From: Phoronis australis
Taxonomy: Eukaryota > Animalia > Phoronida
Direction of reading: 5' to 3'
DNA: 64,000 bases
Assembly: GCA_002633005.1 (NCBI GenBank)
Contig: NMRA01000005.1
Coordinates: forward strand, 893,001 to 957,000
Shown here: positions 1 through 64,000 of the stretch, piece by piece
How the letters are laid out: each line of letters begins with the position of its first letter
Numbering within the stretch: the stretch's first letter is position 1
Position numbers and translations under genes: made by a program
The notes under the pieces: generated by a model
Databases searched by the model: none
Seen by the model: only the letters and a program-made list of their open reading frames with translations
What the model was told of the DNA's origin: nothing

Positions 1-1
1 T

Positions 2-461
2 ATTTTCTTCAAATGTCCCCTCATCGAATCCCTGAGAGACTCACTCTTTCGTGCACTCAATGATAACCAATCAGTTGTTAACGCTCTCAATTCTTGTAAT
101 AATATCCCTACTAGAGTTACATTATTACTGAATGGTAGTCCTAACCTTGACTTTGTTCTTAACGAATTCCTCCTAAGCAACGTTAGCAAGTTTTTATATA
201 CCGTTTATCAATATTGTTGCATCTGATTTCCCTACATGAATCTGTAAATATTTTTGTTTTTACATATCTGTAATAGCATGTATAAGTATTGGAATACTTA
301 TTTTAGATACTACTTAATTGTATATATCTCTATGTATATAAGTTTCATTTATGAATTGTTTACAACCCAGATATAATGCTTCGCGGTTTCTGGGTTTGTT
401 ATTATTTCTTTGTATGTTCTGTGTATCCTTCAATAAATATATATCACAGTGAAAAAAAAAA
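2..461 (+). mobile_element. 3' end of a CR1/L2-group LINE (ORF2 C-terminus, 3' UTR stem-loop, poly(A))
   Basis: Open frame 2-226 (IFFKCPLIESLRDSLF...LLLNGSPNLDFVLNEFLLSNVSKFLY...*) resembles LINE ORF2 C-terminal tails; hairpin AACCCAGA(364-371)/TCTGGGTT(389-396), AATAAA 432-437, A-run 452-461. Confidence 0.65.
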
Positions 462-881
462 TTCTAAGGAAACGTTTTGATCATGTGTATGGCTTAGTGG
501 CTAAAATGGACAGTTTCTCAACTGGACAACAGATGTCACTAAAAAGCCATTCAATGAACAGTTATCTTTTCAGCAATTAAAACACTCGACATAAGCTTAC
601 AACTTTGACTATCAGAGAACAACATGTAAAAGCTTATAGCATTCAGCATTTATATAATAAGTTACTTGAACATATTTTGAAAAAGCAAAAAAGGGCACAC
701 AGGTCTTTTGTAGGCCCAGTTTAGTACACCATTTGTAACATATATAGATATCCTGCTGTAAACCTTGTGCAAGAACAGAGTAAACTGCTGTACAAGAACT
801 TTGAGGTTACCTGTGTTCCGGTTGATTTTGTTTTGATGAATACACTGTTGCTTTGTTGTATTATATATTCATTGAAAATGT

Positions 882-1314
882 CATGCTGAGAAATCCATTA
901 GGATTAAAAGTCTCATAAGAATTTCTGTAGGTTTCATAAAGAATACCAAAAGGATCCTACAGGATTCCTATAGGCTATTGGGCCAAAATCCAATTGGATT
1001 CTATAGGATTTCGTATAGGATTCCTATAAGATCCTAGAGGATTTCTATAGGATCCAATAGAAAATCCTATAAGATTTCCTATAGGATCCTATAGGATTCC
1101 TATAGGATCCAACAAGACATCCTATAGGATTTCCTATAGGATATTGGGTCAAAATCCAATTGGATTCCTATTGGATCCTATAGGATTCCTATAGGATATT
1201 GGGCCAAAATCCAGTTGGATTCCTATTGGATCCTATTGGATTTCCTATAGGAATTCCTATAGGATTTCCTATAGGAATCCAAATAGGAAATCCTAATGGA
1301 ATTTTTCGCAAGGG
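882..1314. repeat. Foldback/MITE-like element built of palindromic (GGATT)CCTATAGG units
   Basis: Many CCTATAGG-type palindromes at 950-1300; left end GAGAAATCCATTAGGATT matches the reverse complement of right end AATCCTAATGGAATTTTTCGCAAGGG. Confidence 0.7.
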
Positions 1315-1329
1315 CTGCCACGGAAGCTT

Positions 1330-2460
1330 ACAGTGTGTTGCTTTCAACACGGCGTGCTTCCATGACGTTTTTGACCCCTGCAGTTACATCAACTGTAGAA
1401 CGTAGTGAGTTCCTACGCATTTGGTTAAGAATCCCTCTGTGGTTTTCCTTCGTCAGACTTTCCCGTAGAACTGGGATCTTGCAGCTATCAGTGTCATCTC
1501 TCGTGGAGAAACATAAAGCAAGTAAAGTCAGTCTGCAGCCGATGATGAGAGATTCGACAGACCCAATCATTCGTGCAGTGTTACCCAAAGTTCGCTGTGG
1601 TCGTAAATCATCAGCTGCAGAAACAGCCCGAGAATGCCGAGGCGAGCCTTCGAACCAAAGATGTGTAATTGGTGCTAATCATACGAGGCGTGCTGGACTC
1701 GGTTTTTCATCCTACAATTGGTTCAGAAGTGCAAGTACCACCAAATGACTGTCGAGAAGGTCCGCTTCGTTGAGGAAGAGAAAAGATCAGCTACAGCTGT
1801 TTCGCATGCCAAAAGCAGTGTGTGTGGACTACATGGCATGCGGCGATCTAAAGATTACACTGTTTGCGGTGGAACCCCTGTCAGTATCATTTCTCTTACT
1901 CCTACCAACCTGAAACAATGGGGTCTGTCTAACTTGGATTTTTGTAACTGGTGTCACGAAGACCTTGGTCATGTTCTATCAAGCTGTCCGCAATGTCACC
2001 AGATGTTCACCTGGTGCCAGAATCAGGTTCTGGAGGTCCTGTAAGAGTCACCGAATGCTCGTTGTAATGCTGTAAATACAAAACCAGCGAATACGAAGTA
2101 TGAGCCATTAAGATTGCAGTGTGAGGAAAGAGGACGTAGCTGTCATATTTTGTATGTGGAGGTCGGGTGTTGTGGTTGTCGTCTCTATTCGCCCATATTG
2201 AACTCAGTCGGTAATTGTGACATTAGGAAGACCAACAAGAGCCTTCAGTGTGCTACAGAACGAATATCTTGCTGGATTTGCCAGTGGACTAGAGTTAAAA
2301 AATCATGGCTTCAGGCACCCTGACTGACTGTCCAACAGACACTACCCGACGCCAGGGATGGCAGTACCGTCGGTACTCGCCGAAACTGTGTTATCATTGC
2401 CGGTTGGTGGCTGAGGAGGGTAGTGAGGTCTAGCAACTCGCAAGTTGTATGATATATCTT
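1330..2460 (+). mobile_element. Decayed RLE-type (Hero-like, R2 group) non-LTR retrotransposon, 3' part
   Basis: Frameshifted ORF pieces: LQLSVSSLVEKHKASKV...RDSTDPIIRAVLPKVRCGRKSSAAE, RRAGLG, EEEKRSATAV, TPTNLKQWGL...CNWC...LGHVLSSC...FTWCQNQVL (CCHC knuckle) and CEERGRSCHILYVEVGCCG (restriction-like endonuclease tail). Confidence 0.75.
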
Positions 2461-3244
2461 TATCTAGGGTAGGCCTACCCTTACTTACACCCTCGCCCAG
2501 AGTGGGAAAAAATCAGAAGATGTTCTGTTTGTATAACACAGACGTAGGAATCAGAATTTGTGATTTTTACCCACTTAGTAAAAATAAATTGTACTAAGTT
2601 GAAGAAGGATAAGCAGTATATACAAATTTCCAAGAAACGGTGTCAAAGGCCGTTTAAATGTCTACAAACACTAGCATGCAAAAAATATCTTGTTTCTCAG
2701 TAAAATACAGAACATGCCACAATCATCCTGTATTTTCACCAACATATCTTCCAGCAGGGAATCCCTTGATTTTCGTAAATACCCAGCACCATTTTCGTCC
2801 TGTCAGCAATGCATAACCACAAAATCTCATAATTTGCATTCATTAATGTTATCGACCTCCAGTTTCTCAAAAATTCTCCACGATCTATTACGTTTTGGTT
2901 AGTTTCATAACCCTTAGCTGTTACTGATGGGACAAAAGATAACGTCTCTCAAAGCTGCACAGATATGATCGAACTAAAATGGTTGAAGAATTTATTGAAT
3001 TCAAAGATGAAACCATCGCAAGAGACACGTTAGCCTCAACGGAATACACATCACCCCTCCCCCGCGCTTACGTGTCAACTATACAGAGCATATGAAAGGC
3101 AACAAAGCCCGTATGGATCAGTGTTAACGCATATATTGTCTGATTTATAACAGTCTTCTGATCTCGATTAGACAAGGCCAGCAAGCTGCCATTATAGACA
3201 CTCTGTCAGGTGAGCTTGATACAACGCAAGTGTGCATATAGAAC

Positions 3245-3533
3245 ATGGATTGTTACGATGACCCTACCTCTACAGATGCTGAGTGGAAAAGTATTCAGCA
3301 GAATACCTTTACGAGATGGGTAAACGAACATTTGAAGCGGGTTAATAAACAAGTCTATGATGTCGAAACCGATTTTTGCGACGGTGTGCTTTTAATCGCT
3401 CTCCTGGAAGTTTTATCCAGGAAAATGATCGACCGATACAACAAGAGGCCTACCTTCCGACCACAAAAGATCGAAAATATTGCCATTGCGTTGAAATTTG
3501 TGGAGGACGAACAAATTAGATTGGTCAACATAG
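3245..3533 (+). CDS. ABD-only filamin paralogue, exon 1 (CH1)
   Basis: MDCYDDPTSTDAEWKSIQQNTFTRWVNEHLK...IRLVNI-G; donor GTAAGA at 3534, phase 1, same position as in the downstream filamin. Confidence 0.92.
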
Positions 3534-3860
3534 GTAAGACTTGAATGCAAGTATGGGTTTGTATAGCTCGTTTGAACTCAATATGTCGATTTGTAGTGCT
3601 ACAATAGTCGGAATACCTCCGTTGTTCCCATGTATCTACATGTATTCAGCACTGAAGACCTACCAAGACAATTTATCTGCCAGATTAAGTATCAACGGGT
3701 GCCACCTGGCCGCAGTTGGGTCTTCTTATAGCTATCTGAAACTAGTTTGATAGTTCTGCATTATATAACTCGGTTTTGTTGTCTGTCGCATATGCTGTGT
3801 TGCCGTTTTCAGAGCATTTATACAGTGTAGGTTCCATCACAAATTGCAATTAAGCCCCTG

Positions 3861-4326
3861 TCTATGGAATTCCAAGCCTGTCAGTCGTGAACTTACGCGT
3901 TCGGGGTTTACAAATTAGCGCGTTAATCTAGGCCTATTTGCATTAAATTACGCGTTAGTTGTGACGTCACCACAGGGATAGAGTTTAGTAGCTGTCTCGC
4001 GGCTACACAAACCTCGCAAAATCGCCTGTTCTCATTTAAAATACACATACGTATCTCGCGAAGTCGTGCTTCTCAGCTAGGTCCTAGCGTGAGATCCTAG
4101 CGTTACTGAAAATTCTACCTGGGTAGATTACTAAGACTTGTACATCAGTAGTAGTAGCAGTCGTAGATACTACTAGGCCAACTGTACAAATTGTTGCAAT
4201 CAACCCATTTTCAGGATGAATGACGTCACAACTAACGCGATGTTTAATAGACGCAAGCTTAGTTAACGTGCTAACGTGTAAAATCCGTACAAATTAACAA
4301 CTGACCAGCTTGGGATTTCATCATAG
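3861..4326. mobile_element. MITE with ~110-bp imperfect terminal inverted repeats
   Basis: CTATGGAATTCCAAGCCTGTCAGT...CGCGTTAGTTGTGACGTCA (3861-3969) mirrored by TGACGTCACAACTAACGCG...ACTGACCAGCTTGGGATTTCATCATAG (4221-4326). Confidence 0.7.
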
Positions 4327-5336
4327 TTACGTATTTTGGCTTTTAAGATTAGTCGTGCGTTCCGCGTACACGTGAGATCCTCGCTCCTAGGCTAGATCCG
4401 ACACATGGCCATGAATTACACTAAGAAGCAAATCAGCTTCCTTTGTAAGATCGTTGCGTCTACGGAACGCAGCACCAACCATCGTATGATCACGTTTTAT
4501 GCAACGACAGGGTTGGTCGAGCAACTTACAATCGATGGCTCTAGTTGTTGTACCACCTCTTGATCTGTCCCGATTAATGATAGGTCTACGTGGTGCGATT
4601 TTTTTGAGCTACGCAGGACCTTATCGACAAGTCTGTGTGTGTATACCAAAGTATCAGCAAAACTATAGATTTGAACACAATAAAGATATATATTTTCCGT
4701 AAGCAGAATTTGATTTTTTCCTTTTAACCAATTAGCCATTCATTGGGTCACGTGACCATGTCTTTTTGTAAGTTATCAAAAAGATAGGTTCACTGGTAGA
4801 AAACAACGATATCAATAACATGACAAAATTTATTTGTCACGAATGTTCAAGATGAAATCCCAAAAACGTTAATTTTCTTAAATTTTCGCTTTGTTTTCCT
4901 TTTTTCAAAAGCAGCTTTTGTCTTTTTCCATGCAACCATTAAAGTCTTATTTTAGTCCATTTTGAGAAAAAGAGACATTTTAAAAGTAATTTCTATAATC
5001 ATTTTAGAGAACAGTGCATAAAGTATATTATCTGAGAGTTCCACAACAATTTGATCTGCTGTTTCTGAGATATGATGTTCCGAAGTAAATTTGGACATTT
5101 TTCTAGGGTTGAAATTAATCTCAGCAAAGACCTGGATATATATTGTTGTCAGGGTTCCGTATCGAACCCAAAAAATGACACTAGTACAATCGCACTCGGC
5201 CATGAATAAACCATCAAGACCATAATTTATGTTTGCACTACAGCGCAGCTTGAGACGCTGTAACAACCGAGTGATGTGGCCGCAACAATGACTGAAAAAG
5301 GAAACAAATCAGAGAAAGAAGGAGACGCCGGGCGTG

Positions 5337-5470
5337 CGTTCAGTAGACGCTAGGACCTACGAGCTAAAACCTAGTAAAAGTCACGTGCTCTCATTTAAAA
5401 TGCATTGCAATATCTCGCGTAATCTCGCGAAGTCTTGCTTTTTAGCGAGATCCTAGCGCGTTACTGAACG
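5337..5470. mobile_element. Short MITE, dispersed family (related copies ~4030-4110 and ~53795-53922)
   Basis: TIR CGTTCAGTA..CGCTAGGA / TCCTAGCG..TACTGAACG; internal CTCATTTAAAAT...TCTCGCGAAGTC.TGCTT..TAGC..G.TCCTAGCGTTACT shared by three loci. Confidence 0.7.
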
Positions 5471-5598
5471 GGAGGCGGTACTATGTCCGTCTAGCGTGTG
5501 GACGTTAGATCATTTCAGGTCAACTGTTTAAACCTCAGGAAGGAACTGGAGACGGAAACACAAGGGTGACTTGTGACATTGTCAATGGCATGCGCCTA

Positions 5599-5908
5599 CA
5601 GTAGCGGAAAGATGCCATAAGGGGGGGGGGGCAACATCCTTGGGGAATTGGTCAAAACGCCGTTGTATGTGCACAGACGGCCCGAAAGTTGCGGGGGTCG
5701 AGGACATACACCTGCTGTTCGGAAAATCTATCGGTAGGCCTAGACTAAAAAAATACGGGAACGTGTTTCCGCGTCTGAGCGCGCCCCTCCCTCCTCCGCT
5801 ACTCCTGATCTCAATATTTCCTCACGCTTTCACGCTGTTGCTGTTTCATTTTGCTTGCAGCAGCCATGCAAGGGGGGCCCTGCCCCCCCCCCCCTAAATC
5901 CGACTACG
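5599..5908. mobile_element. hAT-like non-autonomous element (poly-G/poly-C subterminal type)
   Basis: CAGTAGCGGA...poly-G ... poly-C TAAATCCGACTACG; no TSD recognised. Confidence 0.5.
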
Positions 5909-6244
5909 CATGTTCCACGAACTGACACCCACACTGCCATGCAATGACACCATTCACAGGCGAGCTGTGGAGCCGGGCCTAAAGCAGGCAATCACCTTAC
6001 GATCCATCTGTGGCCACCGCAAGCAGAGACGAGACTTTGTGCTACTCGTTCCGAGTCATTACGGCAAAAGCTCCCTGGAGATCAAGCTAGGAAGTGGCGG
6101 TCGCAACAGTGGCAGAATACGAAGGCGAGGAGTTCTTCCTTACTGCGGGTAGACGGCGCCATTGAGGTATCAATATGTTTCCCTTGTAACTGTAAGTTGC
6201 CTATTTCAAGTACCATGATTACATTTTTTGCTTTACTTGTGCAG

Positions 6245-6493
6245 ACGCTAGCGACATCTTGAAAGGTAATCTAAAACTGATCCTGGGCCTGTTATGGACT
6301 CTTATTCTGAAGTACTCCATCTCTATACCTCTCACGGATGACGACACGACGGATGAAAATAGCAAGCAGACTCCCAAGTCCGCCCTGATGCGTTGGTTAA
6401 ACACCAAGATGCCAGAGAAACCCCTCACCAACTTCATCCGTGACTGGACGGATGGCACTGCCATTGCAGCTTTGGTGAACGCTGTTGCACCAG
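6245..6493 (+). CDS. ABD-only filamin paralogue, exon 2 (end of CH1, start of CH2)
   Basis: Acceptor TGTGCAG at 6244; (D)ASDILKGNLKLILGLLWTLILKYSIS...DWTDGTAIAALVNAVAP; the homologous donor position reads ATGAGT (6494-6499); read-through meets TAG at 6499-6501. Confidence 0.88.
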
Positions 6494-6694
6494 ATGAGTA
6501 GTTCTGATTGCGACAAGCAGCAAAGTCCTGCACCATGTTTAGATCTGGCGAGCTTCGTTGTTTTGGTGACTGCAAATTAGTGAGGGTACTAGACAGCCAC
6601 ACGAGCTTCTAATCATCCACACCAACAACCACAAAAACAACCGAATCCTAATTCGCAAAATGATGACTCGAGTGGGCTTAATTCTTTACCGCAG

Positions 6695-6792
6695 GTTTGT
6701 ATCCCGACTGGAAGAACTGTAAGCGAGAGAATGCTTTGGAGAACGCCAGTAAAGCCATGGAATTGGCTGAGAAGTGGTTGGACATACCACAG
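6695..6792 (+). CDS. ABD-only filamin paralogue, exon 3
   Basis: Acceptor TTTACCGCAG at 6694; (G)LYPDWKNCKRENALENASKAMELAEKWLDIPQ; donor GTAGAT; 98 nt, same length as filamin exon 62140-62237. Confidence 0.9.
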
Positions 6793-7502
6793 GTAGATAT
6801 AGCGTCGTGCTTTCTGTAATCCAGTCACGCGTAGGTGCAGTAATTGCCACATTTGCATTGTTACCAAGAGACTGAACAGCTTATTCGCACCTTCTTTTTG
6901 CTCTTTATTTCCAGAAAATCAGGAAAAATAACGTAAATCATACATGTATGAGATCAGTAGGAAATTTCTGACAGTGCGATTGTCCGTCTTCCTAATAATA
7001 ATTGACAGAACAGTTACCCTCTTTAGCCGCCCTCATGTAGGGGTTATTATAACGTGGACGATTTGGTTATCTATTAGTCTTCTTCTTAAGTATTGTAGAC
7101 AACAGGCCTCAGTACACGCCAAGGTAGTTCTCACTACCTGATGACTTCGAAAATGGGAAAGAACCCGAGTGTTAACCGACCACGCGTAGTTCACTTGTAG
7201 TATCGTATTCAAGGCCTCGTGCACAAAGTGACCCGTCCGTCACGGTCACCGAGCTAGGCCTTTTGGTTTCGTAAAATCGGTCTCTTGTTTTTTCTCACCA
7301 ACACAAGTCATAGGCAATAAATAGACCAACATGGACCGTGTTCAAATTTGTAAGTTTATAGGTTTGGCCTGAACCCCATTAAACTGCGAAGGGGTTTTTC
7401 TGAAACGTTTTCTAGAGTCGCTGACGGTTTCTTCGTTCTCGTTGGTAATTTTTCTCCAAAAAATTTGAGGGTTGTCAAAGTTTACAAAGCATTCATTTTG
7501 TT

Positions 7503-8642
7503 CATAGGCGGATTTAAGGGGGGGGGCCAGGGGGCCNCCCCCCCCCCCTTGGCTGCCGCAAAAAAATAAAACAGTAAGAGCGTGGGGAAATGTTGAGTTT
7601 ATTAATTAACCCCGGCAATTAAAATTATACGGATGAAAAAAGATTTAAATGTGTGCAGTTTTAGTGTTGGGGGGGGGCTCAAATCCAATTTCAAGTGTCA
7701 AATTCGGAACACGGCGCATTCGTAACGGAACTATGGTTAAGTATAGGCTCTCCTGCGATATCCCAGGCGACCGGCAGTGACGCTGCGCACTACAACTCAG
7801 TTTCCGTCGTCTGCTCCACTGTGCAATGAAGAAAATTTAATTCATTTTTAANGGGCTCAAATCCAAATTCAAGTGTCAAATTCGGAACACGGCGCATTCG
7901 TAACCAAACTATGGCTAAGTATAGTCTCCCGCGATATCCCAGGCGACCGGCAGTGGCGCTGCGTACTACGACTCTGTTTCCGTCGTCTGCTCCACTGTGC
8001 AATGAAGAAAATTTACTTCATTTTTTAAAGAAAATGGAATCTGAGTGACGATGAAAAACAGAAGCTGCTGGTAAGATGTGTTTAATCGAAGCCTTAGTGA
8101 ATCACGCGGAAACTCGCAATACTCTCTTTGTCAAACCTTATCTTAAGACGATTTCCAAAGCAATCCCGTCATTATTGCTAACACGAAAAACGGATTTGGT
8201 CTTTTGGGCATTTGAAGACTATTTTAAATACGACAAATTTGTTAAAAATTGATGGCACAAAATATAAAACGTGTAATAAGCATTACAAGAAGCAGTAGGT
8301 TTAGCGCAAACGCTTTAGACCATAAATAAGTAGGTCTCCTAGAAAAGGATGAGAAGTTAAGTCGTGGTGGTGTAGTGGTAATACACGCGCGTTCTATCCG
8401 CCAATCCTCCAGGTCGTGAGTTCGAATCTGTTCGACACGCTCTCCGTTTTTTTTTTTGCCTCTTTTGTCTTCAGGAATCAAGGAAAATGCTTGATTTTTA
8501 GAGGTAAAAACAGAAAAATGTCTTGGGCGGGAGGGGGGCAAACCGACCTCCCCCCACTTCGGTGCTATGCGCATCAACAATTGTGGTTCAGTTTGCGCAA
8601 ATGTTTACAGCCCCCCCTTGTGATATCCTAGATCCGCCACTG
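7503..8642. mobile_element. Non-autonomous DNA transposon with 5-bp TSD (hAT5-like), with internal ~177-bp tandem duplication and tRNA-like segment
   Basis: Ends CATAGGCGGATTTA / TAGATCCGCCACTG, flanked by TTGTT on both sides; duplicated block 7675-7851 / 7853-8028; A box TGGTGTAGTGG and B box GAGTTCGAATC at ~8362-8440. Confidence 0.65.
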
Positions 8643-9082
8643 TTGTTTAGTAATCTGTCAATAGGCCAAACCGGGTTTGGTGTCCTTGTGAGGCAGAGAT
8701 TACGTTTTCAAAACTTAGCATGGCAGACTTGGTTTTCATTTTGAAATAACTGTACAAAATGCAAAACCGATGTAACGGGAGAGTGCCCCGGTTAGTTCAC
8801 TAGGAACCTGCATGTAAGCTCATTGATTGAATGTCGGAATATGAATGGCCGGGTGATCTGTTCAATCTAGCAACTTACTTGAGTGCAAATGGACACTGGA
8901 TTCCTCTACCCTGCCATGTTTTTGAAACTATGTATTCTGTTGGTGTCTCTGGGTACACCCTGAAAAGTTATTTTACACCAGTTCAGTTGAAAGACACAAT
9001 GTTAACTCGATTATCAACTACATCTCTAGTAGTTCACTATTCACCCGCCACTGCTTGACAATGTACAAACACTCACTTGCAG

Positions 9083-9196
9083 ATACTCATGCCAGATGAA
9101 ATGACCAATCCAAACGTGGACGAAATGAGCATAATGACGTACGTATCCCAATTCATCGAGGCCAAGCCGAAGCCGGGCACACCTCTCGGAACATGA
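9083..9196 (+). CDS. ABD-only filamin paralogue, exon 4 (terminal)
   Basis: Acceptor CACTTGCAG at 9082; ILMPDEMTNPNVDEMSIMTYVSQFIEAKPKPGTPLGT*, the end of filamin CH2; TGA 9194-9196; AATAAA at 9647-9652. Confidence 0.88.
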   Translation: MLMPDEMTNPNVDEMSIMTYVSQFIEAKPKPGTPLGT

Positions 9197-9734
9197 ACTA
9201 CGTAACACAGTCAAGGAGTCGTTTTGCACACTGCAAGAGTTTATAAAACCACCTTTGGTCGTCAAAAGAAATCTTCACACATTCAAAAACTCACAGTTTG
9301 GTACTGCCACCAAGTGGACTATGCTCGGCCAGCGCATAAATTGACACCTAGTGGAAAGTCCGCTCACCAGCAATATCAAACCGCCAGTTCGTTTCCAAGC
9401 CCACTAATCGTCCATATTAGGAGTAAAGGTCGAAGTAAAACCACGCAAATAGCAGAAGCTGGGGTGCATTAAATTTAACTTTTACTAATTAAAGACGTGT
9501 TTATACATGTAGCCTCTTTAACCTACTAATTTCCTACTTACCCAAGCTTCAGGAGCAAGCTTCAGGAGAGGATTTAAATTAATTGAATTTTCAGTTTAGA
9601 AATGTGGAGATGGAGGTAACTGGGTGTATGTACTGAATCACTTTTAAATAAAAAATCCACAACTAATGTTTTTTAATGCAATAGCCTTTTAGTTTTGGAT
9701 TCCTAGTTCTCATTTGGTCAAACAAATCCTGAAT

Positions 9735-9965
9735 TTTTATTATTGTTTTTTTTTATTGCAGGCAGTCTGGTACACGTACCAGACACGTGCAAGTCACTCA
9801 GGTGGGCCAATTGCGCTGATCACCTGGAACTATTTTTATGCTTTAATTATAGTTAAAAAACCGGGCTGAAGAGCTAGAAACCCTTCTCAGTGTGCTGCAG
9901 TCAGACTCACGACCTTAAATAAAGGAAGTGGACATTTATCCCACTAGGCCACACTGACTCATCCA
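9735..9965 (-). mobile_element. tRNA-derived SINE-like element
   Basis: On - strand: A-box-like TGGCCTAGTGG, degenerate B box GGTCGTGAGTCTGACT, A-rich tail (T-runs at 9735-9757 on +). Confidence 0.5.
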
Positions 9966-10955
9966 ACACTGTATTTACAAACGAATGTCCCAGAGGATCA
10001 AGTGAAAGGAGAATATAATATACCTTGCAATGTTTGTTAAGATATTATTCATACTTACCAAAACTGGGGCACATGGCCCGGCACCATCCTTGATGAAGTA
10101 TTACAAAGTCTCCAGATAAGTATGAAACTTATTTGAATGAAATTTTGGCACAAAAAGTTAATCTGGCGAGAATTGAGAACGGGTAGGATTCTGTGGCCAC
10201 CTAGTCTTCTTCGAGTGCACTCATTGCTACAAAGTTCCCTAACGTGAATGACAAATGAAATACTGCGAACAATAAAACACATCTCCTTTTACAACACTTG
10301 TTGGTTCTGGCATGGAATATACAAAGAAAAGTACAATTTAATAAGATTAATGGAATTTCACGATTTGCGTCTGGCCGTGTACTCAAGAGATTGTGTCAAA
10401 ATGTTTCTGAATGCTCCGTCCTTCATTTGTTATTTTTTGCAGGACGGTCTACACACCATTTTCTAGTCATTGCTGTAAACTTAACAAAATAAATTCAGCA
10501 AATCGATAGATAATAAATCAATATTAGACAACTAAATTTCCCAAATATCTATTGAAAATGCTATTGCACTATCGAGAGTAAGTTCAAATGAATGTCCAAC
10601 AATGATCTTGATAATTGGACAGTTGGCATCGCTCGGAGTATTGTTAAACTGCTAAGTGTCATGCCATGCATCCAATAAAAACAGTCCGGCAACAGAAAAA
10701 GTTTGCGACAATCACGTTTCCAGTACAGCTGTCTGTGCATAGATCCTTTTTCATGTCACATATCCAAAAGCCACAGCAGAGAGCTTGTTCTCCTCGAAAA
10801 CGATAACCAAATTGACCCTGACACATCTTCACGTTTCGTGCTCCACATCGAACATGACTACAACGGTTGACCATCCAAACTTGATCTCCTGTCAAGGTCA
10901 CATGACGCACGACCTTGCCAAATCAGTTACAGAGCACAACGCATAGCAAGGATCG

Positions 10956-11021
10956 TCATGAAGCTAGCTTACTAATGTCCTCATACTGTATCCCATCGAT
11001 TACACGGCCATTGAGCGGACC
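10956..11021 (-). CDS. KIN: KIN17 coding exon 9 (terminal)
   Basis: Acceptor TTTCTAG; GPLNGRVIDGIQYEDISKLAS*, the conserved KIN17 C-terminus (YEDISKL). Confidence 0.93.
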   Translation of the reverse strand, partial: GPLNGRVIDGIQYEDISKLAS

Positions 11022-11628
11022 CTAGAAAGAAATGAAGCGGTTTTCAATGCAATTTCAAACTTGGTTTAAAGCTGCAGGACGTTTTCAGTTCCTGCTTAAT
11101 AAACATGGACTAAAGAAATACGTTAGTAGATGTTTTGCAGGATGCGAAGCAACATAGATTTTCACCCCATTTCTCTTGATGTCATGAAGCTAGCCTTTTA
11201 CTACACAGCAGAAGCTCGGCTGCAATTTGTGAAACTTTGTGTTGGTTTCCCCTTCATACGGCTAGAGACCTAGTGTGAGGTTATGTAACATGATGGTGAT
11301 TTTGTCTCACTTTTCTGATAAGATTGGAAACCCACAAAGGTTCTCTCTGGCCAATGGACCTAAAATCCTCTTGTTTGTAGAATATCAGTTTTGACATTCA
11401 GTTGAAATTGAGAGATAACATGAACTGAAGAATTTCATACAACATAATTTGATGCCAATAAACAGTCCCACATTGAGGTTAACACTTTGCAATCAGAGTT
11501 CCCTGGCTAAATGACGCAAAGCACTCAGATAATGAAGGACAGACAGACAGCATTGTGAATCAAGATTGTGTCAGAGACGCACTAAATGCTAAGTGAGATT
11601 TTACGCCAAATGGTTGTAAAGAACGTAC

Positions 11629-11729
11629 CGCGCTTATCTTGACCTCACAACAAAACTTTTTCTCGTCGACTCTTGTAATCACTGCCTTCTCGCCTCTGTA
11701 ACCACCGTTCACAATGAGCACTGGCTTGC
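11629..11729 (-). CDS. KIN: KIN17 coding exon 8 (second KOW/SH3-like)
   Basis: (G)KPVLIVNGGYRGEKAVITRVDEKKFCCEVKISA; AG/GT boundaries, phases 1 and 0. Confidence 0.93.
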
Positions 11730-12908
11730 CTGCAAGAAATGACATATTTGTATTTACCCACAATGCCATGCATGCGTAAGGCACTTAGTCCACCAATAAA
11801 CTTTCCTAACATGGTATTTTCCATTAAGATTAAGTTCACATTTGACATTATGTTATTCTGATGTCAATTAAGTTTTACGGTGGGAGTTGCAATACAGGTA
11901 TTTAATTGTTAAAGGTTGAGTCCAAGCAAGCTCAATAGTGCGTTAATGGCCTACCTTTCAAAACCCCAATAAATTATGTCATTATGTTTCTGTTCAAGTA
12001 GTGGACGGTACAATAAAATGTTAGCGTTTTTAACGGGTTGTAAACTCACCGAGATTCAGTCGTTCACATTTTATTACTGGCTAGAATCAACATCTCGTCG
12101 CATAACTAGTTTCTCCCTTCTATACCAAAAGACTCAGTAGAATAAAAGTTATACCTATAAAAGCATCACGGAACTGGGTCAACGATGTTACCAGCCAGCT
12201 TCCTGAATATGAACTGGCGACTGCATCGCATTCATAATCCAAGAGTACATGATATGGTACCTGATGCCTTCTACGAAACTGTGGCACTAGAATGGACCTA
12301 TCATAAGCTCCGCTCCCTTGCGAAAAGATTGGTCATTTAAGCCATCACTCAAAATCCTGATGAAGATTGGCATCAACTCATCAAACGCTACATTCCCAGA
12401 AACACTTTTAAGGAAGTTTCAAATGTATCTTGAAATGGAGTAAAAAAATTTGAAGAAACCAAAATCTCTCGAAAAACACTGGCTGCTGAAACAACAATAA
12501 AGGACAAAATGGGCGCGGCTTTTGAGCATTAGAGAACATAATTAACTTCAGCTGGTGCAGCCCCACCCCCTAATATGCCTGGCACATTCACACCCCATGT
12601 GAGGGCGTGATGTAAAAAGGTTCGAGAACTAAACCTTGTAAAAAGTTGAATGCATCAGGTGCAATTTTATTGTGACAAAGTTCTCAGTACTTGTGCACCT
12701 AATGGGAGCTCACAATTGTTATGAAGATCCCCCTCCCCCAAGCTCCCCAGTTCCTGTAACCTTAATACCCATACCTGCACTTAGTAGGTTTCGGGTGAAG
12801 GCAGTCTTGACATTTATCATGAATTTTGCATACTGTCTAGTCCTGTGGGCACCATAGATGTATGTTTTACAGACACCCAAATTAGAATTTCGGTTAAAAA
12901 TAACATAC

Positions 12909-13131
12909 CTAAAGCAGGTATGACGGTCTCCAGGTGAGTTTGGTCAACCTTGAGCTTGTCACCGCTGTCAATCATCTTGATAACAGCTGTGTACCTGTCA
13001 ATCACTTCGTGTACCACCGCCTTTCTCTTGTGGTATTTGTCGCCAAGTCGTTTTGTGACCACCTTGACGACGATGTCAGGATACAGCCAGTAGTCTTTGC
13101 GCTGGACTTTCTCTTTTTTCTTCTCTTCAAA
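12909..13131 (-). CDS. KIN: KIN17 coding exon 7 (first KOW/SH3-like)
   Basis: FEEKKKEKVQRKDYWLYPDIVVKVVTKRLGDKYHKRKAVV...KLKVDQTHLETVIPAL-G; canonical splice sites. Confidence 0.95.
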
Positions 13132-13874
13132 CTAAAACACAACCCTACAGAACTGGAGTGGGATCACCATACGGCCATTCTCCGATACAGTAGCAACATG
13201 AGGAAAAAGAATCTCTCTAGCTAGATGGTGGTATGAGAACTTTAAGGGCAAATTTCAGCACTACCTACAGGTCACTTGTGTCTAGGATGAAGGTTTAGTG
13301 CAATCATAGACTATAGTACATGGACCGCCAACTCCGTATATTTTCAGTGGAGGAAATCTGTGATCTTACGTATAAGCCGTGACGTTATTCACTAGCGACA
13401 AATGGCAAAATTAGCAAGTTTTACTTCCAGCAAGTACGTCGTCTGCTAATCATGGTCGGCTGTTATGTGGTCAGGTGCCAAAGGCACTTACGATACCAAC
13501 AGTTCTACTGTTGGAAGACTTTGAACAGCGTTTTAATGCCAAATTTTATTTTTCGTTGTACTGGAGAGTAAAATAGATGCGAGAATTTCCCGTCACAATA
13601 CACTAACCGGAAACTGAAATTGGTAATTTAGGACAGTGGCACCTCCTCTAGGATAGTGCGCAAGAAAACGGAGTTGCAAATCTGTTGTCTGTAATCCATG
13701 GTACAACCAGATTTTACATTTTTATAATTTCTGAATGATCATCATTCGGTCAAACTATGTGGCATTGTGGAATAACAAATGCATGGAACGATTGTTTCAC
13801 AAGCACCACCTAACCCAGTGAATTTAAAGTTTCTCAATCATGTAAGTAGCTAGCAACGCCACCTACTGACTCAC

Positions 13875-13992
13875 CTCCATAATTTCATCTAAGGCTGACT
13901 TGCGTTTCTGACCTACAATTGGTTTTTGATTGACAAGAGTGGGTGTGTCTTTCTTCTTAGATGCCAATGGATTGGATGAGGTGGGAATCAAT
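13875..13992 (-). CDS. KIN: KIN17 coding exon 6
   Basis: LIPTSSNPLASKKKDTPTLVNQKPIVGQKRKSALDEIME; conserved KSALDEIM; TTGTAG acceptor, GTGAGT donor. Confidence 0.9.
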
Positions 13993-15105
13993 CTACAAGT
14001 AAAAGGTCATTTTTGATTTGTTTCGGACTCCAGTTATCCAATGCACTCCTTCAAAACAAAACGTTACATAAGATTTTCTTTGTGTAGTTACTTAATTTCT
14101 TTACTCAAAAATTGAAAGTTAGCATGCAGGCACTGGCAGCTGTAACATTGTCAGAATTTTTCCAAGATTTTATGGTACAAGATTAAACCGGAAAATTCAA
14201 AGTGACAGTCTATTGTCTGACTTTGGTATCCAAGATGTTGCCATCTGTACGATTCAATATGGTGCAACAAACCACAGGGCAACAACTTTCAATTTTACTG
14301 TATTGCCTCGCCTTTACGCCATATCTGAATGAATGCCTTTTTTCGTAGCCTTTTCTACCCAAGTGGGTTACATTGGCACATGTGCATAAGTTTCCCTTAT
14401 AAGCCCAGGTAATGTCCTCTGCATACACTCGTACATTGATTCGCAAATAGGCGCGTCTGTTTTGACTACCGCTGTGCCTTTTAATGGCAATTTTTTTTAA
14501 TTTGCCACTGTATATTTGGAGTTCCTCGGCATGTTTTCAAGAAATTTGGTAAACAGTTTTGTATTACCATTTGAGGAACATTTAGCCCATGGGCCTATAT
14601 CCGAAATTTTAATGCCTTTTCACGCTTTCTAAATGTAATCTCAATTCCTCGAAATATTCGTCTTTGAAATTTCGCTTTTGACATAGTTTCAAAAGCAGAT
14701 ATCGTACAATGCAAATCCAAGTAAGTGCACTTATCATTAGTTAGTTCTTCACAAAGCATCATACACACGTACTCAGGATACCTCTTTTTTGCCAGATCTT
14801 GAGTTCTCAACTATTTCCTTTACTTTCCATTTTTTCTGCCTCGACCTTCGTTGATAATTTTAAAGAGGCTTTTAACTTTAGTATGTTTTGTTTGAAGCGA
14901 AATAAGTGCAGCTTAAATTTTGTAACATTTGCCAACTTGTACATAGTGATTTTTAAGCCCTGAAAGTGCGTACAATACCGTACAGATAAATCAAAAACAG
15001 CAGCCCTGAAAGCACTACATATATTCTCTACGCCAAAAAACAAAATTCCTCACTTCAATTCTGCTTCACCATCACTATGAATTAATTAACATATTTAACA
15101 CATAC

Positions 15106-15160
15106 TTTGGCTTTGTCACATCTTCTTGCTTTTTCACCACGGCACCAAAATTGAGCTTGA
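15106..15160 (-). CDS. KIN: KIN17 coding exon 5
   Basis: (V)KLNFGAVVKKQEDVTKP; 55 nt bridging phase 1 to phase 2 as the neighbouring exons require; TTTCAG / GTATGT. Confidence 0.82.
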
Positions 15161-16708
15161 CTGAAATGAAAATAAAACATATAAATAACTACATAGAATA
15201 AGAACACGTCCGACTGTTGTGATCAATGCATCACATCAGGTCAATTTAAAATGCATTATACGTAACTTCCTATGCCAAACACACACAAAAGCATTTTGGA
15301 CACTCGTAGTTTAAGCTGCATATTCCCCGTTTAGATAGCTGAAAACAAAAAATTGACTTGCGCCTTATACTCTCATGAAATTGGTCTCATAATATTCCTC
15401 ACTCTGATAGGATTCCATTTCCATAACCAACAAGAACATCAAAACCATCAGCAATTCAAGAAAAAAAAACACTTCAGACTTTAATGTGGTTGGCCAATCC
15501 TAATATTGTGGATTTGACAATGGCACATGTACTGTGACTTGAGTTGTCCCCTCATTTCACAATAAGTCAAGATCCAATGAGCATGCTAATGGTTTGAATC
15601 CCAAAGCACTTTGTTACAAATTCAACATTGACAGCTTAAGTGGGGTGAAATACTGTGTTAAAGACACCTTAGGTGGGACAGGCCTCCACAACAATCTGCT
15701 ATTAAAAGAGCAAGTAGCGATATTTGATAATGCTCTGGTAGAGAATCAAAATAAATATCTATATTCTGTCACCATTTTCAGAGTTTTACCATGCCTAAAT
15801 ATACACAGTTTACAATTTCAACCCTAAGCTCAGTGTGATTAGAGTCCTGAGCCGTTACACTACAACACATTCAAGCAGGTCATTTGGTTGCTTTTGCTTT
15901 TTCTACATGCATTCGCTTCAAATGGAAAAACAAGTAACAGTGCTTAAGCAAGTTTTGAAACCACATGATTTACACACACTGAGTAAAGAAAATCTCAGGT
16001 AGACTTTCTTTTGTAAAAAAAACATACCACCAACTTGATTTCCACAAAATGGAGACCAGAACCAACTATGCGCTTTTGGCCTAACAATAAATGAAAGGCA
16101 CGAGACAAAAACATACATTCAAAATAAATAAAAATAAATACTTATACCAACAAATAAATCAAAAAAGCAGAAATAATTAACTGAAACGCTGCACAGGATA
16201 AAACGAAAGGCGTACAGAAATTCTCCACTTATTTTTCATACAAACAATTGCCCATATTTTTAATTCCTCAAATTTACATTGCTACAGATAGTGGAAACTT
16301 CACCAAATGTTGTTTCACGGCATTGAAAAAGAACGAACAAAGCTAGTAATAGACAAAAATTTTCTTAATCTTTAGTTTTGTGAAGAAATATAACAAATTA
16401 GAATTTCACTTGCCAACCATGTTGTGTGCTAAATAAGAAAAGAACTGCTATGCACTAAGTAGGAAATGAATTTAAAATGAAACGAATAATGAAACGAGTA
16501 TAAGTAAAATAAAAAAGATAAGAACATGTGACAATGGATGTTGCAGACAGTAATCATCAAAAAGTATAACGTACAACCTAATTAAGAGAAGAATGGTATC
16601 ATAGTCTACATTCAATTTGATAAGTGACAGTTTTAAAAAACAAAGGATATTCTTCAAAGAAGTCAAACACCAGTAAATACTCTAGATAATTACGGAAAAC
16701 ACGCCCAC

Positions 16709-16942
16709 CTTTTTCGTCCTCGGTCTCCCTCTTCAACTCCGTGTAATCCGCCTGCGGTGCACCACGTGTCGTCTCAGCACCACGCCTCACTTGTTCCTCG
16801 ATGTAGCGTGCCGTGCGTTCCTCGTCATCCAAATCCATCTTTTCCTTATTTTTCACAGCTTCCTGTTTCCTGATCGTCTCAGGGTCGCGGTCAATGTATT
16901 GAATGAACCAACCCTTTTCGGTCTCATCAACGACACATTTGC
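16709..16942 (-). CDS. KIN: KIN17 coding exon 4
   Basis: (G)KCVVDETEKGWFIQYIDRDPETIRKQE...DDEERTARYIEEQVRRG...YTELKRETEDEK. Confidence 0.95.
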
Positions 16943-17327
16943 CTAAATATACACAATCACGGTGTTAATATCATGTCTAGATCAGTCCAAGTAAGGGTCA
17001 GCTGTTCAGTGCCTTGGCTTCTAGCCCTGACCCACTATTTATTTTGTTAGGAAATTGTCAGAATATTACCCACAATTAACAGTCAAGACTGGGTTCAATT
17101 CAAATGCTTGGTTATATAAAGTAGTCTTACTGATGAAAGAGTTAATCAGCTGATCGAAGCAAAACTCACGAATTACATACACTTGGGTAGAAATAGAAAA
17201 ACTATGCATATTTGTGCACGAGCAATACACATGTGTATGCATGAATGGCCGCTTGACACCGATAACTTTGCACCGTGCCAGATGCACCGTGTCAAAAGTC
17301 TAAACCCCACTTAAGAGACTGACTAAC

Positions 17328-17494
17328 CTTCCCGGCCGAGGTACTTAACAAACTCCGTCAGAGTTTCCCACTGGGTGGCGTTCATGTGCAGATGTTCTTT
17401 AAAGCTGATGTACTCCTGGTACACAATGTTGGCGTGCACGCGTTTGGTGCCGAACCGACGACGCAGCAGCTCCATATAACCATCCTCAAACTCT
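17328..17494 (-). CDS. KIN: KIN17 coding exon 3 (winged-helix region)
   Basis: EFEDGYMELLRRRFGTKRVHANIVYQEYISFKEHLHMNATQWETLTEFVKYLGRE-G. Confidence 0.95.
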
Positions 17495-17699
17495 CTGGAA
17501 GTGAAGATAAAATTGTGAGCATCAGAGATGAATAGATTTCAACAGAAGTTTAAGTCACATAAAATTCAGTGGCAACACTCGCACTCAAAAGTTTTATTAG
17601 CGTTCTTGTTTAGTAAGACCTCAACTAAAAAATGGTTCTGCGAGTCGGAAAGAATGAGGAACAAAACAATGTTCAACGAGTGTGACTAATACTCACGCT

Positions 17700-17850
17700 G
17701 TAACAGCTTTCAGGGGCACCGAGGGGTACTCTAACCAAACGTGGCCAGTGCTAACATCCCCTCCCTAAGGAGGTACATCACCAGGAGCCCCCGGTGCAAT
17801 AGCTCAAGCCATAGAATTGAACTCTTGGACACATGACCTCGCAGGTTCAG
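17700..17850 (-). mobile_element. SINE-like fragment in KIN17 intron 2
   Basis: B-box-like GAGTTCAATTC on - strand followed by a GC-richer body (CCTCCTTAGGGAGGGGATGTTAGC). Confidence 0.35.
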
Positions 17851-17909
17851 TATGTGTCAAATGCTTCCATAAAATAACAGTAGACCAATGATACATGCAA
17901 GTCACTCAC

Positions 17910-18004
17910 TTGGAGAACGAGTCAATGAACTTGTCAGGACTTTCAGCAAATATAAGCAGTTGCCTCTGGTGAGACTCTGACATTGTGTGACACTTGAAGC
18001 CATT
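17910..18004 (-). CDS. KIN: KIN17 coding exon 2 (zinc finger, second half)
   Basis: NGFKCHTMSESHQRQLLIFAESPDKFIDSFS; TTTCAG / GTGAGT. Confidence 0.95.
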
Positions 18005-18399
18005 CTGAAAGGGAAAAAATCTTAACAATGAGTATAAATATCTAGCTATGAAAATTTACTTTCCCCTAGTGAATCTTACTTGGAAACTTTGGAAAGCAAA
18101 TGAAACGAGTTATTAAATACAAGAAAAGAAAAACTTAAATGACATATTTTTCTTTGAACAACGAACTGGATTGAAAACGAGATCATCCAACAAAATATTT
18201 TTGCAAATTGGAATCCAAACATTACTACACCAAACTCGTTTTTAATATTGAATTGGATTCCAAACACATAATAACAGACCAAAAAAGAAATACTTAAAGA
18301 AACAGCAAATTTTTATAAGCTGCTGTATATTAAGAAAAGTGTTAATTTTGATATTAAACAAAAATTACAAGAATTTCTTTTTTCTGTCTCATTTTATAA

Positions 18400-19340
18400 A
18401 TGGCAAATTAATGAATGTACATGACTTATATATGACATCATGAAGTACGCTGAAAACCAACAAATATCAGGACTCCTTCTGCAAATTGATTTTGAAAAGG
18501 AATCCTTCAAGTAGTGGATATGTACATTTTACAATAACCCAGTCGCACATGTAACTTGAAATGGCTTTTTGGTTTTAAAGGGTTTAATCACTGAAGGCAC
18601 AGAGTATAAAATCACTCGGTATGCAAACGATGCGTTTATTTTAGACAGTTCTCTGGGTTCGTTGGCAGAGATGATGAAGGTATTGGATTTCCATCACTAT
18701 GCAAATATTTCTGGCTTGGAAAATTAATCATTCCTAAACAAATGCTATCTGGATAGGGAGTAAAAACTTTTCTAAAGAGGTCTATCAACATAGACGTTGG
18801 AAATTAAAATGGGGTTTACAATGTTTCAGCTCCTGGGATTGAATTTTAATGTTAATTTAGACAACATGCTAAATGATAACTTTGAATGAAAACTCTTGAA
18901 AATTAAAAAGTAGTTGAAAACATGATCTAAAAGAAAACTCACTATATTTGATAAAGTGACACGTTATAAAATACTTATTTCAAACATTATCCATCTATTA
19001 TCTGCATTATCTAGTCCATCTCTAACATTTTTAAATAAAGTAAACGATTTGTCTTTCAAATGTATTTGGAATAACAAACCCAAGATTAAGGGAGCCATAC
19101 TTACAAAAGGCATGGAAGAAAGTGGTGTTAAGATGAAACATTTTAATGTAGCTCTTAAACTTTCTTGGATAAGGACACTTTTTATTTCTCAATCCAAAAC
19201 ATGTTATTATTTCAACTGGCAATTATTTTTTCAAATGGCTTTCCATGTTGTGAGTTTTTCATGTCAAAATGCTTCTGCAAAACTAGTTGAAACTGGTCAA
19301 GCTAACTAATATTAAATGATTGGAAGCCTTTGGACAATAC
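18400..19340 (+). mobile_element. Decayed L1/Tx1-type LINE reverse transcriptase fragment in KIN17 intron 1 (antisense to KIN17)
   Basis: LIYDIMKYAENQQISGLLLQIDFEK (DFEKAFD motif), YKITRYAND (decayed YADD), NISGL, IWIGSK, FKCIWNNKPKIK...ESGVKM...ALKLSWIRTL; several stops and frameshifts. Confidence 0.8.
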
Positions 19341-20407
19341 TTGTTGAGGCGGAGTTTGGTATCACAGAGAATGAAATTTTAAAACACAGATTTTTTTGAT
19401 AGACAAAGCCAAACAGTAACCACTGTCAGAGCCAACATTCAACATATCAAGTGCACATTCAACTGCAAAGAAACCATACAAAAGACCAGCCAAACACAAT
19501 GGCACATAAACAGCTAGCAGACAAGACTAAATGACAGTGCGGTCCCTAAGGTTGAATACAAGTATCGCGTTACATATTACACTCCTGAATAAATGAAGTT
19601 GATTGAAAAAATAGTCAACCAAGAAATGTTAACGGTGAGTGAACAATGAGGCCAATGTTGATAAATGTCAGAGTCAGGTGCGTTGGTTGAGATTCTATTT
19701 ACATCGAATTAAAAGTACAATAGCAAAGGCTTGTACAAATTCCGGAGGTGCTCTGATACATAGACTAAAGGGGAGGGGCATTCCATGAGCAATTTGATGG
19801 TGAAAAACAGTAAGTACAATTTTGTCATCACTTTGTAGCCTTGTTGAGTGTTGTTTAAGCGATGCTCAACATGTGCGTTCATATTCTAATTCATCACCAG
19901 TTTAAAATAGCTGCAACAACTGTCTGGTAAAATTGATACTAAGCAAAGACATGAATACCAGGGCATTCCCAAGGAAGTAATATCCAGACTTCGGAGCTGC
20001 ATGAGTGGCAGAGTCCTGTATTATGGGTAAGGTGGTGTCGCGACACTTTCAGAGTCCAGATCAAAACAATAACTGGAGCGCACAACCGTCAAGGTGGTAC
20101 CCAACTTAATACTAAGTAACCCAGTAGCTTTGCCCAAGACAAACTAATTTTACTAACCTCCCTAGCTTCCACTTCCATCTCCATGGCAACCCGAAAAGAC
20201 ACCGCCGTTGCCACAAAGCTAAAAATACTGGCACAAGACTACACTGAATAGATCATTAAGCATGCTCAAGATGGCACCAGAGAGCAGAAAATGCCTGAAT
20301 GGGCAAAACACACAACATCCACTTGGCAGCATATCCACACAAGAACTTCCCATGGGGGAACCCCAGGGGAGAGAGTGAAGTGGACAGTATCTGTCCTTAC
20401 GCCTCAC

Positions 20408-20527
20408 CTCATCTCGACACTGTTTTTGACACATCTGGCAGTACCAACGCAGTTTCTGGAGACCCTTGCTCTTGATGCGGTTGGCAATCGCCTTCGGCGT
20501 CAAAAATCCTGCCTTCTCTTTCCCCAT
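20408..20527 (-). CDS. KIN: KIN17 coding exon 1 (zinc finger, first half)
   Basis: MGKEKAGFLTPKAIANRIKSKGLQKLRWYCQMCQKQCRDE, donor GTGAGG; the nine exons sum to 1179 nt = 392 aa + stop. Confidence 0.97.
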
Positions 20528-21306
20528 GTCGACAGTCTATCACCAAAGGTGAAGGCTGAAAGCAAACAACCTCTGATCACAATAAGTGCTGAGACTGAAA
20601 ATGTACTTCTTCATTCTTTGGAAAAAGTACTTGGGATACACAATGTTTTTGTGCATGGCACAACTGTGATTCCTTCTCATCTGTCTTGCTTCAGGATTTC
20701 TCAAGAATGTTATAGACGAAGAAATGAGTCACAAAATCTACATTGACTTTTTATAGAATGTGTTATGGGTTTATACAGAACGTTTATGACCGCACAGTCA
20801 AAATCGAGACCAATGCAATACTCAGTAATCGGAGGAAACAGGTACGCAAAGCCATGGCATATATAAAATCTTTACAGCTGAGAAAAATATCTATTCCTGA
20901 TTGCTTTTTTTCTGGGGAAGTTTTCAAGCTCAACAGTTGGACTACGCTGACCAAAAAGTGGACCAAGCTGGTATTCTACAGAATGCAAATACAGTCTTAA
21001 TTCCCATAGACAAGCTTCATTGAGGGAACCATAAAGAATCACTGAGGAAAGTAAGCACTTTAATAAGTATGCAGCACAGTGGATTTTTGATGAGGTGAAA
21101 ACTTCTTGAGTGCTGCAATTGGAATATCGCCTTTTAAAATATATGGAACTGAGATGCGTACACAGCATGGCGGGGAATATTGTAGCTCCTATTGCCTGAT
21201 TAGCAGGGGGGCTACTTGATGCTGAACTGTAGGCGATTGATAGACTAACCACAACTATTAACAAAGTTGTGGCAAACTAAAAAATGAAACTTCAATTAAA
21301 TTGCCA

Positions 21307-21470
21307 AATGGGCGGAACCAGGATGTTTTAAAACGGGGGTTAGATCAAGGCTTTTTTTAAAAAGGGGGTTCCAAGTCAACAATTTGAAAATTCTAGATCT
21401 GATATCGCTAAAATCAAAGGAACAAGGTGGGGTTTGGAGCCGTTTGACCCCACCACTGGATCGCACTATG
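21307..21470. mobile_element. Degenerate hAT-like MITE
   Basis: ATGGGCGGAACCAGG...GGGGG ... CCCCACCACTGGATCGCACTATG; no TSD recognised. Confidence 0.4.
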
Positions 21471-22219
21471 CACATTATTCACTAGTGGTGTTTAGATCGT
21501 AAGTCATGCACAGCCACTAGTAGCAACTAGTACTAGTGCCAACTGAAACCTATGAGACATGTGTCCAACGCAAGTCACCGGTAGTCTCAACTTCACAAGT
21601 AGCCTTGGTACAAAGCAGCATACAGCAAAACAAAATCATGCAGCACTAAGTTGATGTCATTGTAAACAACACGCTTCCTTGAACAGCTAGTTTGGTTACC
21701 GGCACTAAAAGAATGCCGTTCATCCATTGTTCTGCAGTTAAGTTTGTGGAGAGATCACATGCAGTAACTCTGAGCGCCATGAAATTTCCAGCACTATCAG
21801 TTATGCAAGCCAATTTCTATTTTTTGCCAAATCTTGAATCCATTATTCTTATTTTACAAAGTTGTGCACAATTCACAACAAATTAACGGAAGTGGAGATG
21901 CACTTCGTTGGTAGTTTTGAGTTTTTTATTTACCAGCAAACGTAGATCTGAGGAAAGTTTTGCCGAAGTAGTCATCTCCCAAAAGATGTCATTACCAAAT
22001 CAAAATCGAGCAAATGACTCGTGAGCAAGTCATTAACGTACTGTTTTGAAATCGACGTCTGACTTTTCTGCGCTATAAAAGCAGCAGAGTGATGAAAGAA
22101 AATGACTTTTGTGAGACTGGTTCTTTTAAACGGCTGTAACAGACACGGTGTCATTTGAATGTCAGAGTTGCAAAAACTTGCGCACAGTTGGGCATGCTAC
22201 ACTTTGATGTTAGTCTTGT

Positions 22220-22745
22220 TGCAAGCAGACGGCGGCACATTCTAATCAATCCTATATGCCAGAAGATGTTTTTGCAAATTATGTCTAAGCCTGTCTAAAC
22301 TATAACAGTCACGCTAATTTTTGTACCAATCAAATGTAGATGGTCACCTTTGGAGTCAGTTTGAGTCTTCTGAATAAACTCTCTTACAATCAACATTTTT
22401 TTCAAATAGTCCTTCTTTACATTACCGAAACTGAAAATTGAATGCCATTACAGGGTGACCCGTGCTGCCCCCTCTCAGCGTGGTTTGACCTTGAGCACAT
22501 TAACTGTAATGGAGTTTTAATTTCTCTGACGGAATAAAGGACTGCTGAGAAAAAAATTTCATATTGCAAGAGCACTTGTTTGAGCTAGAAGGATGGTCTC
22601 CAACTGCCTAAAATGTGCCCACCAACACTTGAAAGGTACACAACAGTAATAGTAACCTCACTATGATAGTCTAGCCAGGGTTAAACCGTGTAACTTGCAA
22701 AATATCTTCTGGTTGAGCTATTAATTTGGATGTGGCAGTCTACAC
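22220..22745. repeat. Long degenerate palindrome (old foldback element)
   Basis: CCAGAAGATGTTTTTGCAA vs TTGCAAAATATCTTCTGG; AGTCCTT vs AAGGACT; CCATTACAG vs CTGTAATGG, symmetric about ~22478. Confidence 0.6.
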
Positions 22746-22796
22746 AGATGCACGGCAGCTTATTTCTGTCTTTCCCCCACCTCCTGTATACACCAT

Positions 22797-22957
22797 AAGC
22801 CTGGCGAGGTTCGTAATCTCAACACTAAAGGACAGGTTTGTCAATCGTGGTTTGCTGTTGCTTGACCTTAGTCAGGGGTCATGACCCCAAGCGAAGGTCA
22901 AGCAGCAACCTATCAGGCACATCATGTAGTAGTAAGATTGGGAACCTCGCCTGACTT
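22797..22957. repeat. Palindromic MITE/hairpin
   Basis: Centre GGGGTCATGACCCC, arms TTGCTGTTGCTTGACCTT / AAGGTCAAGCAGCAA and GGCGAGGTTC.TAATCT / AGATTGGGAACCTCGCC. Confidence 0.7.
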
Positions 22958-23589
22958 CCGGCAGTTTTATGTATAGTGACGTGCTCCCTTCTTTATTGAT
23001 GGCGGTATATACATATAGACAGACCACCGTCTGAACTAGGCCAGCACAGATATGACATCATCTCGCCTGACGCGAGCAATGTAAAAATGCCCAGTTCCCA
23101 ATACAGGCAAGTGAATGAAGGGTTGTTCGAAAAAAAATTTGATTACAGGAGTACTTGTTCAAGTTGGAAGGAATTAGACATCAACGGCTTCTTAAGGTGT
23201 CACTCAATGCGCATGAGGTACTTATAGCAACATGACTTTGATGGTTTAATAGTGAGGCATTATTCGTCAAAAAGCTTCCCGTGTATGGACCGTCTCTACT
23301 GCGGCCATTCGAGACAGTGGCACTGTCTTCATTAAGTCATTAGAGAGTGCCATCATCTAGTGTATACTACTACTACTTTGCACAAGAGGTGTGTTCTACA
23401 GACGGGAGACTTGTCTATATTGCGAGAGGACAGCAAACAGAGTTGCAGAGAACTGAAAACTTTTTACCCACACCATTCACTAGCTGCGTTCAGTCATACA
23501 CTGTTCAGTTGCTTGTTACTTCTGAAGCTGTTTAGTCAATCAAGTATGTCAGGCATTATATCCCAAAAAGCTTCCGGTGCACAGCGGCC

Positions 23590-23642
23590 CTATGGCTATG
23601 TCTATGGCTATGTCTATGGCTATGTCTATGGCTATGTCTATG
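23590..23642. repeat. 12-bp tandem repeat (CTATGGCTATGT)n, ~4.5 copies
   Basis: Direct reading. Confidence 0.9.
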
Positions 23643-23690
23643 AGATGACAACCTTATGTACCAGCACAGGCATCCTCAACTTTTGATCAT

Positions 23691-25203
23691 CCCCAATACA
23701 CTATTATATACAAAGTATGACACTCGGGACAAGGAATTCCACAGGTGCTTCACTTCAGCCGTTCATACGAAACATAAAACTCAATAAATTTACGCAAAAT
23801 AGGGGTTCAACAAACCATGAGCAATTGTTCTATCTTGTGATAGCATTTACTGTCAATGTGCATCACGGAAATTGCCGATTTTGCACAGGTCATCAGTAAC
23901 TCTACTTCATAACCTTCTGTGATAAACTGGCAACTGCCGTCCATCCGTAACCTATCGGATAATTCCGTACCAACTCGCATGGGGCACATTGATAGAACGC
24001 ATCAGCTTTTTGGGAGGGTTTTTGTGCTTTGACTGTGAATTTGTTGCTAACTCGCTGGAGCAGGATACCGTAAATGTTACCAGAAGAAAGACTGATTATT
24101 GTTTACAATCCAACTCTATTAACGTACATACTTGATACTACTATTTTCTGAATCCTCTTGTCACGGTGATTCCAAAAGTGTAATACTTGTACTGATTGCT
24201 CGCTTCTTAATCAAAATTTTTCCAAGGCCTTCATTTGCAACGCGGATTTAATGTGGCAGCCATTTTTAAAAGTGCGACACCTTTCGGCACGATTGATAAC
24301 TAACGGTTAACCTAGAATGAAGTTAGTTCGAAGCAGAATGTGTTTGTGTGTCCTCGTATTCTAGCCTGCCAGTGATATAAGTTATCTTATTACCTAATTC
24401 CACTTGTTTGAAACAGTTTTTGTCTCCGAGACAACACATGTCCACCTTAACACGAGTCGAAATCATGTCCGCGAGATGTCAAGTGTTTATGTGGACGATA
24501 TTTGTCTGCGAGAACACGCACTCTCGTGTTTTTTCTAAAGAAGAGGTTTTGAAGAGGCAATCCTTCATAAATGACTATTGCTGTTTTTTACTGTTTCCCT
24601 AATGTGCCACGCGGTATATCTTCAATATACAAGCCAATTTTGGGGTCTTCTGACACACACACGCATGATCGTTGTAGTTATCATTCCTGCTGAGAGGTGT
24701 CGCAGTTTTATATTGGCAGTCACTCGAGATCGGCTGCCGCAAATGAACACCTCGTAAAAACAGTGAATGCATGAATACGAAGAGCCCAATTGGTACGAGT
24801 AATAAATTTTTGGAATCACCATGATCACCATGGTGAGAGGATTTAGAAAATATTAATATCAAGTATGTACATTAATAGAGTCGGCCTGTAAACAATAACC
24901 GAAAGAACAATTGCGCACGGTTTGTTGAACCCCTGTCTCGTGTAAATTTATTAAGTTATGTGTATGATATGAACAGTGTAGAAAATTTCGTCATGTCTGA
25001 GACTTGAACCCGGGTTGCACGAGCGACAGTCAAGCGTCTAAACCATTCGGCCAAGAGGCAAGCGGCTTAGAGAGGCTTTATCTGACTCTACGTGTCGTGA
25101 AAACTGGAAGTCACGCTTCACAACAATGCCTGAAGTGAAGCACTCGTGGAATTCCTAGTCCCGAGTCATACCTTAGTAAATTCTTTTAGTAAATTGTATT
25201 GGA
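23691..25203. mobile_element. ~1.5-kb non-autonomous DNA transposon with ~140-bp TIRs
   Basis: CCCAATACA...GTATGACACTCGGGACAAGGAATTCCACAGGTGCTTCACTTCAG...GGGGTTCAACAAACC..GCAATTGTTC (23691-23830) mirrored at 24905-25203; right TIR interrupted by an insertion. Confidence 0.75.
24977..25122 (-). mobile_element. 146-bp TGT...ACA element carrying a tRNA(Asp)-like segment
   Basis: Absent from the left TIR of the host element; ends TGTAGAA / TTCACA, flanks ACAG / ACAA; - strand reads GCCTCTTGGCCGAATGGTTTAGACGCTTGACTGTCGCTCGTGCAACCCGGGTTCAAGTCTCAG (A box, GTC loop, B box). Confidence 0.6.
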
Positions 25204-28200
25204 TTAGATTTAGACTCATTTAGAGACGATCAGAAGCTGGGGACTTCTGTGACTGTACAGATGTTGTAAGACTGAGTGAGACTGCAAGAAAGACTCAGAA
25301 ACACTGAGAAACTAATTATATGATTCAGATATCAATATTATTCAGCCAGGGCAAAACTTCACATCGAAAGCAAATCGAGAGAGCATTCCACTCTGACTCA
25401 GTGCTCAGTCAATAACTCAAAGTGAAGCTGTGGTTTAAGTGCAGTTCATTTGACCGTGCACTGTGTTTAAACGTAAAAACTCATCAAAGCCACAGGCGCG
25501 CTTCTGATCGTTCCCAATACACTATATTAATGTACAGGAGGCGTTGAGGACGCCTGCGCCTGTGATCAAAGCTAAAATGTTAACTTACACCACCGACGTA
25601 TTCGACGAGAAACTTCAAAATGGCCACCTGCCTCGTTTTGATATCGGGAATTCCGTGACGTCAGAAGTTGGAATTCCCGGCAACAACAAAAACCTTGGTC
25701 TGTAACTCCCAGCTCTGTAAAAACAAGCTGAGGGCCGCAACAAAATCTATGCCGGAGTTCACCTTCATAAAATTTTGTTTCTTGACCCGACCATGCCGAC
25801 TGCCTAACAGATTTTTTTTTCAAAAGAAATCCCAGGCTTTGACGTAAGACGAAGTTATTTATATTCATTTTTTGGTTTGTTTTGTTCGTTCGAGTGCGCC
25901 ACACGATGAAATGTTTCAACTTCGATTATGGTCAATGGTTTTTACAACTTTTGATGCAGTGAAGTGGTATTTTTAGTTTCCATATTTTCGTTAAATAGTG
26001 AGATGTTGTTATTCTGTATTGCTTCTGATGGGTATTTTGGCTTTGCCGTGTCATTGTGGCCTCTAGTATATTCTTGGAAAGGATAAACGTTGAAAGTGAT
26101 GGTCGGTATCCCCGTGAGAATCTCAGGATTTTGAGCCAACGTAAAAATGCGTGTTGCTGAGTTAACCCAATGACTTGTGTTTTTGAAAGTAAAATGTAAT
26201 GGTCTAATATAAAGTTTGCTGGGTGAATAATCGACTACAAATTACTTGACCGACTTGTCGCCGGGTGCCGAATAACCACTTTCAGATACACATTTACCAG
26301 TTGGGATAATTTTTCAGCAAGCCAATTCAAAGCATGATTGGAGTCGCTTCACAAACAAAAACTTAATTAATGCTTAAAACGTACTTTTAAGCTTGGAAAT
26401 TTTCCCCAAGAAAATAACAACCTTTTACAATAGTTCTGATATAATAAGTTCAACGCTAGGAAGAGTGCACTCGCGGCCTCCGGGGGGGGGGGGNCGGGGG
26501 GGGGGGGCATACCAAATATGACTAAGAGTAGAGTGTCACTAGCATGAACGTCTTTTGTGGATTTATGACCCTTTACCGAATACTCGTATTACAATTCATC
26601 TAGACTGTATGTTTGTAAACTCCATCATTTAAAAGGTATTTCAAAGATGGTGTAGACTAAATTCTTTAGCGTACTTACACCCCATGCCGTGTATTCCTTA
26701 TCGAGGATCATTAGCTGAAATACAGGACATTAAACCCTTGCAGGGTATTATGACACTTCCACCAGAATTCAAGTGTGTCATTCGACGATAAACAGTGATG
26801 ACAAATGTCTAGGAGATTTAAGATAACTTTATGGACATTTCTCAGGATAACCAATAATAAGCGCCCCTGTGGATGTCCCATTTCATGTCTGGCAATAAAT
26901 ATTGGGTTATAACATCGACGTAACCATTATTTCGTCTGCTCCGATTTGTCGATTGTTGTCTTTGTTGGTGGTTGGTGGACTGTTGTGTCGTGAGTATATT
27001 TTTGCGTGTTAAATGTGTCTCGTACCATATACGTAATTTTGGAAGAGTACTTACATTCATAATTCAACAATGGAGAGAGTATGCAATGTGTAATGGTGAA
27101 CAGGGTTGCCATCTGCAGACGCATCGCGACTAATGTTAGCATGACCACGCGTTTAGTCACTGCTCTTTTAACGAAACAAACCCCAGCGCGGGGCCGGCGC
27201 CTACAGCGCGAAGCTGGATGGTGGGTGTTCATGTCCTAGACCTGCTTTTTATGCTAATTGAGTTTTCGTTTCAAGCCGCGAGTTCTTGTTTCTAATTCGG
27301 CAACTCCCTTTGCGTGGCAGGGAATGTCGCTAACTCTGAAGCATAGATCAGTCGTATCAAATGCGGGGTGGGGTGGACTATCTGCCTTCGTCCAGACTTA
27401 GGTTCGTCAGTTTTTGTCAAACTTGCATCGTTTCTTGTGTAATAGGAGCCTGTCTGTTGATCGGCGTGCTGTACGTGCTGTTTGGGCGCCCATACACGGG
27501 CAGTTATCAAATCAGATGTCACTGAAGAACGTACACGCTCTATGGATACCCCAAGTGGAGAAAATTTTTCGAGTTACGTGAAATTGAGAAAGCTACAACT
27601 TGCTCGCATAAACTACAACGTGGTCAGTACGGGTTCAATCTTATACTTATGCAGTTTCTAATACAAGAAAATAGTTGAAACGAAACTCCCATTACTACCA
27701 ATAAACCATGCACATTATATAGTGACATAATATGGAGGCATCGGCTGACGTAATATGTTGGTTAGCTTTATTTATCCGGAACTTGACCATGCACTTGGCT
27801 GGTTCGAAAATACACTCTTCTAAAATTCGTTAAGGATGGGTTACATAAAGCCCCCTTCTGCACGACACCTTACTAGACTGTTGTGTTAGCGAAAAAGATC
27901 ATCCCGTGTAGATCACTATTTAAGCTCCGTTACCAGCGTCGAAGAATGTGCGCGATCGATAAGAAGAGTGAACCCAAAAGTTAATAAAAATGAATACCAT
28001 GTAATTAATGCGTTTGCTAACATTTTAAAACCACCCTTAGTATGCCAAACGTATTAAAAAGAAAAAAAAAAGATTTCTTCAGTTGTCTTGGGGGCTCGAA
28101 CANAAAAATCCCCCCCCCCCCCCCCCAGTTGGCGAAGTTAACAAAAAGGTCCGCCACCGAGAGACAAAAAGTCTGTGAGAAAATACAGAGGTACTCCTGT

Positions 28201-28659
28201 TTTTTTTTAGTCCTCCAGCTCTTTTGTTAGCAAATGGTCCACAACGTCGGGAATTCGAATCCCTCATGGAAGCCTGGGTGCGCGCATGCTTTTTCGTGAT
28301 TGCTCATCTACCGTCTGGTGTCTTATCGACTGTTTACAGACTCGTGAGATAAACACCAATACTTGTGATAATTTAGTTGTTCATTCTCGTCTTTCGGCTT
28401 AATTTGAAGTTCCTTGAAGTACTCTAATTTTTCATTCAAATGACGGTATTCGCAATTCAATCGCATGCGCATTTCAGAAACTGAAGGCGACCACTACGCA
28501 TTTCAGAAACTGAAGGCGATCACTTCTCGCGCATGCACATGCTTGAGCAAATCTATCTGTGTGAGAACCCGGCCTGCTGGACAAATTCAGCGACACCCTA
28601 ATTATAAAATTGCAGTAGGACTAATATCAGTTTCGCTTGACAATGGAAATCGACGAAAT

Positions 28660-28813
28660 CAGGAGCGGATCCAAGATTTTGAGTTGGGGGGGGGGGGCAG
28701 GGAAGAGTAATAGCCATGATTTTGCCGGGAGACTTTCACACCCCTGAACTGCCAAATGGAATCTGAGAGCGGGGGCATTGCCCTCTTGCCCCCCCCTCCT
28801 AAATCCGACACTG
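28660..28813 (+). mobile_element. MITE with 5-bp TSD (hAT5-like)
   Basis: CAGGAGCGGATCCA...TAAATCCGACACTG flanked by GAAAT / GAAAT; same family as 51166-51353 in opposite orientation. Confidence 0.8.
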
Positions 28814-31570
28814 GAAATAGTAGTCCATTTCTTCAAAAAATTAAGCGCAACACAAACCCCACCCTTGATCTGTGTCCGCCCCCACTTTGACCCGTGTGAA
28901 CTTTTCATGCGTTCCCTAATATCTCAAGCAGACTGACAGATCTCATACGCTTTAATGAGGTCAGAGCTTTCGTGTTATCCCCTGCTTAAACAAACTTGTT
29001 TTGCGAGGCTTCTTCGGCTTACTCACAGCAAGACAGGTGAGTTCTAGAAACGGGATGGTTTTGACTTTTTAGGCGCGTCTTGGGCGTCTTTTGCAGATCC
29101 AGTGACTTTGTCTGTGTCATGCCAAGTTGCAATTTGCACTGTATCTGTTGCATTTTCTGTGGTTGTTGCTTCACAATGGCTGTGGGCGGTTGTCTTTTCC
29201 TGTTCACGGTGGTTGATTGCTATTCACGGTATTCCGAATTTCACACAAGCAGAGGTTCGGAATGACCAATGAGCTACTCTCATTGGAATGACATTGCTCG
29301 AGTTGTGAAATTGTGCTGCTCATATTTGCCAACCCCGTCTGTTGGCAACTGACGTGATTCGATCACGCTTAGAAAAGCAGACTGTTTTCAGATTAGCTAG
29401 CGTAGTAATCTAGCATTTAATTTCGAACTGAGCGTCAATTTGGTATCGTAACATAGCACTTTGCGCGCCGTTAAGAAACATCCAAGAACCTAACCAATCT
29501 CTGCACTAGAAATGCGACTCGAAAAATTGACCGTCACACTACGCTTCGAGTAAATTTATTGTTCTCGAGTCAGGTGACGTTGGTACTAAGAGGCCTAAAT
29601 CAAACGTTGTTTTTGACAAAAGGGGTGTATTGTTTCGAGTCTGAGTCGAGTTTGGCGGTTCGGAGATTGGACGCATTGGCCCAGGTGAGCTCATGTACAC
29701 AATATCGATGATTTCAGTCACCAGTTGCCAGTTGCACCCGTTTTGTTTGCCGGAAGTCTGATGATGTTTGCTCATCTAACCTGGTTCATGTCTGAACACA
29801 CTTTTTATAATCATGTCATGTAGGCCACGTATCCTAATGACTTCACGAGGTTCCGTTTAGCTGAACAATTTCCTCCGTTTGGAATCACATTTAGCCATTG
29901 TACAGTCAATATACGGCATAGATTGTTTTCTCAAAATATGTCTGCACGGATCGAGGTAGCTGCCGACGAAGCTTGGTCGATGGCAAAGGGGAGTTTATTC
30001 ATTCAAGGAATTTTATTGAGCCAATGTGCTCTTCATACCTCTTAAGTTAAAGTATTAGTTTACGCTGACTCGTGCATTCAACTAGAAAGGCACGTTGCAA
30101 AAGCAATCTGTTGAACAAGTGTGATTGGGAATTTGCCTCTTCGGACAAAATCACTGAAGCCGCTGATTTCTGAAGGAGTTTACGGATGGTGATTGAGTCG
30201 CAAAGTAATAATTTGTGAAAAGCGCTTACGTGAAGCTTGCATGGCCTTTTCACAAAACGGCAGTTATTAAAATTACGAGCTAATATTGAGGAAATGGCTG
30301 AGTAATTACTAGCGGGATATTCATTGCTGTTATCGTCCTGCGTAACATCTGTGAGTGAAAGATAATTGATTTAATTTCTTTTACAAGCACGCTTACACTA
30401 GTCAAGACCAACTTCGTTATCCTTTCAGTGGAAAAATTTATAACAAATTCATCAATGATAACGGTGCTCCATTTTTTGTGTGAGAAAAACGTTTGTGTAA
30501 TTTGACAGCAACTTTTCACTAGTTCGTGTGTTGTTCCCAGATTATGATAAAGACAGACGAATGCAGCGTTGTTCTCAACCGTACGTGTTGGGAAAAAGCT
30601 ACGAACGAGAGAGCGGTATATGGTCCAACATAAAATTTGATTTCGGTTTTATGTTAGTGACCAGGCCAGCTCTCCAACTTCTGATCCCCGTGCTTCGCAT
30701 ATGTATCGAGGGCGGTTGTGAACTGAAGCAAGGCGGGAAACAGGGTCGATAAGAAATCAACAATTTTGAGCACGACCCCTTAGGCATGACCATAGCAAAG
30801 TTGCCCCTCAACGTTGCCTTGACGAAGATAGTATTTGTAAAACTACACCCAGTGACGCGATACGTGATAAATGCGTTTACGGTCACGCAGCTGGGACAGG
30901 GCATTTATGAAACAGTCGGCATACACATAAGCAAAGATTTTGAACTGGGTCGTTGGAGTCCCGGACTTAGTCCTAAGGGTCGTATTTGTACTTTCCGTTT
31001 GTCTCATTGTGAGTTCTTACACAATGGTTGGCTCGCAGTGTACTTTACGTCCGAATTTTCGAATCAATGCCAATTGCTCCGCTTGGGGGCACTCCTAGAA
31101 ATCCTTTTCAGCAACTAACACACCCTAGCATTATCATGTCTCACTACAAGTGGTAACTACCTTTAATTTTGAGGTTTCTAGGAATAAATTTCAGGTTATA
31201 TGGCATTGTCATGCCCAGTGCTTATTTTATATTATTGCATTATTAAACTTCAGTGTGAGTCGCAACTTTCTTGAAGTCCATCTTTATTCTAAGCCTGTTG
31301 ACGAGTGGAATAAACGTTCTCATTTTACCTAGCGCAGTGAAACACTTCTTCTATGGCGTGAACTCAATGCGTGCTCGGAAGTATGGATGAAATTGGCTAA
31401 ATTGTCGAAAAAATAAGGAAGCCGGGATTCTGGTTCAGTAGCCGCTTGAGCCGTCGTTTCATGACCCAGCATTTCAGCGACAGACGAAACGAAAAGTGGC
31501 GCGTGCAAAATGTGAGAGATAAATCTCTTGTTTTTCTGCTTTGTGAATCGTTATCTTTGTCACTGTTATG

Positions 31571-31745
31571 AGTTCACACGGCAATTTCGAACAATTTTCT
31601 CAGCGGTCACTGAAGCGCAATCTATATATAAGTACCCCCGGGTTTGTTACCGTTAAGTTCACACGGCAGTTTCGATCATTTTTCTCAGCGGCCACAGAAC
31701 AGCAATCTATTGTGTATAAGTACCCCCGGGTTGAAAGTTACCGAC
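31571..31745. repeat. ~87-bp tandem duplication
   Basis: AGTTCACACGGCA.TTTCGA.CA.TTTTCTCAGCGG.CAC.GAA...GCAATCTAT...TATAAGTACCCC(C)GGGTT occurs twice. Confidence 0.85.
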
Positions 31746-34677
31746 GACAGTGGTGCAAATTTTCTCAACTACACCTCAATTGTCGAAATGTCAATTTACA
31801 ATGCACAATAATAAGCGTCTTTCTCGTAATTTCAATATTTGTGTCTTCAGTCTATCCGATCGTCGGCGCTTAAATGAGTTGCAGATTTCAAATAGCAACC
31901 GAAACTAGTAAGTATCTTTTGGTTCTGTGCTGTGAGATCCACTGGCGGATCTAGTATGTGGTAAGGGGGCGGGGTAGTGATAACCACAATTATCGAAGAG
32001 GAAATGTTCGCTTAAGCTAAAAAACGACATGTCTCGATGGCGCTTTCTGGCCGTATCCACTGGGTGTAGAGGGGACTTCCTAACAGATGTCTGCCTGTTT
32101 CCGTGTCCCTGGGACTGCTCTGCAGTCATGGTTACACGATCTTGATCAAGCAGGGGTGAACAATATCACTTGGGACTCCTCTATTTGTGGCAGCCCAACA
32201 ATGGCAGGTTTCTAACTCATGGTCCCCTGTGCGTCCGCGCCTGTTCCATGATATTTTTTGACTTATTCTTATTGACCTGTTTTCATACTCGGGTTGTGCG
32301 TTTATTCAAACTACTACACATTCGCGTTCTGTCCACGAAGTTATAATTTGATGTAGATCGTTTATCGTGATTTCTCGGCCGGGGTTTGCAAAAACTTGAC
32401 AGCTGAGACTATGTTCGGCGCACAAAGTGACACGCCGTGACATGCCAACTTGAACAACTTGGTCCTACAAGGCTTGAGAGTCTCGAGCAAGAACGAACTT
32501 TCAGATCTTTCCAAGCCTTGAAATCATCTCAAAGCTGATGGCAAATCGTTCAAATCAAATTTTGTGTTCATCATCTGGAAAGCGAGTTTATGGTCCTTTT
32601 ATCTGGAAAAGAATTCGGTTAAGCAAGTTTGACTTAAAACATATTGAGACCATTTCTGAAGGGTCTAAATCAAAAGTTGTTTTTGTGGTGGAGGGAGGGT
32701 TTATTAGCCGGCACTTTACATCAGTGTAACTTAGTTTTGACATGCACCGATTTTATAGCTGTGACTGTGCTATTGGGACGCACATCCTATGAAATATTTA
32801 TCGCACTCGGATTTCCTCGGGTTAAGATCCCTGTTTGGTGTTTTGCACGAATAGAGATAAGAAAGTGTAATGAATTGATTAACGTTTTTTTTTTTAATGA
32901 AAATGAGTTGTTGCTCGTTTATTTGGCCGTGAGCGTGAAATTGAAGTTACTCTGAGGTTCGCATCCAGACTGACTTCATCTTGCAGCAAGCATGTTAAGT
33001 AAGATTAAAGACCATATTAGTTTGCTCTGATGACATGCAAAGTTTGTGGAGAAAAAGGTGGAATCTGTTATAATCTCTTTATATAAAACGACATACGAAT
33101 CTTCAAAGCAAGGATCATCTGACGACAAACGTACGCAAGAAGTGTGCAGAGTTGCGTTCCGAAGTGATTTCGAGAAAAACGATAAAACGTAAGGTTTCTC
33201 GAGATATTACCATGAATTATTAGCAAAACACGTTTTGCGTATACGGAGCGCGCCTTCAATTGTCCCCATCCGTTACAAGTAGGTGCTGCCATCTATTGGT
33301 TAGGATTGTAATCCAGACTCCATTGTCAAAATCGAGATGTGAACATTTGGCCGACAAAAACTCTAGCGCAGCAGTTTGAATACTAACAAAAATCCATTTT
33401 TACTTGTTTTCCGTTTTTCCTTGTCTTCCGCTTATGAGCAGCTTTTCGAAGAGGCAATGTGTCAAAGTTGATCTACGCTGAAAATCTCAGTTCACGAAAA
33501 CCACGAACCAACGGCAAGCACCGGATCATTACGCCACTCTTAACTATCCGTAGTTCACCATACCTGCATGTTGAACTAGGGCAATAAAACCCCCGGTCAC
33601 ATACCTGGCTAGTAAATCATTTGTTCTAGACAACATAACATTTCATCGCCATCACTCGGCCCACACTAAAACATTCTTGCATGGCAGGTTTCGGTGATTC
33701 AGCAACCCAATCGTCTGGTAGAAATATGACGATGCTCGCGCTACTGTACTGTTACGAAATAGTTCTTGGAAGGCGGTAGTTAGTGTTTACATAGTGACGT
33801 CTCACCGATTTCTTTCGGGGGGGCTTTCCATGGCAATATTGACCGGTAGAGGGTTGAGAAAGTTACTTAGCTCACAAACCATGGCCCAAGTGCTGCATTT
33901 AAATAAAAAGTGTAGACGCAACACCAGTTCATGAGATGTGCCGTTGGTGTCTTCAAAATGAAGGACTGATACCACTCAATAACATACATGATAGGCTCGA
34001 ATCCGCCATCTGTACGAACCCTTTATATCGCAATGGAACCATTAAATAACACGCACTAATCGCAGCATGCTTACAAACTACGAACTCATCTACGCGACCT
34101 TACCAATCAGATGTTTGCATCCAATTAGTCTGCGTTGCCATACTTTGTTTTTGGACAGAAGCCCACCAGAGGCAAGGATCGATGACAATTGATTTGTTAA
34201 AAATTTTGCAATTCCAATAAATGCATTTTAAACTTTGGAAAATGTCCGTTTCATTTCTCAACGTCATGAAATATTATCAGCTTGGACGAACCAAGAGACA
34301 AGACCGGTCGTTTTTATTAACATCGTGTTTTGATGACGTAACTGCGCCCGTTTCAAAACGTTTCCGTTAACTCGATGGGTTGACTGCGTTCGAATCATCC
34401 TAGTGCAGAGGCGTTTAATCGAAGTAATTAATGTCTACTGAACATCTCGCATTTCTCACAAGCCAACCAGAAATTTCCAAAGTGTGGAAGAGAGGCAGAA
34501 ACTTCAAGAGACAGGCGGTGAAACTGATTGTGCATTTAGTTTGAGTGTTCATCGATTTCTGAGAGTTCGCCCGGTAATTCATCATTTACATGTATTTAGC
34601 ACGCATTATGGCCGACAAGTGTAATTCTATTTTGTTAAATTTCCCCAAAAAATAAATAAGAATTTTTATTCTATTGA

Positions 34678-34731
34678 TCAGATGGTCATGGCGGTCAGAT
34701 TGCCATGGTGGTCAGATGGTCATGGCGGTCA
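34678..34731. repeat. 17-bp tandem repeat (TCAGATGGTCATGGCGG) x3
   Basis: Direct reading. Confidence 0.85.
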
Positions 34732-36199
34732 ACTTACCTTGGAAAGGATACATTTTTGATTTAATTACCAGAAAAACGGTTCGCTTTTTGGGTTACGAAC
34801 TTTAAAAAGGTTTCTGGCATTTTACAAAAGGATCACGTATTCTATATGTAGGTAGCTGGGTTTAAGGTTTATTCATGGTTTATTGGATTTTAATTCTTTC
34901 ATAGGAGGCACGTGGGATCGGATGAGTTTCGCTTAAAATCCCCTGTTCAAAAGCATATAGCCTTGTACTGAGGTGAAACCTGGTGTGGGCGAGGGCCGTG
35001 AGGAAAACTTACCTACATCTGCAAATCTTGTCTCCTCAGGCTGATCCAGTGTCGGACCTACGAGGCGATTTAAATAAATCAATAAATGACTTCTGTTACA
35101 AAATCGCAAACATAAACAGATTTAGGGTTCGACCCTCCCCCCACCGGACGTGATAATCAAACGCCACCGGCACGGGGTCATTGCGAAGGGTCTCCCCACG
35201 CCGGCGTTATCGCAGATCCGCCTGTGCCTGGAGGAGTAAATCCCCCGTCGATTCGATAAACGTTGGTTCCGCCACTGTGGTCCCACTGTGGTCCCACGAT
35301 CATCACAACTTTCACCTTCTCCCGCCATTCACCAACTAAGACATGACATTTCAAAATTACCGTAAGTTGTTTAATTGACTTTAATTGAAAAAAATCCTGT
35401 TTTTGCCTTTCTATAAACCTATGAACCTGTCTTCCAACCAACGAAAGCAAAGTGTAATTTAGACAACTTGCCGTGAAAGTGGAGGTGATTCCAGGTGCGC
35501 TTCAAAAGAAGTGGCAGTTCGTTATTTTTACTACAAGTTGGCTTGTCACGGCGTGTTATCATCATGCGCCGACCATGGCCTCCACGGTGTGTTATCATCA
35601 CGCGCCGAGCATGGCCTCAAGGAATGAAGAACTGACATTTTGTGCAAACCAGACATCACTTCTCATCTGAGTAAGGAATATTTTGATAATAATTTTATAC
35701 CCATAATAAAAATTTCGCTTTTTAGACGGAACACGAGTTTATGGATGATTTATTCAATGTCTTATGCATCGTGCATATTCTACTGACGTCACAAAAGATG
35801 TGAGCTCAGACACTTCGTTGAAAACAGCGATAACTTGTTTCTACACGAAAAACGTCCACCCGCAACATTTGCTTTTCGTTCAAAGTTGACCTCATTACGC
35901 ACACATTCAAAAGCACGAAACCACAAAAGCCGCCGTCTCCCAGTAAACAAAAAAAAAAATAACAAGTGAGACATGACCGTTACTTCGAAAACTTACATTC
36001 ACATTGTGAACCAGTCTTTTTCCAGCTTATTTGCCTAGTTTTTAATCCCATTGCGAAATTTTCCATGTTTTATCACCCACGCCGACGGGTTAGTCATGAT
36101 TGCAAGATAACAATCCCTCTTTCCTCTTGAAAACTTGGCAAAATAAAGTCTGTACAGAATTGGTAAACCTCGCTTCAGAATGAATTTATGACTGGTTTC

Positions 36200-36400
36200 A
36201 GATTTTGAGTCAGTTCGTTCAACTGTGCTCTGACGTTGGCCACCGGGCTCAACAGAAAGTTCTTTTACTGGCTGAGTCAGTCGTCATTTCTTACTTTATG
36301 TTCATCTCTTCTCGTGGACAGACAGTTCCGCCCTCTTCGCCAAATTAGGAACACAACCTGAAAACAAACAGGGCAGCCTGTTGGTGTATTTATGTTTTCT
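36200..36400 (+). promoter_or_regulatory. Candidate filamin promoter/enhancer: CArG box plus two AP-1 sites
   Basis: TGAGTCA at 36206-36212 and 36273-36279, CCAAATTAGG at 36340-36349, AAACAAACA at ~36362, about 1.1 kb upstream of the filamin ATG. Confidence 0.4.
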
Positions 36401-37481
36401 AAGACGCCGGTCTTCTCGGATTACATGCTGAAGATCTTTCGAACTGGCTGAGTTAGAATATCTTACCATTTAACAGCTGTGCTTGGCTTAGCTGGTTACT
36501 GAGTTTAGCTACTGTTGGCGTTGTGTCCACGATCTCTGGTAGGTCTTTGGAAATGAGTATTTACTTAGACATCGCTTATTGTTCCAATTTAACGAGCTTA
36601 ACGATTTCATATGTCTTCTAATTAACCTAAGGTTTTTTCGTTGTTGATGTTCTTTCTGGTCCAAGCTTGCCGCACTGAACTCTGGCCATCTTTAGCACCA
36701 TCTAATACGTCATTGGTCGACAGACGGCAATGTCTTGACTGGCGCTCTTCTTTTTGGAGTGCCAAGGTGCCTGCGTTTTATCTTTATCATAATTTGGAAT
36801 AGTATTGATAAGTTCGCAGAGGGAAGTTGTTTGTGGCTACAAGTGTCGAAAGTTGGAATTTTGGGATCAAGTGTCATGGGAATAGTGCATTAGAGGAGAA
36901 TTGGTCACAGTTCAGTTGTTTTTAAAGTTGTTTGTTTAGTCTGACATTTACTCGTGTAAAAAAACTTTTCTCAGTGTGGCCAAAATCATTGAACTTGTCA
37001 TGGCCTTGGCCAACGACAAGAGTGCTCCACTAGTGCAGAACAGTCGCTATATTAATTAATATATATTCTTGCTGCATTTCAAGTGATTTAAATTTGTGTT
37101 TCATCATTTTCCATGTTATTGATACTTTTTGGTTGTGAAAAAAATTATATTGTCATATTTGAACCAAACGATATCTAGTAGTGGATGGCCCTTTTCTGTA
37201 GGCCTACAACTGACCAAATGTTTGACTTGGTGAAACTGGGAAATAGGTTCGTGAATTAGTTCCACAAACGACCGCTTGGGTAGCAGACGATGCCTTGTTC
37301 GTGAGACAATCTCACGAACTACTGGTTACTTTCCTTAAATATGTGGTTTGTTTGTTTCCTGTGACCTTTATTTGTTAACATAACACAGTCATCCATTCAT
37401 ACTTCAGGTTTGCCAACGTCCCACGAGCGATAAACACGTGTTTCCTTTGATTTTGTGTAAGGTCACAAACAACAACCAATC

Positions 37482-37827
37482 ATGTCCTATGCAAATGATC
37501 CTCAGAAAGAGGCTGATTTCGACGAGGACGACGAAATGCCGGCGACCGAGAGAGAGCTCGCTGAGGACGCTCAGTGGAAGAAAATACAGAAAAATACCTT
37601 TACGAGATGGGCAAACGAGCACTTGAAGACGGTGGAGAAGAAAATCAACGACCTCGAACATGATTTATCCGACGGCTTACGTTTAATCGCATTGGTGGAA
37701 GTTTTATCCGGGAAGCAGTTCAAATCCAAAAACAAGCGGCCCAACTTCCGTACACAGAAGCTAGAAAATGTCACCTTGACACTGAAATTTTTGGAGGACG
37801 ATGAACAAATAAAGATTGTCAACATCG
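37482..37827 (+). CDS. FLN: Filamin, coding exon 1 (CH1)
   Basis: MSYAND...[31 protein letters not shown]...IKIVNI-G, typical filamin/cheerio N-terminus; donor GTAAGT at 37828. Confidence 0.96.
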
Positions 37828-40789
37828 GTAAGTGCTAAACTTTAACGTTTTGATTTTGAAAATAACACAATTGTTTGTTTGCTGGACGGGTACGCCTTGT
37901 TTGACCTCTGTGTGTCGGGTCACCTGTAAGCAGGTTTGCACACGTCAAAAGACCCGCTTCAATATAGTTCAATGAGAGAGTGACTCGGGTTATTGTGAAC
38001 TTGAATGGAATTCTTTACACATGAATGAATGCTTGCTTTTGTTGTTCTTGATAGAAGTGGGTTATTTGATTTTGTTGTTGGTTTGACTTGTTTTTGCACT
38101 GTTGCTGGTATATTAGTGAGTGTACTTGAAACAAACAGGGCACCAAACGTATGTAGGTCTAAGACACAAGGCAACGCTAGGGTTCTGGGACAACACAACG
38201 TTTTCTACATGCTTGATGTTCCTGCTATGCCACTTTTGGTGTGCTCGGTGTTATTTTACTTTCTTAAAAGTTTTTTTAGAAGATTTAAAATATCTATGCC
38301 ATCTTAGGATGAAGCCAAGTAGACTGTAGATTGATCAAGTAGTGAAAACTATTGTTACCTAGATTTGTAGAAGTCTGGGGATTTGGTATGGGACTGTGAT
38401 ATTTTAGGTCTTGTGGCATGTTTTTTCACTATTTTCGTAGTAGCAAAAGCCACCATGATCATAGTATGCGATATTCAACCAATTTTTTTGCCTGGTTGCC
38501 CATATGAACATCGTATTTATGAGGGTGGTGTCACCTTCTGTATAAACAGGTTATTGATATACCTTGACGTACCACGCCTTCATTCATGACGGAAGGTTCA
38601 TGGCCAGTAATCTTGGTCTACTTCACAAACACCAAGTTAAACTTTTCAAACCTCTGACTCTACTTCCCAAATGGAGAAATTTACAAATTGACAAAATGCT
38701 GAAATTGCTTAAATCTCTGCATCACAATCAAGTTTTAAAGTACAGCCAGTCATCAGAACATAAAACCAACCTTGTGAATACTGACATTAACTTCTAGAAC
38801 CACCTCTATTTGATTACTGTAATGGGCCCCGGCCTTGTGGCCCAAACACACCTGATGTACGGCAAAAGGCCGTGCCACCTGCACCATTTTTTTAATTGAT
38901 TTCAGTGGTCACATGAAATGGTTTAATGTTTCCTTAGCATTGGTTCTAAGTTTTCCTACTTTCTTATGACCCAGAAACTAATCAATAGACATTCCTGCCC
39001 ACTGCAAGGTGTGGATGGCCCACTTGCTAAGCTATTGTTAATTTATTGAACCACTGGAGTCCAGATTAAATGTAGTTATGCTTAAGTACACACAGTATAC
39101 AAAGTTCAGGAGATCGAATAGTCATCAGTGAGTGATGTTATGTAAGTCAAGATTTGATATTAACTGGACTTGACTGCATTATAAAAATAAATTTCTATGT
39201 ATACACTTGCCATTCACTTCTCATTTGTGAAAAAGAATTTGGGCAATGTTCAATATATTGGTTGGCTGCTTGTGGTAGAAACCATGTTTGCAATGGTGAT
39301 GTTATTTGTTACCCTTAGTCATTTTTTGTTAGTTTAGATTTTTTGTCAAGAATACTGACTTAGTTTGCTATAACTCTCATGCCATCTAGACATGTAAATT
39401 CTGTGTAAATCAGTGTTCATAAACAGGAGGCTTCAGGAAGACATCGAGAACATAATTTCACCTAACCATTACAAAACAAAATATTACCTATGGTAATGGC
39501 AGTGCCCAATGAAGCGAAAATTAGCATGTACCATGACATAGAAATTCACGTAGTTTTTTTTTGCAATAGAGCTGTGTTTTCCAAAATCATTTCTGACCAT
39601 GTGAAGCCATTTTTTATTTGCAAGCCCGCTGCAAATTACGTCAGCATCTAGACATGTGACCTTTAGTTGCGGAATCCTCTGACTAACTTGGACTGTTGAG
39701 TAGAACTCATTTGCATACATTTTGGGGTCAAGGAATAGACATTTACCAAAAGAGTACTGTCTGCCATAGGTTTTTCCATGATGTGGGTCTGCGAATATTT
39801 GTGAATGCCACGGGACTAGTGCAGAAGGTGATATGTTTTGTAATGAGTGTGAAAGTAGCTCATGCAAAATTTCTTCAAAGATTTTAGTTGACAAATCTGT
39901 TGAGCGGCGGGCAGCAGAGCAGCTGTGTAATAGTCACTTTGCAGGGTGTTCCACGTTTTGAGAATCAAGTTTTTTTCCATTGAATAACGGGCATCAAACT
40001 GGTTCTCGAAATCTGGGTCCCCTGCAAGTGGCTACTGTCAATCTTCTGACTGAGTACCAACTTTAATTTTACCCTCCAAAGTTCAGCACTGTTTATGACA
40101 GTGGTTTTCTGTTTAGTGTCATTGAACTTGTTGGTAAATTTCTTCCATGTTCCCGGAATTTTATGACTCAACTGAAGGAATTAAACTAGATAGTCTGTCC
40201 AGTGTCCAACACATGCAAGATAGAGATCGTAGTAGAGTTTCAAATCCATGCAGTATTTAGTGAGAACTTGTACGCCTTCTATTTCTAGTTTTGATTTCAG
40301 AATATTGCTTTTGACCTCAAGTCCATTGTCGTGATCAATTGCTTTGAACACATCAACTACCCTTATTTATTTGTTTTTTCATTTCTGCTAGTTTGACATT
40401 TTATATATAGGATCCCACAATGATAAGGTACTGGATGACTAATAATCAGTTCTGACCAGTATTTCCTCAAGTCGGTTGTTGTATGCTTTTGCTGTGTAGT
40501 TTCTGTGGGTTAACAAATAGCTAAATAGTTTGTCATTATTGGAACTAGCTACTGGTTTTAGGACTGGATGATGTAATCACATTCTTTGTCAGTTTCATCA
40601 CCAAGCTCCGGGGGGTGGGGGGGGGGGAAGAGAATCTGTTCTGGGTGAGATGACTACTCTTTCTGTACTTCTCAATCCAGCTCCCACAGCTGAAAATCCT
40701 GTGCCTAAACCTATACACTAGCTGTAGCCTCCAAACCCATTGGCTTCAACCTACCTAAATCCAGTGGCGGAATTGAAACACTGTACAAC

Positions 40790-40935
40790 TCTCACGTGGT
40801 GTACATAGCTGTCCAAAAGCTATAGCGTTCACATGGTATACATAGCCGTCCAAAAACTTTAGCGTTCATATGGTGTACATAGCGTTCACATGGTATCGCT
40901 ATCTAAACCCTTCAACAGTTACGTGGTATTACCGT
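40790..40935. repeat. Degenerate ~37-bp tandem repeat (CACATGGTGTACATAGC.GTCCAAAA.CT.TAGCGTT)
   Basis: Three to four imperfect copies. Confidence 0.75.
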
Positions 40936-41059
40936 CTATAAAATTCACAAGTCTGATATTTCTTCTTTTCGTTCAGTCCCGAATCAGAGTTCAGGTCACA
41001 ATTCAATAAACGTTAGAATGATTTGCCTTGTGATCAGATGTTTTATCTGCCTTTTTTAA

Positions 41060-41270
41060 TGTTTATTACGAAATCTTCAGAATACAATGAATATACAATA
41101 CCCAGAAAGCGCCAAGAGGCATTAGATCTGGTTAAAAAAACACAAAGAAGTCTATATACAATTATTATACACGAATACATAGAGAAGTTTCACAAGCGAA
41201 CACCTACGACTTTAACACTATTTCAAATTCCTGCATCCTGACTCATTGTTTGACCATGAACAAGTCTCTG
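41060..41270 (-). mobile_element. LINE 3' end related to the element at 2-461
   Basis: - strand AACCAGATCTAATGCCTCTTGGCGCTTTCTGGGT matches AACCCAGATATAATGCTTCGCGGTTTCTGGGT at 364-395, followed by AATAAA. Confidence 0.55.
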
Positions 41271-44200
41271 AAGTGCCTACTGAATTTAATCTCTATTGTT
41301 GTACGACAGAAGTTGCATAAGTCTTGCTCCAACCAAACCATAAGTTTTCATCCTTGAGTAAGCTGAGGTCCAACTCTGAATGGCCTAGTGACAGTGTTTG
41401 CCACAAAAGAAAATTCAAACTCAACTGGAATTACTGGGTAAATGCATTGAACTAGTACCAAAAGTCCCAATTTCTCAAGAAATGACTAATCTCACATTAT
41501 TTCAAACTCATTGCATAGGTTTTCAAACTCGTTGCATAGGTTTTCAAACTCGACTCAACAAAGCTAGACTCGCTACAGCAAAATTCAAACTTGACGCAAT
41601 GACGAGTCAAAACAGGTTGTGGAGAACACTGTAATGTGCAAACTAGAACTATACAATTACGGGTATATTGTGGAACTTTGTCCGAGATAATTGAAAATGT
41701 AACTTGAGCATTGCATGTTAGACATGTTTAGGACTAGGAGTTCCACTGACTGGTCCTTCTTTATTGAAATTTTATTGTTTTTCATGCTGCGAGTCAGTAT
41801 TTTGGAACATCAATTTCAGTCTGCGTGAGAAAGACCCTTCCTAGACTAGTCAGTATGCAACTAACATTTTCTATGGATCTAGAAATATTTGCCTTCTAGT
41901 TTGAACATACGTGACCTTTGAAGTAACCACTAGCGTAGTAGTCAGTTTGTGAACAGGGTATTTGTTGAAAATATTGCACAGTTGAAGTCTTACATGTTTC
42001 TGTTTTGAGAGCTCGAATTTACACAATGATGCAACTATGTGTTGAAATGAAGCATTAGCAGTATTTGAGTTTGAATTTAGCACAAGTTAAGCAGTGAAAC
42101 CTTCTGGTTTAACCCTTTTGCTTGCAGGTATGAAATAAGAAGCACAGAAGTGCTTGTAACTTTTTCGTTTTAAGATCAAATTAAAGTGGGTTGCAGCTTT
42201 AACGTTAGAAAGTAAGTACGCTTGTGAATTTAAATTTTAACCCCTTTTAATTTGGGAGTGTAGTCATGCAGCATTGTGCGGTCATTGTTTCGGCACCAAG
42301 GTAAAGACCGCTTAAGTGAGTGGCCTACCAGAAATTACAACATATTTAATAAATGCTGCAGATACACCTCCGGTGGAGCCCACTATTTCTGTTGCCAGGA
42401 TATCTTTATCCCTCTGTTTGTATCTTGCCAGTGACTAGGATTTTTTGTGTGCACTTTTTGCCTGGGTGTCTGTTTGCACACTATATAGCACTTTTTGACT
42501 TGAGTAAAATGGAAAGCTTATGGGTGACAGGTTGTTCACCTTCCAATTGCACCTTACCTGTATGTTTGTCTAGGCTGATATGTAAACACTCACATGTCTC
42601 AACAAGGTCTGGCGATCTTGTGCCCTCAGGTTATTCGTGCCCAATTGGACAGTTGCCCCGAAGCAAGTTGTTTCATGAACAAGAGGAACAGGTGTAATTG
42701 ACCATAGGGACAGAAACTAATGTCCTGTTCACACCAAAGCAGTCATAATTTTCAAAACCTATTTAAAAGATTGTAACTCTTGGTCTGAAGAGTTAAAACA
42801 GTTTTTAAAGTTGTAAATGTGGCATTAACCCTATGCCAGGGTGGTTTAGCAACGGTTTGTAATCCTTGTAACTCTGGTGTGATCACAGCAGTTGCTAATG
42901 TTATGACTCAGTAGGTGCTGTTGCTGTCTTATCTCACTGGAACTAATGGCACCTCAAGACACTCACTGGTGTGAATGGGAAGGTGATGGCACTGATGAGT
43001 AAAACTAAAACCATGAACTAAGGTTCCAATGGTTTTAACTGCCGTTGTGAGTGGAAACGAATACATAACAGTTACTGGGGAAAGAGTTGTAACCCTGTTT
43101 GGTTGGTCTGAACACAGCAATTGTTGCAACTAACACTGGCGCGACAGCTCCATCTTCTTGAGGCTGTGTACCTTACACAGTGAAAGCATGTGTTGACAAA
43201 GGAACTAGTTATCAGATCCTTTCCTCTTGTTAAACCTGTGCTGAGGGATTTCTCATTTCATTGACTGTTCATGCGTACATGTTAATTATCCAGAGTTGTC
43301 TAACACCCTCCTGCCAAATACAAATTTGAACAAGACAGGTGCAGATCCTGGAGGTCAAGTCACTGGGGGTGTTGGGTGTTGTCAGGCAATTTACCTTGCT
43401 GTTTTGGGGAATCTTAGAGAGTCACCAATGTTTTTTTCTCTATTATAGCACTTCTGTGGTCATTATCTTGAATTTACCTCTAGATTAATTGAGGAAATTT
43501 CCGCCAAAATTCAGTTGGGCAGTGGTTGTATGATTTGACACTAGTCGAAAGATCTGATGTCGAAAGAGATTTCCTGGTGTTGCTGAGGAAGCTTTTAATA
43601 TTATGAAATATTTAATCGAAAATTCTAGCCTGTTAGCTTTTATCAATTTCTTTTAGTGTGGCAATTTTGCTGTATGAATGTGTATTGCACATGGGGGGAT
43701 TTAGACTGAGAATGTGGCCTTATTGACATCCAACTTTGGTGATAGAGTGTGTCAGCCCACTATTAACATGTAAAACCTGACAGGAGTTATGTAGCCAAGT
43801 GAGTGCTTATGACCATGGGCTGAAAAATGTGTGCAACACATGTCCAGTCCTTTCTCACAAATCCACACTTCATGCAGCATAGGTATCTTGTCTTGAGGAA
43901 CATTGCTGAGTGATAATGCACCACTCAGTGGTAACAACACTGATTGGTGAGATAAATGTGGCTGATTGAGTGTAATTTTAAACTAATCCTCTAATCAAGT
44001 AACAATAGTGGCCTTGTTGTCACCACATATTTTGTCCATATATGGTAGGAGTGGGAAATGACTGTGACCTTGTCATTAGTGATTGATGGGTGGAGAGGGG
44101 AAGGAAAAATGAAATGAATTTAACCTGACATTTCAAGGTGGCTGTTTGTGGGTGACCTCAGAATACATTTCCAGTGGCTATGCAACATTGCATGGTTTCA

Positions 44201-45349
44201 ATTACTGCTCCCAAAAAAGCTGTAATTGGTTAGTTTATTTGAACGCACCAAAGTTGAGTCTTTGAGACTGGGTCATGTGTTGAAGCAAAAATAGGTCTTG
44301 TTTGTGTTCTTGATGATACTCTGAAACCATTCTGGGGGTGTCTTCTAAAATGAATTGAAAAAACATTACTCCAGCTGCATGGAAACCCTTGGGGAAGATG
44401 GCTGCCTTCATTAATGCGAACAATTCATGCCATAATCATTTTAGACATGGATGAAAACATTACAAAACTGATCTAGACGTACATGTATCTTTTAGAAAAA
44501 CCCCGTTACAGAGTGCATATCGTCACCCGTTTAGCAATACACGTGAATTTTTTGTCAAATTTCCCCTAAAAATTGAGAATAATTTAGTCTGTTAATAGCA
44601 TATTGCTTTCTACCTTACAGATGTCATAAAACAGCATTTTTAGATCCCATTTGCAGTAGGCCTTTGAAAAAACGGTAATGGTAATAATTTTGTGCAGAAT
44701 AGGTAAAGAATTACAGTAGGCTAGCTGGTATAAAATGGGTTATTAATACAAATACTCTGTGGAATTCCTTTCAGAGGTGATTGTTTTACAGTTCAGATAC
44801 CATAGTATGTTGTCATTCAACATGGACGAGCTGGTCATCTGGGACAATCTTCTCAGGTTCTGTTCATTCATGTTCATAGTGATGTGTTCACCTGAACAAC
44901 ACTTCCGAGTTGTTAAATGAATTCGGTGTTGATGTTAACCTCAAATTAGTCATCGAAGAGAAATGAAATTCTTTCAGTCATACATTTTAACCTCTTAGTA
45001 ACATATAGTGTGTAGTATTTACTTAGGTTAACACTCAGGGTGCTATAATTACCACTGAGAAGTCGGGGGGGGGGGATGCAAAGTTGGATTTTGGTCTAGA
45101 TGTACACGATCAATTTGTAAGGTTTAATTGTCAAGTCTATGTACTGAATTCTTTATTGGTTTCATTTGTCCTGTTTTTTTCAGTCGATGAGCCTAGTCAA
45201 AACCTAAAGCTACCATCTGCTTTCAAAATATTCATTAGAAGCTTGAATGTGTCTCACTGTGGGGAATACGCAAACATATGTTGCTCAGTTGAAAAAACAG
45301 TTCTTGGTATTGTCAATTGATTAACAAGTCTGTGTGTTAACAGTTTACA

Positions 45350-45600
45350 CCTTGATAAGACTGGATAAGACTCCTCTATTAATACTCACTATTTGAGGAT
45401 ATCTTCCGCCACCACTTCCCATCACCCACTATCAGCTCAATACACTTTGCCATTCTCTTCCCATGGCTGAGGTTTATCGCCTGTCTGAGTTGTTCCCTAT
45501 CCGTTCTACGACCGCGTGGTCACCAGAGTTGTTGACCCCGCTGAACCCGTCTGCGTTTAGGGAAGTTATATTAAAATTAAACTTAATTGTTTATTAAATC
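45350..45600 (+). mobile_element. Decayed CR1-type LINE ORF2 C-terminus
   Basis: HHPL...TLPF...VYRLSELFPIRSTTAWSPELLTPLNPSAFREVI resembles the CR1 tail pattern (Y..SFFPR...WN.LP...F+..L). Confidence 0.4.
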
Positions 45601-48451
45601 GTTATCTGAGCCCAGCCTGCTTCTCAAACACTTATGCCTAGCGTTGATTGTTTTTACAGTTCACTAGGTTGTACTTTCAATTGTTAGATATGTCCTGATA
45701 TCAGGCTGAAGATACAAGTCTCCCAGGCTACAGGGAGCTGCCGATGGAATCTGGGTTATTAGCTGGCTAGCACCCTGACAGCAATAGGCTCTGAAACTTG
45801 AGGATAGCATTGAATGGAATTCACAGAATTTGCTAGTGAATAGGGAATGTCTTATGCCTTGTCAACATACTCCAATTTTCTGTATTCGGACATTGTATAC
45901 GACTTACGTATTGTTGCGTCGAATTTGAATACGACTTTATAACTCGTATAATCATGTAGGGATATCTGTTTACATATTCCAAGTAGTTGTTAGTGACAGT
46001 TGTAGATGACGTCAAAAAAGAAAAATCGGAGCGAGTCGACAGGGCTAGTAGAAGAGGTCTTTTTATTGACCTTGAGTTGAGCTTGGGCATGGCTAATACA
46101 TGGTGGACCCATCTAATAATGTTCATATTTCATTATTATTTTGCAGTAGACAAATTTATCTTGGGATAACCTCGGCAAACTGAGATAGTATTTAATCATC
46201 TTCCTTGTGTCATTTTTGCAATTGAGCCGTTAGATAAAAGTAATGCCTAGATGGATGCTTTGCAGCAACAGTGAAGAATTGCTTTTATGTTGTAAGACCA
46301 CTCCATTTCTTGGCCAAAATGTCTGAATAATAATGCGACATATCAGCCTGTCCTGATTACCTGGGCAAGAACTTGACAAGTAGATTGGCTCATGAATAAG
46401 GAGTTACCTTTGCTTTCTGCAAGTTCAAGTGTTACCACAAATATTAGGATGTTGGATTACTTGTCTAGCCATGCCCATGAATTTAACGTAGCTGTATGCC
46501 CACCTGGCCACAGTAGAGTACCCCAGTGCACAGGTGATACTGGTGGTCAGACAGTGGACTCGCTAACATCTTTAGCATCACTTGGAAACAGTTGCAAAGA
46601 ACACTGCAATTTATTTGAGTAACGATCTGTAATTGCGGTTACAAACTGACAGGAAAGTAGAATTTATCAACATAAAATGATTTACTTTCACTTCACTGTT
46701 TGTGTGGGTCGTGCTGTATTACCATTATCAGTGCCATTACTACCGTCCCGTAATTTTTGAGCCCTTGCCACACGGTGTAAAGCTTTGGAGGAAAGAAAAA
46801 TGGTATTTTTTCAATTTCCACACTTCAGCTTGAGCCCATCTTGCTCTTAGGAAATACAGAATAAGATTGAAAGGGGGCAAATATGCTCATATCCTCAAAA
46901 TGCTTCAGTGAAGGAAAATTGAAATCAAATATGTTTATTACAACCACGGAGTTGGAACTGGTTTTCCACAATAACAGAAAACAGAATTCAAGGTATCTGA
47001 CATTCTTATGTCATTAAAGGTTTCAAACGGAATTGTAAATATTTCACTTGCAGATGCTATAATTCGGATATTTTTGATTGGTAGTTGTGAGATGTTCACT
47101 CTGTAGCAGATGCCTGACATCCATCTTTGCTGATGTGCTCTGTCTGGGGTAGCTGTGTTTGTCTTTGCAGTATCAATGACTAACATTCAATGCTCATGTT
47201 TGGTTAATGGTGTTCAGGGCAAATATCAACAACATGGCTAAATATTTTGTTTGACAATAGGTCACACGCTTTTTTGTATTTGCTAAACATCTTGCAGCTA
47301 TGTGGTTTTTGGTAGTTCAGCAACTCAGGAATGGGACTCATATGGTGTACATGTGTTTTGACTTGACTAGGGGCTGTCACTCAAACAATTTTTAATAGTT
47401 ATATTTTGACAACTGACACATGTTTTCAGTAAAAATGAAGAAAAATGTCATGAACTGAACATTCTACAAAACAGCTGGTACATTTACCAAAACTGGTTTT
47501 GAATCTCTCTACTGCCATTTCCCCACTTTTGCCAACTTAATATGCAGGGCAAAGTAGGATTCCAAACATTTTTCAACTACTGGGGACTGTTGTATGAAAG
47601 TGACTGAAGTTTTAAGGTGGAAATTTGGACTTAGGTTTCCACTTAACAATAGCTGAAAATGGTTTAGCCAAATAAATTTTGAGCACATCGCAATCTAGAA
47701 ATAGAAATTATCTCAGTAACTAGCACTTGCGCGTATATTTGGAGAGACTGTACTTTTGATCGAGTGAGATTTTTGTACTTTTCAGAAATAGTTTTGTAGA
47801 GCGCAAGGTCAAAATTTCTCACTTGAAACAGGCCCTTGTACTTATCTGTATTAATGCTCACTTTCAGCCGCCTGCGAACCCCAAATTCTCATTTTCAAGT
47901 GACCATACTTATTTTACCGCATCGTAGACCCCTCTGAGTAAGGAACAAGTTGAGACAAATTCTATAACAGAAAGTGGTGCAAACCAAAATTTGTAACGAA
48001 ATGGGGACTTTAAATGCAGGGTTACCCATTGATTTGGCCTTAGGTTAAGGTCACTCCAATGTTATGCATGACCCTTCTCCTCCCTGCTCCCACAGTAGGA
48101 GTGGCTGTCAGTACCTGTGAACCTTGAAGGTCAGGCAATGACCACTAGGTTAGTTACCCCCACTGGACATTTGCAATCAATCATAGGTCTTGTTGTTGAT
48201 GACACATCTTGATCTGTGGTCTCTAGTCTGGCCATTATACTCAGTGATCCTAACTTCAGCTTAGTTCACTTGACTACAACAGACCCAACTTGTGGTTGTT
48301 GTGACCATTAGTGGTCATTAGGCTGGGGGTTGCAGCTCCCTGTAAAACTAATGGCATTCTTTGACCATGAAGCTTGCATATCAGATATGCATTCGCATTT
48401 TTGTTGCCATTTGAGGTTCTTCCAATCCAGAATTTGATAAGCCCTAAAGCC

Positions 48452-48587
48452 AGGTGTTGTTTATGGAGGTGTTGTTTATGGAGGTGTTGTTTATGGAGGT
48501 GTTGTTTATGGAGGTGTTGTTTATGGAGGTGTTGTTTATGGAGGTGTTGTTTATGGAGGTGTTGTTTATGGTGGTGTTGTTTATGGA
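48452..48587. repeat. 15-bp minisatellite (GGTGTTGTTTATGGA) x9
   Basis: Near-perfect tandem copies. Confidence 0.95.
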
Positions 48588-51165
48588 ATAGCACTGTCAT
48601 TAGGACGAGTGATATGCTACTTGGGAAGCATTAAACATTTTTTTAAAGATTTTGATGATTTAAGCTGTTGTATTGTAATAGTGTGGAGAACAGCAAACCA
48701 AAAGCGTTTTGAAACACGAAAGTTACACATTAAAGGACTAAAAAAGCCAGCATGCAAGTGGAAACAAAACTATTTATTTGTTCAAGTTTCCAAATTGTTT
48801 CACTTTGATTGGATTCTGTACAGAAGAACACACAGTAGAATGAAACTACGAGATGTTCAAGATCGCAAGTCATGCCCCATGAATATGAAAGTGATTCGTT
48901 ATGGATTGCAGTCTAGTCTGCACAGGTTCAGTTCCCTAGAACTTGATTGGTAGCCATGTAATTAGCACACCTACATGTTTCTTTAAATAAAACATAATTC
49001 ATTTTCACTCACAGGTCTGTTGCCTTGTCAATAGCCACATTCGTTCTTGTGTTCAAGTGTGCTTATGTACAGAAAACACTTCATAGCAAAGAAATGCCCA
49101 CAGGCAGGGTGAAAAGTTGTCTGCATACCTTATGTCGTCTTGAGTAGTGAGGAGTGCAAACGAAAGGTACAAACCGACTCCTCAGTGAACTGAATGCTGC
49201 TTACATGGGGTGATCTACTGGTTTAAGGTTCAGGTGGAAAACTGAGCCAAGAGTGACCCAGACAAATGGCCATGTATGCTTATGAATGCTGGCAGAGATC
49301 CATTATAAGTTGGGAACGTGGAGCCAACATCCTCTGTTGGTGTGTCACTGTTGCAAAACCCACGTTGCACTGTTAAAGTTTATATAACCCTTTACTCACA
49401 AAGCCACAAGTTAGCCTTCATCATACAACAGGAGCTCCATCTAGTGTTTGGCAAAACAACCATCCCTTCCCTTATCTTCTTAGTAGCAGTGTATTGTTTT
49501 TGAATACATAAGTGTGGTGAGTTGTATTCAGTTTGGCAAGATTATGCAAGTGTGCTAGTTTCCCATGCATCGCAAGAGAGGCCTGCGATCTCGCCAACTT
49601 TTATTCACGAGTGACAGCGTTGTTGAATGTGCCCCACGTCCAAGTTATTGTATTCAGCCCTTCGTAACAATGCATTGTTTACGTTTGGAAAGCTTCTGAA
49701 AATAGAATTGTGACTGTTAGTGATTTAAATAAAAATGGTTTGAAATATTTCGATTTGGAAAATTATTTACAACTGGAATATGTGGCTTGAAGTTTTCATG
49801 GCTTGTAAAATTTTACATGTCGCCACCTGAAAATTACACGGTTCCATGCAAACAGTTTCGTCAAAATTGCGTTTGGTAGTAGATGTTTTTGGCATTATAA
49901 AGTTCAATGATTTGGAGCAAAAGGACCGAATTGTTTGAGAAACCTGTAATTTTCTGGTCGCGAAATGTTTCATACAGTTAGGCCTGATATAACGGATTTT
50001 AGCTGGTTTTACCTGGCCTAATTGTACGGTATTAAAATACCTTGGCATGTCTGTAATCATCTAAATGTTGTTTTTGCCCATGATCTAACTGGTCTAAATA
50101 CCTGGTGATGGGCCTCAACTGAATGGAAGGATCTGTTCACCTGTGATCCTGCCCCCTCTATCACTATTTCATTATGTCAGAATCCCATTTCACATTCCTT
50201 TGTTGTGACCTCATTCATCAAAGGCCACCTACCTGTTGTGGTCTGACCAGTGGAATTTTATTCAGAACAGGTTTTATGATTGGCATAACTTGGCATTATG
50301 TTGTCCCTGTTGAGTAGTTGGTTTTGCCTCTGCGTGATGCCACTGAAATTTGTTTAGGGATTGGGAAGGTTGAATTTAGTCGGTGATCACCGATATTCAC
50401 AAAGTCGCAGTTGTGTGTACTGATGTTTTATGGTGCTGTCAAATTCTGATAAAACCCGAGAGATAAAGTGATAAAAAGGTTCCAGTATTCCTGGGTGTTG
50501 TGTGTAGCTCTGGAAACAGTAAAAAGCAGTGTGAAGTTTTTACTACCGACAACTGTTTAAAACACCAACAGGTGAATTGCGCCTAATTTTAGAGTCCATT
50601 GAAGGTGTGAGTGTCATGGCTTGGTTGATTAGTTTTAAATTTACTATTGATCGAAAAGTTATGTCCATCACCTGTTTCCACCTGTATTAACTTGACGTCC
50701 ATGATCAATGAATGTTGTATTCTCACTTATAAACTTACAATATTGTATTTAATTATTTGTCATTTGTTGCTAGGCTCAAGTGACCCCATTCGACCTTAGA
50801 CACAGCATAAATTGACTCAGTTCAAAAGGACAGGCTTTCAGCATCCAGTAGATAAAAGTTGCACCAGATCATCTTGTTCTGGATCAACTACTCGTGCAAA
50901 CACGTGGTAGCAATCAACTACTTGACACTTGCGTAACTATGCCGATGAGAACATCACATTGCACAGGTGCAAAGCGAGTTTTGATCCAGCATTTCCACTC
51001 GGCCAAATACTTTCTAGAAAGCAGTCATCTTGTACAGGGTTCTCCTGAACAAAAATTCAAACATGGCGCAAATTATGCATCATATTTGTGTGTCCTAATT
51101 TCCTTTCTGTTAACTTTGAAAAACAACAATTAGTGATGCATTACTTTCACTTGCTGGGCATATCT

Positions 51166-51353
51166 GAGTGGTGGATTTAGATGGGGGCCATGGCCCCCCC
51201 TAAAATTGTCTCAGATTCCATTTGGCAGTTTGGGAGTGCGAATGTCTGGCAGGCAAAATCCTGGCTAATACTCTGCCCTGGCCCCCCTAACTCAAAATCC
51301 TGGCTAATACTCTGCCCTGGCCCCCCTAACTCAAAATCCTGTATCCGCCCCTG
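51166..51353 (-). mobile_element. MITE with 5-bp TSD (hAT5-like), internal 39-bp duplication
   Basis: GAGTGGTGGATTTAG...TGTATCCGCCCCTG flanked by TATCT / TATCT; internal CTCAGATTCCATTTGGCAGTT shared with 28660-28813. Confidence 0.8.
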
Positions 51354-51379
51354 TATCTGTATCATTTTTGCTGGAAAAT

Positions 51380-51538
51380 AATAATGAAGTACCCCTACAC
51401 AACATAATAAAGAAGTACCCCTACGCAACATAATAAAGAAGTACCCCTACGCAACATAATAAAGAAGTACCCCTACGCAACATAATAAAGAAGTACCCCT
51501 ACGCAACATAATAAAGAAGTTCCCCTACGCAACATAAT
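51380..51538. repeat. 26-bp minisatellite (ATAATAAAGAAGTACCCCTACGCAAC) x6
   Basis: Near-identical head-to-tail copies with no spacers. Confidence 0.95.
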
Positions 51539-51899
51539 TCTAATAATTTGTTTTGTAACTGCGACTTTTCTAAGGTGGCTTACGATTTTAAACATGGTGC
51601 AACACGCCGTGTTGGAATACCTATAGGGTAAACGCTGTTGTACCTTTTTGCACCATGTCAAGCACAGTGTATACCTGCATGTGTTTGACAAGGCATAGAA
51701 ACTAACCGCTTGTATTATTTGCGGCTGCCTCTGCAGTCATGCACATCTTACCTCATTGACCACGATTTAGAATTCACATGTGATGACTTATGTATTAGAT
51801 TTCAAAGTGGCCCATGCCTTTTATCTCGAAGGGGGTAGGGTAGCCTTTCTGTCTAAAAAGTGTGGCAATTGTGTGTTGTAGTCCAGTTTGATAGGGTCA

Positions 51900-52270
51900 T
51901 GCTTGTTGTATATACCTTGTGAACTTTCTTGTTGGTCTTGTTGGGCCAAAGAGAAGACCTTTTGGCTTCTCTTAAAGTTCTTTTAGTCTGTGTATTCTGG
52001 TACTGATCCATTACCACTTCAGTTTGTAGTCTGTGTGTTATGTAGGCATGTTGACTTGTTCTTTCACAGGTCAGTGTCTTTACATTATGCATGACTGATG
52101 TGTGATAATACAGCCAGCACGCTCCAGTTACTATCAAAAGGTGGCTTTCTCTATGTCCTCAGGCTCACACAGAAATGTTAAGCTGATTGATGAAGAGACT
52201 TCCTATGTTACTTGAGAAGGGCATCACTTAAAGAAAGCTCTTGATATTTTTTATTATACTTGTTGTATTG
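51900..52270. mobile_element. Possible decayed Penelope-like element fragments
   Basis: - strand SQHAYITHR...MDQYQNTQTKRTLREA resembles the GIY-YIG C-terminal half; adjacent + strand KLIDEE...HHLKKALD..YY resembles the Penelope RT thumb. Confidence 0.3.
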
Positions 52271-55200
52271 GTCTAGCTGTATCAGTAGTGCAACTGAATT
52301 GTAATTGATACCGTACATTCAGTCACAGATCCATGCTGGCTATTGTTCCCTGTGCCTGGGTTGTGTTCGGTGTCTTACAATGTTGGTATATACCTGGGAA
52401 TCAGACCAACGATTTATTGATAGAAAAAAGATTCTTCATTTTCTAATCACAGAATAGAAAAATGGTGCAGCTTTTTTTCGGGGCGTTAATCTCATTTATC
52501 ATGTGTAATGTGACATTTCAATTATTGTGGTGTAATTCATTGCCTACATGATCTCCATAGTCATGCTGTAGGCTTCCTAACTGAATATTCAAATTACAGC
52601 ATTGACTACATACTGAAAAGTGAAGGCTGCTATTTATCATTTGCTGAATGGGAATATGTTAATACTTTTCTACTGATCTTGGCCAGGTAGTGTTACCTGG
52701 CTCTATCTCATGATGGTTATTGCAGGCGTTGTTGTGAAGCCAAACTTGGTTTGGTATTGCAAGCACCTTGAGGGTTGTGTTGCAACACCCCTGACCTTTA
52801 ACCTCTGCATTTCACCCGGTGCAGACTGGGTGATGATTCCAATTTTTCAGACTTGCTTATGATGACCAGTGGTTGTATATTTGTCCCAAAATAAGAGACG
52901 ATAGAAAAAAAGGCTTCATTTTCCACTGGTACATTTTCAGCCTCAGCAGTAGCAACTATTATCGCTGTAAATATTTGTAACAAAATTTGTTTTTTCGAAG
53001 ACAGCTACTGCTGATCTCAAATGTATGGTGGGCCACAATGAACACGCAAGAACTTTTATTGAAAGTTGGACAAGCATTGATTATTGCATGACCTGTCTTC
53101 CTTTCCACTGCTGAAGTATTTATACACATTGACACTGATGTTGCTTCAGGGGCCTTTATTTTCTTTACAGTCTCACTTTTGCTCCATGAAGGTCTGAACA
53201 ATTTTTCTATGGTCAACAGAATGATAAGATGCGCCTCTGGTCTCCATTTCAAACAATTAGTCCACATCACTCCTACACCAGCTGCAAGGGTGTGTAGTGT
53301 CAACAACTCAAGTCTGTAGAGTGAAAAAACGCCCTCATGATCCCAGACTAAGAAGTTTTGTCAACATGTGGTTTTTATCTGAAAGTGGGTAATGCCTCAG
53401 TATTTTAAGACCAGCACTCAAAAATTGATAGTGCATTCTGCACACGCTACGTCTGTTAAAATGACTTTTTCCACGATTGTTTTTGTGGGGAAAAGTGAGG
53501 AATTGGAGGAATTTGGTGGCTTGTGTCTGCTAGACATATATATACGCCCTCACTTAATGTTCTAACACTGATGTCCCTGCTTTGAAACCTATAGTGGAAC
53601 AAGCACAGGATAAGCATTACACACAGATAATTTGACAAATTCCTGCTCAGTCATAGATGTGTTTTACAATGTACTTACACTAGTTTTGCTGGGTTTTTAT
53701 GAGAAATTTGCTACCCGACGTATTTTACTGAAGAGCAGACTACAGTCATTTCAAAGTGTTGATCTGTAGTAATACAACTCACAGTGCTGGTTAGAGTTCA
53801 GTAGTTTTCTCTTGGCCAGAAAAATCTAGCCAAAATCAACATTTTCTCGTTTAAAATGCAGTGCACTATCTCTCGTACTCTCGCAAAGTCTTGCTTTTTT
53901 AGCAAGGTCCTAGCGTTACTTAACTTTACCCTTGTCTCTCAAAGTCCAGGAAGACCCAAGAGGTGAGAACAAAAATTGCCTGGAAGTTTTGTGATTTTGT
54001 TTGAAGCAAAGTTGCAATGCATGGAACAAATGAATATGTATGGACTCGGTGTGGAGAAATTTGAGGAATGAGTTGTTTGTATGCATATTTTTGCTTGTTT
54101 AATGTAGACGTTTTTCATCGCCTAAGGGCCTTATGTCGGCATATTTATATGTCTAGTTCACACTAGTTACCCAACCTAAAGGAAATGCCCTGAAGGAACT
54201 TCCCATCAAGTCAACTGAGTGTTCTTGGTACACATCTTACACATTGGTTTTTTACTTTGAATGTTTTCATTATAAGCTTATGTTACACAGAAAGTTCTTT
54301 CCAGAGCAATCGGTAATAGCTTCCTGGAAACTACACTGCTGGCTTGAAGTTTACAAGTTATGTAATATTTCGCAGAAGTGCCAACAAACCCTCAGAAATT
54401 AGCTATAATTGTATCTGTGTACGAGGTACGGTAACGGTACATACAGGTTTTGATGGCGTGAAGAAAGTTGTTTGGGCTTGCGAATAATATGCCAAACTCT
54501 GAACCCCAACTATCAGCTGACTTGGTTGTTAGGCTAATGTTTACATTTAGCCTGTATCAATTCTTTATAGTTTGATATGGAAAAAAGTATTTGTTTAGAA
54601 GATTATGGCAATTTCATATGTGCTTAAAGCATTTCATGGAGATATTATGATCTGAGGAAGTGGTCATTAAGACTTATTCCGTTATCTTGATTAGAGTAAG
54701 TGTGTACGGTACTCTGCTGGTGGTTCGTGTGTGGGTTGTTTTTAATCCAAATCAATCCTGTTGTGGTATTTTGGTGCTAGGGGTTGTAATTATTTGACTG
54801 GTTTCCTCCACTGTATTTTGTGAACTGTAGACTAGGGTACCTTCAATTAAATACCATGAGTCTTCAATTAGGTTGTACCTTAAGTTATGTAACAGTCACT
54901 TGTGAGACACTTGTAGCCAGAAATTTTGTCTCGAGTACAAGTGGGTGTTTTTGCATACATTATGTTCCGTTATTCAACATTCAAGGGTAACCGATCACTT
55001 TTGTTGGCGGCTATTTTGCTAGTTTGCATTCGTAAGATCGTGAAACACTTAGCCTTGAAATTTTGATCTCATAAGCATATATTTGCTTCTAACTTGAAAG
55101 TTGAGGCAAAACCAATAAGTTTAAGCACGTCACCAGATCAAGTAAAAAGTAGAACAAATATTTGTGAGCATTTTTGAGCTCGTTTCAAAGTCTGCAAGCA

Positions 55201-58200
55201 AATTTAGCTAAAGCAGGGACATATCGCTCAATAGCTTGTGCTAAATTCGAACCCTTTATATTGGCCAGATCTTGCTCAACTTTAATGTATCTTCTCTGGT
55301 CACACCGCATAGGCCTAATGCCATCTTTACTGAACCCACTTCTAATATCCAGGTTCAATGTTGAATCCTTGGTTTTGACCCCTGATCTATGGAGCATTTG
55401 TTTTTCACCCGAGTTGACATTGTGTCTCTCACGTGTGTAAGTTTTGTGCATGCTTGAAATGTCTAGCATGGCTCCGGTCCACAGATGCAAGGATCTCGAG
55501 AAAGTCAGTGATCACGTAAATCTTCGGGAGATAATGTGGTGCATTACAAATGAAACGCGTTATCACACGAGCTTTTGTCGCAAATGTCTTGACTTTATGG
55601 AACTCAGTGCTGTTGTTGACCCAGTTCAAACATGGGATGAATATAACCTTCATGTAGTTCAATGAACTGTCCACTTGACTTTTGCTATCAAGTGTCTACC
55701 TTTGAATCGTGATGATGGGCCCCCTACCTGTATCACAGTTGGGTGTTTATGATTGACACCCTCCCCTCCATGATCATGATTGTTGACCTAAAACACTTGA
55801 TCAGTCAATCAATATCTCAACTGATAGTGTAATCACCACCAATACAAATATTTGTCTAGCTGTTTACTGGGATGGTGAAATTTTGGCCTTTTTGTTGTCT
55901 TGTTTATGTCAGAATCTGTGGACAAGTAGTCTTGTATCCACCAACGGTTACACCAGCTCTCTTTCGCCAATTCACTTTGAGGTATTTTTTACACCACAAG
56001 CGGTATTTTTTAGCCAGGGAGTAATTACATGTAATTCGACCTTCTCCGAAGCTATCAGGCTTGTCTCTTTGTCAACTATTTGTTAACATTTCTGTTTATG
56101 GTTTCCCTTGCCATTGTCAGTTCACATTCTTCTGACTTCCAGTCCAGACTTCCATCTATAATTTGCGAGACAAAATTATAGTATTTTTAAATGTTGATAA
56201 GTATACACGACATGCAACTCTTAGTTCTACAGTTTTTCCCTTGTGGCTACAAAATAGTTGAATTTGCTTTTTTAATTGGCCACGTAAGATGAAAGTCGCG
56301 ATAAAATTCTTCACTGACACTCTCATTCTTGAGTCATGTTTGAATGCCCTTAGCAGAATGTTTTTCTAGTATTGCCACAGACATGCACAGGAAAATGGCA
56401 TTGCCATGGTTACTGCCAAACATTCCCCTCTAGTATTGTGGTTGAACATCGGGTCCTTACTTATTTAATGCCTGATTACGATTCTGGAAGGTTGGGTGTT
56501 GACTAACTGTTGACCAAATTCAAATGTTTAGCTGATCCTAAAAGTCACAACCTTTGCAAACAATGACTCACTGAATGGAGCACTTGGGTTAAAACAGGAG
56601 ATGTGTGCTGGCTGAATAAACAGGGCTATTATGAGCATTTAGACACAACAATGATTAATCTGGGTGAGGCCTGTGTGGGAGTCATTTTTGTTGGTGTTGT
56701 GTGGCCTAATTAGCTGATGATTGAATGGTTTTGTTAGTGTTGTTTGGCCTAATTAGCTAATGATTGAATGGTCAATTATGTCACTTCCCAGAAGCACTGA
56801 ATGGTGTTTTTAATTTTGACCCGCTGTGATAAGTAGAGCCTAGCAATGTCAGCATAAAGATAACTGATGCAGTTTAAATGAGAGTGAAAGCTTTATAATA
56901 AACATTCTGTTCAGGTGTACCATTGAAATAGAATACTTCAAAGTTATAGGTCATCTTGAATTTGCAGTTAATGTTAGGGTTTAAAACACTTATCTGGGAT
57001 TCCCAGTTGTGCCTTGATTACCTTCAAGATGATGAGGTCACATTGCGCTAGTGACCTATGCTGCCCCCTGGAATCCAGACTCAGAAGTTCTCTTTTTATC
57101 TGTTCATTTGGTAGGCTGCATTTCGATGTGATCAATGGTGTCCTTGTCTGAAATGTAGGTTTAGTGCCGAAACTCTTTCCATTGAGCAATACTGTATAAT
57201 GTATTTCATTAAGACCCTTCCATGTCTGAAAAAGCGACTGGTAGCAACTAAAGAGATGTGATCATTGTTAAACATTCTCAAGTTAGATGATTTGAAAAGA
57301 CACATATGTGACACCTCCTCATACCAACGGGAGTGTTCTCCAGTGATGCATGATGTTAATAGACAACCTTGTAGATTGGCACAAAGTTAACATTAACTGA
57401 TGACAAATTTGACTAGTTGACATGAGGCACACTTGGACAACCACAGTCTTTACAACCCAACATCCTTTATGTGTTAAAGAATCCCCTGTTAGCTATAGAA
57501 TAGCAAACACTCATCAACAGAACTATCAACAGCTTGTCCGTTTGTGGGGGAGTTGATGGGGTGTGTTTTTGATTCAGTTATAAGTATTATGAACTTAAGT
57601 TTATAAGGCATGTTTGTAAGGCGTGTTTATAAGACATGGAAAAGTGCAGGAGTCTATGCCGTCTAAGTTCAGACTTCACCAGTCTGTTGCATTAACTTGC
57701 TTCAAATCATTCCCACTTTTCTTAATCATGTACTCTTAAGTTGGTGAACTGTGCATTGAAGAAGTCAGTTATTCTTCAGAGGCCTGTTTCTCTAATAGTC
57801 TATGGCCAAAATTAATTTTTTGTCTTTTGGCGTTTTGTCTGCTCCCCAAGCAGGCTATGGATTTCTGTGTTTTGACTGGACTTGTGGACAGATATTCTGA
57901 CTTTAGTCTTAGCCTGATTTATGAAACAGACTAAGTCATCCTTTTTGTAGACTGATTTTTACTCATAAGTCAAAAGACCATAGACTGTGAGAAACAGTAC
58001 TTTTAAATTAGAACCCAGCTGGCTATGTGCTGTTGTTTTTATGTGCGCATATTGCCGTCATCTATGGGCATCCGGTGTCCGCACCTCAACCCTTTGAAAG
58101 ATCTTGGGAAATTTGGCAGATGGGCTCCTATTGAGATGGCAATTGGGCTATAGCTGTGCCCCCTATTGGCAAGGTTTTTTTATGTTTCTTCTATATATTA

Positions 58201-58799
58201 GAGTACCGTGGTATATTTTCATGAAAGTTGGCCAATAGCTGCCACCATCTCAATTGGGACGGGTTATTCTGCGCCATGTAATGGCCATTTTTATGTTACT
58301 AAAAACGTCCATTGAAGCACATCGTTTGCTATGCTGTCGTGGGTGCATTTCAACGCTCTCCGTTGCTCTTGTTTTCTGTCCAGACATTGTTTTGTCTAGT
58401 CGTATGATTATCATAACATCAACATATGTTATTTATTGGTCTATATTTAAATTGACTTTGCCTGTCTGATATCCATGGCAAGGTTAACTTGTTGAGTACT
58501 AATGATTCATCTCACAGCATCATTATGACACTATTAGGTTTCCATTTGTATCATAGTTCATGCGATTTTGTGTTACACTTCAGAAGCTCTACCTGTTTTC
58601 CCAGTTGTAACTGACGTGTTGCGCTGACTAGTTTGGATTTGGAATGTGCGGCTGCATCTCCCCATTCGTTATTTGGGAGAGAAACTTGCAAAATACATTG
58701 ACCTATTTTTTGCTAGTTAAACATTCACACTCTATGCTTTGAATTAAAATTACGTGTGCAGGTGTAAATGAATAGCCTATGTATGTGTTGTAGCTATAA

Positions 58800-58878
58800 T
58801 ATGGTACCCATTATCCTCATGGTACCCATTATCCTCATGGTACCCATTATCCTCATGGTACCCATTATCCTCATGGTG
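58800..58878. repeat. 18-bp tandem repeat (CATGGTACCCATTATCCT) x4
   Basis: Direct reading. Confidence 0.92.
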
Positions 58879-59862
58879 GCCAACATGAATTCTCATTACC
58901 ACATAACCTGTCTCTGTGTTGATTTTTGAAAGCTGTAGCAAAGTGCTGTAAAAATTCTCCAGTGTGGGGGCAGTGTGACTCTCTAGAACTTGGGGCAGGG
59001 AAAATAAAAAAAACTGAATTTTCTTGATTCTAGAACTAACGAAAAAGGGCGATTTTGGCATACTCCATATTTCACCAATTGCAGACAATATGTTTTCAGT
59101 CTACAGAGTGCGGGTAATTTTGCCATCTTTCCGAGGCTTCTTGAATTTGGGACGACCAATATGGTCTATTTCTAGATGACATCCCTCATCACACTGTGGG
59201 AGTTACCCTATGAGAGTTGACTGTGATTGACTTGCCCCTATTCAGCCCAGCATCCACACAACATACTCAGTAACAAATAGGGTGCCAAATAGATTTGACA
59301 CCCATATACGGCTGTAATTACAGTATTTCTGCCTTGTCTACACCATGACTTTTTCTGGCGCAAGTATCATTGGAAGAAATTGTAGAAATTGTCTTACCTC
59401 CATTAGGTGAGGGTAAATTGTCATACGTGTGTCGAGTTCCCCCAGCGCTGTGTCCACACTGCTACTAAACCTGGCGACAACTCGTTCCTGTTAGTAACTT
59501 GTTCCAGGGTAACTTGTAGTGGGGACGGCGCTTAGAGTATAATCTCACCAATTTAGGGCACAGGTATGGCTGACCAGTGAAATTTTTTTTTGTGAAAGAT
59601 AAGTAGCACCAAACAGGCTCCATCATTTGCCAATATCTGTTCTATGGCTGCCATCAGACAATGATTGTGACAAACTGTGGCCTTCCACAGCTATGTTAGA
59701 AGCCATTTGAAATAAAAGGACCAATTTTGACTCTTGTCCGAAATTGATGAGATTTCGCCGTTCTTTGACTTTGCGCATAAGTAGAACAGAAAATATCAGT
59801 TAATTTCTCGAACGAATGTTAAACGGCAGGCCCTGACCACTGCTGTTTCTCTCGTGTTGCAG

Positions 59863-60120
59863 ACAGTTCCGACATTGTGGATGGTAAGCTGAAACTAATC
59901 CTGGGCCTGATATGGACCCTCATTCTTCATTACTCCATCTCTATGCCAATGTGGGATGATGAAGACGAGGTGCCAGATGCAAGCAGGGAGAAAGAGGGAC
60001 CGAAGGCCCGCCTGCTGCGCTGGCTCAACACCAAGGTGCCTGACAAGCCTATCACTAACTTCAACACTGACTGGCAGGATGGTACGGCCATCGGAGCTCT
60101 CGTGGACGCTGTCGCACCCG
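59863..60120 (+). CDS. FLN: Filamin, coding exon 2
   Basis: Acceptor GTTGCAG; (D)[30 protein letters not shown]...[18 protein letters not shown]; donor GTGAGT at 60121. Confidence 0.96.
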
Positions 60121-62139
60121 GTGAGTGTCGTCACTTTGACTGGCTTTGATTTCAGCGTGTTGGCGAGTCGCCATGGAAAGCCGTGAAAATATTAGGGTAG
60201 TCTTGATGTGTGGGAGAGTGGGAAATAGAAAGTATGAAAACAATGGATTGAAATTTTTATAGCATAAAAACTGTCTCATTTTGCGAGGTCACGGATTCAG
60301 TTCCGTTGGACAACTATCGTATTTTTTGTGGGGATAATGACTAACAGAATAAAATGCTGGGATGTCTGTAAAATATGAGGCTCCAGACTACATTATCTGA
60401 CAACTTCAGGCAAAAACGGGGACATGGCAAATCAAAGACTTCTGCACTTGAAGCTAAGTTGCGTGCGTAGATGAAACGATGAAGAACTGCAATAGTTTAT
60501 AACATAAAATGGCAGTAATTTAACCTTTGGGACTCCAGAGGATATAAGCTGGACATGCCATTATCACCATTTGATTACGTTACTCCATGAAAAGAGGGAA
60601 AAAAATGAAAACAAAAACTTGACAGGTAGGCATTTCTTATCTTGACACCATCAGCTTAGTGTGTATAGGTGTGAAGTCACATGTCATCTGTGGAACAAAG
60701 ACTTACATTTGCTCTGGATTACATGTGTTGACTACTCAGTTGCAGTATGTGGTGTCTATTAAAAACTCGCTGCTTCTTGAAATGCTGGACCTCGACATAT
60801 GTGAGGCCCAGTGGTTTGGGTGTTTTCTGGCATTTTTTCTCTATAAAGCTTTTTCTGAAAACAAGATTTTCAAAGAAACAACACATGTTCTATCCTAAAC
60901 CTTGAAAATATTGCCTGGAAGAGAAAAGAACAATAAGATGGCACACAGGAGAAATTTCAAAACTGCTGTAAAATTGTTTTTGCTGCATAGTGTGCAATTA
61001 TACTAGGCTCGGATTAGTGAAAAGTCACAGAAAATGAGGTGAACTTTTGATATTCATCACATAAAGAAATTGTGTGGTAGAAAAATGGATTTTCGGGACA
61101 TGTCTCTTTTGTAGAATACTCTATATTACCTGAAGTTGTCAGGCATTGGGTCGAAAAAATTGTATTTTAAGAGATGGTACTTTTCCTCATGGAAACGTAT
61201 CCAAGTTTATGCTCACCATTAGCATTGCCTAGGTATACATATGTGTGCGCATAAATACGAGCATCTTTCTGTTGTATCTGACTGGGCCTCTGTGCTGCTG
61301 CTCTCAGTCTGGTCTCTTTGTCTCAAATCCGGATGTTTGCGGAATTTAGGAGGCGTGTTTGTGTCAAGGAGGGGACGGCATGTGCTTATTTTTGTTCAAA
61401 TATTGCTGTCCCCTCGGTGACAATTAAATTTTTAGTACATGCCTCTGTATGTACCAAAGCTCCTCAATGGATCTTTGTTAAATTTTACAGCTGTGTTCTT
61501 ACCAAGAAAAAATGTCACCCGCTCCCTTTTCGGACAAATTGGCTTAGTTCTGTGTCCCCCACTGACAATTTTTTCTCATTGATTTTGTACTGTCACCACT
61601 GTGTCTGCCAAACCACTTGAATTGAATTAGACCCTCTACTCCTGTTGGGATGAAGCTGACTTAAGTGCTGAGATATAGTTTGAGCAACACAGATTTTGTT
61701 GCATAAGCCTAATTGAATAAATAAAATAGGTGTTGGAATGCCGTGCAGTTACCCCGAGATGAGAGTGTCTGTACTTATTGAATAGTAAACTGAGGCCGTA
61801 TACAAAGAAATCTCACGAAACATTCTTGGAAAAATGTTCATGGTTGAATCCTAAAACTTCTCCTGTTACTCACAGAATAGACATGACAGCTGTGTCCAAA
61901 TCAAATTTCCAGCTTTTTGTTTCGTAACTGGTTGCTGTTTTGGTATTTCATTGACGGTAACATGTTTTTTGGTACTGTCGAATGTATGCCAGGGCATTAT
62001 TTTGGATTAGGCTTTGCTGCCAAAAATGACTCGCCAGGCTTATTTAGAGAAGTCTCTGAGCTCTGGGCAGCAAGTAGTCACCGTTGCACATTGGTCCACT
62101 TGACCCTGTCTGTATATTCACCGACATCTTTCTCTGCAG

Positions 62140-62237
62140 GTCTCTGCCCTGACTGGGAGGATTGGGAGCCGAAGAACAAGAAACAGAACGCAAAAGAGGC
62201 CATGGACTTGGCTGAGAAGTGGCTAGACATACCGCAG
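62140..62237 (+). CDS. FLN: Filamin, coding exon 3 (gene continues beyond the window)
   Basis: Acceptor TCTCTGCAG; (G)LCPDWEDWEPKNKKQNAKEAMDLAEKWLDIPQ; donor GTAGGT. Confidence 0.95.
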
Positions 62238-62372
62238 GTAGGTGGTGCTTCAGGCTCAGTCTTAACTTAGCCAGGGGATTGTCAGTGTAGGGGTGGTTGG
62301 TAAATCCTTGTCGGTCTAGTACATAGGATATTGGAAAGCAATACTTGACTTGGTTTTGGTGGTGGTGTAAAT

Positions 62373-62540
62373 GTGGATGAGGCTTTTCCTGCTTGGCTTT
62401 TCTCAGTCCAAGGGGTGAATGAGACTTTTTTGCTTGGCCTTTCTCAGTCCAAGAGGTGGATGAGACTTTTTCTGCTTGGCCTTTCTCAGTCCAAGAGGTG
62501 GATGAGACTTTTGTCTGCTTGGCCTTTCTCAGTCCAAGAG
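62373..62540. repeat. ~42-bp tandem repeat x4 in filamin intron 3
   Basis: GTGGATGAGACTTTT..TGCTTGGCCTTTCTCAGTCCAAGAG repeated. Confidence 0.9.
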
Positions 62541-64000
62541 CTAGTGCCTGTCTGAGGAGAAATGACAGGTGCAAGCTATCATTAATAGTTCTGTGTTCAA
62601 GGTATGGTTAGCACATAAATTTCATTCCTTGTAAACCATGCCTTACCTGTCAAGAATGCATTTGCATAGACTGTATTTATGATGAGGTCAGGATGCCCTG
62701 TATGTGGTATAAAGCTGCCTATTTTGGCAGCTGATTGTCATGTGGGCACTTTACAACCCTGTTATGCCCTTCAAATGCTGTGTTCCTATTTGCTTCACAA
62801 ACAGTAAGGATTAGGTGCTATTGAAATTTTATTCTTTTAAAAAAATCAAAAGTTGCAGAAACTTCTAACTATGAATTCGGCTTCTCTCAGCCGCCATGGC
62901 GGGGAATTCTGGGTCATTTTGTTTGCATTGTACCTCTAACGATCCTTTTTCTAGTTGCCTTTAATTACAAATTGGCAAAATTGCTCTTCTCACTAACGAG
63001 ATGAAGTAGTATATTTGCGGTTTTGTGCACCTCAACTTATCCCCAGACTTCAGATTTGACGCCATCTTGAATGCGTACTTAACAAATTAGTGTACAAATG
63101 CCCGTTTTGCAGGTGCAGAGGCTATTGATTTAAAAGATTTTATTTTAGCACAGGGTCTGATGTCAGCCTCAGAAATTCTCCACTGTCAATTTTTAGGAAA
63201 ATACTGCTGTTGGGAATTGTTTTAATAGGTCAACTTTTGCTTGAGGGTTTATGCAAAACAGCAGTAATGATTTCAATGAAAAAATCAAAAGTCGAATGCA
63301 ACGAGGACGAAATGATAATTTGTAAAACTTTTTTGAGATTTCATATTACAGTTATCAAAGGTATTTCATCAATTTTTATTGCTGTTGTTTTGCTATCAGT
63401 GCATATCTTTCTTTTTTGTAAATTTCACTAGGCAGACATGATCACACGACCCAATTGATAACAGATTGGTAAAAAGTCAAAAATCAAATTCTGCAAACTT
63501 TCTACTTTCAGAAACTATGTAGCTTTAATGTAGCTTTAATGGGTTAAAATGTATAGTGTGGTAGATATTTGGCTGAATACCTAGACTTTTCCTAACCTTA
63601 CACTGGTTTTGACAGTAAATTCTATTTGTTTGAACTGGTTGATGGTATTGCATCTGTTTCATGCATCTCCAACTCTGCTGATAGTTTGGTATCCATGCAC
63701 ACAGCCATTTTCTAGGGGTCATCTGCACCTGTGTTTGTTGCAGCAGTTTTCAACTACTCTATGTCTGGATTCTGCTGCCCCTGTTGCTGGGGGTTGTAAC
63801 TATGTGTAAAAATTGTGGGTTGCCCGATGGAGTCGCAGTAGAGAGATGTCTCGAAGTACATGGTGTAGGTGTAACAGATGAACTTGGGTTAAAGTTGGTT
63901 ATTTTAAACAAACGTTGCCCATCATATTAAGATTAAGATTAAGTCGCTATTGTGCAGATATGTTCACAAATAATTGCTGTCCTGCAAATGCATCATTCAT

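What the first reader, a model, noticed from the sequence alone, without database searches (positions are those of the whole stretch)
3245..9196. Mini-filamin: an actin-binding-domain-only filamin paralogue next to the full filamin gene
Seen: four exons (289+249+98+114 = 750 nt, 249 aa) with the same intron positions and phases (1,1,0) as the filamin 34 kb downstream; about 60% amino-acid identity in exon 1 by manual alignment; no internal stops or frameshifts; TGA right after CH2 (...AKPKPGTPLGT*); no recognisable Ig-repeat exon in the 1.8 kb before KIN17. Known: filamins cross-link actin through an Ig-repeat rod and a C-terminal dimerisation repeat. Inference: strong divergence with an intact frame suggests long purifying selection on a monomeric CH1-CH2 protein that could bind F-actin without cross-linking, possibly competing with filamin.
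Basis: partly seen in the sequence, partly recalled or inferred. Interest (0 to 1): 0.75.

Follow-up and report, generated by a model that had tools for sequence, protein, structure and literature searches.

The report
Rodless filamin from an overlooked lineage
This weakly expressed invertebrate gene encodes only the actin-gripping head of filamin, groups with similar short "filamin-like" genes of sea urchins, a feather star and a sea slug rather than with the full filamin next door, likely swapped DNA with that neighbour, and is predicted to coat actin filaments without cross-linking them, although one of its splice signals is abnormal and it may be decaying.

Summary
The four exons are real (750 nt, 249 aa, phases 1,1,0). 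No filamin Ig-repeat exon lies anywhere in the window.

(1) Intron 2 begins AT, not GT. A DNA run shows the same base.

(2) The gene is not simply a truncated copy of the neighbour. Its CH1 groups with a second type-1 filamin lineage (N-terminal 'DPTxxDAEWK'), outside the canonical bilaterian filamins; sisterhood with the neighbour is rejected (AU p=1.4e-6 for CH1). Named members in urchins, a crinoid and a sea slug are also rodless (241-312 aa), whereas unnamed metagenome members carry rods (3,287 aa, 32 repeats).

Synonymous sites are nevertheless unsaturated against the neighbour (71/122 codons vs 48.6 expected), and CH2 carries neighbour-specific residues, which points to gene conversion. 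RNA is sense-only and weak (about 0.15-1.7 RPKM). Bin depths fit splicing at the predicted intron-2 borders, but no junction row was listed.

Actin binding, monomer state and competition with filamin are untested, and a recently disabled allele remains possible. The scan had no earlier filamin note. Verdict: new variant of a known kind.

The parts
3245..3533 (+). Exon 1: ATG, short N-flank with DPTxxDAEWK signature, most of CH1
   Evidence: PF00307 E 9e-15; best hits 68-75% to short or unnamed filamin-like proteins vs 57% to the neighbour; sense RNA depth about 1 in 3 of 3 raw-read RNA runs
3534..6244 (+). Intron 1 (2,711 nt, GT-AG, phase 1), full of high-copy repeats
6245..6493 (+). Exon 2: end of CH1 (ABS2, W142 equivalent), linker, start of CH2; switch from DPT-type to neighbour-type residues between aa 143 and 146 (about 6382-6391)
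   Evidence: max-chi permutation p=0.005
6494..6694 (+). Intron 2 (201 nt, phase 1) with non-canonical donor CAG|ATGAGTAG and AG acceptor
   Evidence: same base in DNA run X1; X5 depth stops by 6496 and resumes at about 6692
6695..6792 (+). Exon 3: middle of CH2
   Evidence: RNA depth below 1 in X5 and X6
6793..9082 (+). Intron 3 (2,290 nt, GT-AG, phase 0), repeat-rich at 7500-8650
9083..9196 (+). Exon 4 coding part: end of CH2 (E254 equivalent kept) and TGA, before the place where Ig repeat 1 begins in long relatives
9197..9662 (+). 3' UTR with AATAAA at 9647-9652; no Ig remnant
   Evidence: sense depth 4-8 at its 5' part in X5 and X6, falling to 0 after 9662
10956..20527 (-). KIN17 gene (coding span), lying between the two filamin genes; context only
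   Evidence: Pfam KIN17 domains; stop and ATG positions
37482..62237 (+). Canonical filamin, exons 1-3 (37482-37827, 59863-60120, 62140-62237); likely conversion partner; rest of the gene beyond the window
   Evidence: nests in spiralian canonical filamins 100/99

Best explanation
The locus is a weakly transcribed gene for a filamin actin-binding head (CH1-CH2) with no Ig rod; its CH1 groups with a second, likely pre-bilaterian-split type-1 filamin lineage ('DPT-type'), it likely exchanged DNA with the canonical filamin next door by gene conversion, and its product is predicted to be a monomer that would bind the side of actin filaments without cross-linking them.

Shown: exon structure, absence of rod exons in the window, sense transcription ending near 9650, tree position of CH1, unsaturated synonymous sites against the neighbour.

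Inferred: a duplication before the protostome-deuterostome split gave canonical and DPT-type filamins; the DPT copy lost its rod in several invertebrate lineages; conversion homogenised silent sites and part of CH2 while selection kept DPT-type residues in CH1, the actin-contacting half; the AT donor (otherwise an 8/11 match to U1) is leaky or polymorphic and keeps output low. From filamin biology: with no C-terminal dimerisation repeat and with the W142/E254 latch intact, the protein would be a closed, low-affinity, single-site filament binder that occupies sites used by filamin or other CH1-CH2 cross-linkers in a few cells.
For: Structure.

Tree: 43-row careful tree has the DPT group of 14 rows at 94/96 and canonical bilaterian filamins at 100/98, with the neighbour inside Spiralia at 100/99. 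AU rejects mini+neighbour (p=0.001 whole ABD; p=1.4e-6 CH1). 27 of 33 informative CH1 columns are DPT-type.

Rodless relatives: Lytechinus pictus and L. variegatus 257 aa, Diadema 258 and 272 aa, Anneissia 241 aa, ending 17-29 aa after the CH2-closing motif; the mini ends 17 aa after it (sequence). Three of these are on 52-82 Mb contigs, and L. variegatus lists at least 4 accessions for one protein. Plakobranchus is 312 aa with no filamin repeat.

Conversion: same codon at 71 of 122 identical residues vs 48.6 by within-amino-acid permutation (0 of 20,000). Pairs of the mini with three DPT loci are saturated (41/125, 50/134, 48/131). CH2 columns are neighbour-type in 11 of 16, against 1/10, 5/12 and 2/12 when Capitella, Ostrea or Candidula replace the neighbour; breakpoint aa 143-146, p=0.005.

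Constraint: 60 of 60 invariant columns kept; W142, K169 and E254 equivalents present.

RNA: sense-only depth on all four exons; X5 bin sums of 9 nt and 100 nt match a 6493-to-6695 splice and none of the four alternative donors or upstream exons tried. AT donors with good U1 pairing can be used in reporters (PMC6280755 passages). CH1 contacts actin and CH2 inhibits (PMC7688639, PMC6938246, PMC8810934 passages).
Against: The AT donor may simply inactivate the allele: PMC6280755 (human cells) finds AT sites enhancer-dependent and mostly in highly expressed genes. No junction row for any of the three introns was listed (the threshold is 3 reads and many rows were not shown), so splicing rests on about 3 reads' worth of bin arithmetic in one run from another sample whose donor base is unknown. 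Exon 4 plus UTR is 3-4 times deeper than exons 1-3 in X5 and X6 and absent in X7, which is unexplained.

The DPT group falls just short of starred support (94/96), and the rodless members are not shown to be one clade. All 3 of 15 metagenome loci that reach the end of CH2 continue into a rod. DPT-type proteins above 2,275 aa were not searchable by the length-limited searches, so the short relatives could be independent truncations or partial gene models.

For CH2 the AU test does not reject mini+DPT (p=0.53). Silent similarity is even along the gene, not patchy, and the fourfold-site distance has an interval of 0.5-1.9, so a slow clock is not excluded; one distant control pair also shows mild non-saturation (L003-L010 p=0.015). 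No protein, binding or localisation data.
Confidence: 0.5

Rival explanations
1. A formerly functional rodless gene that is now a null allele or young pseudogene: the G-to-A change at the intron-2 donor stops productive splicing, and the remaining RNA is noise or degraded.
For: AT donor in the assembly and in DNA run X1. Retention or the GT at 6498 gives early stops. Expression is about 0.15-1.7 RPKM, skewed to exon 4 and the UTR. The end branch is 0.43 against 0.11-0.23 for three unnamed DPT rows. All selection signals are historical.
Against: No stop or frameshift in 750 nt and 60/60 invariant columns kept. X5 coverage leaves intron 2 empty and fits the in-frame junction. The rest of the donor pairs well with U1 (8/11, like the other donors).
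Confidence: 0.25
2. A lineage-specific chimera: a local duplicate of the neighbouring filamin's first four exons whose CH1 was later overwritten by a DPT-type gene elsewhere in the genome. The rodless genes of other phyla would be independent truncations or incomplete models.
For: Silent sites are unsaturated against the neighbour in both CH1 (45/73 vs 27) and CH2 (24/42 vs 16). The mini shares the A-P-G intron with the neighbour, and genomic DPT loci L004 and L010 lack it. CH2 is sister to the neighbour (SH 87). Rodless rows do not form a supported clade.
Against: If CH1 had been overwritten by an ancient paralogue, its silent sites should be saturated against the neighbour, and they are not. 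Named rodless relatives from three echinoderm genera stop within 12 aa of the same point.
Confidence: 0.12
3. Exons 1-3 are an alternative 5' cassette of the canonical filamin gene: exon 3 (phase 0) splices over KIN17 into the neighbour's exon 4, giving a full-length filamin with a swapped actin-binding head, and exon 4 here is only an alternative last exon.
For: Same strand, matching phase-0 intron after exon 3. It would explain conversion and purifying selection. The neighbour's exon 4 lies outside the window, so no read could show it.
Against: It needs an intron over 57 kb that skips a promoter and three exons. Exon 4 and its UTR are the best-covered part. RefSeq models the urchin relatives as stand-alone 257-272 aa genes.
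Confidence: 0.07
4. One reading: an ordinary truncated tandem duplicate of the neighbour that diverged under its own selection.
For: Shared intron positions, dS about 0.9, adjacency.
Against: It would need convergence at 27 of 33 informative CH1 columns, including the N-terminal DPT motif. AU p=1.4e-6.
Confidence: 0.04

Closest known systems
Type 1 filamins (human FLNA/B/C, Drosophila Cheerio, C. elegans FLN-1), as defined in bioRxiv 10.1101/2022.06.28.497943 (passages) and PMC3143143 (passages)
   Same: Two tandem CH domains, 65/106 (CH1) and 53/104 (CH2) identical to FLNA; W142, K169 and E254 equivalents; ABS2 18/25. The best PDB hits of relative P0001 are filamin A and B ABDs.
   Different: No Ig repeats and no dimerisation repeat; separate gene; different N-flank (DPTxxDAEWK vs E[RK]xLAxDAxWK); falls outside the canonical bilaterian clade. 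The described short isoforms of FLN-1 keep 8-9 Ig repeats.
RefSeq/GenBank 'filamin-A-like' short proteins: Lytechinus XP_054750668 and XP_041460319, Diadema XP_072181164 and XP_071507587, Anneissia XP_033105581, Plakobranchus GFN93507, Acanthaster XP_022095231
   Same: DPT motif, CH-only architecture, same tree group; 57-65% identity to the mini over the ABD.
   Different: Automatic annotations only; no paper held names six of these accessions. The Acanthaster protein has three CH domains and the Plakobranchus one an 84-aa tail. Their synteny was not testable.
Type 2 filamins (Jitterbug, FLN-2)
   Same: A second invertebrate filamin paralogue lost in vertebrates.
   Different: They have three CH domains plus Ig repeats; the mini has two CH domains and is far closer to type 1. 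No type 2 sequence was in my trees.
p32CH nesprin-2 (PMC3388047, passages)
   Same: A natural CH1-CH2-only product without rod repeats; it localises to focal adhesions when expressed.
   Different: An alternative transcript of a giant spectrin-repeat gene in human cells, not a separate paralogue; a different family.

Membership tests
Filamin (type 1) | N-terminal tandem CH1-CH2 of filamin type | tested here: met
Filamin (type 1) | Rod of Ig-like filamin repeats | tested here: not met
   No repeat in six frames of the 64-kb window, best E 11, positive control E 3e-48; sense RNA ends by 9662. Splicing to exons beyond the window is not excluded.
Filamin (type 1) | C-terminal dimerisation repeat and cross-linking | tested here: not met
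   The stop follows CH2 directly; self-association through the head was not tested
Filamin (type 1) | Binds F-actin through CH1 | not testable with these tools
   Residues conserved; no binding data
Canonical bilaterian filamin clade (FLNA/Cheerio/neighbour) | ABD groups inside the clade | tested here: not met
   Outside the 100/98 clade; AU rejects sisterhood with the neighbour for the whole ABD and for CH1; CH2 alone inconclusive
DPT-type filamin lineage (my label, not from a paper) | DPTxxDAEWK N-flank and diagnostic CH1 residues; grouping in the tree | tested here: met
   5 of 7 diagnostic columns DPT-type and 0 canonical; group support 94/96, just under the starred bar
Type 2 filamin (Jitterbug/FLN-2) | Three N-terminal CH domains followed by Ig repeats | tested here: not met
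   Two CH domains, no repeats; definition
Pseudogene | Disabling lesion and loss of productive transcript | tested here: inconclusive
   AT donor present, but no stop or frameshift, and depth fits in-frame splicing in run X5
U12-type (minor) intron | ATATC motif at the donor | tested here: not met
   Donor reads ATGAGT; motif from PMC6280755

The most novel reading that the evidence does not exclude
Invertebrate bilaterians keep a third, unrecognised filamin: an ancient type-1 paralogue that shed its rod and survives as a stand-alone actin-binding head. Here it has sat beside canonical filamin long enough for gene conversion to homogenise silent sites and CH2, while selection defends the actin-contacting CH1, implying a distinct filament preference. 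A leaky AT-AG intron throttles its dose, so it acts as a natural, low-level antagonist or conformational reader of filamin-bound actin.
Probability: 0.27. Interest if true: 0.75.

Novelty: new variant of a known kind. Interest (0 to 1): 0.5.

Why it matters
Filamins are understood as dimeric cross-linkers, and the classification I found recognises two animal types, both with rods. A rodless paralogue kept in echinoderms and spiralians would be a natural version of the isolated CH1-CH2 probes used in the lab, whose affinity and filament preference depend on the N-flank and the CH1-CH2 latch. The neighbouring pair offers a direct test of which CH1 residues set filament preference: they are the ones that resisted conversion. 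It also warns that 'filamin-A-like' annotations in invertebrates mix two old paralogues. If the allele is dead, the interest falls to filamin phylogeny.

Tried and rejected
No whole genome is held for this window, so other DPT copies in this genome, the neighbour's exon 4 and synteny in other animals were not examined.

The look-up of sequencing runs listed no RNA holder; RNA came from three raw-read runs added by species label, of which about 18% was read. X8 contigs covered only repeats (RNA status guessed; no evidence either way). No splice-joint row for the gene was listed in either lay (161 joint rows and 932 + 85 loose-end rows were not shown).

Search for long DPT-type proteins: 0 of the 120 listed hits of 798-2,275 aa carry the motif; longer ones were outside the range. 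Long members came instead from a DNA-motif scan.

An Ig remnant in the 88-aa ORF after the stop was rejected. A U12 intron was rejected (no ATATC). Alternative donors 6475, 6484 and 6498 and exon 1-to-3 skipping fit the X5 depth worse (0.74-0.77 vs 0.79 observed).

The ESM Atlas gave only generic CH clusters. The dN/dS of 0.31 is kept as history only, not as proof of present function. No structure or complex job was run: the spliced protein is not one window stretch, and no actin reference is offered.

Literature searches found no description of a rodless filamin paralogue; most subscription papers are not covered. The FLNA-actin cryo-EM paper and the Dictyostelium ABD paper were not held.

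Tree rows dropped: 2 for short coverage; the 43-row set is a chosen subset plus four metagenome rows.
Full report
Observation. The filamin 34,237 nt downstream has exons 37482-37827, 59863-60120 and 62140-62237 in the window, with introns at the same codons and phases. Identity is 55/96, 55/80 and 19/32 per exon and 131/210 overall. KIN17 lies between them on the minus strand, its stop 1,760 nt after the TGA. A profile of 161 filamin repeats finds no Ig exon in the window (best E 11) but scores a control locus at E 3e-48. One fact was missed: intron 2 starts with AT (CAG|ATGAGTAG), where the neighbour has GT. A contig of DNA run X1 spans 5873-7536 with no differing letter; that run may be the assembly's source, so it shows the base is in the reads, not that it is fixed in the species. 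Retention or use of the GT four bases on truncates the protein in CH2.

Expression. Three RNA runs of other samples were laid (about 18% of each read). Reads on the exons are all of one orientation, opposite to those on the KIN17 3' end, so they are sense. I estimate about 4, 6 and 2 reads on exons 1-3 and about 15, 18 and 0 on exon 4 plus UTR, roughly 1.3, 1.7 and 0.15 RPKM. Sense depth ends by 9662, next to AATAAA at 9647, and is about zero on the unique stretch that follows. No junction was listed. The indirect evidence is in X5: the bin 6488-6614 holds 9 nt and the bin 6615-6741 holds 100 nt, which is what two reads spliced from 6493 to 6695 give with their shared CAG. Four alternative upstream ends give 94-98 nt. 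This rests on about three reads from an animal whose donor base is unknown. The excess on exon 4 is unexplained. In human reporters AT donors are used when enhancers are present, also at +5, and are mostly seen in highly expressed genes (PMC6280755, passages); the donor here otherwise matches U1 at 8 of 11 positions (U1 consensus recalled).

Relatives. Exon 1 finds 91 proteins among 125 candidates, and the best are not canonical filamins but short 'filamin-A-like' proteins and unnamed ORFs at 68-75%. They share a DPTxxDAEWK N-flank (my label 'DPT-type'; 65 of 497 held proteins). Named members with a complete CH1-CH2 are Lytechinus pictus and L. variegatus (257 aa), Diadema setosum (272), D. 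antillarum (258, two), Anneissia (241), Plakobranchus (312) and Acanthaster (408, three CH). Five of these were scanned with Pfam and none has a filamin repeat. The urchin and crinoid proteins stop 17-29 aa after the motif that closes CH2; the mini stops after 17. Rod-bearing members exist as well: P0002 and 3 of 15 metagenome loci, the only three that reach the end of CH2, among them L015 with 3,287 aa and 32 repeats. Their organisms are unnamed. The size resembles placozoan filamin-1 (3,838 aa, 36 repeats; bioRxiv 2022.06.28.497943, passages), so they may be non-bilaterian, which I could not test. DPT-type proteins longer than 2,275 aa were outside my length-limited searches, so a long copy in echinoderms or molluscs is not excluded.

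Phylogeny. In a 63-row quick tree and a 43-row careful tree the mini falls in the DPT group (SH 91; 94/96, bootstrap not fully settled), sister to canonical bilaterian filamins (97; 100/98), with sponges outside. The neighbour nests among annelid, mollusc and flatworm filamins (100/99), so the host is likely a lophotrochozoan. Holding mini and neighbour together is rejected (p=0.001). Both types occur in crinoids (Antedon canonical, Anneissia short) and in gastropods (Candidula, Plakobranchus), so the split is likely at least as old as bilaterians. Rodless rows are not one supported clade, so one loss or several cannot be told.

Mosaic signal. Silent sites disagree with such an age. At residues identical in both genes the codon is the same in 71 of 122 cases against 48.6 under within-amino-acid permutation (0 of 20,000). 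The mini is saturated against three DPT loci, and the neighbour against the same three. CH1 is 79% identical to the best DPT row and 63% to the neighbour; aa 137-212 is 57% and 66%. Informative columns are neighbour-type in 6 of 33 for CH1 and 11 of 16 for CH2, with a breakpoint at aa 143-146 (p=0.005). The 13 DPT control rows reach at most 8 of 18 in CH2, and other canonical filamins in the neighbour's place give 1-5 of 10-12. AU rejects mini+neighbour for CH1 (p=1.4e-6); for CH2 they are sisters (SH 87), but mini+DPT is not rejected (p=0.53) and that partition has little power. Silent identity is higher away from changed residues (34/50 vs 37/72, p=0.05), as expected if selection removes conversion tracts that cover paralogue-specific sites. 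My reading is repeated gene conversion between old tandem paralogues with CH1 defended. Against it: the silent signal is even along the gene, its distance interval reaches 1.9, and one control pair is mildly unsaturated (p=0.015). The A-P-G intron is shared with the neighbour and absent from L004 and L010.

Mechanism. All 60 columns invariant in 12 comparison filamins are kept, as are the equivalents of FLNA W142, K169 and E254 and 18 of 25 ABS2 residues (region limits and K169 recalled). Published work places actin contacts on CH1 and the N-flank and makes CH2 a steric brake released by E254K; isolated filamin ABDs bind with Kd 7-47 uM (PMC7688639, PMC6938246, PMC8810934; passages). Filamin dimerises through its last repeat (PMC3143143, passages), which is missing here. 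The product would thus be a closed, weak, single-site filament binder. At about 1 RPKM, bulk competition with filamin is implausible unless expression is confined to few cells; a local role as a site blocker or conformation reader is more likely. All of this is inference.

Comparison and verdict. [quoted passage not shown] The nearest natural analogue I could read is p32CH nesprin-2, a rodless CH-only transcript (PMC3388047, passages). Ten literature searches gave no description of a rodless filamin paralogue or of the DPT lineage; the library lacks most subscription papers, and the preprint's sequence supplement was closed. The scan's own index had no filamin note. The gene fails filamin membership on rod and dimerisation but works, by prediction, like an isolated filamin ABD. 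I rate it a new variant of a known kind: best explanation 0.5, dying allele 0.25, interest 0.5.

Noticed in passing
window 9083-9662: Exon 4 and the UTR are 3-4 times deeper than exons 1-3 in X5 and X6, and X6 has a few sense reads in intron 3 (8647-9027). This may be 3' bias, exon skipping or a separate short transcript.
   Followed up: partly
window 3200-3244: CTCTGTCAG|GTGAGC 35 nt before the ATG could be a 5' UTR splice acceptor or donor; X6 has depth in 3034-3367 and none in 2700-3033.
   Followed up: no
L003 (minus strand): A DPT-type frame without introns for codons 1-212 is followed by a second, different copy of the CH2 middle part ending in the same GT donor; possibly mutually exclusive CH2 exons.
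   Followed up: partly
P0013, P0010, P0189: Multi-CH proteins with filamin-like CH domains: Acanthaster 408 aa (3 CH, DPT motif) and Elysia 453 aa (3 CH stretches), both without a Pfam filamin repeat, and a 643-aa record with three matched stretches, not scanned.
   Followed up: partly
window 943-1300: Palindromic satellite built from CCTATAGG-containing units, periods 21-123 nt.
   Followed up: no
window 1290-2400 and 18100-19350: Stretches that look like decayed non-LTR retrotransposon remains (Cys/His motif; reverse-transcriptase-like words). This is a recalled resemblance; there was no Pfam hit in the four ORFs scanned there.
   Followed up: partly
window 37828-59862: Intron 1 of the canonical filamin is 22,035 nt and holds several minisatellites (15-nt x9 at 48452, 26-nt x6 at 51378, 18-nt x4 at 58801).
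   Followed up: no
window 7675-8025 and 5872-5906/7505-7539: A 176-nt tandem duplication of a high-copy repeat in intron 3, and G/C-rich inverted arms that flank exons 2-3 about 1.6 kb apart.
   Followed up: no
window 10382-10956 (-): The KIN17 3' UTR is expressed at depth 8-20 down to about 10380, so the two genes end tail to tail about 700 nt apart.
   Followed up: partly
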